In this document: piece after piece, positions 1 to 64,000 of the stretch
Numbering within the stretch: the stretch's first letter is position 1
Layout: every line of letters begins with the position of its first letter
Source: an uncultured Gemmatimonadales bacterium
GTDB lineage: Bacteria; Gemmatimonadota; Gemmatimonadetes; Longimicrobiales; RSA9
Assembly: GCA_963783305.1 (NCBI GenBank)
Contig: CAWAMW010000002.1
Span: forward strand, 672,001 to 736,000
DNA: 64,000 bases
Direction of reading: 5' to 3'
Program-made: the position numbers and the translations under genes
The notes under the pieces: generated by a model
Seen by the model: only the letters and a program-made list of their open reading frames with translations
Databases searched by the model: none
What the model was told of the DNA's origin: nothing

Positions 1-1019
1 GACGGCTCCTTTATGCAGGCCGCAAACTGCTCCGGCGCCTTCTCCGCCAGCGGCGGAACCACCCGACTGCACTCCTCGTCCTTGAGCGGGTGAGGACAGC
101 GCGGGTGGAACGGGCACCCCGATGGGGGATGGATGGGGCTCGGCACATCGCCCGGGAGCACGATGCGATCCCGGTTTCGCCCGGGCTCGGGGACGGGTAT
201 CGCGGACAGGAGCGCGCGCGTGTACGGGTGCCTGGGGCGGCGGTTGATATCGGCCACAGCGCCGATCTCGACGATCCGGCCGAGGTACATGACGGCCACC
301 CGGTCGCTGACGTGCTCGACCACGCTCAGGTCGTGGGCAATGAACAGGTAGGCCAGCCCCAGCTCCGACTGGAGACGGTCGAGCAGGTTTACCACCTGCG
401 CCTGCACCGACACATCCAGTGCGCTCACCGGCTCGTCGCACACGATGAAGTCGGGCTCCACGGAGAGAGCGCGCGCGATCCCGATCCTCTGCCGCTGACC
501 GCCGCTGAACTCGTGCGGGTAGCGGTTGGCGTGCGATGGGAGGAGCCCCACACGGTCCAGGAGCTCCCGGATCCGGGCGTCCGCCGCTTCACCACGGGCC
601 AGGTCGTGGACCTTCAGGACCTCCCGCAGCGCGTCGCCCACCGTCAGACGTGGGTTCAGCGAGGCGAACGGGTCCTGGAATATGATCTGGGCCCGACGCC
701 GAAGCGCCCGCAGTTCGCCCGCGTCCATCGCGACCACGTCCTCGCCGGCGAAGCGGATCTCACCTGCGGTGGGCTCGAGCAGCCGGAGCAGCGCGCGCCC
801 CGTCGTCGACTTGCCGGAGCCCGACTCACCGACCAGTCCCAGCGTCTCCCCGGGGTCGACCCAGAAGCTCACGCCATCCACCGCCTTCACGTGCTCCGTG
901 ACCCGCGAGAAGAAGCCGGATCGGAGAGGGAAGTGCTTCTTCAGGCCCCGCACCTCCAGGAGCGCGTTCGGCGCGGGCACCTCGTCCAGGGTGCGTTCGT
1001 TCCGATCGCTCTGACTCAC
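1..1019 (-). CDS. oppF: Oligopeptide/dipeptide ABC transporter ATP-binding subunit (OppF/DppF), runs off the left edge of the window
   Basis: Not in the ORF track because it is truncated. Manual translation from GTG at 1019 gives [31 protein letters not shown]...[15 protein letters not shown] (Walker A) and a C-terminal GCPFHPRCP oligo_HPY motif. Start overlaps the oppD stop (GTGA). Confidence 0.92.
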
Positions 1020-2044
1020 GACGCGGCCCTCCGCACGGGCGCGAAACCTCCGCCATCGCGCTCCACCTCCTCGCGCCGCTCGGGGTGCTCCACGAGCCAG
1101 CAGCGGGCGTACTGCCGCTCGGAGGCGCGCAGCGGTTCCGGCATCTCCCGGCACACGTCCCATGCGTAGGGGCAGCGGTCGCGGAACCGGCAGCCGGAGG
1201 GCCAGTTTGTGGGGGGCGGAACGGTACCGGGGATGACCGCGAGCTCCCCCCCCGTACGGTCGGGTCGGGGCACGGCCGCAAGCAGTCCCTGCGTGTACGG
1301 ATGGGCCGGCTGCCTGAAGATGTCGTCCACCGGCCCTTCCTCCACGACCTGCCCGGCGTACATGACGACGACCCGGTCGCACACCTCCGCCACGACCCCC
1401 AGGTCGTGCGTGATGAGCATGACGCCCATGCCCATCTCCCGGCGCAGCTCGAGGAGCAGCTCCAGGATCTGGGCCTGGATCGTCACGTCCAGTGCCGTGG
1501 TGGGCTCGTCCGCGATCAGGAGGTCTGGCTCGTTGGCCAGCGCCATGGCGATCATGACCCGCTGCCGCATCCCGCCGCTCAGCTGGTGCGGGTACTCGTC
1601 CACCCGCCGCTCCGGTACCGGGATCCCCACCAGCTCCAGCAGCTCGATGGCGCGAGCCCGCGCGTCCTTCCGCCCCAGGTTCCGGTGAAGCCGCAGCGCC
1701 TCGACGATCTGCCCTCCCACCCGGAACACCGGATTCAGCGATGTCATGGGCTCCTGGAATATCATGGCGATGTCGTTGCCGCGGATCTGCCGCATCTCCT
1801 TCTCCGACAACGAGGTCAGCTCACGCCCGTCGAAGCGGATGCTGCTCCCCTCCTCGATCCGGCCGGGGTCGTCGACGAGCCCCATGATCGAGAGCGACGT
1901 CACGGACTTCCCGCACCCACTCTCCCCCACCACACCGAGGATCTCGCCGCGCTCCACCTGGAATGAAACGCCATCCACCGCCCGGGCCACACCGTCCTCG
2001 GTGTGGAAGTAGGTCCGCAGGTCCTTCACAGCGAGCAGTGACAT
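1016..2044 (-). CDS. oppD: Oligopeptide/dipeptide ABC transporter ATP-binding subunit (OppD/DppD)
   Basis: Walker A GESGCGKS, signature LSGGMRQR, Walker [13 protein letters not shown] and GCRFRDRC motifs; ATG at 2044. Confidence 0.95.
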
Positions 2045-2051
2045 CGGGGCC

Positions 2052-3461
2052 TCAGCTCCGGAGTCGGGGGTCGAGCGCATCCCGCAGCCCGTCGCCCACC
2101 AGGTTGAATGCGAGCACGGTGACCACGACGGCCAGCCCCGGGAACGTGGCCACCCACCAGGCGCCGATCAGGTTCTGACGCCCGTCCGCGACCAGTGTTC
2201 CCCAGCTCGGCGTGGGCGGCTGTACGCCCATCCCGAGGAAGCTGAGGCCCGCTTCCAGGACGATGGTGTTCCCGATCCCCAGTGTGGCGGCGACGATCAC
2301 CGGCGCCAGCACATTCGGCAGCAGGTGTCGCAGGATGATACGGGTCCGGCCAAAGCCCAGGGCACGGGCGGCCTGCACGTACTCCTGCTCCCGCAGGCTC
2401 AGCACCTCACCGCGTACCAGTCGTGCGGTGCCCGGCCACTGCGTCAGCCCCAGGATGAGGATGATCAGCGTGATGCTCGACTCGAAAAGCGCGATGATCA
2501 TGATCAGCAGCACGAGCCGCGGGAACGCCATCACCATGTCTGTGAACCGCATGATCACCGCGTCCACCTTCCCGCCCAGGTACCCCGCCACCGCTCCCAG
2601 AAGCGACCCCAGGACGATGGCGATCGCCACCGCGATGAAGCCGATCGCCAGGCTGATCCGCGCGCCGTAAATGATCCGACTGAGGACGTCCCGGCCGAAC
2701 TGGTCCGTGCCCATCCAGTGATCGAGACCGGGGGGCAGATAGCTCATGGTGGTGAGGTCCCCCTGCGCGATGGGGTCATAGGGCGCGATCAGCGGCGCCA
2801 GGAAGGCGATCAGGTAGAGGGCCACGACCGTCAGCAGACCCGCCAGCGCCAGCCGGTTCCGCCGGAGGTGCCGCGCGGCAATCGCCCACTGTGAGTCCCC
2901 CGCCCGCGAGGCGGAGGGCTCACCGGCGGCATGCCGGGCGGCGGTCGCCCGGGCGTCCCCCTGCGCGGCGCCACGCAGGTCCCGCATCGCGAGCAGCCAC
3001 AACCCAGCCAGGCCGATCGCCATGATGGCCACGGCCACCCAGTCGTCCAGCGAGCCGTCCGCGGTAATCGACGCGATGGCGTCCCACCCCAGCCACGCCA
3101 CACCGAGCAGCGCGCCCCACGGAAGCAGGTAGGTCAGGCCACGGAGCGGTGCACCCATCAGCAGGTGGCCCGCGCCCGGGAGCACCGCCGACAGCGCCAC
3201 CGCCGCCCCGGATGCGCCCGCGGCAGGCGCCTCGGCGGCCAGAGCTGCCCGCTCACGGGGACGGTCCGGAGCGCCTCGATCGATACCGGTCCGCTCCGGC
3301 TCCGGCAGCCGGACCGCCCCCTCGCCGTGCTCCGGAACCGCCGCACCCGCCGCTCCCGCCACGGTCTCGTGGATTGGCTCCGGCACCCCACCCTCCGGGT
3401 CGGCCGGCCGGTCCGGGCCGTGCCCATGGCTCCGATTCCGCCCCCGCTCCCGGTCAGTCAT
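2052..3461 (-). CDS. oppC: Peptide ABC transporter permease (OppC/DppC) with long N-terminal extension
   Basis: [11 protein letters not shown] motif, EAA loop [34 protein letters not shown]-terminus. Confidence 0.92.
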
Positions 3462-4437
3462 AGCGGATCCGCGGGTCGGCCACCGCGTAGAGGATGTCGG
3501 CCACGAGCGAGCCGATCACCACCACGAGCGCGAAGATGAAGCTGGTCGCCATGACCACCGGGTAGTCCCGCTGGAAGATGGCATCCACGATGACCCGGCC
3601 CATCCCCGGCCAGGAGAAGATCACCTCGACGAACACGCTCCCGCTGAAGAGCAGCGGGAGGTAGAGCCCGAGGAGTGTGATGATGGGCAGCAGAGAGTTC
3701 CGCAGCGCGTGCTTCAGCACCACCGTGCGACCCGGCAGCCCCTTGGCGCGCGCGGTCCGGATGTAGTCCTGATGGATCACTTCGAGCATCTGACCGCGGG
3801 TGTAGCGGGCGATGCCGGCGGACATGACGAGTGTGAGCGTCAGGACCGGGAGCACGAGGTGGACCAGTCGGTCCACAACCTGCTGGCCGAAGCTCAGGTA
3901 CTCGTAGTCCACACTGGTCATCCCCGTGGGCGGCAGCGCGAAGGGCAGCCCCCACTCGTGCGCCTTGAGGGAGAAGAGCAACATGAGCATCAGGCCGAGC
4001 CAGAAGCTGGGCATCGAGTAGAAGAAGAGCGAAGTGACGCTCAGAATGCGGTCCGCCGCCCGGTGCTGCCGGACCGCCTGGAAGATCCCGGTGGACACTC
4101 CGATCAGGAAGATCAGGATCAGCGTGGAGCCGGCCAGCATGAGCGTGGGCGGCAGGGTCTCCAGGATGATGTCCACGACCGGCCTGCTCTGGGCGAACGA
4201 GTAGCCGAAATCGCCGGTGAAGAACGCCGTCAGCCACTTCCAGTACCGGATGTGCAACGGCTGGTCGAGCCCGAAATTCGCCCGGATCTGGTCCAGCACC
4301 TCGGGCGGCACGTTCTGGTTCGCGAACAGCGCCGTGGGATCGCCCGGGGCCAGGTTGACGACGAAGAAGATGGTGGTGGCGATCCCCAGTATGAGGGGGA
4401 CCGCCCCCAGGCTCCGGCGCAGGACGTACGAAAACAC
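3454..4437 (-). CDS. oppB: Peptide ABC transporter permease (OppB/DppB)
   Basis: PGDP, GLDQP..RY, GDFGYS, QDYIRTARAKG, RDYPVV, DPRIR motifs. Confidence 0.95.
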   Translation of the reverse strand: MFSYVLRRSLGAVPLILGIATTIFFVVNLAPGDPTALFANQNVPPEVLDQIRANFGLDQPLHIRYWKWLTAFFTGDFGYSFAQSRPVVDIILETLPPTLMLAGSTLILIFLIGVSTGIFQAVRQHRAADRILSVTSLFFYSMPSFWLGLMLMLLFSLKAHEWGLPFALPPTGMTSVDYEYLSFGQQVVDRLVHLVLPVLTLTLVMSAGIARYTRGQMLEVIHQDYIRTARAKGLPGRTVVLKHALRNSLLPIITLLGLYLPLLFSGSVFVEVIFSWPGMGRVIVDAIFQRDYPVVMATSFIFALVVVIGSLVADILYAVADPRIRYD

Positions 4438-4457
4438 GCCTCAGTTCCGCCGGACGC

Positions 4458-6068
4458 TCATCGCACCGACCAGTCGGCGATGCTGGAGAACTCGCCCCGC
4501 TGGTCCATGGACACACCGCTCACCTCGTGGCTGGACGCCGCGATCTCGTCCGCCCAGAACATGAACGTGAACGGCTGCTCCTGCTGAAGCGCCTGGGTGA
4601 ACTGGCGCCAGACCTGACGGGCCCCCTCCGCGTCCGTGGCGGCCGCGCCCTGCTCGATCAGGCGGTCCAGCGTCTCGCTCCGCACCCCACTGCGGTTGGC
4701 CGACTGTTCGACGTCGGCCTGGCTCGAGTGGAAGAGCGACTGCGGTGCGGACGCCATCTGGAAGTTGTCCAGCACCCAGTTGCTCAGCACGGCATCGAAA
4801 TCCCGGTTCTTGTGCTGCGCCAGCATGGTCTGGAACTCCAGCGCCTGCAGCTCGACGTCGGCGCCCACCTCGCGCAGCTGGCTCTGCACTACCTGAAGGA
4901 TGGCGCGGTTCATGGGCTGCTGGCCCGCGAGCAGTGTGAACGCCAGACGCCGCCCGTCCTTCTCCCGCACCCCGTCGCCGTCCGCGTCCGTCCAGCCGGC
5001 CTGCTCCAGCAGCTGCCGCGCCCGCTCCGGGTCATAGCTCAGCGGCTCGATCCCGTCCGGGTGGTACGGGTGCCATGGCGGCACCGTGCTGGTCGCCACG
5101 GAGCCGTATCCCTTCAGCTGCGCGTCGATGATCTCCTGCCGGTTGACGGCATGCGTCATCGCGCGGCGAACCCGCGCGTCGTCGAAAGGGGGCCGCTCAT
5201 TGTTCCAGCCGAGGTAGAAGAGCTTGGTCCCGCTGAACGCGTGCAGCTCCAGACTCTCGCTGCTCTCGATCCGCTCGATCTGGTCCGGCTGCAGCGGGAG
5301 GTCGATATGGATCCCGCCGGTGACGAGCTCCGTCAGCAGCGTCGCCGGCTCCGGCACCACCCGGAACACCACGCGTTCCGCCGCCGGGGGACCCCCCAGA
5401 GACGCGGGGAACCGGGCGTTCCGCTCCAGCACCAGCCGGTCGTTCGCCCGCCACTCCACGAACCGGAACGGCCCGCTTCCTACGGGCTCCCGGTTGAACG
5501 GCGCGTTCGCCATCTCCGCCGCTGGCACTCCTTCGAGCAGGTGCTTGGGAACGGGGGCCCACCAGAAGTCCTCGATGGCCTGCGCGTGCGGCACGGTGAA
5601 CCGGAACGTAATGGTCCGCGGATCCTCTACCTCCGCGGATTCCACGGAGCCGAGGTACGCGGACCCGATGAGCGATCCGGTCTCCGGCGTCTTGGCCATA
5701 TCGAAGGTGAACTTCACGTCCTCGGACGTGACCGGCTCCCCATCGTGCCACAGGACGTCCGGGCGCAGCGTGAACGTGACCGCGGTGTCGCCGTGCATCT
5801 CCCAGGACTCCGCCAGGTACGGCTGGGGCTCCAGGTCGGCGCTGTACTGGATGAGCGGAGTGAACAGCGCGTACTTGAGGAGCTGGTCCGTGTCTATGCT
5901 GCTGTTCGTGATGGGGTTGAAGCCGCTGAAGTCGGTGGCCGTGCCTACGATCACCGTGCCGCCCTCCCCACTCCCTCCACCGCCGCCATCACCGCCCCCG
6001 CAGGCGGCCAGGCCCACCACGGCCAGGACCGTTCCGAGCCACGCCATCGCTGCCTTCGCTCCGCTCAT
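4458..6068 (-). CDS. oppA: Peptide ABC transporter substrate-binding lipoprotein (SBP family 5)
   Basis: Lipobox LAAC, WHDGEPVTSEDVKFT, PVGSGPF, PPFDDARVRRA motifs; heads the opp operon; ATG at 6068 overlaps the upstream GTG. Confidence 0.92.
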   Translation of the reverse strand: MSGAKAAMAWLGTVLAVVGLAACGGGDGGGGGSGEGGTVIVGTATDFSGFNPITNSSIDTDQLLKYALFTPLIQYSADLEPQPYLAESWEMHGDTAVTFTLRPDVLWHDGEPVTSEDVKFTFDMAKTPETGSLIGSAYLGSVESAEVEDPRTITFRFTVPHAQAIEDFWWAPVPKHLLEGVPAAEMANAPFNREPVGSGPFRFVEWRANDRLVLERNARFPASLGGPPAAERVVFRVVPEPATLLTELVTGGIHIDLPLQPDQIERIESSESLELHAFSGTKLFYLGWNNERPPFDDARVRRAMTHAVNRQEIIDAQLKGYGSVATSTVPPWHPYHPDGIEPLSYDPERARQLLEQAGWTDADGDGVREKDGRRLAFTLLAGQQPMNRAILQVVQSQLREVGADVELQALEFQTMLAQHKNRDFDAVLSNWVLDNFQMASAPQSLFHSSQADVEQSANRSGVRSETLDRLIEQGAAATDAEGARQVWRQFTQALQQEQPFTFMFWADEIAASSHEVSGVSMDQRGEFSSIADWSVR

Positions 6069-6087
6069 CACCCCTCGCTCTCCCGGT

Positions 6088-6954
6088 TCAGCGGCGCCAC
6101 GTCCACTCCTCGGACGCGAACCTTCTCCATGACTCCCGCGCGCCCGCGCTCTCCCCCGAGTCCAGCGGTGCAGGGGCAAGAGGAGTGCCGAACGCGGTCT
6201 GGAAACTGGCGATCAGCGCCTCGATCAGCGCCTCGAGGTCAGGTCGGAACCCCAGCTCCCGCTCCACCGTGGTCCACCCCTCCTCCACCCCCGGAGGGGC
6301 CGCCGGCCGATCCAGCAGCAGCTCCTCCGCCGGCGCCTGGCTCCCGCCCAGCAAGATGGAGCCGTGCTGCAGGATCGTCCGCTCCTGCGTCCGCTGCGCG
6401 CTCCCCACCAGCTTCCGCCCCGCGACCACCACCTCGCCGGTCTCCGGCCGCCGGAAACACGCGTCGGTCCACGACTTCCGGTCACCCCCCGCGCCCGTGC
6501 GCAACGCCGCCACGCCGCCCGCGCCCGCCACCTGTGCCGTCAGGCCGAGCCCCTCGAGGGCCGCGACCAGCGCGCCGTTGATCCGGCGGTACGCGGCACG
6601 GGGCTTCCCCACCACCGCCACCGGCGCCACCACGGCGTAGGTGAGTTCATCATCATGGAGGACCGCCTGTCCGCCGGTGGGACGGCGCACGAAGTCGATG
6701 CCGCGGCGGGCGGCCTCCACCGGATCGTAGAGGCCGCGCGCCGGCTGGTTGCGGCCGAAGGAGAGGGTGGCCGGGGACCAGCGATAGAGCCGGAGCACCG
6801 GTGCGGCACCACCACAGACGGCATCCAGGAGCGCCTGGTCGAGCGCCATGTTGGTGGCGCCATCCCGGGGCCCCTCGGTCACGCCGTCGCCGAGAACGAG
6901 CCGCCATGGAACGCTCTCCCGGGCGGGTGGGCGCGGCTTCGGTATGGAGTCCAT
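6088..6954 (-). CDS. Lipoate-protein ligase A / LipM-like octanoyltransferase family protein
   Basis: NMALDQALL, LRLYRW.PATLSFG, VRRPTGGQAVLHDDELTY, RKLVGSAQ, LQHGSI motifs; immediately downstream of gcvP. Confidence 0.9.
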   Translation of the reverse strand: MDSIPKPRPPARESVPWRLVLGDGVTEGPRDGATNMALDQALLDAVCGGAAPVLRLYRWSPATLSFGRNQPARGLYDPVEAARRGIDFVRRPTGGQAVLHDDELTYAVVAPVAVVGKPRAAYRRINGALVAALEGLGLTAQVAGAGGVAALRTGAGGDRKSWTDACFRRPETGEVVVAGRKLVGSAQRTQERTILQHGSILLGGSQAPAEELLLDRPAAPPGVEEGWTTVERELGFRPDLEALIEALIASFQTAFGTPLAPAPLDSGESAGARESWRRFASEEWTWRR

Positions 6955-7106
6955 GCTGTGGATTCCTCGGTCTCGGCTGCCGTCAACGGTGGTGGACGGC
7001 CTCAAGGTACCATATCGGGCCGCCCCCGCCATCGGGAGGCATCGAGAAAACGGCGCCCGCCCGGTTACCGGGGCGAGCGCCGTCGCGACCGCTGGGCGGC
7101 CTGGTC

Positions 7107-10031
7107 CTACACGCCGGCGGTCTCGCGCTGCTCCTCGTACTCCGCCACCGGTGGGCACGAACAGACGAGGTTGCGGTCACCGTGCGCGGAGTTTATCCGG
7201 CCCACGAACGGCCAGAACTTCTGCTCGCGCGTGGGCTCCGGGAACGCCGCCAGCTGCCGGGAGTACGGCCGGTCCCAGTCGTCGCTGACCACCACATCCA
7301 CCGTGTGCGGAGCGTGGCTCAGCGGGTTGTCGCCCTCCTGCCACTCCCCGCTCTCGATCTTCCGGATCTCGTTCCGGATGGCAATCATCACCTCGCAGAA
7401 CTGGTCGAGCTCCCGCTTCGACTCGCTCTCCGTGGGCTCGATCATGAGCGTTCCCGCCACGGGGAAGCTGACCGTGGGAGCATGGAACCCGTAGTCCATG
7501 AGGCGCTTCGAGATGTCGATGGCGTCCACACCGGTATCCGCCTTCAGCGGCCGGGGATCCACGATGCACTCGTGGGCGACCGTCCCGCCACGACCCTTGT
7601 ACAGCACCTCGAACTGCCCCTCCAGCCGCTTGGCCACGTAGTTCGCGTTCAGGATCGCCACCTTCGTCGACCGGGTGACACCCTCCGCCCCCAGCATCCG
7701 GATGTACATCCAGCTGATCGGCAGGATCGACGGGCTGCCGAACGGCGCCGCGCTCACCGCACCGATCCCCTGCTCGCCTCCCGTCTCCACCAGCGCGTGC
7801 GTCGGGAGGAAGGGCGCCAGGTGCTCCGCCACGCCGATGGGGCCCATGCCCGGACCGCCGCCGCCGTGCGGGATCGCGAACGTCTTGTGCAGGTTGAGGT
7901 GCGACACGTCGCCGCCCCAGTCCCCCGGCCGGCTCACCCCCACCATGGCGTTCATGTTGGCGCCATCGATGTACACCTGACCGCCGGCCTCGTGGACGAT
8001 CCGGCAGATGTCGCGGATCGACTCCTCGAAGATCCCGTGCGTGGACGGGTACGTCACCATGATCGCGCCCAGCCGGTCGCGGTACTGCTCCGTCTTTGCG
8101 CGCAGATCGTCCACATCGATGTTGCCGTTCTCATCGCTCCGCACCACGACGACGTTCATCCCGGCCATCACGGCGCTCGCGGGGTTCGTCCCGTGCGCCG
8201 ACTGCGGGATGAGACACACGTCACGGTGCGACTCTCCCCGGGCCTCGTGGTAGCCGCGGATCACCAGCAGGCCCGTGAGCTCGCCCTGGCTCCCGGCGTT
8301 CGGCATCATGCTCACCGCGTGGAATCCCGTGATCTCCGCGAGCCACCGCTCCAGCTGCTCGATCATCGCCCGGTACCCCGCAGCCTGGTCCGCCGGGGCG
8401 AACGGGTGCATTGCGCCGATCTTACGCCACGTCACCGGGTACATCTCGGCCGTGGCGTTCAGCTTCAGCGTGCACGACCCCAGCGGGATCATGGACCCCG
8501 TGAGCGACAGGTCCCGGTTCTCCAGACGCTTCAGGTACCGCAGCATCTCGTGCTCGGCATGGAAGCGGTTGAACACCGGGTGCGTCAGGTACTCGCTCTC
8601 CCGGCGGAACGGCGCGTCGAACGACGGGTGCGCGTCCCGGTCCGCGTCCGTGATCCACCCCTCCACGGTCGCCCGATCCGGCGCGTCCCGCATCCCGGCG
8701 GCAAAGACCGCCACCAGGTCGGCCAGGTCGTGCCGCGTGACCGTCTCGTCCAGCGCCACACCCAGCGTGAACTCGTCCAGCACCCGCAGGTTGATCTCCG
8801 CCTCGTGCGCCGCCTTCAGAATCGCGTCCACACCGCCCTCCCCGACCTCCACGCGGAGCGTGTCGAAATACGGCTTGTGCACGATCGTGTGCCCCAGCTC
8901 CTCCAGCGACCGCGCCAGCGCGTGCGTCAGTCGATGCACCCGCCCCGCGATTCTCCGGATCCCCTCCGGGCCGTGGTAGACCGCGTACATCCCCGCGATC
9001 ACCGCCAGCAGGACCTGCGCGGTGCACACGTTGCTGGTCGCCTTCTCCCGCCGGATGTGCTGCTCCCGCGTCTGGAGCGCCATGTAGTAGGCGTCCTCGC
9101 CCCGCGCGTCCTTGGAAACGCCAATGATCCGGCCGGGCATCTGCCGCTTGTACGCGTCGCTGGTGGCGAAGTACGCCGCATGCGGACCCCCGTAGCCCAT
9201 GGGCACACCGAACCGCTGGGTGCTCCCCACCGCCACGTCGGCGCCCCATTCACCCGGGGGCGACAGCAGCGCCAGCGAGAGCAGGTCGGCCGCCACCACC
9301 ACCAGCGCGCCCGCCTCGTGCGCCGCGGCCACCACGTCGCGGTAGTCGTGGAGCGCGCCATCGCTGGCGGGGTACTGGAGCAGGACGCCGAAGACGTCGT
9401 CGTCGAAATCGAGCTCGCGGTGATCGCCCACCACGATCTGCCAGCCGCGGCTCTTCGCCCGCGTCCGCACGACGTCGATCGTCTGCGGGTGCGTGCCCTC
9501 CGCCACCAGGAACTTGCTCCGCTTCCCCTTCGCCGCGGACTGGCAGAGCGCCATTGCCTCGGCCGCCGCGGTGGCCTCGTCCAGAAGCGAGGCGTTCGCG
9601 ATCTGCAGCCCCGTCAGGTCCATGACCATGGTCTGGAACGTGAGCAGCGCCTCCAGCCGGCCCTGGCTGATCTCCGCCTGATACGGCGTGTACGCCGTGT
9701 ACCAGCCCGGGTTCTCCAGGATGTTCCGCTGGATCACCGGCGGCGTGATGGTACCGTGGTACCCCATCCCCAGGTACGACCGGAAGACACGGTTCCTCGA
9801 CACCAGCTCCCGCAGCTCGGTCAGCGCCTCGTGCTCGCTCGCCGGGGCCGGAAGCTCCAGCGCCCGGTCGAGACGGATCGCCGCCGGCACCGCCGTATCG
9901 ATCAGCGCGTCCAGCGAGTCGTACCCCACCGTCTCCAGCATCTCCTGCACCTCGGCCTCGGAAGGGCCAATGTGACGGTTCACGAACAGGTCTGTTCGGG
10001 CCAGCGAATGACGTCTATCGGTAACGGACAT
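7107..10031 (-). CDS. gcvP: Glycine dehydrogenase (decarboxylating), single-chain P protein
   Basis: 974 aa; [32 protein letters not shown] lysine motif [23 protein letters not shown]. Confidence 0.98.
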
Positions 10032-10229
10032 GGTTCCCGCTTCTCTTCACGTGAATGCTGCCATCCGCCCCCGGACGGCAGAGCACTGGATGATACACCG
10101 GGAACGAGAGCGGAGAAAGTCGGGAAGGCCCCCACAGCGACTACCGAGAGGGGCCGTCCGGCGGCCCGGCCACCGGGCCTTCGGATCCCGCGACTGGTGC
10201 GCCGTCCGCCACCCCTCCATCTTCCCGGC

Positions 10230-10709
10230 ATGTCCACCCCCTCCGCGCGACTCCGCGACGCCTGGCGACACCTCTCCCGCATCCCCGGCGGCCGCCGCCT
10301 GTTCGATCGGCTCCTTGCCTGGATGGTGCCCTACTCCGGCTCGGTCCGCCCGCGGGTCCTGGAGCTGGAGCCGGGCCGCGCAGTGGTCTCGATCCGGGAG
10401 CGACGCCGGCTCCGGAACCACCTGCACAGCGTCCACGCCATCGCCCTCGCCAATCTGGCCGAGCTCGCCAGTGGCCTGGCCATGACGCTCGCGCTGCCCC
10501 CGGAAGTCCGTGGCATCCCGGTCGGGATCCGGATCGACTACGTCAAGAAGGCGCGCGGCACCATTGTCGCCCACGGGCACGCGTCGCCGCCCGCCGCCAT
10601 ACCCGCCGCGAGCGAGGCCGACGCGACGGCCGAGCTGCGCGACGAGGCCGGCGAGGTGGTGGCCACCGCCGTGGTCACGTGGAAGCTCGCGCCGATCGAG
10701 GAGACCTGA
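10230..10709 (+). CDS. Hotdog-fold thioesterase-like protein (DUF4442/PaaI-like)
   Basis: C-terminal 159 aa of shadow ORF 6801..10709, from ATG at 10230; VPYSGSV, RNHLHSVHAIALANLAE, IDYVKKARG motifs. Confidence 0.85.
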   Translation: MSTPSARLRDAWRHLSRIPGGRRLFDRLLAWMVPYSGSVRPRVLELEPGRAVVSIRERRRLRNHLHSVHAIALANLAELASGLAMTLALPPEVRGIPVGIRIDYVKKARGTIVAHGHASPPAAIPAASEADATAELRDEAGEVVATAVVTWKLAPIEET

Positions 10710-10773
10710 GAATGCGCAACGCACGACCCCGTCCTGCCCCCTTCCGAACCGTCTCCCCCACCCCGGTGCAGCC

Positions 10774-11754
10774 GTGGACCTGAACACCGCGCTTACCGAG
10801 GCCGCCGGCATCGAGGTTCCCATGATCGCGGGCGCCATGTACCCGTGCTCGAACCCGGAGCTGGTCGCCGCCGCGAGTGAGGCCGGCGCCATCGGCATCG
10901 TGCAGCCCGTCTCCCTCACGTTCGTTCACGGCTACGACTTCCGAGAAGGCCTCCGCTTCATCCGGAGCCTGACGTCGAAGCCCATCGGGATGAACGCATT
11001 GATCGAGTCGTCGTCCCGGGCGTACGAGAAGCGGATGGAGCAGTGGGTGGAGATCGCGCTGGAGGAGGGCGTGCGCTTCTTCGTCACGAGCCTCGGAAAG
11101 CCGCGCTGGGTCGTGGACCGGGTCGAGCCGCACGGCGGGGTGGTGTACCACGATGTCACGGAGCGGAAGTGGGCGCTGAAGGGGCTGGAGAGCGGCGCGC
11201 ACGGGCTGATCGCGGTCAACCGTCGCGCGGGCGGACACGCGGGGCCGCGCTCCCCGGAGGAGCTCATGGATGAGCTCGGTGATCTCGGCGTTCCCCTGGT
11301 GTGCGCCGGCGGGATCGGTACGCCCACCGATTTCGTTCACGCCATGCGGCTCGGGTACGCCGGTGTCCAGATGGGCACCCGGTTCATCGCCACCACCGAG
11401 TGCACGGCGAGCCAGCCGTACAAGCAGGCCATCCTCGACAGCGAGGAGGACGACATCGTGCTGACCGAGCGCGTCACAGGTGTTCCGCTGGCGGTCATCG
11501 AGACCCCCTACACACGGCGGCTGGGACAGCGCGCGGGGCCGCTCGCCCGCTGGATGCTGCGTGGCCGGCGGCGGAAGAAGCTCATGCGGACGATTTACGC
11601 CCTCTGGTCCGGCTGGAAGATCAAGCGGTCTTCGTTCGATGAGAGCGGGAAACGCGATTTCTGGCAGGCCGGCCGGAGTGTGGCCGGCATCGACCATGTT
11701 CGGCCGGTGGACGAGGTCGTGGCGGAGTTCGCGGAAGCGCTGCGGTCGGCATAG
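10774..11754 (+). CDS. Nitronate monooxygenase / FabK-like flavin oxidoreductase
   Basis: PMIAGAM, AGGHAG, VCAGGI, GVQMGTRF motifs; GTG start at 10774. Confidence 0.9.
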   Translation: MDLNTALTEAAGIEVPMIAGAMYPCSNPELVAAASEAGAIGIVQPVSLTFVHGYDFREGLRFIRSLTSKPIGMNALIESSSRAYEKRMEQWVEIALEEGVRFFVTSLGKPRWVVDRVEPHGGVVYHDVTERKWALKGLESGAHGLIAVNRRAGGHAGPRSPEELMDELGDLGVPLVCAGGIGTPTDFVHAMRLGYAGVQMGTRFIATTECTASQPYKQAILDSEEDDIVLTERVTGVPLAVIETPYTRRLGQRAGPLARWMLRGRRRKKLMRTIYALWSGWKIKRSSFDESGKRDFWQAGRSVAGIDHVRPVDEVVAEFAEALRSA

Positions 11755-11786
11755 CGGGCGGCGGCGAACGGTCGCTGCCGCTCCCT

Positions 11787-11860
11787 GTCGATCGCGTCGC
11801 TTCGCTCGCTGGTCGATCGCTTCGGCCTGCCGCCTCGCTGGTCGATCTCCGCTGCGCTCC
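11787..11860. repeat. Intergenic short direct repeats (CTCGCTGGTCGATC x2; GTCGATC x3), REP-like
   Basis: 14-mer at 11805-11818 and 11834-11847, GTCGATC also at 11787; lies between convergent genes. Confidence 0.5.
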
Positions 11861-11938
11861 GTTCCCACAGCTTCACTCCGCGGCCTGCCGGAGTACCGCC
11901 ATGTCCCGTCACCTCACCATCGACGCCGTGCCAGCGGA

Positions 11939-12565
11939 TCAACTCCCCGGCTGGGCGGCGCTGTCGGCGGCCCTCCAGCAGTACCATGCGACGGCGCTCC
12001 GCCACGGTCGGAACCCCACGCCGATCCAGCCGGCCTGCTCGGCCGTGGGCGGCTCCGGCAGGCCCACCACCTTCCCGAGCCCCGCACGGACCCCGAGGTC
12101 GCCTACCGGCCAGACGTCCGGCCGGCGCAGCTCGAACAGCAGGTGCATCTGCGCCGTCCACGGCCCGATGCCGCGCACCCTCGTGAGACGCTCCACCACC
12201 GCCGCGTCATCCAGCGCACCCAGATCGTGGAGCGGGACCGCGCCCGAACGGCTCTTCTCCGCCAGGTCGCGGATCGCCGCCAGCTTCGCCCGCGACAGCC
12301 CGGCCCCCCTCAGTGCCTCCTCGGGCACCGCCTGCACACGCTCCTCCGTCACCTCCCCGCCGAGCGCCTCCACGACCCGGCCGTGGATCGTGCGAGCCGC
12401 TTTCCCCGCCAGCTGCTGATAGACGATGGACGCGGTGAGCGCCGCGAACGCACCGCCCCGCGACGGCCGCAGCCGCACCGGCCCCACCCGCTCGATCAAC
12501 GGACCGAACGATGGGTCCCCTCGCAGCCGCTCGGTCGCCTCCGGCCACACGACCTCACCCGTCAT
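11939..12565 (-). CDS. alkA: DNA-3-methyladenine glycosylase II (AlkA family, HhH-GPD)
   Basis: SIVYQQLAGKAA, GLSRAK, HhH VRGIGPWTAQM, PVGDLGVR, PWRS motifs. Confidence 0.9.
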   Translation of the reverse strand: MTGEVVWPEATERLRGDPSFGPLIERVGPVRLRPSRGGAFAALTASIVYQQLAGKAARTIHGRVVEALGGEVTEERVQAVPEEALRGAGLSRAKLAAIRDLAEKSRSGAVPLHDLGALDDAAVVERLTRVRGIGPWTAQMHLLFELRRPDVWPVGDLGVRAGLGKVVGLPEPPTAEQAGWIGVGFRPWRSAVAWYCWRAADSAAQPGS

Positions 12566-13205
12566 GGATGGCCTCCGCGAATGCTGTGAGCCGGTCCGCG
12601 TCCAGCGCGCCGTCGGTCCGGACCCCCGTACACACGTCCACGGCGAAGGGCCGGACGGCCGCAACCGCCTCCGCCACGTTCCCCGCGTTCAGCCCGCCCG
12701 CCAGGTACATCGGCAGATCCACCGACTCCACCACCCTCCGGCTCACCGTCCAGTCGTGGACGCGGCCCGTTCCGCCCAGCTCACGAACGGCGGCGCGGGG
12801 ACGGCCGGAATCCAGCAGAATCCCGCTCGCCCAGCGCGTCGCGCCCCGGGCTTCTTCCACCGCACCGCCGTCCTCGACATGGACGGCCTGCACGAGCCCG
12901 ATCCCGGGCAGCGCCGACCGCAGCGCCTCTCCCGCCCCGGGCTCCAGCCGGTCCACGAGCTGGAGCACGGCGGCCGGGAGTCGCCGGTGCTGCTCGACGA
13001 TGGCGGCCGCCTCGGTCCGGCACGTCAGGAGGAAGGACGCGACGCCCGGCGGGACGTGGGGGAGCAGGCCGGCGATGGCGTCGTCGTCGATAGGGCCGGG
13101 GCCGCTCGGCATGGCGGAGACGAAGCCGACGGCCGACGCGCCCAGCCGCACCGCCAGCTCGAGCTCGGCACGGTCGCGGATGCAGCACACCTTGAACCGG
13201 GTCAC
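12555..13205 (-). CDS. trpF: Phosphoribosylanthranilate isomerase (TrpF family)
   Basis: C-terminal part of ORF 12555..13769 from GTG at 13205: FKVCCI, ILLDSG, GGTGRVHDW, LAGGLNAGNV, VDVCTGV. Confidence 0.85.
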   Translation of the reverse strand: MTRFKVCCIRDRAELELAVRLGASAVGFVSAMPSGPGPIDDDAIAGLLPHVPPGVASFLLTCRTEAAAIVEQHRRLPAAVLQLVDRLEPGAGEALRSALPGIGLVQAVHVEDGGAVEEARGATRWASGILLDSGRPRAAVRELGGTGRVHDWTVSRRVVESVDLPMYLAGGLNAGNVAEAVAAVRPFAVDVCTGVRTDGALDADRLTAFAEAIHDG

Positions 13206-13849
13206 GAGGGCCCCCCCATTCGCTCCCGGAGCCGCGCCTCCTCGTCGGCCAGCCCCGGCAGCGGCTCCGGTGCGGGCGCCGCCGCCATGATCCACAGGAC
13301 GCGCCCGCCCAGCACGATCCCCGCGCTCATGAGCAACCGACCCGCCCACTGCCACGCGCCGGCCACGGCCTCCGCGTGCCGGAGCATGGTCATCCGCCCG
13401 AGCATGTACGTCCAGTCGTGGATCGGCTCGGCCGTCGTCGGTGAGACCAGCGGGAGCGCCTGCGTCACCGCGTCGCCCGCGTAGATGACCACCTCGAAGC
13501 AGGCGATCCCCATCCACGCGATGGCGAACGATACGCCGAACCAGTCCCGCTGACGGTACAGCACCGCCCCCGCCGCGACCGGTATCAGGATCTGCGTGAG
13601 CGTGCCACCGGCGATCCCCATGAACCGCCCGAGCGGGCTCCAGAGGATGTGGCCGATCTCGTGGAACGCGAGGTCGATCCCGTTGAAGATCGTGGTGGCG
13701 CCGGGATCGTTCCAGCAGCGGTGGAGGACCCACACCAGCCAGAGCAGGAGCGGCGCCCGGATCCACCATGTGCGCCCCGCCGCCCAGCGCCGGATGGAAG
13801 CGTCCAGGCGCGCCAGCGCGGAGCCGCCGCTCCTAGCCGCCGTGCTCAG
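13202..13849 (-). CDS. Integral membrane protein with HExxH motif (putative M50-like zinc peptidase); start uncertain
   Basis: ORF 13202..13735 has FHEIGH, a HDW motif and several TM segments. The frame stays open upstream with a hydrophobic WWIRAPLLLWLV stretch back to a CTG at 13849 overlapping the msrA end. Confidence 0.65.
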   Translation of the reverse strand: MSTAARSGGSALARLDASIRRWAAGRTWWIRAPLLLWLVWVLHRCWNDPGATTIFNGIDLAFHEIGHILWSPLGRFMGIAGGTLTQILIPVAAGAVLYRQRDWFGVSFAIAWMGIACFEVVIYAGDAVTQALPLVSPTTAEPIHDWTYMLGRMTMLRHAEAVAGAWQWAGRLLMSAGIVLGGRVLWIMAAAPAPEPLPGLADEEARLRERMGGPS

Positions 13850-14375
13850 GCTTGAGCCGGTGTGAGAAGGACTTCCGGAGCTTGGCGACCTTGGGGTCGA
13901 TCACCACCCGGCAGTAGCCCTGGCCCGGGTTCCTCCGGTAGTAATCGTGGTGCTCCGGCTCGGCCGGATAGAAAGCCTCCAACGGCTCGATCTGCGTGAC
14001 GATCGGCGCGCCGAAGACGCCCTCCTCCGTCAGCTCCAACACGACCGATTCCGCCGCCTCCCGCTGCTCCTCCGACTCGTACAGGATGATCGAGCGGTAC
14101 TGCGGCCCCACGTCCGCGCCCTGACGGTCCGGAGTGGTGGGATCGTGCGTGCCGAAAAACACCCTGAGCAGCGTCCGGAAGTCGATCACGGCGGGATCGT
14201 ACTCCACCCGCACGACCTCCGCGTGACCCGTCCGTCCAGCGCAGACCTGCCGGTAGCTCGGGTCCACCACGTGACCCCCCGCGTATCCCGACGTCACCCC
14301 TCCCACCCCCCGCAGGCGATCGAACACCGCCTCCAGGCACCAGAAGCAGCCACCCCCCAGCGTCACCGTCTCCAT
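13833..14375 (-). CDS. msrA: Peptide methionine sulfoxide reductase A
   Basis: GGGCFWC active site, SGYAGG, GHAEVV, HDPT, QYRS, FYPAEPEHHDYY, GYC. Confidence 0.97.
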   Translation of the reverse strand: METVTLGGGCFWCLEAVFDRLRGVGGVTSGYAGGHVVDPSYRQVCAGRTGHAEVVRVEYDPAVIDFRTLLRVFFGTHDPTTPDRQGADVGPQYRSIILYESEEQREAAESVVLELTEEGVFGAPIVTQIEPLEAFYPAEPEHHDYYRRNPGQGYCRVVIDPKVAKLRKSFSHRLKPEHGG

Positions 14376-14689
14376 TACGCCGTCGGGTCCCCGCCCGGGT
14401 CCACACCACCGCGCCCGCTCCTCCCGGCCGCGCCCTCCAGCAGCCGCTCCGTGAACTGCTGCCGCTCCGCCACCCGCTCCACCTCCGCCTGCAGCGACAC
14501 CATCAGCTCCCGCAGTTCCGACACCTCCCCCGAAGAGAGCCCCTCTCCCCCCTCACGCCGGTCCTGGATCCGCATCTCCAGCAACGTCCCCAACCGCCGC
14601 GTCAGCGGAAACAGCAGAATTGAGCCCGCAATGATCAGCACCACAAGCAGCGAGAAGATCATCCCCGCAAACGGCAGAAACTCCTCCAT
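14375..14689 (-). CDS. Small bitopic membrane protein with C-terminal coiled coil
   Basis: MEEFLPFAGMIFSLLVVLIIAGSILLFPL TM helix, then ELRELMVSLQAEVERVAERQQFTERLL; G-rich RBS; stop overlaps the msrA start (TAATG). Confidence 0.75.
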   Translation of the reverse strand: MEEFLPFAGMIFSLLVVLIIAGSILLFPLTRRLGTLLEMRIQDRREGGEGLSSGEVSELRELMVSLQAEVERVAERQQFTERLLEGAAGRSGRGGVDPGGDPTA

Positions 14690-14696
14690 ACCCCCC

Positions 14697-14850
14697 CCTT
14701 GCGAGCGCCAGCGAGCCACCCTGCGAGCGCCAGCGAGCCACCCTGCGAGCGTCAGCGAGCCACCCTGCGAGCGCCAGCGAGCCACCCTGCGAGCGTCAGC
14801 GAGCCACCCTGCGAGCGTCAGCGAGCCACCCTGCGAGCGCCAGCGAGCCC
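14697..14850. repeat. Tandem repeat, 7 copies of 22 bp (CCCTGCGAGCGYCAGCGAGCCA)
   Basis: Units start at 14697, 14719, 14741, 14763, 14785, 14807 and 14829; C/T variant at position 12; no spacers. Confidence 0.95.
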
Positions 14851-15537
14851 CTAGAAGTTGTAACTATCCCCCGGATCCAGGATCACCACCTCGGCGCGCC
14901 CGCCAACCCGGTCCCGAAACGCGTTCGGGTCCTGCTCTATGGGCTCCCAGGTCGAGTAGTGCATGGGGATCACCACGCGCGGCTCGATGAACTCCACCGC
15001 GCGCGCCGCGTCCTCCGGACCCATGGTGAAATTGTCGCCAATAGGCAGCAGCGCCACGTCGACCTTGCCCTTGAGCAGCTGCATGTCCGTCAGCAGCGCC
15101 GTGTCACCCGCGTGGTAGAGTGTCTTCCCGCCCAGGTCCAGCCACCAGCCGCCGGGCATCGTAGTGAAGGCGCCCTCCTCGTCCCCGTCCACCTGACCCC
15201 CGTGCAGCGCTGGCGTCATCTTGGCATAACCGAAATCGAAGTGGTTGCCGCCGCCAATGTGGAGCGCGTGGACGTTCTCGAGCCCCTTCTCCTGGCAGAA
15301 CCCGACGATCTCGAACGTCGCGAGCAGTGTGGCTCCCGTCTTCTTCGCCAGCGGAATGGCATCCTGGAAATGGTCGAAGTGACCGTGACTCACCAGGATG
15401 TAATCCAGCTCCGTTACGTCGGCCACCTTGATGTCCGACTTGGGGTTCTCGTCCAGGTACGGGTCGAACATGATTCGATGGCCGCCATCGGTCTCCAGCG
15501 TAAATGTGGAGTGACCGTGCCACGTCAATCGAGCCAC
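14851..15537 (-). CDS. Metal-dependent hydrolase, metallo-beta-lactamase fold (UPF0173)
   Basis: TWHGHS, FDPY, SHGHFDH, YHAGDT, PIGDNFTM, IPMHY motifs; GGAGG RBS before GTG at 15537. Confidence 0.92.
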   Translation of the reverse strand: MARLTWHGHSTFTLETDGGHRIMFDPYLDENPKSDIKVADVTELDYILVSHGHFDHFQDAIPLAKKTGATLLATFEIVGFCQEKGLENVHALHIGGGNHFDFGYAKMTPALHGGQVDGDEEGAFTTMPGGWWLDLGGKTLYHAGDTALLTDMQLLKGKVDVALLPIGDNFTMGPEDAARAVEFIEPRVVIPMHYSTWEPIEQDPNAFRDRVGGRAEVVILDPGDSYNF

Positions 15538-15554
15538 TTGCACCTCCCTGCGGA

Positions 15555-15941
15555 CTATTCCGTGTGCGGTGCGTACCCGTCGGCGTCGAGGAGCGCGTCG
15601 AGCTGACTCGGTTCGGAGACGCGCACCTTGATCATCCACCCCTCGCCGTACGGGTCGGCGTTCACTCGCGACGGGTCGTCGTTGAGCGACTCGTTGACAG
15701 CAATTACCTCGCCGCTCACGGGCATGAAGAGATCGCTCACCGCCTTGACCGCCTCCACCGTGCCGAACGTCGCGCCCTGCTCGAAGCTGTCCCCTTCCTC
15801 GGGCAGCTCCACGAACACGATGTCGCCCAGCTCACCCTGCGCGTAGTCGGTGATGCCCACCTTGAAAACATCGTCCTGGTCCGTGGGGGCCAGGTACTCG
15901 TGCTCCTCTGTATAGCGGAGATCCGCGGGCAGATCGGCCAT
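15555..15941 (-). CDS. gcvH: Glycine cleavage system H protein
   Basis: YTEEHEY, GITDYAQGELGDIVFVELP, lipoyl-lysine VEAVKAVSD, NADPYGEGW; GGAGG RBS. Confidence 0.97.
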   Translation of the reverse strand: MADLPADLRYTEEHEYLAPTDQDDVFKVGITDYAQGELGDIVFVELPEEGDSFEQGATFGTVEAVKAVSDLFMPVSGEVIAVNESLNDDPSRVNADPYGEGWMIKVRVSEPSQLDALLDADGYAPHTE

Positions 15942-16025
15942 GTCGCCTCCCTTGATGGTGCATTGATCCTCGACGGCAGGATGGCGCGGCCGGCGGTGGC
16001 CGTCAAGCATGCGCAACGGCGACCG

Positions 16026-16244
16026 CTACTCGACCTTGATCTCGCGCAGACCGGCGAGGATCTGGATCAGGCGCTGGATCTCCGACTCCACCACCTTCAG
16101 CGACTCCTGCACCTCGCCATCCTGGGCGGCCGGCTCGTCCAGGAGGAGCTGTACGTGGCCGAGCGCCGCCGTCAGCGGGCTGTTGGCGTCGTGACGGATG
16201 GTTCGGACCAGCTCGACCATCTCACGGCAGCGGACTTCGTCCAT
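16026..16244 (-). CDS. Stand-alone histidine kinase dimerisation/phospho-acceptor (HisKA) mini-protein, 72 aa
   Basis: H-box IRHDANSPLTAALGHVQLL, second helix SLKVVESEIQRLIQIL; GGAGGG RBS; no ATPase domain. Confidence 0.75.
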   Translation of the reverse strand: MDEVRCREMVELVRTIRHDANSPLTAALGHVQLLLDEPAAQDGEVQESLKVVESEIQRLIQILAGLREIKVE

Positions 16245-16352
16245 GTTCCCTCCCGTTCACTTTCCGCGGTATACCACCATGCGTAGTATAGCCGGCGTGG
16301 CCGTTTTTTTCACGACGACGACGAACTCCGCCCCCGAACCTGCGAGACCCGC

Positions 16353-17507
16353 ATGAATATCGAGCGTCCGGCCCTCACAATGCTGAGTGAGGAAGAGAAC
16401 ATGTTCCGCGACATGGTGCGCCAGTTCGCGGAAGAGCAGATCGCGCCCATGGTCATGGACATGGATCGGGCAGCGAAAATGGATCGCGGGCTGATCGACA
16501 CCCTGTTCGAGCTCGGCCTGATGGGCATCGAGATCCCCGAGGAGCACGGTGGCGTCGGTGCCTCGTTCTTCACGTCCGTGCTGGTGGTCGAAGAGCTTTC
16601 CCGCATCGACCCGTCCGTCGCCGTGCTGGTGGACGTGCAGAATACGCTCGTCGACACCTGCATCAAGCGCTACGGGAACGAGGACCAGAAGGAGCGATTC
16701 CTCCCGCGACTGGCGCGCGACACCGTGGGGGCGTACGCCCTCTCGGAGGCCGGCTCCGGGTCGGACGCGTTCGCGCTGGCCACGCGCGCGCACCAGGATG
16801 GAGCCGACTGGATTCTGGACGGCGCCAAGCTCTGGATCACGAACGGCGACGAGGCGGGCGTATTCATCGTTTTCGCCAACACGGACCCGGACGCCGGGTA
16901 CAAGGGCATCACCGCTTTCCTGGTGGAGCGCGGCGCGGACGGCTTCACCGTGGGCAAGAAAGAAGACAAGCTCGGTATCCGTGCGTCTTCCACGGTGGAG
17001 CTGAGCTTCGATAGCTGCAGGGTCGCGGCCGCCGACGTCGTGGGGGAAGTCGGGAAGGGCTACAAGATCGCCATCGAGCAGCTGAACGAGGGCCGGATCG
17101 GAATCGGCGCTCAGATGGTGGGGCTGGCGCAGGGAGCGCTGGACCACACGCTACGGTACGTGCAGGAGCGGGAGCAGTTCGGTCGGCCCATTGGCCAGTT
17201 CCAGGGGGTGCAGTTCCAGCTCGCGGAGATGCGGACCCAACTCGAGGCCGCCCGCCTCCTCGTCTACAACGCCGCCCGCCTCAAGGAGGCCGGCCGCCCC
17301 TTCCTGGAGGCCGCCGCCATGGCCAAGCTCCATTCCTCGGAGACCGCCCAGAAGATTGCTTCCACCTGCGTCGACCTATACGGCGGCTACGGCTTCACCA
17401 AGGAATACCCCGTCGAGAAACTCTACCGCGATGCCAAGGTCGGCACGATCTACGAGGGAACCAGCAACATGCAGAAGCAGACGATCGCGAAGCTGATGCT
17501 GCGGTAG
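16353..17507 (+). CDS. Acyl-CoA dehydrogenase (short/branched-chain type)
   Basis: YALSEAGSGSDA, GAKLWITN, KLGIRAS, REQFGRPI, GGYGF, IYEGTSNMQ motifs. Confidence 0.96.
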   Translation: MNIERPALTMLSEEENMFRDMVRQFAEEQIAPMVMDMDRAAKMDRGLIDTLFELGLMGIEIPEEHGGVGASFFTSVLVVEELSRIDPSVAVLVDVQNTLVDTCIKRYGNEDQKERFLPRLARDTVGAYALSEAGSGSDAFALATRAHQDGADWILDGAKLWITNGDEAGVFIVFANTDPDAGYKGITAFLVERGADGFTVGKKEDKLGIRASSTVELSFDSCRVAAADVVGEVGKGYKIAIEQLNEGRIGIGAQMVGLAQGALDHTLRYVQEREQFGRPIGQFQGVQFQLAEMRTQLEAARLLVYNAARLKEAGRPFLEAAAMAKLHSSETAQKIASTCVDLYGGYGFTKEYPVEKLYRDAKVGTIYEGTSNMQKQTIAKLMLR

Positions 17508-17561
17508 GGGTCGACCCGCGGCCGACCCGGAGGGCTCGCCCCTCGGCCTCGCGGGGTGCGC

Positions 17562-19334
17562 TCACTTCGTTCGCGCGGAGAGCGCGCCCGAGGCGCGCGG
17601 GGCAAGCGCGGGCGGGACCCGCAGGTGGAAGTCCGTGGCATCCTGATAGGCAGCGGCGAGGCGCAGGGCGGCGGCATCGTTCCAGAGTGCGCCAACGAAG
17701 GAAATGCTCGTGGGATGGCCGTCGATGAATCCGGCGGGCACCACCGCGGTGGGGTGGCCGGTGAGGTTCGTGGTGAGCAGGACGCTGCCGGCGAAGCTCG
17801 GCGTGATGAAGACGTCGATGTCCGCCATGGTCTTCTCCATCTCGGCCATGAGCATGCTCCGGATGCGGCTCGCCTGGATGTACTCCACGGCGGGGATGAG
17901 GCGGGCCTCCCGGAAGGAGTTGGGCCAGGACCAGGATTCCTGCGCCACCAGGAGATCGTCACGGCCGCTGCGGGTCAGGTCGTCGAACGCCGCGGCGGAC
18001 TCGGCGCTCAGGATGATGCGCAGGGCGCTCGTCGGGAGGTCGTCGGGGAGCTCGACGGGGACGGGTTCCACTCCGAGGCTCCGCACCGACTCCAGCGCGG
18101 CGTTCTCGAGCTCGATCTGTCGCCGCGCCCGGTCCCGGTCCTCCTCTTCGGAGCCCCAGGGCTCCCGCTCGAACCCGCTCTTCAGATACCCCACCCGGAG
18201 CTCGCTCAAGGGGCGCGATCGATCGTAGCGGAACGGGACGCTCCGGGCGGTGGGGTCCCGCCCATCGGCGCCATGAATGGCAGCGAACACCAGTGCGCAG
18301 TCATCGGCGCTGCGGCAGAGCGGCCCGATCTTGTCCATGCTCCAGGACAGCGCCATGGCGCCGTGCCGACTCACTCGGCCGAAGGTGGGACGCAGTGCGC
18401 TCGCGCCCGTGCGCGTGGCCGGCGAGACTATGGAGCCCAGCGTCTCGGTACCGATGCCGAACCCCACCAGCCCGCCCACGGTTGCGGCGGCGGATCCGGC
18501 GGAGGAGCCGCTCGACCCCTGCTCCAGGTCCCACGGGTTGCGGGTCTTTCCGCCGAACCAGACGTCGCCCATGGCGAGCGCCCCCAGCGACAGCTTGGCC
18601 ACGAGTACCGCACCCGCCTCTTCCAGGCGCCGCACCACGGTCGCGTCTCCAGCGATCACCTGGTGCTCGTACGGCTTCGCGCCCCACGTGGTCGGATAGC
18701 CTTCCACCGCCAGCAGGTCCTTCGCTCCCCACGGTATGCCGTGCAGCGGTCCGCGGTACACGCCGGCTGAGAGCTCTGCGTCGGCCCGGCGCGCCTGGCG
18801 AATCGCGAGCTCGTCGGTGAGCGTGATGACCGCTTCCAGGCGGCCGCCGTGGCGACGCAGACGGTCGAGATACATCTCCGTCAGCTCCTCGGATGTGACC
18901 TGCCGCGTCCGCACCAGCTCCGACAGCTTCGTCACCGGCCAGAACGCCGCCCCCTCCAGATCCCGCGGCCTCCGCACAGTCTCCGGCCGGGCGACTCGCA
19001 CGTCCGCGACGCGCTCCAGCTCGTGCGCACCTGCGTCCAGCGCGGGGCGGTGCGGCAGGCGTGGATCGAACTGGGCGGCCGGCGACACGTGATTCGGGAT
19101 CGTCACGGCGCGGATCGCCTCGTACGACTCCAGGTGCTGGTTGAGGCCGCGGACCATCAGCTCCCGCTCCTCGGGCGTGAAGGTGAGGCCGGCCACCGTC
19201 TCCGCGTCCCGGACCACGTCGACGGTGATCGGCTCCTGCGACCCGGCCCGGGCCCACAGCGCGTCCATGAATGCACCACTCAGCCCGAGGGAAGAGAGCT
19301 GAACCATGAACGTACGGCGGTCGAGAGCGGGCAT
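17562..19334 (-). CDS. Amidase signature family protein with Tat-like signal peptide
   Basis: DRRTFM twin-arginine; GPLHGIPWGAKDL, GSSGSSAGS, GTETLGSI catalytic triad motifs. Confidence 0.92.
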   Translation of the reverse strand: MPALDRRTFMVQLSSLGLSGAFMDALWARAGSQEPITVDVVRDAETVAGLTFTPEERELMVRGLNQHLESYEAIRAVTIPNHVSPAAQFDPRLPHRPALDAGAHELERVADVRVARPETVRRPRDLEGAAFWPVTKLSELVRTRQVTSEELTEMYLDRLRRHGGRLEAVITLTDELAIRQARRADAELSAGVYRGPLHGIPWGAKDLLAVEGYPTTWGAKPYEHQVIAGDATVVRRLEEAGAVLVAKLSLGALAMGDVWFGGKTRNPWDLEQGSSGSSAGSAAATVGGLVGFGIGTETLGSIVSPATRTGASALRPTFGRVSRHGAMALSWSMDKIGPLCRSADDCALVFAAIHGADGRDPTARSVPFRYDRSRPLSELRVGYLKSGFEREPWGSEEEDRDRARRQIELENAALESVRSLGVEPVPVELPDDLPTSALRIILSAESAAAFDDLTRSGRDDLLVAQESWSWPNSFREARLIPAVEYIQASRIRSMLMAEMEKTMADIDVFITPSFAGSVLLTTNLTGHPTAVVPAGFIDGHPTSISFVGALWNDAAALRLAAAYQDATDFHLRVPPALAPRASGALSARTK

Positions 19335-19500
19335 GGCACCGGGTGGGTTGGAGTGTGTAGTGCGGTCGTGGGCGGCGGCGAGCCCCCACCGGTCAACGTG
19401 CTGCACCGCTCCCGGCCCAGCAAGAGGTCCGGCTCCGGCGGGAGCCCTCCGGGTGATTTCAGGATCCGCCGGGTCTGCCCGCGCTGTCCCGCAGAGCTGA

Positions 19501-19516
19501 CGGCCGGTTATTTGCC
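19501..19516 (+). promoter_or_regulatory. Candidate sigma-54 (-24/-12) promoter for the acyl-CoA dehydrogenase
   Basis: CGGCCGGTTATTTGCC = GG-N10-GC with TTGC, about 120 nt upstream of ATG 19636. Confidence 0.3.
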
Positions 19517-19635
19517 TCAGGATGTTCCGCCGAGGGATCCCTGGCGATGCGGCGCCTGGACAGAGTCGACTACGCGCGCCCCCCAGTCAGCCCCAATCGA
19601 CCCTTAGGTTCCATATAGTTGGAGGCATTGCGCTT

Positions 19636-21525
19636 ATGAGCACGACGGAAGCACCTAAGCGAGAAGTCACGACCCAGACGGTCACGGAGAGGGATGCGCG
19701 GGAAGTGACGGAAGCCGCGCGGGAGAAAGAGTGGGTGAAGCCCAGCTTCGTCCGCGAGCTGTTCCTGGGGAACCTGAGGATGGACCTGATCCACCCCATC
19801 CCGGAGCCTGATCCGGAGGGGCGAGAGCGGGGCGAGAAGTTCATGGAGGAGATGATCGACTTCCTGGAGCGGGAAGTGGACGGTCTCCAGATCGAGAAGG
19901 ATGCGAAGATCCCGGAGCACGTGATGCAGGGGCTTCGGGACCTCAACGCCTTCGCCATGAAGGTTCCACGGGAGTACGGCGGACTGGAGCTCTCGCAGGT
20001 CATGTACGGCCGCGCCGTCGCGACCATCAGCACGTATTCGTCGGCGATCGGCGTGCTCCTCTCGGCACACCAGTCCATTGGTGTGCCGCAGCCCCTCAAG
20101 ATGTTCGGGACCCCGGAGCAGAAGAAGAAGTACCTGCCGCGTTTCGCCGAGGGGCAGGTCTCCGCGTTCGCGCTGACGGAACCGGACGTGGGCTCCGACC
20201 CCGCCCGCATGGAGGCCACCGCCGATCCCACGGAGGACGGGGAAGCCTACATCCTGAATGGTGAGAAGCTCTGGACCACCAACGGCCCCATCGCGGACGT
20301 GATGGTGGTCATGGCGCGCACACCGGCGCCGGAAGGGAAGACCCGTCGGCCCATCAGCGCGTTCATCGTGGAGAACGCGTGGGAGGGGGTCGAGAACCAG
20401 CACCGCCTCGAGTTCATGGGGCTCCGCGGGATCGAGAACGGGCTGATCACGTTCAAGGACGTGCGGGTCCCGAAGGAGAACCTGATCATGGGCGAGGGGA
20501 AGGGTCTGAAGCTGGCGCTCACGACCCTGAACACCGGTCGCCTCACGATCCCCATGACCTGCGCGGCAGCCGGGAAGTGGTGCACGCGCGTGGCCCGCGA
20601 GTTTGCCGCTGAGCGGGTCCAGTGGGGCGCTCCGGTGGGCAAGCACGACGCGGTGGCGCAGATGATCGGTGAGATCGCGTCGCACTCCTTCGCCATGGAT
20701 GCGGTGGCCGAGGTTTCGAGCGCGCTGGCCGATGACGAGAACACCGATATCCGCCTCGAGGCCGCCATGGCCAAGATGTGGAACTCGGAGACCGCGTGGC
20801 GCGTGGCCGACCTCACCATGCAGGTGCGGGGCGGGCGCGGCTACGAGACGGCCGACTCCCTCAAGAAGCGGGGCGAGGCGCCCGTCCCGGTCGAGCAGAT
20901 GATGCGCGACCTGCGGATCAACATGATCTTCGAGGGATCGAGCGAGATCATGAGGCTGTTCATCGCCCGGGAGGCCGTGGACCCGCACCTCCAGAAGGCA
21001 GGCAGGTTCGTCGAGCCGGACGCATCGGTAGGCGAGAAAGCCCGCGACGCGGTGGGCCTCAGCACGCACATGGCCGGCTGGTTCGCCGGGAACGTGGCGG
21101 GTTGGAGTCGATGGCCGCGGCATAGCGACTTCGGGCCGCTCGCCGATCACATCGGGTTCGCCGAGCGCAGTGCACGCAAGCTCGCGCGGACCCTGGCCTA
21201 CGCCATGGGCAGGTACGGCGCCCGTCTCGAGAAGAAGCAGGCGGTCCTGTTCCGGATGGTGGAGGTGGGGGCCGAGCTCTTCGCAATGGGCGCCACGTGC
21301 GCGTTCGCCACGAAGCTCCAGGGCAAGGACGGCCGGGGCAACAAGCCTATCGAAATGGCCGACCTCTTCTGCAAGTACGCGCGACGTCGGATCGATGACC
21401 GGTTCTCCCACATCTTCGACAACGACAATGACGCCACGTACCGGCTTGCCCAGGACGTGCTCGCCGGGAAGCACGCGTGGCTCGAGACCAACATTGCCGA
21501 TCCGCCACAGCCCGACCTCGGCTGA
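19636..21525 (+). CDS. Acyl-CoA dehydrogenase (long ACAD9/VLCAD-like, FadE10-like)
   Basis: AHQSIG, FALTEPDVGSD, GEKLWTTN, GGRGYE, IFEGSSEI, C-terminal extension; GGAGG RBS. Confidence 0.95.
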   Translation: MSTTEAPKREVTTQTVTERDAREVTEAAREKEWVKPSFVRELFLGNLRMDLIHPIPEPDPEGRERGEKFMEEMIDFLEREVDGLQIEKDAKIPEHVMQGLRDLNAFAMKVPREYGGLELSQVMYGRAVATISTYSSAIGVLLSAHQSIGVPQPLKMFGTPEQKKKYLPRFAEGQVSAFALTEPDVGSDPARMEATADPTEDGEAYILNGEKLWTTNGPIADVMVVMARTPAPEGKTRRPISAFIVENAWEGVENQHRLEFMGLRGIENGLITFKDVRVPKENLIMGEGKGLKLALTTLNTGRLTIPMTCAAAGKWCTRVAREFAAERVQWGAPVGKHDAVAQMIGEIASHSFAMDAVAEVSSALADDENTDIRLEAAMAKMWNSETAWRVADLTMQVRGGRGYETADSLKKRGEAPVPVEQMMRDLRINMIFEGSSEIMRLFIAREAVDPHLQKAGRFVEPDASVGEKARDAVGLSTHMAGWFAGNVAGWSRWPRHSDFGPLADHIGFAERSARKLARTLAYAMGRYGARLEKKQAVLFRMVEVGAELFAMGATCAFATKLQGKDGRGNKPIEMADLFCKYARRRIDDRFSHIFDNDNDATYRLAQDVLAGKHAWLETNIADPPQPDLG

Positions 21526-21551
21526 GCGGGCGCTCCTGGCGACAGTGCGAA

Positions 21552-21583
21552 AGAGGGGCTCGGCGATCGGGCCCCTCTCCTTT
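21552..21583 (+). terminator. Probable intrinsic terminator hairpin
   Basis: AGAGGGGCTCG-gcgat-CGGGCCCCTCT followed by CCTTT, downstream of the ACAD stop; weak U-tract. Confidence 0.55.
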
Positions 21584-21673
21584 GCGCCTGCGAGCCCTAT
21601 GCGCTCCTTGCTTCCGGACGGAGCCGCCGGTTACACTATCACTTGACTCTTCCCCCCGCGCGCACATGTGCTT

Positions 21674-22456
21674 ATGGCATTGATCGCCGCGTTGCTCCCA
21701 AAGTCGACAGACCGGGCTGCGCTCGGCGCCGCTATCTCGGGCCACACCATGGCGTGGGCCAATGACTGGCGCGACCTCACCCGCGTGGTGAAGCAGGTGC
21801 CAGCGGCCGCCGCCATTGCCGACCTCCATGCGGAGCGTGGCAAGGATGGAGTGCTGAGGATCTATCGGTTCGCCCGGCGCTATCCGCACACTCCCATCCT
21901 CGTGTGGGGCAATCTGGACGGACGCGACCTCTTCCGGCTCGGGAAGGCCGGGGCCACCGAAGTGGTGATCACCGGCGATGGGGCCAACGCGGACCTCTTG
22001 ACCGAGATGCTGCACGAGGCAACCGCAGACCATATCGCCGCGCGCGTCGACCACGAGCTCCGCCCGCACGTCGGCCCGGACGCGCGCGCAGTCGTCCGCA
22101 CTGCCGCCATCGGGATTCCGGAATCAATCCAGGTCCCCGACCTGGCGGACGCCCATGGCCTCTCCGTCTCGACCCTGGAACGGCGCTGTCAGGAATGGGG
22201 GCTCACCACCCCCGGGCGGGTCCTCCTGTGGCTCCGCATCATCTACGGGCTGGACTGGCTCCTGGAGCCTGGCCGCAGCGTGGAGTCCGTGGCCGGTCAA
22301 CTCGGGTATTCCTCCGGCGCGGCCTTCCGCCGGGCCATCAAGGTGACGGTGGGTGGCCAGCCGACACCCCTCCGCAACCCCGACGGTCTGAGGGCCGCCA
22401 TCGAAGGGTTCATGAAGGACTGCCCCGGCGCCGCCTTCACCGAGGAGAGCGCCTGA
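21674..22456 (+). CDS. AraC-family transcriptional regulator with degenerate receiver-like N-terminus
   Basis: C-terminal double HTH: DLADAHGLSVSTLERR...SVESVAGQLGYSSGAAFRRAIK. Confidence 0.85.
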   Translation: MALIAALLPKSTDRAALGAAISGHTMAWANDWRDLTRVVKQVPAAAAIADLHAERGKDGVLRIYRFARRYPHTPILVWGNLDGRDLFRLGKAGATEVVITGDGANADLLTEMLHEATADHIAARVDHELRPHVGPDARAVVRTAAIGIPESIQVPDLADAHGLSVSTLERRCQEWGLTTPGRVLLWLRIIYGLDWLLEPGRSVESVAGQLGYSSGAAFRRAIKVTVGGQPTPLRNPDGLRAAIEGFMKDCPGAAFTEESA

Positions 22457-23736
22457 TGGCCCGCTACGATCGTATCGCCCGAATCGCTCCACCACCCCGC
22501 CAGAGCGCGTACAGCGGCTGGCTCACCCTTCGCGACCTCGAGGGCCGCGAACGAGAGCCGGAGCTCGGTCGGCGGGCTCTGTTGCATTTCCTCGCGATTC
22601 GCCCCATCCGCCGGCTCCTGCTCCGCGGCCTGAACGGACCGCAGCCCGGATCCCTCGACCACCAGATCGACCTGGTCCGGGCACAGCTCGATGAGCTCCC
22701 GCCGGGCGATGCCGCCCGAGACTGGATCAACCGCTACCTCGAGGAGGTGGGGGGACGCTCGCCGGCGGGGCTGGTCCGGGCCACTCTCGACGTCGGGGCG
22801 GCCGCCGAGGCCGGAGGTCACCGCTACGCGGCCGAGGAGTTCTACCGTACCGCCCTCGAGTTCGCCGAGGCGCACGATCTCCCGGACCAGCGCGTGCTCG
22901 GGCTCCGGCACCTCGGCCGGGTACAACGTGACCGGCAGGAGTGGCAGGCGGCCATATCGTCGCTCGAAGAATCAGCGGACCTGGCGGAAAGGGTCGGGGA
23001 TGCGGCGGAATGGGCGCGCAGCATGGAGGCTTTGGCAGCCGTCCATGTCCAGAGCGGGGACGCCGCGACGGGCCGCCGGATCCTCAACGAGGTCTGCGAT
23101 GGCCCCCGGGTCGCCGGAAACAGGCTCGCCAGGGCCGTGGGGCAGGCGGGTCTTTGCGCTCTGGAGCTCGCGGACGGCAACCTGGAGGCGGCCGTCGAGG
23201 CCGGCTGGGAAGCCGCCACGACCCTCACGCCCGATGATGAGATGCGGAATCAGGTGCTGCTCAACATGGCAGCGGCCTTTCGTCGGCTCGGTCTCCCCTC
23301 GGCGGCCGCCTCCTGTTACGAGGTGGTGGTCCGCTGGGCGGCGTGGCCGGAGCACCGGATCGAGGCCACGCTGGAGCAGGCGCTCGTCGCCGCGGACACA
23401 GGGGATGATGAGCGGTTCGAGACGTTCCGCTCCGCCGTCCTGGACGGTCTGGGGCGGGTGGATCGTCCTCTCCAGGCGATGCTCCAACTGGGACTCGGCC
23501 GCGGCGCACTCCTCCTCGGCCGCACGGAGCAGGCGCGGGAGCACCTGCGGGAAGCCATCTCCACGGCGCGCGATATTGGAGGCGATCTGATCCTGCGGCA
23601 GGCGGACGCGCTCCTCGAGGCGCTCGAAGCCGACATCGAGCTTGATTCTCCGGCCATGCGAACGCCCACTGAAGGCGCGAGCCGAATCGCCGTGCGCGTC
23701 ACCGAGCTGGTGGCCGAGGTGCCCGAGCCAGCCTGA
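22456..23736 (+). CDS. Tetratricopeptide-repeat (TPR-like) protein
   Basis: C-terminal part of ORF 21904..23736; ATG overlaps the AraC stop (TGATG); repeated helices such as GLRHLGRVQRDRQEWQAAISSLEESADLA. Confidence 0.8.
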   Translation: MARYDRIARIAPPPRQSAYSGWLTLRDLEGREREPELGRRALLHFLAIRPIRRLLLRGLNGPQPGSLDHQIDLVRAQLDELPPGDAARDWINRYLEEVGGRSPAGLVRATLDVGAAAEAGGHRYAAEEFYRTALEFAEAHDLPDQRVLGLRHLGRVQRDRQEWQAAISSLEESADLAERVGDAAEWARSMEALAAVHVQSGDAATGRRILNEVCDGPRVAGNRLARAVGQAGLCALELADGNLEAAVEAGWEAATTLTPDDEMRNQVLLNMAAAFRRLGLPSAAASCYEVVVRWAAWPEHRIEATLEQALVAADTGDDERFETFRSAVLDGLGRVDRPLQAMLQLGLGRGALLLGRTEQAREHLREAISTARDIGGDLILRQADALLEALEADIELDSPAMRTPTEGASRIAVRVTELVAEVPEPA

Positions 23737-23776
23737 GCCCGTGGACCGGCGAAGCCCGGCCTGACGGTCGGACCCT

Positions 23777-23995
23777 CTACTCCATCACTGTACGACGACC
23801 GTCCTTCACCTCTCGGACCCAGCATCGGTAGTCGATGGCGGCGGCGAGCGCCGCCTCTATGCTTCGGACCACGTCCGACTCCCCCACCTCCCGCCGCGCT
23901 CGCTCGACCAGAGTCTGGTCCAGCACGAACGTGTGCGGCCTCCGCCCCTCGGCGGTTCCTCCCTGGTGGTCCAGCACCCCCTCGTAGTGACCCAT
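23777..23995 (-). CDS. Small hypothetical protein (72 aa), possibly ribbon-helix-helix/antitoxin-like
   Basis: GGAGGG RBS before ATG at 23995; HTFVLDQTLVERARREVG...RSIEAALAAAI suggests strand-helix-helix. Confidence 0.45.
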   Translation of the reverse strand: MGHYEGVLDHQGGTAEGRRPHTFVLDQTLVERARREVGESDVVRSIEAALAAAIDYRCWVREVKDGRRTVME

Positions 23996-24099
23996 CGACC
24001 CTCCATGGTGCCCGGTCGAGTCACTGGCGCCCGACCACGCCGCATCCTGCACCACCGGATCGGGCGGGTACATGGCCCAATGGGCCGGGGCTGAGCCGC

Positions 24100-24390
24100 C
24101 TAGAAGAGGTCGGGCAGCACCCGCTGCGCGCCGCGCAAGTCCTTTGCTCCATGCCGCACCGCCAGACCCACGCCCGCTCCGAAGAGGAGCGCCGTGCCCC
24201 CGCCCACCACAGGCAGCAGCCACACCACGGGCACCGCGGCTACCGCCCCCGCCATGCCGGCGAGCAGCGGAACGAGCGGCCTCTGTACGGCATCCACGAA
24301 ACGCAGACGCTCCCGCACGAAGCGCCTGATTCTGGCGTATCCAGCACCAATGCCACCGACTGCGGCACCGAAGATCAGTAGTTCGATCAT
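24100..24390 (-). CDS. Small hypothetical membrane protein (3 hydrophobic segments)
   Basis: Strong GGAGGTG RBS; hydrophobic helices. Confidence 0.75.
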   Translation of the reverse strand: MIELLIFGAAVGGIGAGYARIRRFVRERLRFVDAVQRPLVPLLAGMAGAVAAVPVVWLLPVVGGGTALLFGAGVGLAVRHGAKDLRGAQRVLPDLF

Positions 24391-24479
24391 GTCGTCACCT
24401 CCCGTTGGACAGGACGGAGTCGAGCCCCGGATGGTTTCGCTCCCTTCCGCTTCGGTGTTCGTTGGTGCACTATTCTGCC

Positions 24480-24857
24480 ATGGATAAACGTCAGCAGCTC
24501 GTGGTGGTGGGTGACCGCGTTCTCATCGAGCCCGAAGAAGGCGAGGAGCGGAGCAAGGTGGGACTCTACCTTCCCGCCAGCGCGGTGGACACCCAGGCCG
24601 TCCAGGCGGGGACCATCGTGGCGACGGGCCCCGGCACTCCCATTTCCGCCCCGACGGATCTCGATGAGGAGCCCTGGCGGATTACGGGTGGGGAGCCGCG
24701 CTTCCTGCCGGTCCAGGCGAGGAAGGGCGATTACGCCATCTTCTTCCGACGCGCCGCAGTGGAGATCACCTTCGAGCAGAAGAAGTATCTGGTGGTGCCG
24801 CAGGCGGCGATCCTGGTCCTGCTCAGGGGAACCTCCGAGCCCGAAGAGGGTTGGTAG
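24480..24857 (+). CDS. groES: Co-chaperonin GroES-family protein (orphan)
   Basis: VVGDRVLIEP, SKVGLYLP, GTIVATGPG, KGDYAIF, EITFEQKKYLVV motifs. Confidence 0.85.
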   Translation: MDKRQQLVVVGDRVLIEPEEGEERSKVGLYLPASAVDTQAVQAGTIVATGPGTPISAPTDLDEEPWRITGGEPRFLPVQARKGDYAIFFRRAAVEITFEQKKYLVVPQAAILVLLRGTSEPEEGW

Positions 24858-24939
24858 CACGTGCTCTGATCGGCGGCGAGCGCTGATCCAGGCCCTTCAT
24901 TCGCGGCCCCCGGTGGGGCCGCTTCTGTTAGAGATCGAG

Positions 24940-25830
24940 ATGCGGCCCAACGACGACAACTACCTCGTACGCGCCACCGCCTTCGACGGGAAGGTGCGTG
25001 CCCTCGCCGTGACCTCTACGGAGGCCGTGCGCTCCCTCGCCACACTCCAGCAGACCGACCCGGCGCCCACCGCGGCACTGGGTCGGGTGGCCACGGCGGC
25101 GCTGCTGCTTGGAGCGACGCTGAAGAAGGAGTCGCACCTGGTGACAGTGCAGGTTAAGGGGAACGGCCCGGTCGGTACCGTACTGGCGTCGGCCAACGGG
25201 CGGGGCGAGGTCCGGGGCCTGGTGGGGAACCCGCGGCCGACGGTGGAGCAGACGAGGAACGGGAAGCTCGATGTGGCGGGCGTCGTGGGTACGGAAGGTC
25301 GGCTCACGGTGATCAAGGACCTCGGTCTGAAGGAGCCGTACAACAGCACGGTGGAGCTGGTCTCGGGGGAGATCGGGCAGGACTTCGCGTACTACTTCGC
25401 GCGGTCGGAGCAGCAGCCGTCCGCCGTCGGACTCGGCGTGTTCGTAGACCGCACCGGGGAGGTCGTGGCCGCGGGCGGGTACCTGATCCAGATCCTGGGC
25501 GGGTTGCCGGAGGACGAGGTGGAGCGGATCGAGGCCGAGGTCGCGGCGCTTCCCCACCCAACCGCCATGATCCGCCACGGAGAGACGCCTGAGGACGTGC
25601 TGGAGCGCGTATTCGCCGACGGCTTCCGTGTTCTGGACCGGAGCCCCGTCCGCTTCCGTTGCCCGTGCAGCCGGGACCGGGCGGAGCGGGCCCTCATCCT
25701 CCTGGGGCCTGCGGAGATCGACGCCATCATCGGCGCGCAGGCACACCGCGGCCACAGTGATGTGACCTGCGAGTTCTGCGGCGACAACTATCGATTCACC
25801 CTCGATCAGCTCGCTGCGCTGAAGAACTGA
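24940..25830 (+). CDS. hslO: Hsp33 redox-regulated chaperone
   Basis: GNGPVG, SGEIGQDFAYYFARSEQ, AAGG, zinc switch CPCSR...CEFC. Confidence 0.96.
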   Translation: MRPNDDNYLVRATAFDGKVRALAVTSTEAVRSLATLQQTDPAPTAALGRVATAALLLGATLKKESHLVTVQVKGNGPVGTVLASANGRGEVRGLVGNPRPTVEQTRNGKLDVAGVVGTEGRLTVIKDLGLKEPYNSTVELVSGEIGQDFAYYFARSEQQPSAVGLGVFVDRTGEVVAAGGYLIQILGGLPEDEVERIEAEVAALPHPTAMIRHGETPEDVLERVFADGFRVLDRSPVRFRCPCSRDRAERALILLGPAEIDAIIGAQAHRGHSDVTCEFCGDNYRFTLDQLAALKN

Positions 25831-26011
25831 GACCCGCCCAGGCCACGGGAGCCACGGGCGCGCCCGGCCGCGACCCTGGCAGGAAACACTTGCTTATTGG
25901 ACCGATCTCGACCACACTTAGCGCTCACTCCAAGTCAGATTGCGAACTCCCTCAAGGCCGAGACCGTTGAAACGACGCCGTATCACAGACCGCTCCAGCA
26001 CGCCACGGGGA

Positions 26012-26776
26012 ATGGTCGATGGCCTGGAGCGACTCTTCAAGCGAGTCCTGCTGTTGCCGGTCCTCCTACCCATCCTCCTGTTCGGCGGGTGGGGGCTTGG
26101 CAAGGTGACGGTCAAGGGAATCGCCCTGCCGGAGGGGGCACCCATCCGCGTCGCCGCGGCGGGAATGGCGCCGCCGGCGCAGCTCGCGGCCCTGAGCGGG
26201 TACATGGCCGGGGTCCGAGAGGAGGGGCTGGATACGGAGGAGTACGTCCTGCTATACCAGAACCACGTCCGCCCGGTCGAACGGTCCCTCATGGACTGGG
26301 GCGTCAATGCGGATCTGGCGCGGCAGGTAGCGTGGCCTCTGGTGGAAAACTCGTACCAGCGGGGACTCGACCCGGCCACGGTCATGGCGATTGTGCTGGT
26401 GGAGAGCAGCGGCCAGCCGGGCGCCACCAGCTTCGTGGGCGCGCGCGGCCTGATGCAGATCATGCCGCTCCACATGGGCCACTGGGACTGCGGTCCGGAC
26501 ATGTACGACATCGAGGCGAACCTCTGCTACGGAACAAGCATTCTGGAGTGGAACCTGAACCGGTTCGACGGTAATGAGCGCCGGGCGCTCCTCGCCTACA
26601 ATGGCTGCGTCCGCGGCGCGAACACCCCCAACTGCCACACCTACCCGGACAAGGTGAGGCGCATCCGTGAGCGACTGCGCAGGGAATGGCAGAAGGAGGC
26701 GCCGGCCGGCTACGAACAGATGCTGCTGGGTGCCCGGGGCCAGTCCCCCTTCACCACCGCCGGCGCGGCCCGCTGA
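26012..26776 (+). CDS. Membrane-anchored lytic transglycosylase (SLT domain)
   Basis: N-terminal TM; catalytic VES, GARGLMQIMP, ALLAYNG motifs. Confidence 0.88.
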   Translation: MVDGLERLFKRVLLLPVLLPILLFGGWGLGKVTVKGIALPEGAPIRVAAAGMAPPAQLAALSGYMAGVREEGLDTEEYVLLYQNHVRPVERSLMDWGVNADLARQVAWPLVENSYQRGLDPATVMAIVLVESSGQPGATSFVGARGLMQIMPLHMGHWDCGPDMYDIEANLCYGTSILEWNLNRFDGNERRALLAYNGCVRGANTPNCHTYPDKVRRIRERLRREWQKEAPAGYEQMLLGARGQSPFTTAGAAR

Positions 26777-26833
26777 TCCCTGGACCGAACAGGACCGGTC
26801 GCCGCGCCGGTACCCATGGGCCGCCCTGAAGAG

Positions 26834-26873
26834 CCGCTCCCGGCGACGATGATCGCCGGGAGCGGTCCTTTTT
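26834..26873 (+). terminator. Intrinsic terminator between convergent genes
   Basis: Perfect 13-bp stem CCGCTCCCGGCGA / TCGCCGGGAGCGG followed by TCCTTTTT. Confidence 0.8.
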
Positions 26874-28231
26874 CAGTCTACCAGCTCGTCCAGCAGTCGT
26901 GCGATGGCGTGGGTGCCCTTCTCGATGTTCTCCACACTGATCCACTCGTCCGGCGCGTGCGCGTTCTCGCCCGGTAGTCCGAAGCCCAGGAGCAGCACCG
27001 GCGCATCCAGCACGGCCTCGAACTGCGGGACAATGGGGATGGACCCACCCTCCCCGGCGTAGACCACCGTGCTGTCCCACGCAGAGGCAAGCGCCCGCTC
27101 CGCCGCCTCGTACAACTCGCTGCCCAACGTGGCCCGCCACGGGTCACCGCCGTGCAGCGCCCGCACCTCCACGGTGATGCCCTGGGGCGCTACACGCTCC
27201 ACATGTCGCCGGACCACGTCTTCGATCTTCTTCGGGTCCTGGTTCGGGACGAGACGGAAGCTGACCTTGGCCATGGCCTTCGACGGCAGCACCGTCTTCG
27301 CGCCCTCCCCCGTGTACCCGCTGAGGAGCCCGTTTACCTCCACCGTGGGTCGGATCCAGAGGCGCTCCGGCGTGCTGTAGCCCACCTCCCCCACCTCTTC
27401 CGTGCCGGTGTCTGCCCGGAACCCGACCGTGTCGAACGGGACGTCGGCGATCTTGCGACGGTAGTCCTCCATGGGATCCACGTCGTCGTAGAAGCCGGGG
27501 ATCGTGGCGTGCCAGTCGTCGTCGTGCATGGTGGCGATGATCCTCGCCAGCGCGGTGGCCGGGTTCAGGACCGCACCACCGTAGCTCCCGCTGTGCAGGT
27601 CGGTCTTCGGCCCCTTCACCTCGATCTCCAGATACGCGAGGCCGCGCAGAGAGGTGCCGATGGTGGGAACGCCATCGCCCACCATGGTGGTGTCGCTGAT
27701 GACGACGTAATCGCAGGCGAGACGATCACGGTGCGCCTCGACGAACGGCATCAGGTTCTCGCTCCCGATCTCCTCCTCGCCTTCCGCCAGCACGACGAGG
27801 TTCACCGGCAGCGAGCCCCTCGTCTTCATGTGCGCCTCGATGGCCTTCACGTGCAGGTAGAGCTGCCCCTTGTCGTCCACCGCGCCGCGGGCGAACAGTT
27901 TCCCATCGCGCTCCTCGGGCTCGAACGGTGGTGAGCTCCACTCGTCCAGCGGCTCGGGCGGCTGGACGTCATAGTGGCCGTACACCAGCACGGTGGGCGC
28001 GTCGGCGCCGGCGCCCCGGTACTCACCCAGCACGATCGGGAAGCCGGCGGTCTCCTCGATGGCGACCTCCAGCCCCGCTGCCTTCATGCGGGCCGCGAGC
28101 CATTCCGCCGCCGCTCGCATGTCGTCCCGGTGCTCGGACTTGGCGCTGATGCTCGGGATCCTGAGGAACGCGTCCAGCTCCTCGCGGAACCGCGCCATGT
28201 TCTCATCGATGTACGCGTGGATGTCCGGCAT
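26873..28231 (-). CDS. M20 family dipeptidase
   Basis: YGHYDVQP, RGAVDDKGQ, EGEEEIGS, DLHSG, GGSIP, AHAPDE motifs. Confidence 0.95.
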   Translation of the reverse strand: MPDIHAYIDENMARFREELDAFLRIPSISAKSEHRDDMRAAAEWLAARMKAAGLEVAIEETAGFPIVLGEYRGAGADAPTVLVYGHYDVQPPEPLDEWSSPPFEPEERDGKLFARGAVDDKGQLYLHVKAIEAHMKTRGSLPVNLVVLAEGEEEIGSENLMPFVEAHRDRLACDYVVISDTTMVGDGVPTIGTSLRGLAYLEIEVKGPKTDLHSGSYGGAVLNPATALARIIATMHDDDWHATIPGFYDDVDPMEDYRRKIADVPFDTVGFRADTGTEEVGEVGYSTPERLWIRPTVEVNGLLSGYTGEGAKTVLPSKAMAKVSFRLVPNQDPKKIEDVVRRHVERVAPQGITVEVRALHGGDPWRATLGSELYEAAERALASAWDSTVVYAGEGGSIPIVPQFEAVLDAPVLLLGFGLPGENAHAPDEWISVENIEKGTHAIARLLDELVD

Positions 28232-30441
28232 CAGTGGATCTCCCCCGTGAGCTCACGGACCAGCGCTTCCGCCTGGTAGATGTTGCGCAGTGCCTCCAGG
28301 ATCCCGGCGCTGTGGACGCCCACCGTCCGAGCCACGGTCTCATCGTACAGCCACTCGTTCGGCAGCGATTCGATATTCCCGTCGAACGCCGCGCCAACGA
28401 TCTCGGCGTCGCGGTTCAGCATGGGGCTGCCGCTGTTCCCGCCGGTGATGTCATCGGTGGTAACGAAGTTGAGCGGGACGTCCAGGTCGATGCGATCCCG
28501 GGCCTCCACATAGCGGTCCGGCAGCGCGAACGGCATCTCGTGATCGAAGTTGTTGGCCCGCTCGAAGATGCCGTAAAAGCTGGTTTTCGGCGGGGCGAGC
28601 GTGCCGTTGTACTCGTAGGCGGTCATGATCCCGTCGGTGATCCGCAGGGTCATGGTGGCGTCCGGCGGCAGCCGCGTGCCCTTCACGGCGAACAGGGCGC
28701 TGGCCAGCCGCTCTTCCTGCACCGTCTCGGCGGCCGTGATCTTATCCATTTCCTCGACCAGCGACGGGTAGGATTCTTCCAGGACGCGGGCGAGACGTAT
28801 CCCGAGATCGGAGTCGGCGCCCACGGCCTCCGGCCCGCCGTCGATCAGGCTCCGGCGGAAGTCGGGATCCATGATGCGGGTGGAACGAATGATCCGGTCG
28901 GCCGCCTCCAGCGCGGTCTCATTGCCCTCGAATGCCGCCTGGATGAAGGGGTCGCTCGCGGGGAGGAACGCGCGGGCGAGTCGCAGCCGAATGGCCAGCA
29001 GCCGTTTGGCCACTTCCGGGTTGGCGCCCGATGGCGCCAGCAGCTGCGCCTCCATCTCGGCAAGCTGCTCCGCGCCATACTCCTCCATCCGGTCCTCGGC
29101 CGGCTTGGCCGACTCCCGGACATAGCGCACCAGCTGCCCGGCGAGCCCGAGCTGCGGATCGCCAATGAAGCCGATGTTGTAAATCGACATCCGCTGGGCA
29201 ACCGGCACCTTGGCCGCCTGGATCGCGGCCAGCCGGTCCCACACGTCGCCGTAGCGGGCGCGGAGGTCGGCATCGCCCATCACGGCCTGCCGCAGGTCCG
29301 CCTCCCACCGGATCTTCCGCCCCACGAGGAGCGTGTCCTGGAGCCCGGTGAGCTGTCCCGAGTATGCCTTGAGCGAGTTCTCGAAGTTGGCCAGCTGTTC
29401 GCGCACCGAGCGCTCCGCGTCCGGGCCCATCTGGCCGATCCAGCGCAGCAGGTCCACGTAATCGGTCAGGTACTGGACCACGTACGGGTGCCGACGGTGC
29501 TTCTCGTACATCACCTGGGAGACGGCCAGAAGTCGGCTCGTGCTGCCCGGGTTCCCCACGATGAAGACGACATCGCCATCCTGGGCCCCATCCAGGTCCC
29601 AGCCGAAGTAGCTCTCCGGCCGGACCGGCGCTCCATCCTCCGTGTACGCGCGCAGGAATGAGACGTCGAGGGCGTAGCGCGGGTAGGTGAAATTGTCATA
29701 ATCGCCGCCGAAGGATGCGGCCTGGTGCTCGGGCGCAAAGACCAGCTTCACCGGGGCGTACCGCTGGTAACGGTAGAGGTGGAACCGTCCGCCATGGTAG
29801 AGGGATACGACCTGGCACGTGAGGCCGGTCTCGCTCTCACACGCCTCCTTGATCTCATCGGCCCGCGCCTCCTGCGCCCGCGCCTTGGCCGTGTCCGCCT
29901 GGACTGCGCGGCCGGCGGCCAGAACCGTTTCGCTGACGTCATCGACGCTCACCAGCTGATCCACGTGGAGGTCCGGACAGACCTGTTCCGCGGCGCGGTC
30001 GGGGGCGTAGAAGCCGTCCTCGAGGTAGTCCGCCTCGGCGGAAGAGAGGTCTTCGATGCACCCGCGGGCGCAGTGGTGGTTGGTCATGATCAACCCGTCC
30101 TCGGAGACGAACGAGGCCGAGCAGAAGCCGCCGAACCGGAGTGAGGCGGTCTGGACCTTCTGGAGCCACGCCTCATCCGGCGTGAACCCGTACTCGGACT
30201 CCCACCGCTCCATGGGCGGGTCCTGGAACGTGTACATTTTGCCGAGCTCCAGCCCCGTGAGTTCCGCGCGCCGGGCGGCCCGGAGCGAAGCCTCCGACGG
30301 CGCCAGCTGATCGCCGGCGGGCGCCACGGTGGTGGCGGGGCCGGGAGCGGGGGACGGGGCCGGCACCTCGGCACCGGTGGCACATGCGGCGGCGAGCAAC
30401 GTCGCCGCGAGGAAGGTCGGAATCTGGAAGCGGTTAGACAT
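28231..30441 (-). CDS. S46 family dipeptidyl-peptidase, lipoprotein
   Basis: Lipobox LAAAC; CSASFVS..GLIMTNHHC, GNPGST, PDATMTLR, DITGGNSGSP, FDGN motifs. Confidence 0.95.
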   Translation of the reverse strand: MSNRFQIPTFLAATLLAAACATGAEVPAPSPAPGPATTVAPAGDQLAPSEASLRAARRAELTGLELGKMYTFQDPPMERWESEYGFTPDEAWLQKVQTASLRFGGFCSASFVSEDGLIMTNHHCARGCIEDLSSAEADYLEDGFYAPDRAAEQVCPDLHVDQLVSVDDVSETVLAAGRAVQADTAKARAQEARADEIKEACESETGLTCQVVSLYHGGRFHLYRYQRYAPVKLVFAPEHQAASFGGDYDNFTYPRYALDVSFLRAYTEDGAPVRPESYFGWDLDGAQDGDVVFIVGNPGSTSRLLAVSQVMYEKHRRHPYVVQYLTDYVDLLRWIGQMGPDAERSVREQLANFENSLKAYSGQLTGLQDTLLVGRKIRWEADLRQAVMGDADLRARYGDVWDRLAAIQAAKVPVAQRMSIYNIGFIGDPQLGLAGQLVRYVRESAKPAEDRMEEYGAEQLAEMEAQLLAPSGANPEVAKRLLAIRLRLARAFLPASDPFIQAAFEGNETALEAADRIIRSTRIMDPDFRRSLIDGGPEAVGADSDLGIRLARVLEESYPSLVEEMDKITAAETVQEERLASALFAVKGTRLPPDATMTLRITDGIMTAYEYNGTLAPPKTSFYGIFERANNFDHEMPFALPDRYVEARDRIDLDVPLNFVTTDDITGGNSGSPMLNRDAEIVGAAFDGNIESLPNEWLYDETVARTVGVHSAGILEALRNIYQAEALVRELTGEIH

Positions 30442-30530
30442 ATCGCGTCTCTTGTCCAATTCGGGTATCGAACCAGCCAGCCCGATGGATGTAGCGGACG
30501 CGACGTCCGCCTGCAAGAACGGCTGGCGGC

Positions 30531-31550
30531 TCAGCCAGGGCTTCCGGGGAGGACGGCGCTCAGCGTGTGCCAGTAGAGGTGTACGCCGCCCGTGTGCGCC
30601 TCGAGGCGATCCAGGAATCCGGCCGCCGTCTTGGCGGTATAGGTCGGGTCGAGGACCAGGCCGCGCGGCTCGAACCACGCAGCGGCCCGCTCCCCCCACT
30701 GGGTGGGCTCACCATACCCGGCGCCCAGCCATTCACCCACGAGCGCCACGCGCTCCAGGACGAGCCGCGGGTCGGGCGCCGATGCCCCCGCCTCTGTCAG
30801 GAGCCGAACCGCCCCCTCCACCAGCCGTCCCAGCACCACCTTGTTCCCCACCGCCGATGGGACGATCCGGATCCCGATGATCCGGTCGGTCAGGTTCGTC
30901 ATGGCGGCCCCTATGGCGATCCCGGCGAGCGTCCCCAGGGTACCCGCGGCGACGGTAATGCTGTCAGGGCGCGGCAGCTCCCCCCGGTCCACCTGCTCCG
31001 CCAGCTCAAGCGCGCCAGCGACGTAGCCGAGGGCGCCCAGGGCGTTCGAGCCGCCGCCCGGTATCACGTACGGCCGCTCCCTGCGGTGGCGCCAGCGGGC
31101 GGCGGCCTCGGCGAAGGGCTGGGTAGCGAAGGAGCCACAGTGCCGAACCTCGTCCGCCCACGCCTCGTTCAGTGCAGCGATCTTCCGTGAGTGCGCCGTC
31201 TCTGGCTGGGGGAACACCACCAGAGTCACCGGCATACCCATGCGTTTGCCGTGCACCGCCGTGGCGAGGCAGTGGTGCGACCCCACCACCCCGGTGGTGA
31301 TGACCCGGCCGCACTCGCGGGCCCGGGCATCGGCCAGCAGGTGCTCGAGCTTCCGCACCTTGTTTCCGGCGTAGCTCGAGCTGGAGAGGTCATCGCGCTT
31401 GACCCACAGCTCGCCCTCGAAACCCTCCGGCGGGTCATCCACGCGGGTGACCGGCGTCGGCCACGCGCCCAGCGGTGTCCACGGGATGCGGCCCCGCAGG
31501 TCGGGATGCCGGCGGAACAGTGGGCTCTCGTCACTCACGGGTGCGGTCAC
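30531..31550 (-). CDS. PLP-dependent D-cysteine desulfhydrase / ACC deaminase family enzyme
   Basis: PTPV, WVKRDD, GNKVRKLE, SHH, PGGGSN, GTLGT, LDPTYTAK, YWHT motifs. Confidence 0.88.
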   Translation of the reverse strand: MTAPVSDESPLFRRHPDLRGRIPWTPLGAWPTPVTRVDDPPEGFEGELWVKRDDLSSSSYAGNKVRKLEHLLADARARECGRVITTGVVGSHHCLATAVHGKRMGMPVTLVVFPQPETAHSRKIAALNEAWADEVRHCGSFATQPFAEAAARWRHRRERPYVIPGGGSNALGALGYVAGALELAEQVDRGELPRPDSITVAAGTLGTLAGIAIGAAMTNLTDRIIGIRIVPSAVGNKVVLGRLVEGAVRLLTEAGASAPDPRLVLERVALVGEWLGAGYGEPTQWGERAAAWFEPRGLVLDPTYTAKTAAGFLDRLEAHTGGVHLYWHTLSAVLPGSPG

Positions 31551-32365
31551 TGCTCGTCGCCGGACTCATCGCGGGCTCCGTCACCACCCTGCCGCTCCAA
31601 CTGCTTCCAGCTGCGGGCGGCGATGGCGCGTAGCAGCTCGGCCTCTCGCTCATCCACCCCCGCCCTCCGGACAATAGCCCGCAGCGTACGCAGCGCGACC
31701 TCCGGATTCTTGCCGCCGCGATAGAAATCGATCGCCCGCAGGTGGCGGTCGATATGTTCGAAGACGTCTTCGAGATGGGCGGTGGTGGCGGGCGGCGCGT
31801 CGCGCCGGGGCCGGGGAAGCGGCTTTTCGCTCCCCGGCCCAACGAGCCAGAGCTCATAGCAGACCAGGAGCGCCGCCTGGGCCAGGTTCAACGACGGCCG
31901 CTCCGGGTCGGTGGGCACGGTCCAGATCCGATCGCAGCGGTCGAGCTGCTCGTTGGTGAGCCCGATATCCTCGCGGCCGAACACGATGACCACAGGGCCG
32001 TGCTCCTCACGGGCCAGAGCAAAGATCTCCTCCACTCCGTCTCTCGGGTGCTCCCACTGGTGGCGCATGGCGCGTCGGCGCGCCGTCGTGCCCACCACCT
32101 CCACGGCGTCGGCGGTGGCCTCCTCCAGTGTGTCAAAGAACTCGGTCCGCTCCCGCACGATCTCGGAGCCGTGGGCGATGCCTTCGATCCTGTATTCGTC
32201 CCACTCCACCGGATTGACCACCCGCAGACGCCGCAATCCTGTGTTCATCATGGCCCGGATCGTCCCGGCCAGGTTCACGCGGTCCTGGGTCTCGTTCAGG
32301 ACGATGACGATGTTCTCGGCCAGCAGCTCGCGCGCGTTCATGGGTGCGTGTGGTTGAAGGGACAT
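31547..32365 (-). CDS. trmJ: tRNA/rRNA 2'-O-methyltransferase, TrmJ/SpoU family
   Basis: VVGTTAR, IVFGREDIGLTNEQL, SLNLAQA, CYEL motifs. Confidence 0.9.
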   Translation of the reverse strand: MSLQPHAPMNARELLAENIVIVLNETQDRVNLAGTIRAMMNTGLRRLRVVNPVEWDEYRIEGIAHGSEIVRERTEFFDTLEEATADAVEVVGTTARRRAMRHQWEHPRDGVEEIFALAREEHGPVVIVFGREDIGLTNEQLDRCDRIWTVPTDPERPSLNLAQAALLVCYELWLVGPGSEKPLPRPRRDAPPATTAHLEDVFEHIDRHLRAIDFYRGGKNPEVALRTLRAIVRRAGVDEREAELLRAIAARSWKQLERQGGDGARDESGDEQ

Positions 32366-32505
32366 GATTCACACGAAGACACGGAGGATACCATCGCCGC
32401 CGGAGCAGGCTGTCGCCACCGGTAGCAAGAGAACGTCCCGGTGAAGCAGCGCCTCCACCAGGACGGACCAGACATTCCTCTACCTTCTGTGTGGTCTCGC
32501 TCCCG

Positions 32506-33774
32506 CTACTCCTCCACCGCCACCCCCAGAAGCTCCCTTTCGGTGGCGGGCTGCCAGACCTGGAGCATGGGGAACCGCGAGCCGAACCAGGCCAGTGCTC
32601 CGATCAGGAGTCCGAGCATGGCGAGACCGATCCCCACTTCGGTGAGACCGAAGACGACGGCCTCCACGTCCGGATACAGCGTGGGGTAGATCAGCATGTA
32701 TCGCTCCAGCCACAGCCCGAGCAGGCTCAGGCCGGCGATGGTGCCCATGACGCCAGGCGCCTTTTTCGGCTTCACGCCCAGGAGCCCGAAGAACGGGATC
32801 ACGAACAGCGTGAACAGCACCAGAACGGACAGGAGACGGTAGGGCGGCTCGAGCCGGTGGACGAGGAAGATCTGCTCGTGGGGCAGGTTGCCGTACCAGA
32901 TCACGATATACTGCGACCAGAACAGGTAGGCCCAGAAGACGCTGAAGGCGAAGAACAGCTTGCCGAGGTCGTGGAGGTTGTTCCCTGCCATGTACTCGTG
33001 CAGAGACAGTCGCCGCCGGTACAGGAGCGTCAGGACGGCCGTGGCCGCGATGCCTCCGAGGAACGCCGCCATGAATACGTACGGGCCGATGAGCATGCTG
33101 AGCCAGTGGGGGTCCAGCGACATTACGAAGTCGATACCCACCAGCCCGAACGCCACCGCGTAGGTGATGGCGAGGGCCGGGGCGAACACGGTCATGCGAC
33201 GATGCGCGCGCTCTTCCTCCTGCTCCTGACCACGCCAGTCCCGGGTCAGAAGCTCGAAGCCGGTCCAGCCGCGGTCCTTCGCGAGCCGGGCGTCCGGGCG
33301 GATCTGCCAGTACGCGAACAGTCCCGACAGGACCAGAAGCGTGGCCAGCCCCAGGATATGCCGGGTCGCCAGGAACGGCATGTTCAGGTACGCCGCCTTG
33401 CCGCCGATGTCCTCGTGCAGCCACGGGAAGATGTACCCGGCGCCCCAGATGAGGATCGGCGGAAACAGGATGACGTAGGCAATGGGCAGGAACGCCACGA
33501 ACGACAGGGCGACGCGGCGGATGGGCCGTGACCAGACGCCGCGGGTCAGGCTCACGATAGCCGCAAGCAGCACGGCTCCCTGGGCGATCCCGGCGAAGTA
33601 GATCCAGTTGTAGGTGTACGCCATCCAGGCCCGCTGGGGGTCGGCCATCAGTCCGAGGACCCACAGAAGGGCGCCAACGCCCAGCAGCAGGGCCGCCACG
33701 ATCATGACGCCACGGGGCAGGCCGTCCAGGCGACGGACCGGGTATTCCTTGAGCTCGCCGATATCGTGCGACAT
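32506..33774 (-). CDS. actF: Alternative complex III membrane subunit ActF
   Basis: About 10 TM; AYLNMPF, DFVMSLDPHWLS, HDLGKLFFAF..FWAYLFWSQYIVIWYGNLP; last gene of the act operon. Confidence 0.9.
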   Translation of the reverse strand: MSHDIGELKEYPVRRLDGLPRGVMIVAALLLGVGALLWVLGLMADPQRAWMAYTYNWIYFAGIAQGAVLLAAIVSLTRGVWSRPIRRVALSFVAFLPIAYVILFPPILIWGAGYIFPWLHEDIGGKAAYLNMPFLATRHILGLATLLVLSGLFAYWQIRPDARLAKDRGWTGFELLTRDWRGQEQEEERAHRRMTVFAPALAITYAVAFGLVGIDFVMSLDPHWLSMLIGPYVFMAAFLGGIAATAVLTLLYRRRLSLHEYMAGNNLHDLGKLFFAFSVFWAYLFWSQYIVIWYGNLPHEQIFLVHRLEPPYRLLSVLVLFTLFVIPFFGLLGVKPKKAPGVMGTIAGLSLLGLWLERYMLIYPTLYPDVEAVVFGLTEVGIGLAMLGLLIGALAWFGSRFPMLQVWQPATERELLGVAVEE

Positions 33775-33775
33775 G

Positions 33776-34396
33776 CTATTCCTGCCCCGCCGTGTTGAAC
33801 TGGTCCAGTCGCGGCTGCACCAGGCCCGGGAGCGCGACGCTCATCGGCTCGCCACCGCCCTGGAGGTACCGCACGTAGTTGACGATGGCCCACCGCTCTG
33901 CGGTCGGGATCCGACGGTAGCTCGGCATGAGGCCGCGACCCACGCGGATGATCGCGTAGATGTAGCCATCACTCCGAGCCTGCGTGGTCGGCAGCAGGAG
34001 GTTCGTGGCGAACGGCAGCTTGCCGGCGCCCACGATCGGGCCGTTGCCTTCCGCTGTCGGCCCGTGGCAGACCGCGCAGTAGGTCTGGAAACCGTGCGCG
34101 CCGGCGGTGATCGTGGCCTCGTTCGCAGCGAGCGGGTTCGTGAGCGTATCCCCCCACGCGCGCAGCCCCGCCTCCGACTTTTCCACCTCCGGCTCCCACT
34201 CCCAGCCCGGGGCGTCGAGTGGCACGGACAGCGGCGGCGCTTCCCGGGGCGCCTCGTACGGATCGAAGAACGGCGCCTCGTGCATGAAGTTCAGCATTTT
34301 CACACTCGCCATGGCCCGCTCGATCTTCGTGCAGCCGCCCAGCACACCCGTGGCCAGCGCGATCGCCAGCAGGGCGGTCCCGCGACGGGCGCTCAC
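33776..34396 (-). CDS. actE: Alternative complex III monoheme cytochrome c lipoprotein ActE
   Basis: GTG at 34396 overlaps the actD stop; lipobox LGGC, CAVCH heme motif, GLMPSY, RWAIVNYVR. Confidence 0.9.
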   Translation of the reverse strand: MSARRGTALLAIALATGVLGGCTKIERAMASVKMLNFMHEAPFFDPYEAPREAPPLSVPLDAPGWEWEPEVEKSEAGLRAWGDTLTNPLAANEATITAGAHGFQTYCAVCHGPTAEGNGPIVGAGKLPFATNLLLPTTQARSDGYIYAIIRVGRGLMPSYRRIPTAERWAIVNYVRYLQGGGEPMSVALPGLVQPRLDQFNTAGQE

Positions 34397-34914
34397 GGCT
34401 GCCTCCCTTCGTCCCACGCCTGTACCTCCACCGCGCCCGCACCCTCCAGGATTCTGCGCGCGTCGCCGCCCTTCCCTGATGGCGCGTCCACGAGCACACC
34501 GAAATTGCCCGCCGAGAACGACGGGTCGTACGCCAGGTCCCTGCCCGGAGGGCCGAGGCGAGCGTTGATGAAGAGTCCCAGCACCGTCGACAGGGCGCCG
34601 AACAGGATCGTCATCTCGAACGCGATCACCACGAAGGCCGGCAGCGCGATGATCGGCTTCCCGCCCGTGATCAGCGGCCAGTCCAGCGATGTCCAGATGG
34701 CCAGGGCGAAGCCGGTGGCCGCACCCGTGAGGCCGCCCACCAGCGTAAACAGCCGCACCGGGCTCTGCGGCCGGTGGAGCGCGTGCTCCAGATCGTGCTG
34801 CGGCAGCGGAGAGTACGACTCCAGGTCGGTCATGCCCGCCGCCCTCAGACCTTCGATGGCCTCGACCGCGGCGTCCACCTCGTGGAACACCCCGAGATAC
34901 CGTCCCCCGCTCAT
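34393..34914 (-). CDS. actD: Alternative complex III subunit ActD (DUF3341)
   Basis: YSPLP, 2 TM, DWPLITGGKP, AFEMTILF motifs; ATGA-coupled to actC. Confidence 0.9.
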   Translation of the reverse strand: MSGGRYLGVFHEVDAAVEAIEGLRAAGMTDLESYSPLPQHDLEHALHRPQSPVRLFTLVGGLTGAATGFALAIWTSLDWPLITGGKPIIALPAFVVIAFEMTILFGALSTVLGLFINARLGPPGRDLAYDPSFSAGNFGVLVDAPSGKGGDARRILEGAGAVEVQAWDEGRQP

Positions 34915-36347
34915 CGTCCCTCCTCCCCGGCGCCACTCTCGTCGGGGTTCGGCTCCTGACGCTCCAGGTACTCGCGCCCTTGGCCCGTCGCTCCCCGAAG
35001 CCCGCGGCGCGGCGTGGGCAGGACCTCCTTCAGCTCCGCCACCGAGACCGCCGGCAACACACGCATGAAGAGCAGGAACCACATGAAGAACCAGCCGAAG
35101 CTCCCCACCATGATCCCCATCTCGACCCAGCTCGGCTTGTACACGTTCCACTGCCACGGCTCGTACTCGTGGCTCAGGCTGGTGACGATGATCACGAACC
35201 GCTCGAACCACATCCCGATGTTGATGAAGATCGTAATGGTGAACAGCGCCGGGATATTGGTTCGGACCTTCTTCGACCAGAGCAGCAGCGGGATCACGCT
35301 GTTGCACGCCAGCATGATGGCCGCCGCCCACCAGTACCGTCCGCTGAGGCCGGCCACGATGTACTGCCCCTCCGCGTGGGCCGGCTCGTGGCTGTACCAG
35401 ACCAGGAAGACCTCGGTGATGTAGGCGTACGTCACGATCATGCCCGTGAGCAGGATCAGCTTCGACATGGCGTCGAAGTGCTTGGGCGTGAAGTAAGCCT
35501 CGAGGCCGAAGATCTTCCGGATCGGGACCAGCAGCGTGATCACCATGGCGATCCCGCTGAAGATGGCCCCGGCGACGAAGTAGGGTGCGAAGATCGTGGA
35601 GTGCCAGCCGGGCACGATGCTCATGGCGAAGTCCCATGACACGACCGAGTGCACCGAGAGCACCAGCGGAGTGGCGAGGGCGGCCAGGTAGAGGTACGCG
35701 CGGTTGAAGTGCAGCCACTGCCGGCCGCTCCCCTTCCACCCGAAGCTCAGGACCGTGTAGAGCTTCTTCCGCCACGGCACCGTCGTCGAGTCACGGGCCG
35801 CCGCGATGTCGGGGATCATCCCGATCACGAAGAACGTGGCGCTGACGATCAGGTACGTGCTGATGGCGAACACGTCCCAGACCAGCGGCGACTTGAAGTT
35901 GGGCCAGAGCATCCGCTGGTTCGGGTACGGCATGAGCCAGTAGAAGATGAACGGCCGCCCCAGGTGGATGATGGGGAAGAGCCCCGCCGTCATCACGGCG
36001 AAGACGGTCATGGCCTCCGCGGCGCGATAGATGGACTGGCGCCAGCGCGCGCGGAACAGGAAGAGGATCGCCGAGATCAGCGTCCCGGAGTGGGCGATAC
36101 CCACCCAGAAGACGAAGGTGGTGATGTAGACGCCCCAGGAGATCGGGTTCATCAGACCCGTCATCCCGATCCCGAGATACAGCTGGGTGAAGAAGCTGAA
36201 CGCCAGCAGCCCCACGCCCGACACGGCGATCGCCAGCAGGATCCAGTAGCCCTTCCCGGGCTTGCTCAGGAGCTTCAGGACGTCCGTATTGACGTCCGAA
36301 TAGCTGGGAACGTTCGGGTGCGTCTCCGACCGGATCACTGGGGCCAT
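34911..36347 (-). CDS. actC: Alternative complex III NrfD-family quinol-binding subunit ActC
   Basis: FVFWVGIAHSGTLISAIL, RAAEAMT, HLGRP, SPLVWDVFA, SVHSVVSWDFA, GMWFERF motifs. Confidence 0.96.
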   Translation of the reverse strand: MAPVIRSETHPNVPSYSDVNTDVLKLLSKPGKGYWILLAIAVSGVGLLAFSFFTQLYLGIGMTGLMNPISWGVYITTFVFWVGIAHSGTLISAILFLFRARWRQSIYRAAEAMTVFAVMTAGLFPIIHLGRPFIFYWLMPYPNQRMLWPNFKSPLVWDVFAISTYLIVSATFFVIGMIPDIAAARDSTTVPWRKKLYTVLSFGWKGSGRQWLHFNRAYLYLAALATPLVLSVHSVVSWDFAMSIVPGWHSTIFAPYFVAGAIFSGIAMVITLLVPIRKIFGLEAYFTPKHFDAMSKLILLTGMIVTYAYITEVFLVWYSHEPAHAEGQYIVAGLSGRYWWAAAIMLACNSVIPLLLWSKKVRTNIPALFTITIFINIGMWFERFVIIVTSLSHEYEPWQWNVYKPSWVEMGIMVGSFGWFFMWFLLFMRVLPAVSVAELKEVLPTPRRGLRGATGQGREYLERQEPNPDESGAGEEGR

Positions 36348-39300
36348 CAGTGCGCCGCCCCTTCCGCCTCGTCCGTCGAGACCTTCTTCAGGTACACCAC
36401 CGCAGACTGGGTATTAAGCTCCTCGAACACCCGGAAGCCTCGACTCGATTCCACCACCTGTGCCACTCTCGAATTCGGGTCCTCGATGTTGCCAAAGACG
36501 ATGGCGTTGCCGGGGCAGGTCTCGGCGCACGCCGGCCGGATCTCTCCGTCACCCACGGCGCGTCCCTCCACCCGCGCCTGGTGCTGGGCGCCGCGGATCC
36601 GCTGCACGCAGAACGTGCACTTCTCCATGATGCCCTTGCTCCGAACCGCGACCTCGGGGTTCAGCTGCCAGTTGAGCGGCTCCGGCCACTCGTAGGTGAA
36701 GTAGTTGAAGTACCGCACCTTGTACGGGCAGTTGTTCGCGCAGTACCGCGTGCCGACGCAGCGGTTGTAGACCTGACCGTTCAGCCCGTCCGGCGTGTGG
36801 TAGGAGGCATACACCGGGCAGACCGGCTCGCACGGCGCGTTCCCGCACTGCTGACACATCATCGGGAGGAAGGTGGTCTTCCGGTGCGTGGCGCCACCGT
36901 CCATCTCGTGGACGGCCGCCTCATCCTCTTCCTCGAAATAGCGCTCGATCCGCATCCACTGGATCATGCGACCCTGGGCCACCAGCTCCGGCCCCACCAT
37001 CCCGATGTTGTTCTCGGCCTGACACGCGGTCTGACATGCGCTGCAGCCAATGCACCGCTCCAGGTCCACCGCCATGCTCCAGCGCGGCTGGACCTCACTG
37101 TACTCCCCGTAATGCGTTCCCGGGGGCGGGTAGTCCGCGGGGCCTCCCTGCACGCGCAGCGGCGCGAAGCCACCGGCGCCCTGAAGGCTCGGGATCACCG
37201 TCTCGGTGGGGTGGACCGTCGGGCCGTGCCCGATTTCCTCGTGGGGCAGCTGCCCCATGAGACCACCCTCCGGCGTCGGACCGGGCTCAGCGCCGCCGAC
37301 CGGCACCTGCCCGGCGACGATCCCGCCGGCCACGGTGTCGTACTTCCGAGCCTCCTCCAGCGACACCGTCTCCAGCAGGTGTCTCCCGCTCACGTCGTAC
37401 TGGTCGGACGAGAACGGCTGCCGCTCCCAGCGGCCCGTCGGCGTGACATCCGCCGTGGTCTGGATCCACACCAGCCCACCGGACTCCTCGTCGACCTGGG
37501 GTGCGAGGAGGCGGATGGCGTTCACGCCCCTGCCCTGGGCATAGCGGCCCATGCGCTCGTGCCCCTGGCCGAGCTGGATGGCGATCGTGTCCTGGCGCAC
37601 CCCCGGGTGCAGCCAGACGGGCAGCTCCACGGAGCCGTAGGGAGTCGAGACCTCCACGATGTGCCCGTTGTCCAGGCCGTACTCCTCGGCCGTGCGCGGG
37701 TTCATTTCCAGGACCGAGCCCCACGTATGCTTCGTGACGGGATCAGGGAGCTCCTGCAGCCACGGCCGGTTGGCCAGCCGTCCGTCGTAGAAGCGGTAGG
37801 ATGGGTAGACGACCAGCGCGAACTCGCCTTCGCCGCCGAGCGTCGGGACGTCCAGCGAAAGCTCGCCGGCACCCGCCCCGGCCCCCAGCGTCTGGGGCTG
37901 GCTGTACTCGTCCGTGACGATGACGCCGTTCCGCAGCGCGCGCGTCCACCACTCATCGAAGCTCCCCGCACCGCCCGCGGTGCCCTGGAGCTCCTGCCAC
38001 TGCTCGCGCAGGTAGTCGTAGAAGGTCGTGGCCCGTGTCGGGAGCGCTGCGTTGACCCGGCGCGCGACGCTCAGCAGCACGTCCCCCGTCTGCTTCGTGT
38101 CGAAGACGGGGGTCATCACCGGCTGGATCAGCGAGTGGACGCCCGGGCGCGGCTCATAGTCGCCCCACGACTCCAGGAAGTGGTGGTCCGGGAGGAGGAG
38201 GTGCGCCTGAGCCGACGTCTCATCCAGCCAGGGCGAGAACGATGCGACGAAGGGCACGCGGGCCAGCGCCGCGGCCACACGCTCGTGATCGGGGAGGTCG
38301 TAGAGCGGGTTCGGTCCATGGACCAGCAGCGCCGCGACGCGTCCGCCCTCCATCTCCTCCAGGAGCGCGAGCATCTCACGGTAGCCGGCGACCTCCGGCT
38401 CGTCCTGGCCCAGGCGGACCGTCGTGCCCAGGTTCCCTGCGGCCTCGTTCAGCGCAGCCACCGCCGTGGCCAGGGTGGTCGCTGCGGCCGATGTGGTCTG
38501 TACGCCGGGGCCCACCGCCAGCGACGGGCGGCTCGCGAAGGCGTGGGCGGCCAGCCGGAGCTGGTCGATGTCCACACCAGCCGTCTCGGCGAACGCGTCC
38601 GGGTCGACAGTGCCGATCATGGCCGCGGCCGCGCCACCGCCACCGCCACCGTTCTCATCGAGCACCAGGCGCGCCAGCGCGAGCGCCACCAGGTGCTCGG
38701 TGCCAGGGCGCGGCGCGATCCACTGATCCGCGTTCAGGTCGGTCAGCGACTGGTGCGGCGTCACGGCGATGAACTCGCCGCGCTTGCCAGCCCTGTACGC
38801 GTGCCCTTCCACATAGCCGTGGGAGTAGTCCACGGGCGAGAGCCACGTCTCCATGAAGTCGGCGCCGAACGACACCACGACCTCGGCCTGCTCAAAATCG
38901 TAGATCGGCAGCGCGGCGCGGCCGTACAGGCGACGATGGGCTTCCCGGATCGGCGCGTGGCCGAAGGATTCGTAGCGGACGCGGCGGGCGCCCACCGCCC
39001 GGGACCATTCGTCCAGCAGTCGGTCCATCGAGCCGGGTTCCGGGCGCGACAGCACGACGGTGCGGCCCCGGGCCCGCTGCAGCGCCTCCGCCAGCGACTG
39101 CTCCGCCCGGTCCCAGCTCACCTTCGACCAGCTGTCGCCGGAGGGGACCATGGCCTGCGGGATCCGGTCCGGGTCGTAGAGCCCGTGCAGCGATGCCTGC
39201 CCGCGCGCGCACAGCTTCCCGTGCGAGATCGGAGAGGCGGGGCTGCCCTCGGCCTTGATGGCGCGACCCTCGCGCGTCTCCAGCGTCATTCCGCACCCGG

Positions 39301-39547
39301 CCGGGCACTCCCGGCAGGTCGTGCGGTAGCGAGTGGAGACGCCCGGAACGATCTCCTCGGGCTGTACCAGATACGGGATCAGCCGGTCGGGCTCCACGGC
39401 ACACCCCGTCGCTGTGGCACCCACGCCCGCGACGCCGAGGACCTTGAGGAAGTCCCTCCGCTCCATCCCGTTTCCGTTCTCTTCCTGCGGGCCAGCGCCC
39501 TCAGAGCCGTTTACGATCGGCAACACACCCTCACGATTGTTCGACAT
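36347..39547 (-). CDS. actB: Alternative complex III ActB (molybdopterin-oxidoreductase-like plus Fe-S fusion)
   Basis: Tat motif ERRDFLK; CRECPAGC; C-terminal CIGCSACQTAC, CQQCGNAPCEPVCP, CVGTRYCANNCP, KCTFC. Confidence 0.95.
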   Translation of the reverse strand: MSNNREGVLPIVNGSEGAGPQEENGNGMERRDFLKVLGVAGVGATATGCAVEPDRLIPYLVQPEEIVPGVSTRYRTTCRECPAGCGMTLETREGRAIKAEGSPASPISHGKLCARGQASLHGLYDPDRIPQAMVPSGDSWSKVSWDRAEQSLAEALQRARGRTVVLSRPEPGSMDRLLDEWSRAVGARRVRYESFGHAPIREAHRRLYGRAALPIYDFEQAEVVVSFGADFMETWLSPVDYSHGYVEGHAYRAGKRGEFIAVTPHQSLTDLNADQWIAPRPGTEHLVALALARLVLDENGGGGGGAAAAMIGTVDPDAFAETAGVDIDQLRLAAHAFASRPSLAVGPGVQTTSAAATTLATAVAALNEAAGNLGTTVRLGQDEPEVAGYREMLALLEEMEGGRVAALLVHGPNPLYDLPDHERVAAALARVPFVASFSPWLDETSAQAHLLLPDHHFLESWGDYEPRPGVHSLIQPVMTPVFDTKQTGDVLLSVARRVNAALPTRATTFYDYLREQWQELQGTAGGAGSFDEWWTRALRNGVIVTDEYSQPQTLGAGAGAGELSLDVPTLGGEGEFALVVYPSYRFYDGRLANRPWLQELPDPVTKHTWGSVLEMNPRTAEEYGLDNGHIVEVSTPYGSVELPVWLHPGVRQDTIAIQLGQGHERMGRYAQGRGVNAIRLLAPQVDEESGGLVWIQTTADVTPTGRWERQPFSSDQYDVSGRHLLETVSLEEARKYDTVAGGIVAGQVPVGGAEPGPTPEGGLMGQLPHEEIGHGPTVHPTETVIPSLQGAGGFAPLRVQGGPADYPPPGTHYGEYSEVQPRWSMAVDLERCIGCSACQTACQAENNIGMVGPELVAQGRMIQWMRIERYFEEEDEAAVHEMDGGATHRKTTFLPMMCQQCGNAPCEPVCPVYASYHTPDGLNGQVYNRCVGTRYCANNCPYKVRYFNYFTYEWPEPLNWQLNPEVAVRSKGIMEKCTFCVQRIRGAQHQARVEGRAVGDGEIRPACAETCPGNAIVFGNIEDPNSRVAQVVESSRGFRVFEELNTQSAVVYLKKVSTDEAEGAAH

Positions 39548-39557
39548 CAGCTCGCCG

Positions 39558-40079
39558 TCAGTAGTGGCAGACGGTGCAATCGGTGCGAACCTCGCGCGTC
39601 CGATGGCATTCGAGGCACCACCCCATGTTCAGGTCCTGCGCCTCCTCGATCACCGCCATCGACTCCACCTCGCCGTGGCATTCCTGGCACTCCAGGTCCT
39701 CGGCGTTCACGTGGATCATGTGCGGGAAATGGGCGTGATCGGGCAGGTCGTACACCCGGACCCACGGGATCCGACGACCCTCGTTCCAGTACGACGTGAG
39801 GATCCGCACCCCCGGGCTGTCCGCCGCCACCATGGGGACCCCGCCGGGGATATGACACCCGGCGCACACCTCGACCGCCGGGAGCCCGGCGTCCACCGAG
39901 CGGTCCGCGCTCGAATGGCAGTACATGCACGGGATCTGGTTCGTGCCCACGTGCACGTCGTGGGGGAACGGGATCGGCTGCTCCGGCGCGGTTCCGATCC
40001 GGCTGCCGGCCGCGAATACGCCAGCCCCGACGAGCGCCAGCAACGCGACTCCTAGGAGTATGAGAGTCCCTCGTCCCAT
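39558..40079 (-). CDS. actA: Alternative complex III pentaheme cytochrome c ActA
   Basis: N-terminal TM, QPIPFPH, five CxxCH motifs (CMYCH, CAGCH, CQECH, CLECH, CTVCH). Confidence 0.95.
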   Translation of the reverse strand: MGRGTLILLGVALLALVGAGVFAAGSRIGTAPEQPIPFPHDVHVGTNQIPCMYCHSSADRSVDAGLPAVEVCAGCHIPGGVPMVAADSPGVRILTSYWNEGRRIPWVRVYDLPDHAHFPHMIHVNAEDLECQECHGEVESMAVIEEAQDLNMGWCLECHRTREVRTDCTVCHY

Positions 40080-40200
40080 CCACATTTCGGCGTGAGGGGC
40101 CGCGTAGTGGGCCCGACTACAGTATGACCGGGGGTTTGCCCCACCGGTCAGGAAGGCGGCAAATGTGATACGGGTCCAGCATGGGCGCAACCCCGGGCGA

Positions 40201-40803
40201 CTATCCCTGGCGCATGTCCTCGGGGGCCATCAGGGCGGCGCGGAGCACCCGTGACCAGAGCGCCTCCGCCTCCTCTTTCGGCTCGTCTCCCAGCGCCTCC
40301 GAATCCATGACCCGACGGGCCGCATCGGAGTCGCCGAGCTTGTGCAGGTGGTCGGCGAGGAGCGCTCTCAGCTGCGGGTTGTACGTCGCCTCCGCCATCA
40401 GCCAGATCTGTGTAAGCGCCAGGTCCGCCTGGCCCGCATCCACCGCGGCCTGCACATACTCGTCCACTTCCCACTGTGCGTCGCTGAGCAGCCCTTTCCC
40501 GATGGAGAGCCACGCCAGCGTGCAGCGGGCGCGGACCGCGCTGGGGGAGATGCGGAGCAGCTTTCGGCAGACGGCTCCCGCGGCGTTGTAGCGTCCCGCC
40601 CTCAGGTAGGCGTCGATCGCGCGGCCGTAATAGCCCAGTGCCCTGCTCCGCTCCTGCGCCTCCACACAGAGGTCGCCCGCCCGGTTGAAGAACTGGGCGT
40701 CGAACCCCGGCAGCGCGATCTCCGCCTGCTGCTCGAGCGATTTCAGTCGCTTGTCCAGACCCGGCTCGGGTTCCGGCGAATCCCTCAGGTGCTTGAAGAT
40801 CAT
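40201..40803 (-). CDS. TPR-like hypothetical protein
   Basis: ATG overlaps the upstream stop (ATGA); helical repeats FNRAGDLC..RALGYYGRAIDAYL..AAGAVCRKLLRISP. Confidence 0.7.
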   Translation of the reverse strand: MIFKHLRDSPEPEPGLDKRLKSLEQQAEIALPGFDAQFFNRAGDLCVEAQERSRALGYYGRAIDAYLRAGRYNAAGAVCRKLLRISPSAVRARCTLAWLSIGKGLLSDAQWEVDEYVQAAVDAGQADLALTQIWLMAEATYNPQLRALLADHLHKLGDSDAARRVMDSEALGDEPKEEAEALWSRVLRAALMAPEDMRQG

Positions 40804-42119
40804 CTTGGTCGTTGGAACGTATCCGCCGATCGAGCATGTGCAAAGTGCCGATCGGCGTGATGCTCCAGGAGCGCGAGCGCGGGGACTTCCGCCGCGGATC
40901 GCGACGCTCCCGGCCATTCACCGCCACTGGTGTTCTCCCCAGCGACGGGCTCGCGGTCCCCCTGTAACGCGAGGACCAGTGCGACCCCGGCGATCCCCGC
41001 CACCAGCAGGGCGCCCGGCAGCGGCCGGTCCGGGGGGCCCAGCGGTTCCGGTCGTGGGAGCAGGATGAAGCAGGCGGCGAGGAGCACGCCCGTGGCGACG
41101 AGAATCCAGGGGACCACGTTTCCGATCCACGGCGCGGGCGATGCCGGGCGCAACGCGAGGTCGAACAGCACGGTCAGCAGCACGAAGAGGACGAGCCCGG
41201 CGGTGACGGGAGTACCGCTCCGGCGCCCGCTGGCGGGATCGAAGGCGCGGGTGATCAGCAGCAGCGCGGCCAGGTGTCCCACGGCCATGAACCCGGCCAC
41301 CACGCTTCCGTCCAGCCAGTGGCCAAGCAGGGCAGAGGCCGTGATCAACCCCGCCAGCAGCAACGTCACCATCCGGCCGCCGGTAGGACGGCGAAGCAGG
41401 AGCGCACCGCCGAACGCTGCGGCCCCGGCGACCCCCACCAGTGCGGCGGCCAACGGGTACTCCGCCCCCGTCCAGCGGGCGATCACGGGCGCAACGCCGA
41501 GCAGGTGCAGGTCGAGGAAGAAGATGCCCCCGAGAGCAAGTCCACCCCTCAGCCTTAGCCCGCCGGAGCGGCGCTCCAGCTCGTTCCGTCCCCCCGAGCG
41601 CGCCGGGTCCCGGCGCCACAGGAGGACCGCCGCAACGAGGCCGAGGGAGAGGATCACCTGGACCGGAAGCCAGCTCGGGCGCAACGAGATGTCGTGGCCT
41701 GACCCGGCCGTGCGCAACAGCTGGTCGGCCACGAGACCCAGGATGAAGCCGGCTCCGAGCGCTCTTCGGCCCACCAGGCCCACCGCCCACTTGAGGAACA
41801 TGGCCGCGCACGCCAGCACCAGGGCGCCACCGAGCGCGCGTGTCACGAGCGACGGGTGACCGAGCGGCAGCCGGAATACCGCCGCGCCCACGGCGGCGAC
41901 GACCACGGCCGTGTGGCGGTCGAGCCAGCGGGCCAGGGGGAGCAGGGGGGCGAAGAGCGCGAGGAGAGGGAGGAGCGCGATGGCCGCGGGCCCGAGGTGG
42001 AAGGCCGGCGTCAGGGCGTCCCGGGTCAGGATGAATAGCGACGCGAAGAACGCCCGCTGCCCCTGAGCGAAGAAGAGAGCGACGAGAGCCGCCATGAGGA
42101 GCGGCCAGGCCCGACGCAT
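40800..42119 (-). CDS. Polytopic membrane protein of unknown function (about 12-13 TM)
   Basis: Continuous hydrophobic helices; 4 nt after the kinase stop and coupled to the next gene. Confidence 0.75.
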   Translation of the reverse strand: MRRAWPLLMAALVALFFAQGQRAFFASLFILTRDALTPAFHLGPAAIALLPLLALFAPLLPLARWLDRHTAVVVAAVGAAVFRLPLGHPSLVTRALGGALVLACAAMFLKWAVGLVGRRALGAGFILGLVADQLLRTAGSGHDISLRPSWLPVQVILSLGLVAAVLLWRRDPARSGGRNELERRSGGLRLRGGLALGGIFFLDLHLLGVAPVIARWTGAEYPLAAALVGVAGAAAFGGALLLRRPTGGRMVTLLLAGLITASALLGHWLDGSVVAGFMAVGHLAALLLITRAFDPASGRRSGTPVTAGLVLFVLLTVLFDLALRPASPAPWIGNVVPWILVATGVLLAACFILLPRPEPLGPPDRPLPGALLVAGIAGVALVLALQGDREPVAGENTSGGEWPGASRSAAEVPALALLEHHADRHFAHARSADTFQRPR

Positions 42120-42123
42120 CCCG

Positions 42124-44238
42124 TCAGTCCACGGGGTCGTTCGACGATGTCAGGGCCCGCTGGACCTGCTGGTCACGGGTGGCCGGACGCACCCGCAACG
42201 GCAGGTCGATGTAGAACGTGGACCCCTCGCCGTAGGAGCTCTCCACGCGGATGTGCCCCTCCAGGAGCGCCACCAGCTTGCGGGTGATCGACAGTCCCAG
42301 GCCCGTGCCGCCGTACTCCCGGGTCGGGGATTGGTCGACCTGGCGGAAATCGTCGAAAATGGTCTCCACATCCTCGCTCTTGATGCCGATACCGGTATCG
42401 GCCACCGAGATCCCGATCCGGTCGTCCCCGATCCGGGTCGCCTCGAGCGTCACGCCGCCCTCGGAGGTGAACTTGATGGCATTGGACAGCAGGTTCAGGA
42501 GGATCTGCTTGATCTTGGTCCGGTCGGTGAACATGTCCGGTAGCTCGGGCTCCGCCTCCACCTCGAGGTCGAGCCTCTTCTCCCGGGCCAGTGGCTCCAC
42601 GGCCTCGCGCAGCTCGCCCACCATCTGACGTACCGAGACCTCCTCGAGGTACACCGGCATCTTGCCGGCCTCGATCTTGGACAGGTCGAGAATATCGTTG
42701 ATCAGGTCGAGCAGGTGCTGCGACGCGGTGTTCACCTTGTCGAGCCCCCCCTTCTGCTTCTCCGTCAGCTCGCCGTAGATCTCTTCCCGCATCAGGGAGG
42801 TGTAGCCGAGCACAGCGTTGATGGGCGTCCGGAGCTCGTGGCTCATGCTCGCCAGGAACTCGCTCTTCAGCCGAGACGCTTTCTCGAGCTCCCGACTCTG
42901 CCATTCCAGGCGACGGTTCCGCTCCGCCAGCTCCACCGTAGCCAGCCGGATCCGGTCCTCCAGCTCTTCGTTCAGCTGCTTGAGCTCCCCCGCCAGCCTC
43001 TCGTTCTCCACCACCTGCGTCAGGTCGTGGATCACGCTCACAATGGCCGTGGGCTCGCCCCGCGCGTTCAGGATCTTGCTGCTCACCACCTCCACAGGGA
43101 GGACGATCTCGTCCTCCGGGTCCTGCAGATCGATCTTCTCCACCCGCCGGTCTTCCGGCCGGAGGAGGAAATCGCTCATGAGGCTGGTGAACTTGGTGTC
43201 ATTCGCCCGAACAGCCCGGCGGTGGGCGGACTCCGGGGTCGTATCGGGGGGCGCCTCGAACAGCCGCTCGCCCTGGCGGTTCATGAGGATGATGTTCGAA
43301 TGGTCGTCGGTGACCAGGATCGGGTCACCCACGTTCTCCAGCGTCGCGTTCAGCCGCTCCCACTCCTCCCGGACCCGCTCCTCGGCGGTCCGGGACCGCT
43401 GGAACTGCGCCTCCAGCTCGGTCACCGCCCGCTTCAGGTCGGTGATGTTCCGGAGGATCGACAGGTATGCGCCATCGCTCTTCGCCTGCGGGACCGGCGT
43501 CGGCAGCACCTCGAACAGCAGGTCCGAGCCGTCCGATGGGTCCACGAGGTTCAACTCCCGCGGCTTGGTGTGCGTGGTGCTGATCACGGACTGCGTCAGG
43601 AACGAGCTGAACAGCAGGTTGTTCAGCTGTACGGCCCGGCGGCGGCCCTCGCTGTCACCGGTGTCCGCGGAGAAGAGCTGGTCCGCCCGATCGTTGGCAA
43701 GCATGATGTTGTTGGTGGCGTCGGTGAGGACCACCGGGTCGGGCAGGCTGTTGACGATGGTGGTCAGGAGCTCGCGCTCCTCGGCCAGCCGTGCGCTCCG
43801 GGCCTTGAGCTCGCGAACCACCCGGATCCGGTCCAGCGTCTCCGCGTGCTCCCGGAAGACGCCGGCGAGCCGATCGACCCGGTCCGTCTCCGCCGTCCCC
43901 TGCACCAGGATCGCGCCCCACACCTCGGGGCGTCCAACAGGCAGAACCAGCGCCTCTCCGCTGTCCATGGCGGGGGCCGGAACCCGCGCCTGCTCACCGG
44001 TCCGGAGGGCATCGCCCAGAGGCGTATCCTCCTGACGAGCCACCTCGAGCATGGACGCGGTCACCTGCTGACTGTGACCGATCCCCACCACACGCAAGCG
44101 ACCCCGGTCCCTGAACAGGACCATCCCCTGCTTCAAACCGCTGGCGGACAGCGCCCGCTCCAGCACGAGGGAAAGGCCATCGGCGGGTTCCGTGGTCTTC
44201 GCCAGCCGGTCTGCTAGACCCGGTGTCGCCGTGGCCAT
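42124..44238 (-). CDS. Soluble sensor histidine kinase (GAF-like + 2 PAS + HisKA + HATPase)
   Basis: PAS starts IVNSLPDPVVLTD and TLENVGDPILVTD; H-box FLASMSHELRTP; NLLSNAIKFT, DTGIGI, GGTGLGL; no TM segment. Confidence 0.93.
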   Translation of the reverse strand: MATATPGLADRLAKTTEPADGLSLVLERALSASGLKQGMVLFRDRGRLRVVGIGHSQQVTASMLEVARQEDTPLGDALRTGEQARVPAPAMDSGEALVLPVGRPEVWGAILVQGTAETDRVDRLAGVFREHAETLDRIRVVRELKARSARLAEERELLTTIVNSLPDPVVLTDATNNIMLANDRADQLFSADTGDSEGRRRAVQLNNLLFSSFLTQSVISTTHTKPRELNLVDPSDGSDLLFEVLPTPVPQAKSDGAYLSILRNITDLKRAVTELEAQFQRSRTAEERVREEWERLNATLENVGDPILVTDDHSNIILMNRQGERLFEAPPDTTPESAHRRAVRANDTKFTSLMSDFLLRPEDRRVEKIDLQDPEDEIVLPVEVVSSKILNARGEPTAIVSVIHDLTQVVENERLAGELKQLNEELEDRIRLATVELAERNRRLEWQSRELEKASRLKSEFLASMSHELRTPINAVLGYTSLMREEIYGELTEKQKGGLDKVNTASQHLLDLINDILDLSKIEAGKMPVYLEEVSVRQMVGELREAVEPLAREKRLDLEVEAEPELPDMFTDRTKIKQILLNLLSNAIKFTSEGGVTLEATRIGDDRIGISVADTGIGIKSEDVETIFDDFRQVDQSPTREYGGTGLGLSITRKLVALLEGHIRVESSYGEGSTFYIDLPLRVRPATRDQQVQRALTSSNDPVD

Positions 44239-44245
44239 AATGCCG

Positions 44246-44545
44246 TTATTCCGCTTCTTCCAACCGGCGCCGGAGCTCGAGGTTCTCCGCGCGCATGCGC
44301 TCCAGCTCCGCCGAGTCACCACTGGACAGGGACTGAGGACGCGATACCGAGGGCAGCGTTCCTACCGCCTCCGCATACTTGAGGTAGGTGTCGATGGCGG
44401 CCACGACGATTCTCGCCTCCACCGTCACCAGATCGATCCCCACGAGCGAGACGCGCACGTAGGCGTCGATCACTATGCCCTTGTCCAGCACCCGATCCAG
44501 AACGTCGATGAGGCTGGTTCCTGCGGGTGCCCTTTCTACCGCCAT
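44246..44545 (-). CDS. gvpA: Gas vesicle structural protein GvpA with C-terminal extension
   Basis: [52 protein letters not shown] closely matches the GvpA core; GGAG RBS. Confidence 0.95.
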
Positions 44546-44594
44546 TGGCCCTGCTCCGGGTTTATTGGATTAAACGACATCAGCATTCCCGCCA

Positions 44595-44912
44595 CTACCC
44601 GCGCAGCTGATGGTCTTCCAGCGCTTGCAATCTTCGTGACAATTCGTCCAGCTTCTCGCCGAGACCCGCCCCCACCTCATCCCTCTTGGCGTACGTGGAG
44701 AGGCGCGGGTCCGTCTTCCACCAGTCCATGCCGACCTCTTCCGCCTTGTCCAGCGAACAGACCAGCAGGCGGATCTGGATCGTCAGAAGCTCGACATCGG
44801 CCAGCTTGATCCGGATGTCACCGGCAATCATCAGGCCTTTGTCCAGCACGCGGTCGAGCACATCGACCAGTCCCTGGGACCGCTGTGGTCCCAAATCGTA
44901 TCGCTCCGCCAA
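44595..44912 (-). CDS. gvpJ: Gas vesicle protein, GvpA/GvpJ family
   Basis: [54 protein letters not shown] start. Confidence 0.88.
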   Translation of the reverse strand: MAERYDLGPQRSQGLVDVLDRVLDKGLMIAGDIRIKLADVELLTIQIRLLVCSLDKAEEVGMDWWKTDPRLSTYAKRDEVGAGLGEKLDELSRRLQALEDHQLRG

Positions 44913-44930
44913 TTCAGTATCCCCTAGGGT

Positions 44931-45317
44931 TCAGAGCAGCCGGCCCAATGGACCGAGATCTATGTTCAGGTCCTCTTTCTCGAGCCCGAAGGCCTCCCGC
45001 ACCATATCGAGGCGCTCCTCGAGGCGCATGAGCGCCAGGCCCAACTGCTCCATTTCGTCATCGCTCAGGGTCCCGCCCTCCATCCGCCGCACCGCCTGGT
45101 GCTCGAGCACCTGGCGGATGAACTCGACCAGAGTGAGCACGAGCTGACTGACTCCGCTCTCGATGTCGTCCGGCGAGGCCTCGAGCCTGGACGGCAGAGA
45201 CGGCGCCACATCTCGCAGTTCCGCCGCGAGCCGCTCCATCTCGGCTTTGATTTCTGTGGCCTCAGCCGATCCGGCGTCCAGCGAGTTCCGGGCCGCGCGG
45301 GCGTCGTCAGCTGCCAT
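44931..45317 (-). CDS. gvpK: Gas vesicle protein GvpK
   Basis: LVLTLVEFIRQVLEHQAVRRMEGGTL..EQLGLALM...DLNIDLGPLGRLL signature. Confidence 0.95.
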   Translation of the reverse strand: MAADDARAARNSLDAGSAEATEIKAEMERLAAELRDVAPSLPSRLEASPDDIESGVSQLVLTLVEFIRQVLEHQAVRRMEGGTLSDDEMEQLGLALMRLEERLDMVREAFGLEKEDLNIDLGPLGRLL

Positions 45318-45981
45318 CCTGAACGAATCCGTAGGGGGGCCAGGGACCACTGGTCACGAACCGGAGCTCGGGGCGGTGGTCGGTGAACCTGTGTACTCTA
45401 TCGCCGTAATTGCCAGTATCATGCCGCCCCACCAGGTGCGCGATGGCCACGATACCATCGGTGCCGCCGGGGCGGACGCTGTGGGCGCGGACCAGCGGGC
45501 CGAGGAACGACAGCAGTTCTGCGGCGATCTGGGCCCCGCGAAGGTGTGCCCGCTGGAGCGTCTCCTCGCGCCGCGCCAGCCCCTCCAGGTACGCTCGCCC
45601 ACTGCTGCGGTCGGGCGGGACGGGATCGTGCCGCTCCGGGTCCATGACCCGCACGCCGAATTCCAGGGCGTCCCGCACGCGTTCGAGTGAGGCCTCCAGC
45701 GTCGCTCGCCGGCTCTCCAGCCCATCGCGCAGCTCCGTCTCGTCCACGTACCACTGGCCGAAGCGCATGGGGAGCGGGGTCCGCACCGTGGAAGACGCTT
45801 CCACCACGGCGTTGTGGGCCCGCACGCGCTCGAGCGAGGCCCCGGGGGCGCTGTCGAGCGTTGCGACCCAGGTCCGGAAGCCGGCGATGTCAAGCGCCCG
45901 AACGGCGGCGCCCTCGATCCCCTGGATCGACTGCGGCTCCGGGTGGTCCGCGGCGCCCACGGCGTAGAGGTAGAGTCCCAT
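45307..45981 (-). CDS. gvpL: Gas vesicle protein, GvpL/GvpF family
   Basis: YLYAV, AHNAVVE, PLPMRFG, EFGVRV, SGPWPPYGF motifs. Confidence 0.9.
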   Translation of the reverse strand: MGLYLYAVGAADHPEPQSIQGIEGAAVRALDIAGFRTWVATLDSAPGASLERVRAHNAVVEASSTVRTPLPMRFGQWYVDETELRDGLESRRATLEASLERVRDALEFGVRVMDPERHDPVPPDRSSGRAYLEGLARREETLQRAHLRGAQIAAELLSFLGPLVRAHSVRPGGTDGIVAIAHLVGRHDTGNYGDRVHRFTDHRPELRFVTSGPWPPYGFVQDGS

Positions 45982-46202
45982 CAGTCTTCCCGCGGGTCGT
46001 CGCGCGGCCGGGCTGGCAGCGCCCTCTCACTCAGCGCTTCCATTCCGCTCAGGAGGAGGCGGAGCTCCAGGTAGACCAGGTCGACCCCCGCTACGCTGAT
46101 GGTCACGTCGCCCCGGAGTACGACGCCCCGGTCGAGGACGCGGTCCACGAGCTCTACGAGTCGTACGCGGTCGTCGAGGGGACCCACCTCGTCGTTGCTC
46201 AT
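45981..46202 (-). CDS. gvpS: Small gas vesicle protein, GvpA family (GvpS-like)
   Basis: C-terminal 73 aa of ORF 45981..46790: LVELVDRVLDRGVVLRGDVTISVAGVDLVYLELRLLL; overlaps both neighbours. Confidence 0.85.
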   Translation of the reverse strand: MSNDEVGPLDDRVRLVELVDRVLDRGVVLRGDVTISVAGVDLVYLELRLLLSGMEALSERALPARPRDDPRED

Positions 46203-46975
46203 GTTTCGCGCATGAAGCGGTAGGGCGCCCACGGGCCGGTCAGGCCGACGGTGAGTCCGAGCGGTTCCAGTCGCTGGCGCTCGGTGGCCAGCTGGTCGAA
46301 GAGCGGCTTCTCCTCGTCCCGGTCCACCAGGAGCGCGACATTGAGCGTGGTGGGCTCCGCGTCCGACGGGGGATCGAGCGTAACCACCTCGCGGGCCCGT
46401 GGTCGGATGGTATCCAGGAGCTCCCGCGCCATGCGTTGCGCGGCGCTGCGCCCCTCCGTCCGGGCCAGGTCCTTCCGCTTCTTCTCCAGGAGGAACCTCT
46501 TCCCGGGGCTCGCCTCCTCGATCTCCCGGTCGAGGCGGCCCACGTCCTCCGAGACCTCGCCGAGGTGCGCGAGCAGCCGAGCGGCGTCGGAGCCGATGCG
46601 AAGGTCCCACTCGCGGAGCCCATCCAGGCGCTCCAGCTCCTCCTGGATCCGGCCGGCCTCCCGCTCCATCGTCGCCCGCACCGAGGCCTCTCCGCTGAAC
46701 AGGGTGAGGAGCCGCGAGGGGAGAATGCTCGCGTGGTCGACGAACCAGGCCACGACCTGCTCGTGACTCAAACCCTGTTCCGCCATCCACTCCACATCCG
46801 CGCAGTTGCGCTCCAGCGCCGGACCGCTGAACTCGTCCGAGTGGATCCGGCTCATGACCGCCGTGAACCCCGGCCCGGTCAGCCGCTCGACCGGAGCATC
46901 GGCCACGCCCAGCAGCCCACCGGAGGGCAGCTGGGTGGCGTCGGGGACGAACCCGTAGAGGTAGATCACGCTCAT
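46199..46975 (-). CDS. gvpL: Gas vesicle protein, GvpL/GvpF family
   Basis: IYLYGFV, HEQVV, ILPSRLLTLF, EWDLRI, PGKRFLLEKK, TGPWAPYRF motifs. Confidence 0.9.
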   Translation of the reverse strand: MSVIYLYGFVPDATQLPSGGLLGVADAPVERLTGPGFTAVMSRIHSDEFSGPALERNCADVEWMAEQGLSHEQVVAWFVDHASILPSRLLTLFSGEASVRATMEREAGRIQEELERLDGLREWDLRIGSDAARLLAHLGEVSEDVGRLDREIEEASPGKRFLLEKKRKDLARTEGRSAAQRMARELLDTIRPRAREVVTLDPPSDAEPTTLNVALLVDRDEEKPLFDQLATERQRLEPLGLTVGLTGPWAPYRFMRET

Positions 46976-48702
46976 GCGACGCGCTCCCAGGCGCGGGTGA
47001 ACTCTGTCAGGGCGGTGGCCCCCTTCGGCTCCTCCACCTCCGGCGCCCGCCAGGTGGCGGTATCGGGGCGGGGCTCGACGGGTCCGTTCGCCCGGTTGAC
47101 CAGGACGCCCGTGAGCGGCAGGCCCAGCGATCGGATCCGCTCCACCAGTCGCCCCGTCTCCGCTCGCGCCAGCGCCTCATCCAGCGTCACGACCACGAGC
47201 GCAGTGCGGGCCGGGTCCATGAGCCGCTCACGGAGGGTCCGGAACCGGCGGGCGAACCGTAACAACTGCTCGGCGGGAGCGTCAAGATCACCGATGGCGC
47301 CGTATTTCAGGAGGATCCGCATGATTCGTCGCAACCAGTCCATGGCGAGCCCCGGCATGGCGACCAGCCGGAGGAAATGCCCGGTGGGCGCACTATCCAG
47401 GACCACGCGAGTGCCCGTCTCGACCTCTTCCGCCAGCCGGCTCACGCTCAGGAGCTCGTCGAGACCCGGGGGCGCCAGCTGCCATAGCGACTCGACCACC
47501 GCCCGGTCGAGTCGGGCAGCCCGGTCGAGCCCAATGGCCGCGAACGCGCGCTCGACCTCCTCTCGGTAGTGCGACCGCAGCCGGTCCAGCTCCGGCGCCG
47601 CGTCCAGCTCCCGCACCGTCAGCCCAGGGACCACCGACCCGTCCAGGACATCGAACAGCGACCCCGCCGGATCCGAGCTCATGAGCAGTACCGGCCCCTC
47701 CGCCGCAAGCCTCACTGCGGTTGCGCTGGCGCACGTGCTCTTCCCCACTCCGCCCTTCCCCGCGAAGACGATCAGCTCGCGCTCGATCTCGGGCGGGAAC
47801 CGCGCACCCGATGCGGCGGCACCGGCGCTTCCTCTCCCACGCGACGGGCGCTCGGTCGACGCCCTGCCCCGTCCGCTGCCGCTCCACCACTCCCGAAGCG
47901 CACGGCAGCCGGTGAGGCCGCTGTGGTACGGCAGGACGAGGTCGGCCCGCGGACGGCCCCGGTCGACGGCGACGGTGGCGGCCACGTGGAGATCGCGGGA
48001 CGCCAGCGCTTCCAGCAGCCGGACGGTCTCCGCTCGCTCCACCTCTCCGCCGCCCGTCACCACCACGAAGTCGGCGGCGCCGACCGCCTCCTCGAACGCG
48101 GCCATCTCCGCGGCGAGCGTCTCCAGCTCCGACTCCACGCTCAGCCGAACCTGCTGCCCCACCAGCGCCGAGGCGACCGTGTCGGCTTTACCCGCCATCG
48201 CATCGAATACGTCGAGCCAGCTCCGGACCACCCCTGGCGTGTCCAGAAGGCGCATCAGGTGCCCCGTCGGAGCCGTATCCACGACCAGGCGTGTCCCGAT
48301 CAGCTCGACGATCCGGAGCGCGCCCCCGATCTCATCCAGGCCGGGCAGCGCGGCCGCCAGCAGGCCGTCCGCATCGTCGGTATCCAGGTAGGTGCCCCGG
48401 TCGATGAGCTCCCGCAGCCCCGGGGCCATGGCGGCCATGCGCGATTCGGCCAGCCGCGGCGCGTCCAGCTCCTCCAGCGTGAGGGTCCCGCCGCACGGAG
48501 AGGGCTCCGGATCGGCTCCGAGCGACCGGCCGAACAGGTCGCCGAGGGAGTGCGCGGGGTCCGTAGAGACGAGGTGAGTGGCGGTCCCGGCATCCGAGAG
48601 GGCGAGCGCGAGTCCCCCCGACACCGTCGTCTTTCCCACCCCACCCTTCCCGACCACGAACGTGATCCGTCCGGTGAGCCGCCCCAGCAGCTCGCCGCCC
48701 AC
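46972..48702 (-). CDS. Tandem (two-domain) ArsA/GET3-family SIMIBI ATPase inside the gas vesicle operon
   Basis: Two deviant Walker A motifs (GKGGVGKTT, GKGGVGKST), STDPAHS / SSDPAGS, PGLDE x2, DTAPTGH / DSAPTGH; GTG 1 nt after the gvpG stop, ATGA overlap with gvpL. Confidence 0.92.
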   Translation of the reverse strand: MGGELLGRLTGRITFVVGKGGVGKTTVSGGLALALSDAGTATHLVSTDPAHSLGDLFGRSLGADPEPSPCGGTLTLEELDAPRLAESRMAAMAPGLRELIDRGTYLDTDDADGLLAAALPGLDEIGGALRIVELIGTRLVVDTAPTGHLMRLLDTPGVVRSWLDVFDAMAGKADTVASALVGQQVRLSVESELETLAAEMAAFEEAVGAADFVVVTGGGEVERAETVRLLEALASRDLHVAATVAVDRGRPRADLVLPYHSGLTGCRALREWWSGSGRGRASTERPSRGRGSAGAAASGARFPPEIERELIVFAGKGGVGKSTCASATAVRLAAEGPVLLMSSDPAGSLFDVLDGSVVPGLTVRELDAAPELDRLRSHYREEVERAFAAIGLDRAARLDRAVVESLWQLAPPGLDELLSVSRLAEEVETGTRVVLDSAPTGHFLRLVAMPGLAMDWLRRIMRILLKYGAIGDLDAPAEQLLRFARRFRTLRERLMDPARTALVVVTLDEALARAETGRLVERIRSLGLPLTGVLVNRANGPVEPRPDTATWRAPEVEEPKGATALTEFTRAWERVA

Positions 48703-48703
48703 G

Positions 48704-49174
48704 TCAGTCCTCGTCGAAGCCGAAAACGATGTCGATCTCGGCCTCGCCTGGGTTGGCGACCGAAGGGCGCCTGGGCGCATCTTCACCGGCGGGCTCGCCG
48801 TCCTCCGCCAGGTGCTCCGTGGACTTCACCCCGCCCTCACCCGCCCCGCCCATGTCCGCCCCGCCCATGTCCGCCTCGGCTTCGCCCTCACCGGCGACCC
48901 GCACCAGGCCGCCCGATGTGGCCATTCCGAACTGCTCACGCCACTCACGGACCTGCCGGAGCCGCCGCATGAGCGAGGCCTCCCTTTCGACGTACTCGTC
49001 GTCATCGATGTCGCCCAGCTCCAACTCCATCTGGAGCTCCATCAGATCGCGCTTCACCACGCTGTCATCGGTGAGCTCCGTCTTCACCGCGCCCTCCACC
49101 TTCTCCAGGGAGAAGCGGGCCAGGTAGGACGGACCCGTGACCGGCCAGAACAGGAGGTGCTTCAGAAGTCCCAC
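48704..49174 (-). CDS. gvpG: Gas vesicle protein GvpG with acidic C-terminal tail
   Basis: LLFWPVTG..., ELTDDSVVKRDLMELQMELELGDIDDDEYVEREASLMRRL pattern; position right after gvpF. Confidence 0.85.
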   Translation of the reverse strand: MGLLKHLLFWPVTGPSYLARFSLEKVEGAVKTELTDDSVVKRDLMELQMELELGDIDDDEYVEREASLMRRLRQVREWREQFGMATSGGLVRVAGEGEAEADMGGADMGGAGEGGVKSTEHLAEDGEPAGEDAPRRPSVANPGEAEIDIVFGFDED

Positions 49175-49175
49175 G

Positions 49176-49991
49176 TCAGGCGTCGGCTCGCTCGAGCTTG
49201 AGCTTGATGTTCACGAAATTGTACGGCGGCCACGGGCCCGTATACTTGAAGGAGAGCTCGTCCTCGTACTTCCGGCTCAGCGACTTCACTACCTCGTCGA
49301 ACTCCTGCTCCCGGCTCCGCTCCACGAGATAGGCCGCATTCAGGATCATCCGATCGCCGATCGGCTTGTTCGATCGACTCGCGATGGCATACGGCTTCAG
49401 CGACTGGTGGATATCCATGACATACGTGTTCGCCGCCTCCTCCAGCCCGGTCTCCACGAGCCGGCCGAGCTGCATGCGGGCGAAGTACGTGGAGCTCTGC
49501 TCGTTGGAGGTGATCTCCTGTTTCAAGCGATGGATCTCCTCGTCCTCCTGCTCCAGCCGCGCCACCACCTTGTCCCGGTCCCACAGGACCTTCAACCCGA
49601 ACTCGATCTTGTCGCGCATCTTCTCGAGCACATCGTCGAACGCGCGATACGTGGATTTCAACAGCTCCACGATATCGTCGCGCGTTCGAAAGATGGTGCC
49701 GAACGACATGGGGATCACGGTGTATTCACGCATGACCGTCTCGTTGACGAGCTCGTGGGCCAGCACGTTCTCACGGGTCGGGTCGTAGATCCGGATCGGC
49801 GTGTCGCTGACCACGGCCGCCAGATCCTTGTGGTGGACCGTGTACACCCGGTTCGCCTCGCCGCCGATCCCGATGGACCCGAAACTGTGGTCGTCCTCCG
49901 TCTTGATGATGCAGTACACGTACTTTCCCTCTTCCTCGGTGGAAGAGACCTCGCCGTGGACGGAGGATTGTGGCGGAGTGATGTCTGGCAT
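49176..49991 (-). CDS. gvpF: Gas vesicle protein GvpF
   Basis: KYVYCII, DLAAVVSD, NVLAHELV, TVIPMSFGT, EFGLKV, MILNAAYLV, YTGPWPPYNF motifs. Confidence 0.93.
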   Translation of the reverse strand: MPDITPPQSSVHGEVSSTEEEGKYVYCIIKTEDDHSFGSIGIGGEANRVYTVHHKDLAAVVSDTPIRIYDPTRENVLAHELVNETVMREYTVIPMSFGTIFRTRDDIVELLKSTYRAFDDVLEKMRDKIEFGLKVLWDRDKVVARLEQEDEEIHRLKQEITSNEQSSTYFARMQLGRLVETGLEEAANTYVMDIHQSLKPYAIASRSNKPIGDRMILNAAYLVERSREQEFDEVVKSLSRKYEDELSFKYTGPWPPYNFVNIKLKLERADA

Positions 49992-50093
49992 CGTCAACTC
50001 GATTTCGGGGTGGCACAGACCTGCAACAGTGAGACGAACCTCCAGCTACCCGCAAGGATATCCCCGGTGTGGGTGGCTTCGCGGGCCTCGGGA

Positions 50094-50109
50094 TGCCAAC
50101 ATCATGCCG
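50094..50109 (-). promoter_or_regulatory. Candidate sigma-54 promoter of the gas vesicle operon
   Basis: Minus strand CGGCATGATGTTGGCA = GG-N10-GC with GGCAT-G at -24; about 100 nt upstream of gvpF. Confidence 0.4.
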
Positions 50110-50131
50110 AGTCGGTGGCCGGGGCGCGGAT

Positions 50132-50147
50132 CGGCGCAGGCCTTGCA
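50132..50147 (+). promoter_or_regulatory. Candidate sigma-54 promoter of the lipoprotein-kinase operon
   Basis: CGGCGCAGGCCTTGCA = GG-N10-GC with TTGCA; 56 nt upstream of ATG 50204. Confidence 0.5.
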
Positions 50148-50203
50148 TGGTCGCACGGCTCGTCGAACGCCGCACGGAGCCATGCCCTGAGGGCTCGGTA
50201 CAG

Positions 50204-51061
50204 ATGAAGAGGAGCGAGATGAAGCGCGCCACATTACTGCTGGTTTTCGCCGTCGCGACGGGCATCGGCGGCTGCGCGACGCTGACGGCGAAGCGCTCGG
50301 AGGACCAGAACGCGCGGTTCCGGCTCGAGCGCGGCCTGACCGCGCTCGACAGCGGCGCCTATACCGCCGCCTTCGACGACCTTGCCTGGGTCTATTCGCA
50401 GTGTACCGGCCGGGAAGCGGCCGGGCAGGCGCTCCTCGCCCTCGCCGCACTCGAGCTGGATCCACGGAACGAGCGCGCTCGTCCCGCCGTCGGGACGGAC
50501 CTCCTGGGTAGGGCCATCACGGGTGCCGAGGCTCCCCGATGGGCGCGGCCGCTGGCGGAAACGAGCTTCCTGACGGCGCTCGCGCTGGGAGCGCCCCATC
50601 CGGCCCCCCCAGCCCCGTCCGGGCCAATGGTCGAGCGGACGGACGCCGCGACGGGCACGGCCGCGCTGAGCGACGCCACGACGGACACGGCCGCACTGGA
50701 GACAGGCGCACCGGGCACGAGCGCCACGGACGCCCACCGTGCCCCCGTCAGCCATGATCCGGATGAGCCGGCCACCACCGCCGCTCAGGCGCTGCCCCCA
50801 CGGGGGATGGCCGCGGGAGCCGGCGGGGGGGAGGCGGCCTACGGGTGCGGCCCGGTGGTCGAGGCGCGGGATACCGCCACCGCCGTGCTCCCGGAGCTGC
50901 CGGGCCCGTCCATGGCCGCGCTCCTGTCCCGCGCGGAGTCCAGGCGAGATTCGCTGACGGTGACGACCGAGCTGCTCCAGCGGGAGCTGATATCGCTCCG
51001 GGAGCAGCTGGCGGCCACGCGGGCCGAGCTGGAGCGGATCCGCAAGACACTCAAGCCGTGA
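50204..51061 (+). CDS. Lipoprotein with helical domain, low-complexity linker and C-terminal coiled coil (QseG/YfhG-like architecture)
   Basis: Lipobox IGGC; LALAALELDPRN helices; LQRELISLREQLAATRAELERIRKTL; directly upstream of a HAMP kinase. Confidence 0.7.
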   Translation: MKRSEMKRATLLLVFAVATGIGGCATLTAKRSEDQNARFRLERGLTALDSGAYTAAFDDLAWVYSQCTGREAAGQALLALAALELDPRNERARPAVGTDLLGRAITGAEAPRWARPLAETSFLTALALGAPHPAPPAPSGPMVERTDAATGTAALSDATTDTAALETGAPGTSATDAHRAPVSHDPDEPATTAAQALPPRGMAAGAGGGEAAYGCGPVVEARDTATAVLPELPGPSMAALLSRAESRRDSLTVTTELLQRELISLREQLAATRAELERIRKTLKP

Positions 51062-51065
51062 GATC

Positions 51066-52511
51066 ATGACCGTTCGCAGGCGACTCCTCCTGACGCTGGG
51101 AAGCATCATCCTCCTGCTGCTCATCCCCGCGGCGTACGCCGTATCGCAGCTCGAGCGGCTGCGCGACGTAGCGGTCGAGCTCGAGCGGGTCCATTCCCGG
51201 GACGCCTATTCGGTGGGTGATTACCGGACGGCACTCGCTGAGCTGGACCGACAGCAGCGTAGCTTCATAGCCACCCCGGACGAGACCTTCCGCCGGGGGA
51301 TGAACCGTGAGCTCGAGCGGGCGCGCGACCAGCTGGACCGGCTGGGCGCGGCCTACGAGCAGGCCCTGGAACCGTCGATGAAGATCCTCGATTCCCTTGC
51401 CGTGGCCAATGCGCGCATCGAGGATCTCGTGACGAGCGGGAGGACGCAGGAGGCCACGCAGTATTTCGAGGGCGTCAAGCCGCTGCTGGACTCCGCTCGC
51501 TATACAGTCCGCGAGGTCACCGAAGCGCTGGATGAGCAGGGCCGGCTGCAGGTGGCCGAGGCGCGGGATCTGAGCGCCTCCGCCGCTCGCACTACGCTGC
51601 TGGCCGGCTCGATCGCCGTCCTTCTCACGGTGCTGCTGGGTCTGTGGACCACCGGCGCCCTCTCGCGGCCGCTCCGGCGCCTGAGCCAGGCCACGCGCAC
51701 CGTGGCCGATGGCGAGTTCACCGCGCCCCTGGACCTGCCCTACGACCGGACGGACGAGATCGGCGACCTCTCCCGATCGTTCCAGTCCATGGCGGAGCGG
51801 CTGGCGGAGCTGGACAGGCTGAAAGCGGAGTTCGTCGGCCTGGCCACACACGAGCTGAAGACGCCCATCAACGTCATCGGCGGCTACGCGGAGCTCCTCG
51901 ACGAGGGCCTCTACGGTGAGCTGACGGACAAACAGCGAGAGGTGCTCGCGCTCGTGCAGGAGCAGACCCATTCTCTCACTCGCCTCGTGAACCAGCTCCT
52001 GGACCTGTCACGCTTCGAGGCAGGCGGACTGCGCATAGAGCCGCAGCCGGTCGACCTGAACCAGCTCCTCGATGAGGTGGAGGGGTCCTTCCGCGCCCTG
52101 GCCACGCAGAAGCAGATCGATTTCGCGGTGGAGCGCGGCGACTCCATGCCCCGGACCCTGGTCATGGACCACGATCGGATTCGCCACGAGGTGCTGAGCA
52201 ACCTGCTGTCGAACGCATTCAAGTTCACCGCCAGCGGCGGCCGGATCAGCGTGCGCGCCCAGCGCGAGCGCGGAGAGGTCCACATCGTCACGAGCGACTC
52301 GGGGATGGGGATCCCGGCAGACCAGCTGGAGCACATCTTCGAGAAGTACTACCAGGTCGAGGGCGAAGGGAAGGCACAGGGAAGCGGGCTAGGGCTGGCC
52401 ATTGCGAAGCACGTGGTGGAGGCCCACGGCGGGCGGATCCACGCCACCAGCACGGTCGGAAAAGGAACGACCTTCGATATCTACCTGCCCGTGGAGGGCC
52501 CTGAGGCCTGA
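51066..52511 (+). CDS. Membrane sensor histidine kinase (4-helix periplasmic domain, HAMP, HisKA, HATPase)
   Basis: 2 TM, HAMP (SRPLRRL..DEIGDL), ATHELKTP, NLLSNAFKFT, DSGMGI, GSGLGL. Confidence 0.95.
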   Translation: MTVRRRLLLTLGSIILLLLIPAAYAVSQLERLRDVAVELERVHSRDAYSVGDYRTALAELDRQQRSFIATPDETFRRGMNRELERARDQLDRLGAAYEQALEPSMKILDSLAVANARIEDLVTSGRTQEATQYFEGVKPLLDSARYTVREVTEALDEQGRLQVAEARDLSASAARTTLLAGSIAVLLTVLLGLWTTGALSRPLRRLSQATRTVADGEFTAPLDLPYDRTDEIGDLSRSFQSMAERLAELDRLKAEFVGLATHELKTPINVIGGYAELLDEGLYGELTDKQREVLALVQEQTHSLTRLVNQLLDLSRFEAGGLRIEPQPVDLNQLLDEVEGSFRALATQKQIDFAVERGDSMPRTLVMDHDRIRHEVLSNLLSNAFKFTASGGRISVRAQRERGEVHIVTSDSGMGIPADQLEHIFEKYYQVEGEGKAQGSGLGLAIAKHVVEAHGGRIHATSTVGKGTTFDIYLPVEGPEA

Positions 52512-52595
52512 GCCGGCGCGGAACGCGAGAAACGACTCGGCCGGCGCGCTCCCTGCCGCTGGCATTCGAACCCCTTCATGCCCTACCTTCCGTCC

Positions 52596-53012
52596 ATGCG
52601 ACGAGACCCTCGAAACGCGCACCACCTGGCCACGATCAGCTACGATGGCCGCTTCTGGGATGCCTACCTGGAGCTCCAGGACGCGCAGACGCCGGACTCA
52701 CCCGCACGGGGCAGGATCGCCTTTTCGGCCGCCAACGAAGGCGATCCGGACTCGGTCCACACCACCACCATCTTCATCGAGAACACTCCCCAGGATGTGC
52801 TCACCCGGGCCCGCGACTTCAAGACTCATCAGCTCGTGGCGCTGCTCCGCTCCGCCATCCCGACCGAGGAGGAGCGGAGCCGCACGGACGACGCGGAGCA
52901 GGGAGGCCGGCAACCCGCCACGCCCGAGGAGCGGCATATGACGCCCCCGGAACCCGAGCCCGGGTCGGAGAGTGAGGGAGCGGGGCCGCGTTCGGGAGAG
53001 CGGCGGGACTAG
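52596..53012 (+). CDS. Hypothetical protein
   Basis: Globular-looking N-terminus (HHLATISYDGRFWDAYLEL...TTTIFIE) with an acidic tail; fills the intergenic gap. Confidence 0.65.
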   Translation: MRRDPRNAHHLATISYDGRFWDAYLELQDAQTPDSPARGRIAFSAANEGDPDSVHTTTIFIENTPQDVLTRARDFKTHQLVALLRSAIPTEEERSRTDDAEQGGRQPATPEERHMTPPEPEPGSESEGAGPRSGERRD

Positions 53013-53047
53013 GGGGCGTTGCCGCAGCTAACGGTGGTCGGTCCGGA

Positions 53048-53851
53048 TCAGGATCCGTCCGTGGGGCGCCGATCCAGCCATCCGAGCACAGAAGCGCGGC
53101 CGGCGTGGGCGAAGACGTGGTTCGGGTACTGCTGGCAGTCGGGCGTGTTCGTCCCGTTCACGCAGCCGTTGTACCGGAGAAGCGCCCGTTCCAGGTTGCG
53201 GTTCGATCGCTGGTAGTAGTGCGCGAAGATGCGGGCGCCATGGCAGATATTGACGGTCACGTCCTCCAGGTCCGTCCCGCACTCCGGCCAGCCACCGCGA
53301 TGCAGAGGCATCACCTGCATCAGGCCGATAGCGCCCACCGGACTGCGTATGTCCGGGTCCAGCCAGGGGTTCTCCACCAGCAGAACGGCCAGCAGGAGCC
53401 GCGGCTCGATGCCCGCGCCCTTCGCCTCCCGAACGAGCGCGACCGAGATGCGACGCACCAGCACGCTGTCGCTGCTGTAGTGAAGCAGAACGCGCTCGAG
53501 GGGCGCAACCGTCGACTCGTAGTACTCCGAGAGGTCGGCCCAGGCGTTATTCACCCGCGAGACTCGCTCCTCGAGCCCGGCGATCCGGGAGGCCCGGGTA
53601 TCCACCGCCCGTGATTCCCGTGATTCCACGGAGCGCGAGCCCGACCCGGTCGCATCCAGCCCGGAAACGGCGTGAACGGCGGCTCCGGCCCCGACGCTTT
53701 GCGCCCTCGCGACCGCCGCTGTCGCGTCCGCCGGCGCACCGGCGTACACCGTTCCGAACAGCAGTCCCACTCCCAGCACGCTCACCGCTCCCATCGAGCG
53801 CAATCGGCCGGGTCCGGATCGGATTCTGTGCCTCAGCTCATCTATGCTCAC
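53048..53851 (-). CDS. Lytic transglycosylase (SLT domain), paralog of 26012..26776
   Basis: Catalytic LLVEN, GAIGLMQVMP, ALLRYNG; N-terminal hydrophobic segment; GAGGG RBS before GTG at 53851 (start uncertain). Confidence 0.85.
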   Translation of the reverse strand: MSIDELRHRIRSGPGRLRSMGAVSVLGVGLLFGTVYAGAPADATAAVARAQSVGAGAAVHAVSGLDATGSGSRSVESRESRAVDTRASRIAGLEERVSRVNNAWADLSEYYESTVAPLERVLLHYSSDSVLVRRISVALVREAKGAGIEPRLLLAVLLVENPWLDPDIRSPVGAIGLMQVMPLHRGGWPECGTDLEDVTVNICHGARIFAHYYQRSNRNLERALLRYNGCVNGTNTPDCQQYPNHVFAHAGRASVLGWLDRRPTDGS

Positions 53852-54127
53852 GGGTCCCTCTCTGTCGGGGTCATACGTCGACCGAAGCCGCTTTTCGGCC
53901 CCGTCGGAGCGCGTTCGGGTGCAAGGGGCGTTCCTGCACCGGGGTATCCCGGACCGCCTGTGTGGTTTCCCTTCACGCATCCGCCGTCGCTCACTTCCGG
54001 GCCGGGTCCCGGGCGTCCGCCCCGCCAGCGCGGTTGCCCCCGGAGAGCCTGGGCATATATTGAGAATGGACGATTACGCAGGGTGCCAGGGGGCGCCCGG
54101 CTCATTATGTAATCTGCGGGAGGATCG

Positions 54128-54325
54128 ATGGCGCTCTACAGGACGCTGTACTACGGGGATCTCAACGTCGGCGTTGGCGGCCGCGTGACCATCCCGCAGG
54201 ACATCCGAGACGACCTGGGCATTGATGACGGGGACCTGATGACCGTGCGAGTGGAGGAGAGCCCGGACGGAACGCGCCAGATGGTCATGTGGCGCGCCAA
54301 GGAGCAGCCGGACACGGACGAGTAG
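54128..54325 (+). CDS. AbrB/MazE/SpoVT-family DNA-binding protein
   Basis: GRVTIPQDIRDDLGIDDGDLM motif; GGAGG RBS. Confidence 0.88.
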   Translation: MALYRTLYYGDLNVGVGGRVTIPQDIRDDLGIDDGDLMTVRVEESPDGTRQMVMWRAKEQPDTDE

Positions 54326-54350
54326 GCGAAGCACGACGGACGACGAGGAG

Positions 54351-54382
54351 AGCCCCGAGCCTGCTGGTTCGGGGCTTTTCTT
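54351..54382 (+). terminator. Intrinsic terminator between convergent genes
   Basis: AGCCCCGAGC-ctgctg-GTTCGGGGCT followed by TTTCTT. Confidence 0.8.
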
Positions 54383-55766
54383 ATTCCTCCAGGTCGACCC
54401 AGCGCAGGAGCTCCGAGAGGGGCCCGCGACCATCGTGGTGCCACTCGGGTGGTGGCCAGGGAATGCGATCGAAGGTAGTGATACGTGTGGCGCCGACGCG
54501 AGCGAGGGCGTCGGCGAGGGCGAATCGTCGCTCGGGTGGCACGGCGAGGGCCACGGACTGGAGCTGGTGACCCGCGGGCCGCAGGAGGTCGGGGACCTCG
54601 TCCAGGGAATCCACCGGGTGCAGGTGCACGAACCGGTTGAGGCAGGAGGGCCGGAAGGCCGGCTCGCTGTCGAGGATGACGGTCCACTCGGTGCCGGCGG
54701 AGGCGAGAACGCGGACGGGTCCTTCGTGCCCCCTCAGCTCGGCGGCGCCGCGCTCCTGCTGAATGGCCGAGGCCTCCGCGGGGCTGATGCGCCCGCGCGG
54801 CAGTTGGAGCTCGATGCGGCGGAGGGAGTGCGCCAGTTCGTCGGCGAACTCGTCGATCCGATCGCGGCCGGGGTCCTCCAGCCATACGGTGTGGGGTGAG
54901 ACGCAGCCCTGTTGATCGAAGGTCGCCACCGCACGGCCGATCCGGTCCGAGAGGTCGGGATCCTCTTCCAGCGACTCGCGGGCGACGAGGCCAGCAGAGA
55001 AGCGCGGGCCATGGACCACCAGCCGGTGGTTGGCCGGGATGCGTTCACGGAACGACGCCACCGCTTCGGGTCCGCCGTAGACGGCCACGAGGTCCGCCGC
55101 CTGGAGCATACGCCACTCTGCGTCGCTGGTGCCGCCGGGCCAGTAGGTGATCGCGAGACAGTGGGCCAGTTCCGGGTCCACCGCGGCCAGCGTCCGGGCG
55201 AAGAGCACGGGTAGCACCGGCTGTCCGGAGGCCAGCTTCCCGAGCGACGGGGCCTTCACCAGCAGCGACCGCACGAGCGACGTCACCGCCACGCCGGGGA
55301 CGTTGCCGGCGAAGACGTGGAAGACGAGATCGGGGCCGTAGGCACGGACCCGGCGGCGACCGCGGGCGGGTGCGAACCCATCGAGGACGGCCGGCCCCCC
55401 GACCTCTGCATCGAGGAGCCTGTGCAGCGGCTCTCTCTGCCAGTCGGCCGCCATCCGCTCGATGACCAGCGTGGTCATTGCGGAGGAGTAGCCGGTGGCG
55501 GCACCCAGCAGCGCGTCGGCCTCGCGGCGGATCGGGTCACCGGGGTCCAGCAAGTGGGCGGCCGCGGCGGCGATGCAATCGACGATCTCCGCCACCGGCC
55601 GGCCGGCCAGCACCCTCCCGGCCGTGCGTAGAGACCGCACTGTGCTCTCCACCAGGGCGGGCGTCGGGAGTGGGTACCGGCACTCGAGCTCGCCCACCTG
55701 GAGCGTCTCGAACGTGAGATCACTGCCCGCTTCCGGGAGCCACCATGCATCGAAGCGCTCGGTCAT
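54381..55766 (-). CDS. luxC: Acyl-CoA reductase, LuxC family
   Basis: FHVFAGNVP, YWPGG, VYGG, HGPRFS, catalytic FDQQGCVSPH, WHHDG; ATGA-coupled to luxE. Confidence 0.88.
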   Translation of the reverse strand: MTERFDAWWLPEAGSDLTFETLQVGELECRYPLPTPALVESTVRSLRTAGRVLAGRPVAEIVDCIAAAAAHLLDPGDPIRREADALLGAATGYSSAMTTLVIERMAADWQREPLHRLLDAEVGGPAVLDGFAPARGRRRVRAYGPDLVFHVFAGNVPGVAVTSLVRSLLVKAPSLGKLASGQPVLPVLFARTLAAVDPELAHCLAITYWPGGTSDAEWRMLQAADLVAVYGGPEAVASFRERIPANHRLVVHGPRFSAGLVARESLEEDPDLSDRIGRAVATFDQQGCVSPHTVWLEDPGRDRIDEFADELAHSLRRIELQLPRGRISPAEASAIQQERGAAELRGHEGPVRVLASAGTEWTVILDSEPAFRPSCLNRFVHLHPVDSLDEVPDLLRPAGHQLQSVALAVPPERRFALADALARVGATRITTFDRIPWPPPEWHHDGRGPLSELLRWVDLEE

Positions 55767-56872
55767 CGCGATCCCTCCAGGAGGAGGTCCATGGCGATGG
55801 AGCAGCCGCGGGGGGGCGCTCCGGCTGCGCGCCCCTCGAGCACCAGGCCCTGCTCGTCCACACGGCCGAAGTCCTCCGTCTGGACGGCCGCCACGCTGTC
55901 CAGATTGGCGAGGTCCACGTGCCGCAGGATCCCGGACGCGCCGGCCGGGAGCGGAGCCAGCGTCTCCGGGTCCACCGCCACGCTCCGGAGCCACGCCGGC
56001 CCTTCCTTCCGCGGGATTCCGATCTCGCCCCGGTGGTAGGCCAGAAGTCCATTGTCGTAGCGCTGTGAGAGCAGCTCCGTCATGCCGTACTCGTTGACGC
56101 ACGCGTGGGAGGGAAGCCCCAGGCGCTCGCGGTAGAGCTCGCGGAGCCGTGGCGCAGGAACATGCCGCCCCCGCCCCTTGTGGCCGCCCGTGTCCATCAG
56201 CCGCGAGCCATCCGGGAGCGCGAACGTCCGCCCCGCCTCCACCAGCCTGTCGATCCAGTGGATGAAGGCGGCGGAAGTGCCCAGCAGCAGCAGCGGCCGA
56301 CCGGCCGAGACAGCGGCGGCCACGGCCTCCTCCAGCGCCGGGAAATCCACTCCGCCCCTGTCCGCGTAGACGCCGCTCCCGTGAGCGCCGAAGGCCGCCA
56401 TGACGTCGGTGATCATGAACGCGAGCGATGACTCTGGCAGCACGTCGGCGGGCGGCATCAGGGAGAGGAAGGGGAGCGCAGCGTCGTCGGGCAGGAGGTA
56501 CGAGCGAAATGTGGGGCGGAGCGATGCCCGGTACAGATCCAGGCTTGCGACATGGTGCTCCCCGCGGCGCTCTCTTCCGCGCGTGGTGCCGCTCGTCCGG
56601 AACACGCGCTCGGTCGCCGTGTCCCCCGCACGCAGCACCACTTCGCGGAACGCGGCAGTCGGGACGGCCGGGATGGCGGACCAGTCGCCTACGGTGTCCG
56701 GCGTGCGGTCCCGAGCGCGGCAGTACGCCGCGTAGGAGGGAATGCCCTCGAAGTTCCGGGCGAAGACGCGCAGCGCGAGGTCGTTGAAAGCGGCGTCGGT
56801 GAGCGGCGCGTCAGCGTTTCGGAACCGGCGGATCAGCTCGGCGCGGAGCGCCCCCACGTCTGCGTCCGACAC
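55763..56872 (-). CDS. luxE: Acyl-protein synthetase, LuxE family
   Basis: IPAVPTAAF, FRTSGTT, MDTGGHKGR, NEYGMTELLSQ, DLAN, QTEDFG, C-terminal RGCS. Confidence 0.88.
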   Translation of the reverse strand: MSDADVGALRAELIRRFRNADAPLTDAAFNDLALRVFARNFEGIPSYAAYCRARDRTPDTVGDWSAIPAVPTAAFREVVLRAGDTATERVFRTSGTTRGRERRGEHHVASLDLYRASLRPTFRSYLLPDDAALPFLSLMPPADVLPESSLAFMITDVMAAFGAHGSGVYADRGGVDFPALEEAVAAAVSAGRPLLLLGTSAAFIHWIDRLVEAGRTFALPDGSRLMDTGGHKGRGRHVPAPRLRELYRERLGLPSHACVNEYGMTELLSQRYDNGLLAYHRGEIGIPRKEGPAWLRSVAVDPETLAPLPAGASGILRHVDLANLDSVAAVQTEDFGRVDEQGLVLEGRAAGAPPRGCSIAMDLLLEGSR

Positions 56873-56879
56873 GGCACGC

Positions 56880-58406
56880 TCACCGGCGTCGGAGCTCGAA
56901 GAATTCCTCGACGGCCATGGCGAAGGTCGCGCCCTCCACGGCGTATCGGCCGGCGAGCGGCGAGAGGAAGGCGAGGATCCGCTCGCCCACGGCCTTGTGG
57001 GTCGACGATCCGGTGTCGTGCGCCAGGGCGATGTGGAGCCGTGCGGCGAGGGCGTTCTCCTCGAAGGGGCGGTCGCGATAGCGCAGCGCGCCCAGCGGAT
57101 CGGGGTGGTACGGATGGTCGCAGTACCCGCCGTTCTCGTCCCAGAGCGTCTCTTTCATCGTGATCAGGAGTGCCTGCGCCTTTTCCCGCGCATCCTCCCG
57201 ACCGGCGGCGCGAGCCACCGCGTGTGCGGCGCGGGCGGTGTGGAGCAGGTCGATGAGGAGGCCGTGCGGCGGTTCCATGTCCGGGCCGTAATAGTGGCGC
57301 ATCCCGTGGTCCGGCGTGCCCATCCGGTCGATCAGGGTGTCGAACGCCTCGGAGGCGCGCCCCACCCAGTCCTCCCGCTCGAGCGCGCGGCCGGCGTCCG
57401 CGAGAGCCGCGATCCACATGGCCGTGGAGTGCGCGTATACGGTGTCGTCCACGGGTGGCGTCTCGAGGGTGGCGCGCGCCTCCGCATCCGCCTGGAAGTA
57501 CGCGGGGTCAGCCGACTGGCTTCCCACCCACAGACCGTCACGCGAGAGGGTGGAATCCACCCAGTCCACGATACGCTCCGCGGTGGCACGCCAGTCGTGT
57601 CGGCCGGCGAACGTGGCGCCTGCCGCGAACGCGGAGAGGGTCCTGGCGTTCACGTCCAGGAGCTTCTCCACCTGCGGTCGGGTCCAATCCGCATCCAGCG
57701 TGTAATGGTAGAAGCCGCCGTCCACTCGGTCCTCGATCTCCCCCGCCAGCATCCCATCGAGGGTGCGCTCGGCCATGAGCGTCCAGTCGGGATTGGGCAG
57801 CGACTTGCCCTGGCTGAAGAGCAGCTCCACGGCCTCGGCGTGGATGAACTTGGGGGCGTCGCCGAAGCCGCCGTTCCGGGAGTCGAACTGGTCCTGCGCT
57901 CCCGTCAGCACGTCGTCCGCCGCCTCGCGCCGGACCATGCCATGTCCGGGGCGATGGCCGCGCGCCGCCTCCATCGCCTTCCTTCGGCGCTGGAGCTCCT
58001 CCTCGAGGTTGGCCCGGCGGTCACGCCAGGCGCCGAGCACCTTTTCGAGTACCCGCCGAAGCTCCCGCGCGTCCACGTAGGTCTCGGACCAGAGCGCCTC
58101 CCCCGACGGCGCCAGGATCGCCGTGGTCGGCCATCCTCCGGCGATGTATCGGTCCTGCACGTGGGGCAGCCGATCGGCGTCGACGCGCAGGGGGAGCAGG
58201 TCCTCGTTCAGGAGCTGGATGATCTGGTCATCGGAGAACGTGGTCTCGTCCATCTCCTGGCACGACCGGCACCACGTGGTGGTCAGGTTCAGGAGGATCA
58301 GCCGGTCCTCCGCGGCCGCTTCCTCGAAAGCGGCGCGAGACCAGTGACGCCAGCGGATCTCGCTCGCCCGGTTGTGGTTGGGCGAGTATCGGAATGGTTC
58401 AGTCAT
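56880..58406 (-). CDS. DUF255 thioredoxin-like plus (alpha/alpha)6 barrel protein (YyaL/SSP411 family)
   Basis: WCRSCQEMDETTF, VDADRLP, GGWPTT, GGFGDAPKF, DRVDGGFYHY, EKLLDVNA motifs. Confidence 0.9.
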   Translation of the reverse strand: MTEPFRYSPNHNRASEIRWRHWSRAAFEEAAAEDRLILLNLTTTWCRSCQEMDETTFSDDQIIQLLNEDLLPLRVDADRLPHVQDRYIAGGWPTTAILAPSGEALWSETYVDARELRRVLEKVLGAWRDRRANLEEELQRRRKAMEAARGHRPGHGMVRREAADDVLTGAQDQFDSRNGGFGDAPKFIHAEAVELLFSQGKSLPNPDWTLMAERTLDGMLAGEIEDRVDGGFYHYTLDADWTRPQVEKLLDVNARTLSAFAAGATFAGRHDWRATAERIVDWVDSTLSRDGLWVGSQSADPAYFQADAEARATLETPPVDDTVYAHSTAMWIAALADAGRALEREDWVGRASEAFDTLIDRMGTPDHGMRHYYGPDMEPPHGLLIDLLHTARAAHAVARAAGREDAREKAQALLITMKETLWDENGGYCDHPYHPDPLGALRYRDRPFEENALAARLHIALAHDTGSSTHKAVGERILAFLSPLAGRYAVEGATFAMAVEEFFELRRR

Positions 58407-58470
58407 CTCGGCATCAGGATATGGGATCGGCGCCCCGAAGGCCAGCCGAGGCACCGCCGACGAGCGCCCG

Positions 58471-59088
58471 TCACCGCACCCGGAACGGGCGGCTGCGGGC
58501 TTCGTGACGGCGAGCGGGCAGGCCGATGATCCGGATCAGCAGTCGCTTGAGACCGGTCCCCACCGCACCCCCCACGGACCGGCTGCCGCGAACGGCCGGC
58601 TCCAGCTCACCCCGGAGCCAGCGCTCCAGTTCGTCCAGGTCCGACAGCGACAGGGTCTCCACCTCGACCACGCCGATGTAGTAGTAGGTCCCCGCGCCGG
58701 CCGCCCTCATCGTGGGGGTATAGGGCCCCTCGACCGCCGCGCGCGCCGCCGCCCACGTCCCGAAGGAGGCGAGGCTGTCGGACGGGAGCACCCCGGCGAG
58801 GTAGTGCTGCTCGAGGGGCTCGAAGGCGACGGCCACCGACCACGCCGCCTGCGCCACCAGGTCATCGACGAAACCGTCCCGCCAGAGCTCGATCCGGAAC
58901 CGCATCCGCAGCGGAAGCCCTGAGTGAACGGCGTTCTCCAGCGCTTCATCCTCGAGCAGCCCCGGCACGGTGACACGGGGGCCCGACGCGGCGGGCTCCA
59001 GGAGGAGGTGATCCTGTGCCGTGAGCGGGGCGGCCGCGAGCACGAGCGCGACCGTCAGCGACCGGAGAGAGGAGGCGCGCAGGGTCAA
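58471..59088 (-). CDS. Exported DUF4390-like protein
   Basis: TTG overlaps the upstream stop (TTGA); signal peptide ..APLTAQD; AVHSGLPLRMRFRIELWR motif; kinase-cluster context. Confidence 0.7.
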   Translation of the reverse strand: MTLRASSLRSLTVALVLAAAPLTAQDHLLLEPAASGPRVTVPGLLEDEALENAVHSGLPLRMRFRIELWRDGFVDDLVAQAAWSVAVAFEPLEQHYLAGVLPSDSLASFGTWAAARAAVEGPYTPTMRAAGAGTYYYIGVVEVETLSLSDLDELERWLRGELEPAVRGSRSVGGAVGTGLKRLLIRIIGLPARRHEARSRPFRVR

Positions 59089-60752
59089 AACCGCGGACTG
59101 ATCCGAACGAAGAAATTGGTACGACCCCCCGCCTCCGAGAGGGGGAGGGCGAGATAGACTCCGAAGCGGCCGAGCTCCAGGCCCACACCGGCGTCCAGGC
59201 GGAGCGAGGAGGTTCCCTCGTCCCGCCCGTGGAGCGACTCGGTCTCGACCCATGCGCGTCCTGCATCGGCAAAGAGCACCAGCTCAGGCGTGGTGATCAG
59301 GTCGAAATCGAGCCCCAGCCACCGACCCGGGCTGAAATCGTTGGAGATCAGGGCGTAGCGGCCTTCCGCCTGCAGCAGCAGGACTCGGTCGCAGCCGTAG
59401 TAGGGGAACCGGCCGTCCACGAGAGTCCGGTCGCGGGCGCCGCAGTCGAACGTGAACCGCTCGTATCCGGGCAGGCTCCCCTCGCCCCCGAGCACGTGCT
59501 GCCGCTGGGGCGGGAGCTCGCCGTCGTCCGGGGACCCCGCGGCCAGCCCGCGGAGCGCGAGCCGGGTCCGGGGACTGAAGCGCAGATACCGGCGCACGTC
59601 CAGCCGGAACGCGGTGAACTCGGCACCGACAGAGCGGTACTGCGGTCCGCTCGCATCAGGGGGAACGGCTTCGTCCCCGATCCTCATCCGGAGGTCACCC
59701 TCCAGCCCCTGCTCCACCTCCGCCTGCACGAGCCAGCCGGAGGCGGGTTCCAGGTGATCGTTGCGGGTGTCCCACCGAAACCAGCCGCGCACGGTCTGCA
59801 GATCCCCCTCGGCGACCTGTGGCTGTGGTCTCCACGGCTCGTCGTTGTCGAGCAGCGACCACGGCGTGTGGGTCGGCTCGGAGTCGTGCGACTCGTCCCG
59901 GTATTCGAGGCCGGCATCGACGGGGCGAGTGCGACCGTCATACACGGCATATACGCGCCAGCCCTCCCGCGCGTAGTGGTCGCGGTAGTCGCGGTGCAAA
60001 ATGAATGTGGAGAGCGAGTTCTCGCTGTCCGAGAGCCCGCTGAGCTCGATGGGGTCCACGGCGCTGTGGGTGCCGATGCCCAACCGGAGGCTGCGGTGCC
60101 CGGCGACGTACTGCTCCAGCCGCACGTCGTGGCCGATCTCGTCGGGGTGAATGCGGAGCCCGCTCCGTGTCCGGTATATGAGCCGCGCGTCGAGGACCGT
60201 GGGATTGGACCTGCCGAGCTCGAGCCGGGGCCCCGCGGACACGGGCAGCCCCTCGACGCGGTTGTAGGACCCATCCACGGTCAGCATGAGGTCGGCGCGA
60301 CCGAACCTGGTGGCAATACCGGCGCTGAGCCAGGAGGGGCGGGCAGCCTCCAGCGCGATGATTCGGTCGCCCTCGCGCCGGAAGCGGAGCGCCTCGGGAT
60401 AGACCAGCACCGAGCCCGCCACGTCGGCGGGAGCGCCGTCGAAGCTGCCCCCCACCACCACAGCTCGTCCCGTTATGCTCCCACCGGGCCGGATCCGGAG
60501 ATCGCCGTTGATCACCAGTACATCGCCCCGGACCTCGCCCGCCACGAGCAGTGGACCACCCACGGAGGCCACATCACCCGCCACAGCCGCCCCCTGCGGC
60601 ACCCGAGTCTCGCCGGTGAGACGGATCGTTGTGGGGCTGTTGTACAGTTCCGCGATCGCCGACGCCGCGGCCGGCGTCAGGGTGCGGGTCTCCTGCGCCC
60701 GGAGCGGAAGCGCCGTCAGGCAGAGCAGCAGTGCACAGATGATTGGCTTCAC
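59085..60752 (-). CDS. Omp85/BamA-TamA-like outer membrane beta-barrel with N-terminal beta-helix-like repeats
   Basis: Signal peptide; VAGDV/VRGDV/ITGRA repeats; [16 protein letters not shown] (loop-6-like); FADAGRAW; C-terminal F. Confidence 0.75.
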
Positions 60753-62068
60753 CGTTGGATCCCCAGTCTCTTCATGCGTCGATAGAGGTTGGCACGGTCC
60801 GTCTTAAGGCTGCGGGCGGCCTCCGCCATGTTCCCTGCGGCCGCGTCGAGCGCGTGCTCGATCTGGCGCGCCTCGAATTGGTCGAGCCGCTCGTGGAGCG
60901 GAAGATCCTCCTCCGGCGCTGGGCGTCGGAGGAGCACTCCAACAGCCGCAGCATCCGCCGCCTGCCCCCGGTGCAGGATCGCCAGGCGCTCACATACGTT
61001 GGCCAGCTCACGGACGTTCCCGGGCCAGCGGTAGCGGCGGAGCTCCCCCATGGCGTCGGCGGAGAGCGTGGGGGGCTCGAGCCCCTGCTCCGTTCGAAGC
61101 CGGCCCATCAGGTGCTCGACCAGCTCCGGCAGGTCCTGCAGCCGCTCCCGGAGCGCCGGCGTGCGGATGGGGAGGACGTTCAGCCGGTAGAAGAGGTCAT
61201 CCCGGAAGGAGCCTTCGGTCATCTTCTCCTCCAGGTCGCGGTTGGTGGCGGCCACCACCCGGACATCCACGGGAATCGTCGCACTCCCGCCCACCCGCTG
61301 GATCTCCCCGGCCTCGAGCGCGCGCAGGAGCTTCGCCTGGGCGTCGAGGCTGAGGTCGGCGATCTCGTCCAGGAAGAGCGTGCCCCCGTCCGCCTGCTCG
61401 AACCGGCCGCGGCGGCGACCGGTCGCCCCGGTGAAAGCGCCCTTCTCGTGGCCGAACATCTCGGACTCGATGAGCTCCCGGGGGATAGCAGCGCTGTTCA
61501 CCCTCACGAACGGCCCTCGAGCGCGGCGGGAAAGGTGGTGAATCGCCGCCGCCACAAGTTCCTTGCCGGTCCCGCTCTCGCCGGTCACAAGCACCCGCGA
61601 CTCCGTGGGCGCAGCCTGCCGGATGCGCTCCCGCACCGTGGCCATCTCCGGACCGGAGCCGACCAGGTCTTCCGGCGTGATCGGCCGGCTCGCCAGCTCC
61701 CGCGCCCGCCGCAGCGCCACCGCTCCGCTCACCGTGGCGAGCACCGACTCCGGGGACAGGGGCTTCTCGATGAAGTGGAACGCTCCCAACCGCGTCGCCT
61801 CGACCGCATCCTGGAGCGTGGCCCGCCCGCTCATCATGACCACCGGCAGCTGAGGTCGACGCTCCGCGAGCTGCCGCAGCGCGGACAGCCCGTCCGTGCG
61901 GGGCATCGCCAGGTCCATCAGGACGACATCGGGCTCCTCCGTGACCGCCCGCTCCACACCCGCGCCGCCATCCTCTGCCTCCGTTACCCGGTATCCTTCC
62001 GCCTCCAGCAGCCCGCGCAGCATCCGCCGGATGTTGGCTTCGTCGTCAACAACGAGGATGGCGGGCAC
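60749..62068 (-). CDS. Sigma-54-dependent response regulator (NtrC/NtrX family)
   Basis: Receiver [42 protein letters not shown]; Fis-type HTH. Confidence 0.96.
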
Positions 62069-62074
62069 GGGAGG

Positions 62075-62788
62075 TCAGCGCCGGCCCATGATCAGCCGCG
62101 CCCGCACCAGTCGACCCGCCGTCACCTGCTCTTCACTTGCGCCCGCGCAGAACATGCGGGCCGCGGGGCCATAGAAGACCCGGACGTGCTCGCCCGTCGG
62201 CACCGCCCTCTCACTCGGGTCGCAGCGGAGCACGGCGAAATAGGCGGGCGCGAGCATCCGGGCCACCCGATCTCCCGTCGCCGCGTCGGGCACCCTCACC
62301 GCCATGACCAGCGCCGCCGCATTTCCCACGTCCGTGGCCACGTACTGGAGCAGCGCCCTTACGGCATCCTCGACCGGGGCGCCGGCATCGAGCCTCAGCG
62401 CCATCAGGTCCAGGAGGCGCTCCTTCTCGATCTCGTACAGCGCGTCCTGCAGGGTGATCGAGCCCCCCTCGTAGTCGAGCGTTACCGTGGTGTCGCCCAC
62501 CGGCGCCGGTGCGAGGAAGGCCATCCCGCGCCCGTCGGTGACCGCCGGGCCGCTCAGCTCGAGCTGCGAGGCGGCGGCCACATCGCGGAACCAGCCGGGG
62601 TCGCGGTCGGCGAAGACGAAGGCGGCGCGAGCGCCAGCGCCGTTGATGGCGCTGGCCACGGCGGCGGGCGCGGCGGTGGATGTGGCCTCGATGGCCACCG
62701 TGGGAATCTCGATGTCCTTCGGACCGCCGTAATTCGGTGCGCAGGCGCTGAGCGCGAGCGCGGCGACCCCGGCTGCAAGACGAGTCAT
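62075..62788 (-). CDS. Hypothetical lipoprotein
   Basis: Lipobox LSAC; ATGA-coupled to the kinase, 6 nt before the regulator. Confidence 0.75.
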   Translation of the reverse strand: MTRLAAGVAALALSACAPNYGGPKDIEIPTVAIEATSTAAPAAVASAINGAGARAAFVFADRDPGWFRDVAAASQLELSGPAVTDGRGMAFLAPAPVGDTTVTLDYEGGSITLQDALYEIEKERLLDLMALRLDAGAPVEDAVRALLQYVATDVGNAAALVMAVRVPDAATGDRVARMLAPAYFAVLRCDPSERAVPTGEHVRVFYGPAARMFCAGASEEQVTAGRLVRARLIMGRR

Positions 62789-64000
62789 TCGGACTCCTGT
62801 TCAGAGGCTAACGATGCGGCGGGGAGTCGAACTGCGAACTCGGCACCCCCGTGGTGGCTCCGGGCGGCTACGGTCCCGCCGCCGGCGGTCACGGCCTGTC
62901 GAACCAGCGCCAACCCGAGCCCGGTGCCCCGGGTCTTGGTGGTGAAGTCCGGCTCGAAGATCCGGTCGCCTCCGCCGGGCGGCAAGCCCGGGCCGTTGTC
63001 CCTGATGCGAACGTCGAGCCAACGGCCTTCCGCGTCGTGCTCCAGAGCCACCGTGATATCCAGCTTGGGATCCGGCACCGACTCCATCGCCTCGATGGCG
63101 TTCCGCACCAGGTTCCGAAAGGCGCGGAAGAGGGCATCGTAGTGGCACATCACCGGGGGGAGCCGCCCGGAAGCGGACAGGGTGGCGGTAACGCCCCGGG
63201 CGTCGGTCTCGAGCAGGGACGTCAGGAGCTCTTCAAGGTCGATCTCCGTGGGCGGCCCTTCGGGGGGGCGACCGAGAGAGCTGAACTGCGCCGCGAGATC
63301 CTCGAGCCGACCCACCTCCTGTCCGATCACTTCCACCGCCTCTTCGAACCCCGCGGCGTCGGCGGGTGCCTCGAGCCGCGCCAGCCGGTGGGCGGCGAAG
63401 CGGAGCGGCGTAAGCGGGTTCTTCATCTCGTGCGCCACCCTGCGCGCCATCTCGCCCCAGACCCGGAGCCGCTCGGCGTCCACCGCCCGCTTCCGCGCCA
63501 GCTCCAGGTCGGCGGCGGCGTCACGGAGCGCCCGGTCGAGAACATGGACCTCATGGACGGAGCGCCCGGACGGGGGCGGCAGAGGCTCCCCCCTGCCCAA
63601 TCGCTCCGCCACCACAACCAGCTCCTCGATCGGCTGCGCCAGCTGGCTCGCGAGCTGACGCGTGGCCGCGTACGCCAGAGCCACCAGCCCCGCGGCCACC
63701 AGCAGCACCAGCCAGGGCAGCACGGCGCTGAACCGCTGCTCCAGGAACGACCAGCGACGGGCCTGCGTGAGCGAACCCGAGAGCGCCTCCCGGTGCTCCG
63801 CCGCCGCCCGCTCCACAGCCGTGTCGCCCGGCTGCACCAGCTCGATGACCTCACGGCCGCTGGCGGCCACCTCCTCCCACGGACCCAGCGCGCCCGCGAA
63901 CTCCAGCGACGTCGACAGCGCCCAGCCACTCACCGCCAGCACGATCAGGGCGGGCGCAACCGTCAGCGCGAGCAGCCAGCCCAGGAGCCTCCGCTCCAGT
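62785..64000 (-). CDS. Membrane sensor histidine kinase (NtrY-like), 5' end outside the window
   Basis: 2 TM, HAMP, WGEMARRVAHEMKNPLTP, NLVRNA, DNGPG, GTGLGL; frame open to the window edge. Confidence 0.93.
   Translation of the reverse strand, partial: LERRLLGWLLALTVAPALIVLAVSGWALSTSLEFAGALGPWEEVAASGREVIELVQPGDTAVERAAAEHREALSGSLTQARRWSFLEQRFSAVLPWLVLLVAAGLVALAYAATRQLASQLAQPIEELVVVAERLGRGEPLPPPSGRSVHEVHVLDRALRDAAADLELARKRAVDAERLRVWGEMARRVAHEMKNPLTPLRFAAHRLARLEAPADAAGFEEAVEVIGQEVGRLEDLAAQFSSLGRPPEGPPTEIDLEELLTSLLETDARGVTATLSASGRLPPVMCHYDALFRAFRNLVRNAIEAMESVPDPKLDITVALEHDAEGRWLDVRIRDNGPGLPPGGGDRIFEPDFTTKTRGTGLGLALVRQAVTAGGGTVAARSHHGGAEFAVRLPAASLASEQESE

Follow-up and report, generated by a model that had tools for sequence, protein, structure and literature searches.

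The window, a 64,000-nt stretch of DNA from an uncultured Gemmatimonadales bacterium, carries on its minus strand (44246-49991) a gas vesicle operon without gvpN, in which a two-domain ATPase of the Get3 branch is embedded. By analogy with related proteins, we are inclined to read this ATPase as a dispensable chaperone that uses ATP to handle the hydrophobic proteins of the GvpA family. The nine genes follow the order gvpF-gvpG-ATPase-gvpL-gvpS-gvpL-gvpK-gvpJ-gvpA, and all nine products passed the curated Pfam cut-offs. The features, including those downstream of gvpA, are the following:

49176..49991, minus strand: gvpF, 271 aa, ATG start (Pfam GvpL_GvpF, 265.4 bits)
48704..49174, minus strand: gvpG, 156 aa, start 1 nt past the gvpF stop (Pfam GvpG, 52.7 bits)
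46972..48702, minus strand: Get3/ArsA-family ATPase with two domains in tandem, GTG start, 576 aa (Pfam ArsA_ATPase in two stretches, 226.7 bits)
46199..46975, minus strand: gvpL copy 1, 258 aa, ATGA overlap with the ATPase stop (Pfam GvpL_GvpF, 160.4 bits)
45981..46202, minus strand: gvpS/gvpM-like small GvpA-family gene, 73 aa, ATG at 46202 (Pfam Gas_vesicle, 58.3 bits)
45307..45981, minus strand: gvpL copy 2, 224 aa (Pfam GvpL_GvpF, 128.1 bits)
44931..45317, minus strand: gvpK, ATG at 45317 (Pfam GvpK, 109.5 bits)
44595..44912, minus strand: gvpJ, 105 aa, TTG start (Pfam Gas_vesicle, 59.4 bits)
44246..44545, minus strand: gvpA, major shell protein, 99 aa (NCBIfam GvpA, 109.3 bits, cut-off 100; also Pfam Gas_vesicle)
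42124..44238, minus strand: PAS sensor histidine kinase, 704 aa, ATG start (Pfam PAS, HisKA and HATPase_c)
42078..42094, minus strand: terminator-like hairpin past the kinase gene (consensus match only)

Coupling is tight throughout the first seven genes, in agreement with the preliminary description, with gaps of 1 nt at the gvpF/gvpG and gvpG/ATPase junctions and overlaps of 4 nt between the ATPase and gvpL copy 1, 4 nt between this and gvpS, 1 nt between gvpS and gvpL copy 2, and 11 nt between the latter and gvpK. The ATPase is in this way coupled on both sides, taking the 576-aa start that is also present in the protein database, a GTG located 1 nt past the gvpG stop; a longer ORF extends to 48786. 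The last junctions are gaps of 18 nt (gvpK/gvpJ) and 49 nt (gvpJ/gvpA). For gvpK an alternative upstream GTG start is possible at 45350. The gvpF product is 63-80% identical to GvpF from 15 related clusters, and GvpA has a C-terminal extension (ENxELRRRLE) that is conserved in an alignment of 16 orthologues. The closest models for the gvpS and gvpJ products were NCBIfam GvpM and GvpJ, respectively, both under their cut-offs. In the whole genome (4.35 Mb searched, 95.96% complete) only three GvpA-family matches were detected, all within this cluster. The description of the operon as nine genes was correct for these nine, but had overlooked the PAS histidine kinase, whose ATG lies 7 nt past the gvpA stop and a homologue of which adjoins gvpA on the downstream side in 15 of 16 related loci. 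The kinase is likely the final gene of the operon; between 41800 and 50600 the only minus-strand terminator-like site is the one past the kinase gene, in a scan that gave four sites in all against 2.2 expected.

Sequence comparison identifies the ATPase as a Get3-type protein and not an arsenite pump. The two SIMIBI domains reported before are present and complete in their nucleotide motifs, with the P-loop GKGGVGK[TS], switch I DPA[HG]S and switch II D[TS]APTGH retained in both halves. The protein scored 244.5 bits against NCBIfam TIGR00345, above the cut-off of 135, and 132.6 bits against the NCBI ArsA equivalog TIGR04291, under the cut-off of 650. The metalloid cysteines Cys113, Cys172 and Cys422 are found in 19 of 19 ars-type proteins versus 0 of 16 gvp-type ones, and all three are missing in the window ATPase, a loss that had been proposed as a check. 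The segment from switch II to AET measures 78-83 and 73-74 residues in the two halves of all 16 gvp-type proteins, compared with 67 and 52-58 residues in all 19 ars-type proteins, and each half of the window ATPase bears a Get3-like helical insert. The top sequence match in the PDB was Chlamydomonas ArsA1 (5zme; E-values of 6e-42 for the single-protein query and 1e-73 for the profile), ahead of true ArsA; yeast Get3 aligns to the N-terminal half without any sizeable gap between switch II and the end of the client-groove helices, and identity to plasmid ArsA is 31% at most. Over 82 ATPase homologues, with identities down to 34%, 31 columns are invariant. A fold search with an AF2 model (pLDDT 89.6, pTM 0.91) returned ArsA, ArsA1 and Get3 as structural neighbours, in such a way that closed ArsA (TMq 0.68) outranked ArsA1 (0.60-0.61), so fold alone cannot separate the Get3 type from the ArsA type.

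In their N-terminal halves, the window ATPase and its nearest relative (L112) no longer have the VNR-type Asn, an adenine contact, and have also lost the segment that bears a CxxC in other gvp-type proteins, so that one nucleotide site may be impaired. No CxxC was found in the clade of the window ATPase, versus six of eight gvp-type proteins of other phyla. The gvp ATPase is the only ArsA-family gene of the genome besides two weak P-loop matches. As already noted for the window, ArsB, Acr3, ArsC, ArsD and ArsR were not found among its 43 other ORFs (E ≤ 1e-5); ArsD was not found in the genome either, and the Acr3 of the genome is located around 485 kb from the ATPase.

The lack of gvpN, gvpC and gvpO had also been claimed. 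For gvpN this holds for the whole genome, where the best match reached 25.3 bits (cut-off 266.8), and no GvpN over the cut-off was detected in any of the 30 gvp-bearing genomes of the phylum; the search itself works, with 330-388 bits in four other genomes. GvpO and GvpC gave no match in the genome, but these negatives are weaker because the same searches were silent in every control genome. Outside the phylum, a gvp-linked ATPase and a true GvpN occur together in four of eight genomes, in two of them apparently within one cluster.

In a tree of 35 tandem proteins (16 gvp-linked and 19 ars-type), all 16 gvp-context rows fall on one side of a 100/100 branch, apart from the ArsA of ars operons. 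The ATPase is found within 3 kb of GvpA-family matches in all 12 genomes of the phylum that have it, and outside the phylum gvp genes were detected at 8 of 80 ArsA-family loci, the best-scoring matches included. The linkage is kept across at least six phyla. Within the phylum the ATPase is present in 12 of the 30 gvp-bearing genomes and absent from 18, and matches with E ≤ 1e-40 were found in 11 of 401 genomes, all among the 30 with GvpA. Three clusters (L104, L109 and L111) have the F-G-L-S-L-K-J-A order complete without the ATPase; in such collinear clusters, one of them in the same family, the gap falls exactly between gvpG and gvpL. On the GvpF tree six changes are needed to account for the presence of the ATPase, at least three of them forced by well-supported branches, and in L119 the ATPase is split over two ORFs. 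The best reading is that the ATPase is an optional accessory, repeatedly lost from otherwise intact clusters. Two earlier proposals are not supported: a role of the ATPase in place of GvpN conflicts with the 18 genomes that lack both and with the four outside the phylum that have both, and a distinct subtype defined by the ATPase conflicts with the collinear clusters without it.

That a true arsenite-pump ArsA sits in the operon by chance is extremely improbable. Its two-domain layout of around 580 aa, the source annotations that name homologues arsenite-transporting ATPases and the closed ArsA at the top of the fold search would agree with it, but the missing cysteines, the TIGR04291 score, the low identity to plasmid ArsA, the separate clade, the lack of ArsD in the genome and the distant Acr3 point the other way; as far as the sequence goes, this candidate is refuted. 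A ParA/MinD-like positioner that spaces or segregates gas vesicles is very unlikely: the ATPase shares with such proteins the SIMIBI class and its deviant Walker A, and NCBIfam ParA and MinD gave weak matches at the P-loop region, but these span only around 35-45 residues, far under the cut-off, the full-length family assignment is Get3/ArsA, and so are the listed structural neighbours (ArsA, ArsA1 and Get3). The patchy distribution, the split copy in L119 and the reduced N-terminal half would suit a dispensable or decaying passenger, functionless in this genome now. Against this, the frame of 576 codons is open, both halves keep P-loop and switches, the invariant columns persist over the homologues, the AF2 model is confident, and the gene is closely linked at its start and its stop with the adjoining genes, so we regard it as quite unlikely.

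We also consider it unlikely that the Get3-like ATPase takes the place of GvpN in powering shell growth, through a distinct assembly pathway. In the systems studied, as far as the published accounts go, GvpN is held necessary for growth past small bicones; a valid search found no GvpN over the cut-off in this genome or in the 30 gvp-bearing genomes of the phylum, and the nucleotide motifs of the ATPase are intact. Yet 18 of these GvpN-less genomes are also devoid of the ATPase, among them the same-family genome with a fully collinear cluster. GvpN and the window ATPase are both ATPases encoded in gvp clusters, but GvpN is an AAA+ protein of unrelated fold and family, and SIMIBI dimers and AAA+ rings work in different modes. 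Moreover, ATPase and GvpN coexist in the four outside-phylum genomes and in clusters listed by Castillo & Saier (PMC2963123). A general cellular Get3-like holdase or tail-anchored-protein factor, with a merely historical location and no Gvp-specific client, is likewise improbable. Insert-bearing bacterial Get3 homologues were proposed as general chaperones (Farkas 2019; PMC6593721), the gene is repeatedly lost while the cluster remains, and it is the sole family member in the genome; however, 16 of 16 examined clade members, from several phyla, are in gvp clusters, no gvp-type copy was found in the 401 phylum genomes outside gvp-bearing ones, and translational coupling ties the gene to both of its neighbours.

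The chaperone that we favour would, by analogy, work like Get3/TRC40 and Chlamydomonas ArsA1. ATP binding would close the pseudo-dimer, and the inserted helices would make up a client groove that shields one hydrophobic part of GvpA, GvpJ or GvpS, or alternatively the hydrophobic N-terminal stretch of GvpG; ATP hydrolysis would release the client at the growing vesicle. GvpA, GvpJ and GvpS are described as hydrophobic and thought to require chaperoning (Iburg 2024), and Anabaena gvpA plus gvpNJKFGWV is reported to produce vesicles in mammalian cells without an ArsA homologue (Hurt 2023). The ATPase would make assembly more productive or more accurate and not be essential to it; its repeated loss from intact clusters may mean that it adds little or nothing. 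The downstream kinase may tie operon expression to an environmental signal. Among the papers found on gas vesicles and Gemmatimonadetes none was, by title and abstract, about such vesicles; gas vesicle production by these bacteria is putative.

The preliminary description left it possible that the arrangement was undescribed, but two-domain ArsA homologues in gvp operons are already known: Castillo & Saier (2010; PMC2963123) reported an ATPase of around 600 aa in their clusters 4 and 6, as here inside the operon and without arsR or arsB nearby, and suggested that it supplies the energy for one step in gas vesicle biogenesis. Most of their clusters have gvpN and hsp20, unlike the operon here; for the acidobacterial one the listed genes are limited to L/F, J, K and M, without gvpN as here, and their sampling held no Gemmatimonadota. 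The tandem Get3 homologues of Farkas, De Laurentiis & Schwappach (2019; PMC6593721) share with the window ATPase two Get3 domains with a TRC40-insert in each, and were proposed as chaperones rather than arsenic pumps; the passages on them name Cyanobacteria, Myxococcales and some Proteobacteria, make no link to gas vesicles and assign a CxxC to all but the cyanobacterial forms, whereas the window ATPase has none. ArsA1 of Chlamydomonas reinhardtii (5zme, 5zmf), a tandem pseudo-dimer described as a factor for tail-anchored proteins, is the best solved-structure sequence match, but it is eukaryotic, with membrane-protein clients and only the modest TMq given above, and its 687 aa include longer inserts, with HMMER gaps in the window ATPase at the groove region. 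The ArsA efflux ATPase (E. coli R773 1f48; L. ferriphilum 9nbl/9nbw) has the fold, tandem layout, P-loop and DTAPTGH motif in common with the window ATPase, which differs in its cysteines, its longer helical segments, its clade and the lack of ArsD, ArsB or Acr3 partner genes nearby. Nor are gvp clusters without GvpN a novelty: in the soil bacterium Streptomyces coelicolor, as its clusters are given in PMC5839063 (gvpO-A-F-G-Y-Z-J-L-S), gvpN and gvpC are not listed and the F-G ... J, L, S, K content is similar, but gvpO, gvpY and gvpZ are present, no ArsA-family gene appears, and gvpA comes first instead of last. What is new is the Gemmatimonadota subtype of the ATPase without CxxC, the phylum-wide lack of GvpN among the gvp-bearing genomes sampled, and the conserved PAS histidine kinase directly past gvpA.

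The nine genes at 44246-49991 on the minus strand all scored over the curated Pfam cut-offs for the expected families, and the gene set of a gas vesicle (gvp) cluster is present, with gvpA plus gvpF/L, gvpG, gvpK, gvpJ and gvpS/M. The features concerned are the following.

44246-49991, minus strand: gvp operon, with the Pfam families GvpL_GvpF, GvpG, ArsA_ATPase (two stretches), GvpL_GvpF, Gas_vesicle, GvpL_GvpF, GvpK, Gas_vesicle and Gas_vesicle, in that order
46972-48702, minus strand: tandem Get3/ArsA-family ATPase
44246-44545, minus strand: GvpA, 99 aa
42124-44238, minus strand: sensor histidine kinase with PAS, HisKA and HATPase_c domains, beginning 7 nt after the gvpA stop

The last gene was assigned to GvpA over the NCBIfam cut-off, and the other two GvpA-family genes were closest to the GvpM and GvpJ models, both below the NCBIfam cut-off. 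Because the Pfam and NCBIfam assignments agree with it, the order gvpF-gvpG-ATPase-gvpL-gvpS-gvpL-gvpK-gvpJ-gvpA proposed in the preliminary description is correct. Its claim that the first seven genes overlap or lie 1 nt apart, with the ATPase coupled on both sides, was also borne out, as the junctions of these genes, measured from the likeliest starts, are +1, +1, -4, -4, -1 and -11 nt, and the remaining two gaps are +18 and +49 nt. The ATPase start used was the GTG at 48702, which gives a protein of 576 aa and is the same as in the protein database entry P0001; the longest ORF would overlap gvpG by 83 nt. The closest named homologues of the ATPase come from Gemmatimonadetes and Longimicrobiales metagenome bins.

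The window has a G+C content of around 69% and also encodes Omp85, a sigma-54 activator and alternative-complex-III-like genes. Among the latter, a module at 34911-40190 (minus strand), made up of a fused molybdopterin/4Fe-4S protein of 1066 aa, an NrfD-like membrane protein and a cytochrome c7-like protein, looks like the alternative complex III type, in keeping with a Gemmatimonadota or Acidobacteriota-like organism. The GvpG of the window (48704-49174, minus strand) has 156 aa versus around 100-126 aa in most relatives, its extra C-terminal part being of low complexity, acidic and Gly/Ala-rich.

A sigma-70 promoter scan of 41800-50600 gave no sites, no sigma-54 -24/-12 match was seen by eye upstream of gvpF, and the sole terminator-like hairpin on the minus strand of the scanned region comes after the kinase gene. 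In 15 of 16 related loci (L104 and L106-L119) the gene directly after gvpA encodes a homologue of this kinase (40-64% identity), both in clusters with the ATPase and in clusters without it. The kinase is probably the tenth gene of the operon and its dedicated regulator; a response regulator to pair with it was not found. The GvpA protein carries a conserved C-terminal extension of around 35 residues, which lies beyond the canonical core, ends in ENxELRRRLE and is found in all 16 orthologues of the GvpA alignment (A3). This extension might have a shell-stiffening role where no GvpC is found.

The genome searched (4.35 Mb, 17 contigs, 95.96% complete) has three GvpA-family matches, all of them within the cluster of the window. 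The absence of gvpN, first noticed in the window, extends to the whole genome, where the best profile match stayed at 25.3 bits (cut-off 266.8). GvpO and GvpC, the latter a short repeat family, gave zero matches in the genome, an absence that counts for less because both models were silent in every control genome as well. The lack of ars genes nearby held too, with none among the 43 other ORFs of the window. ArsD was not found anywhere in the genome, and the ArsA family has no other real member there than this ATPase. An Acr3 arsenite efflux gene (G000:C2:233341-234333, 446.6 bits) is located on the same contig, at around 485 kb from the gvp cluster, and arsenic efflux in this genome appears to work without ArsA.

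The ATPase scored 226.7 bits with PF02374 (cut-off 24.3) and 244.5 bits with TIGR00345, the NCBIfam model for the GET3/ArsA/TRC40 subfamily (cut-off 135), and with the ArsA equivalog TIGR04291 it stayed at 132.6 bits, below the cut-off of 650. The two-domain architecture was confirmed, since Pfam matched in two stretches and the deviant Walker A, DPA[HG]S switch I and D[TS]APTGH switch II motifs are kept in both halves. The best sequence match among solved structures was Chlamydomonas ArsA1, followed by true ArsA and Get3. Where ArsA has Cys113, Cys172 and Cys422 (enterobacterial numbering), the window ATPase has Leu, a gap and Gly, and the metalloid cysteines found there in 19/19 rows of the arsenite-pump side (ars-type) are found in 0/16 rows of ATPases from gvp clusters (gvp-type), in agreement with a profile alignment to 1f48. 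Thus, the check suggested in the preliminary description showed the loss of these ligands in the window ATPase and in all 16 gvp-type proteins.

The switch II-to-AET segment also differs in length: in every gvp-type protein the N-half has 78-83 residues there and the C-half 73-74 (78 and 74 in the window ATPase), versus 67 and 52-58 in every ars-type protein, and over this segment yeast Get3 aligns almost gap-free with the N-half of the ATPase. The TRC40-insert, or extended helices after switch II, that marks the Get3 type is therefore found in the window protein. In a confident AlphaFold2 model built from 82 homologues (pLDDT 89.6, pTM 0.91), each switch II is followed by a pair of long helices, at residues 146-181, 189-209, 440-466 and 474-495. 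Foldseek searches with this model returned ArsA, ArsA1 and Get3, which confirms the ArsA/Get3 fold and does not separate the subtypes, the top ranks going to full-length tandem chains on account of their length.

The CxxC zinc clamp of the Get3 dimer interface is absent from the window ATPase, whose only cysteines are Cys70, Cys266 and Cys324, from the other Gemmatimonadota gvp-type proteins (eight with that of the window) and from those of L012 and L014, two loci outside the phylum. One CxxC per half, as in the Get3-style zinc-clamp motif, was detected in 6/8 gvp-type proteins of other phyla, namely those of the loci L010, L083, L009, L017, L020 and L030, from Rokubacteria, Zixibacteria, Acidobacteriota and Chloroflexota. 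The window ATPase and its nearest relative have, in addition, lost the motif with the Asn in their N-half. To our knowledge, homologues of Get1, Get2 and Get4 are not to be expected in bacteria. In Farkas et al. 2019 (PMC6593721), bacterial tandem Get3 homologues with the insert in both domains are described, a chaperone role is argued for them, and the CxxC is regarded as not needed in a tandem chain.

Outside the phylum, a broad ArsA/Get3 sample of 80 ArsA-family loci, neither unbiased nor centred on close relatives, was obtained with generic P-loop and STDPAHS patterns; among the matches listed, 8 are flanked by gvp genes (Acidobacteriota with four, Rokubacteria, Planctomycetota, Chloroflexota and Zixibacteria) and 15 by ars genes. 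The contrast set for the phylogeny consisted of 35 tandem proteins: the window ATPase, 7 from related genomes, 8 gvp-linked from other phyla, 15 from ars contexts, with arsD, arsB or acr3 adjoining, and 4 from neither. The ars-context rows include four plasmid ArsA references, all of them in operons annotated arsD-arsA with arsB or acr3 close by. The set leaves out the split ATPase of locus L119, the loci among the 80 with a single-domain or truncated match, and the sequences of Castillo & Saier (Anabaena, Nostoc, Pelodictyon, Polaribacter, Geobacter and an acidobacterium).

In the maximum-likelihood tree the 16/16 gvp-context proteins lie on one side of a 100/100 branch, at which long branches meet, and all 15 ars-context rows fall across it from the window ATPase, with which the Acidobacteriota gvp-type rows group. 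The tree shows separation from ArsA and not a single origin, because no single-domain Get3 was included; in this phylogeny, as the preliminary description had proposed to examine, the ATPase is not grouped with ArsA from ars operons. As far as sequence can tell, an arsenite-pump ArsA, a protein of the same fold, is ruled out by the missing metalloid cysteines, the low TIGR04291 score, the separate clade and the lack of arsD, arsB or acr3 next to the gene. Taken together, the cysteine loss, the long segments, the tree and the NCBIfam scores support that the ATPase, as judged by its sequence, is a Get3-type pseudo-dimer and not an arsenite pump.

Within Gemmatimonadota, GvpA-family genes were found in 30/401 sampled genomes, and GvpN did not exceed the cut-off in any of these 30 (best 40.8 bits); the search works, since four other genomes used as positive control gave 330-388 bits. 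The ATPase profile matched at E<=1e-15 in 14 of the 30 genomes, and in 12 of those 14 coordinate comparison placed a full-length tandem protein at <3 kb from GvpA matches, the other two (G188 and G291) having single-domain matches on other contigs. An unpublished genome (G157) is within both the 30 and the 12, each count being one lower without it. When the 16 related clusters were mapped with the window proteins, the ATPase was found in 8, always between gvpG and gvpL. Among the 8 clusters without it, the full F-G-L-S-L-K-J-A order is kept in L109, L111 and L104, the last from the same family as the window; four are shorter, lacking the second gvpL, and L106 shows a different arrangement. In this mapping GvpF was not detected in L115.

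On the GvpF tree, six gains or losses are needed to account for where the ATPase is present, and branches with good support force at least three of the six. Repeated loss of the ATPase is the simplest history, because in the ATPase tree the Gemmatimonadota proteins fall into a single clade (98/97) in keeping with the family codes. At positions 7497-9372 of locus L119 (G271:C9) the gvp-linked ATPase is in two ORFs of 430 and 215 aa, and in G171, from the same genus, it is a single frame of 645 codons. The split reflects a frameshift or pseudogene, or else an assembly error.

The gvp linkage of the ATPase is conserved, being present in 12 genomes of the phylum and, among the matches listed, in 8 loci elsewhere, and it is real and widespread. 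It is not new in kind, having been in print since 2010. In Bacteroidetes/Chlorobi, a delta-proteobacterium, cyanobacteria and an acidobacterium, Castillo & Saier 2010 (PMC2963123) reported gvp operons that contain two-domain ArsA homologues; they stated that the arsenite cysteines are missing outside true ArsA, and proposed that a step of biogenesis draws its energy from the ATPase. Like the homologues described there, the window ATPase is two-domain, of around 600 aa, and within a gvp operon with no arsR. No experimental test of a gvp-linked ATPase was found in the literature outside subscription-only papers.

The preliminary description had put forward a distinct subtype in which the ATPase acts as assembly factor or chaperone, and an anticorrelation with gvpN as a check. 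The observation itself and the Get3-type identity stand, but the distribution data do not support the ATPase as a stand-in for GvpN. Within the phylum GvpN is uniformly missing, and outside it the anticorrelation failed, true GvpN being present in 4/8 genomes with a gvp-linked ATPase. The ATPase is thus no substitute for GvpN, and clusters without GvpN can do without the ATPase too, because collinear clusters lacking both exist and the two ATPases coexist elsewhere. Hurt et al. 2023 report that Anabaena gvpA plus gvpNJKFGWV alone gave vesicles in mammalian cells, so an ArsA homologue is not needed, at least there. GvpN is not universal, contrary to the statement in Pfeifer 2022 (PMC9501494) that gvpN, gvpA, gvpC and gvpFGKL are conserved in all clusters; the gene table of PMC5839063 also lists S. 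coelicolor clusters without gvpN or gvpC.

We predict a role for the ATPase as an accessory chaperone. Its client would be GvpG or a member of the GvpA family, a hydrophobic stretch of which the pseudo-dimer would shield by closing on ATP and let go at the nascent vesicle on hydrolysis. A prediction of the complex that the ATPase (82-row alignment, with two ATP) might form with GvpA (16-row alignment) scored 0.00 versus a mark of 0.32 in a run without controls, which gives no answer and weighs neither way. It seems unlikely to us, although conceivable, that a branch comprising Gemmatimonadota and some Acidobacteriota/Rokubacteria makes gas vesicles without GvpN and that some of its members use a Get3-type pseudo-dimer lacking CxxC to deliver GvpA-family proteins to the growing shell in an ATP-driven manner. 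If true, gas vesicles would have a second, non-AAA+ way of powering their growth, the ATPase would be the first Get3 of bacteria for which a client is defined, and the on/off ATPase in collinear operons would amount to a natural deletion series for the effect of energy input on, for example, vesicle size or yield.

The solubility and insertion of the very hydrophobic shell proteins are presented as a still open question in Iburg 2024, which names acoustic reporter genes as one use of gas vesicles. Since it recurs across the gvp operons of many phyla, a Get3-type ATPase presents itself as an obvious assembly-helper candidate, and a single phylum offers collinear operons with and without it, all without GvpN, which makes a clean comparative set. 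The question is therefore directly testable by expressing paired clusters, and the interest of the finding lies mainly in this natural with/without series for experiments.
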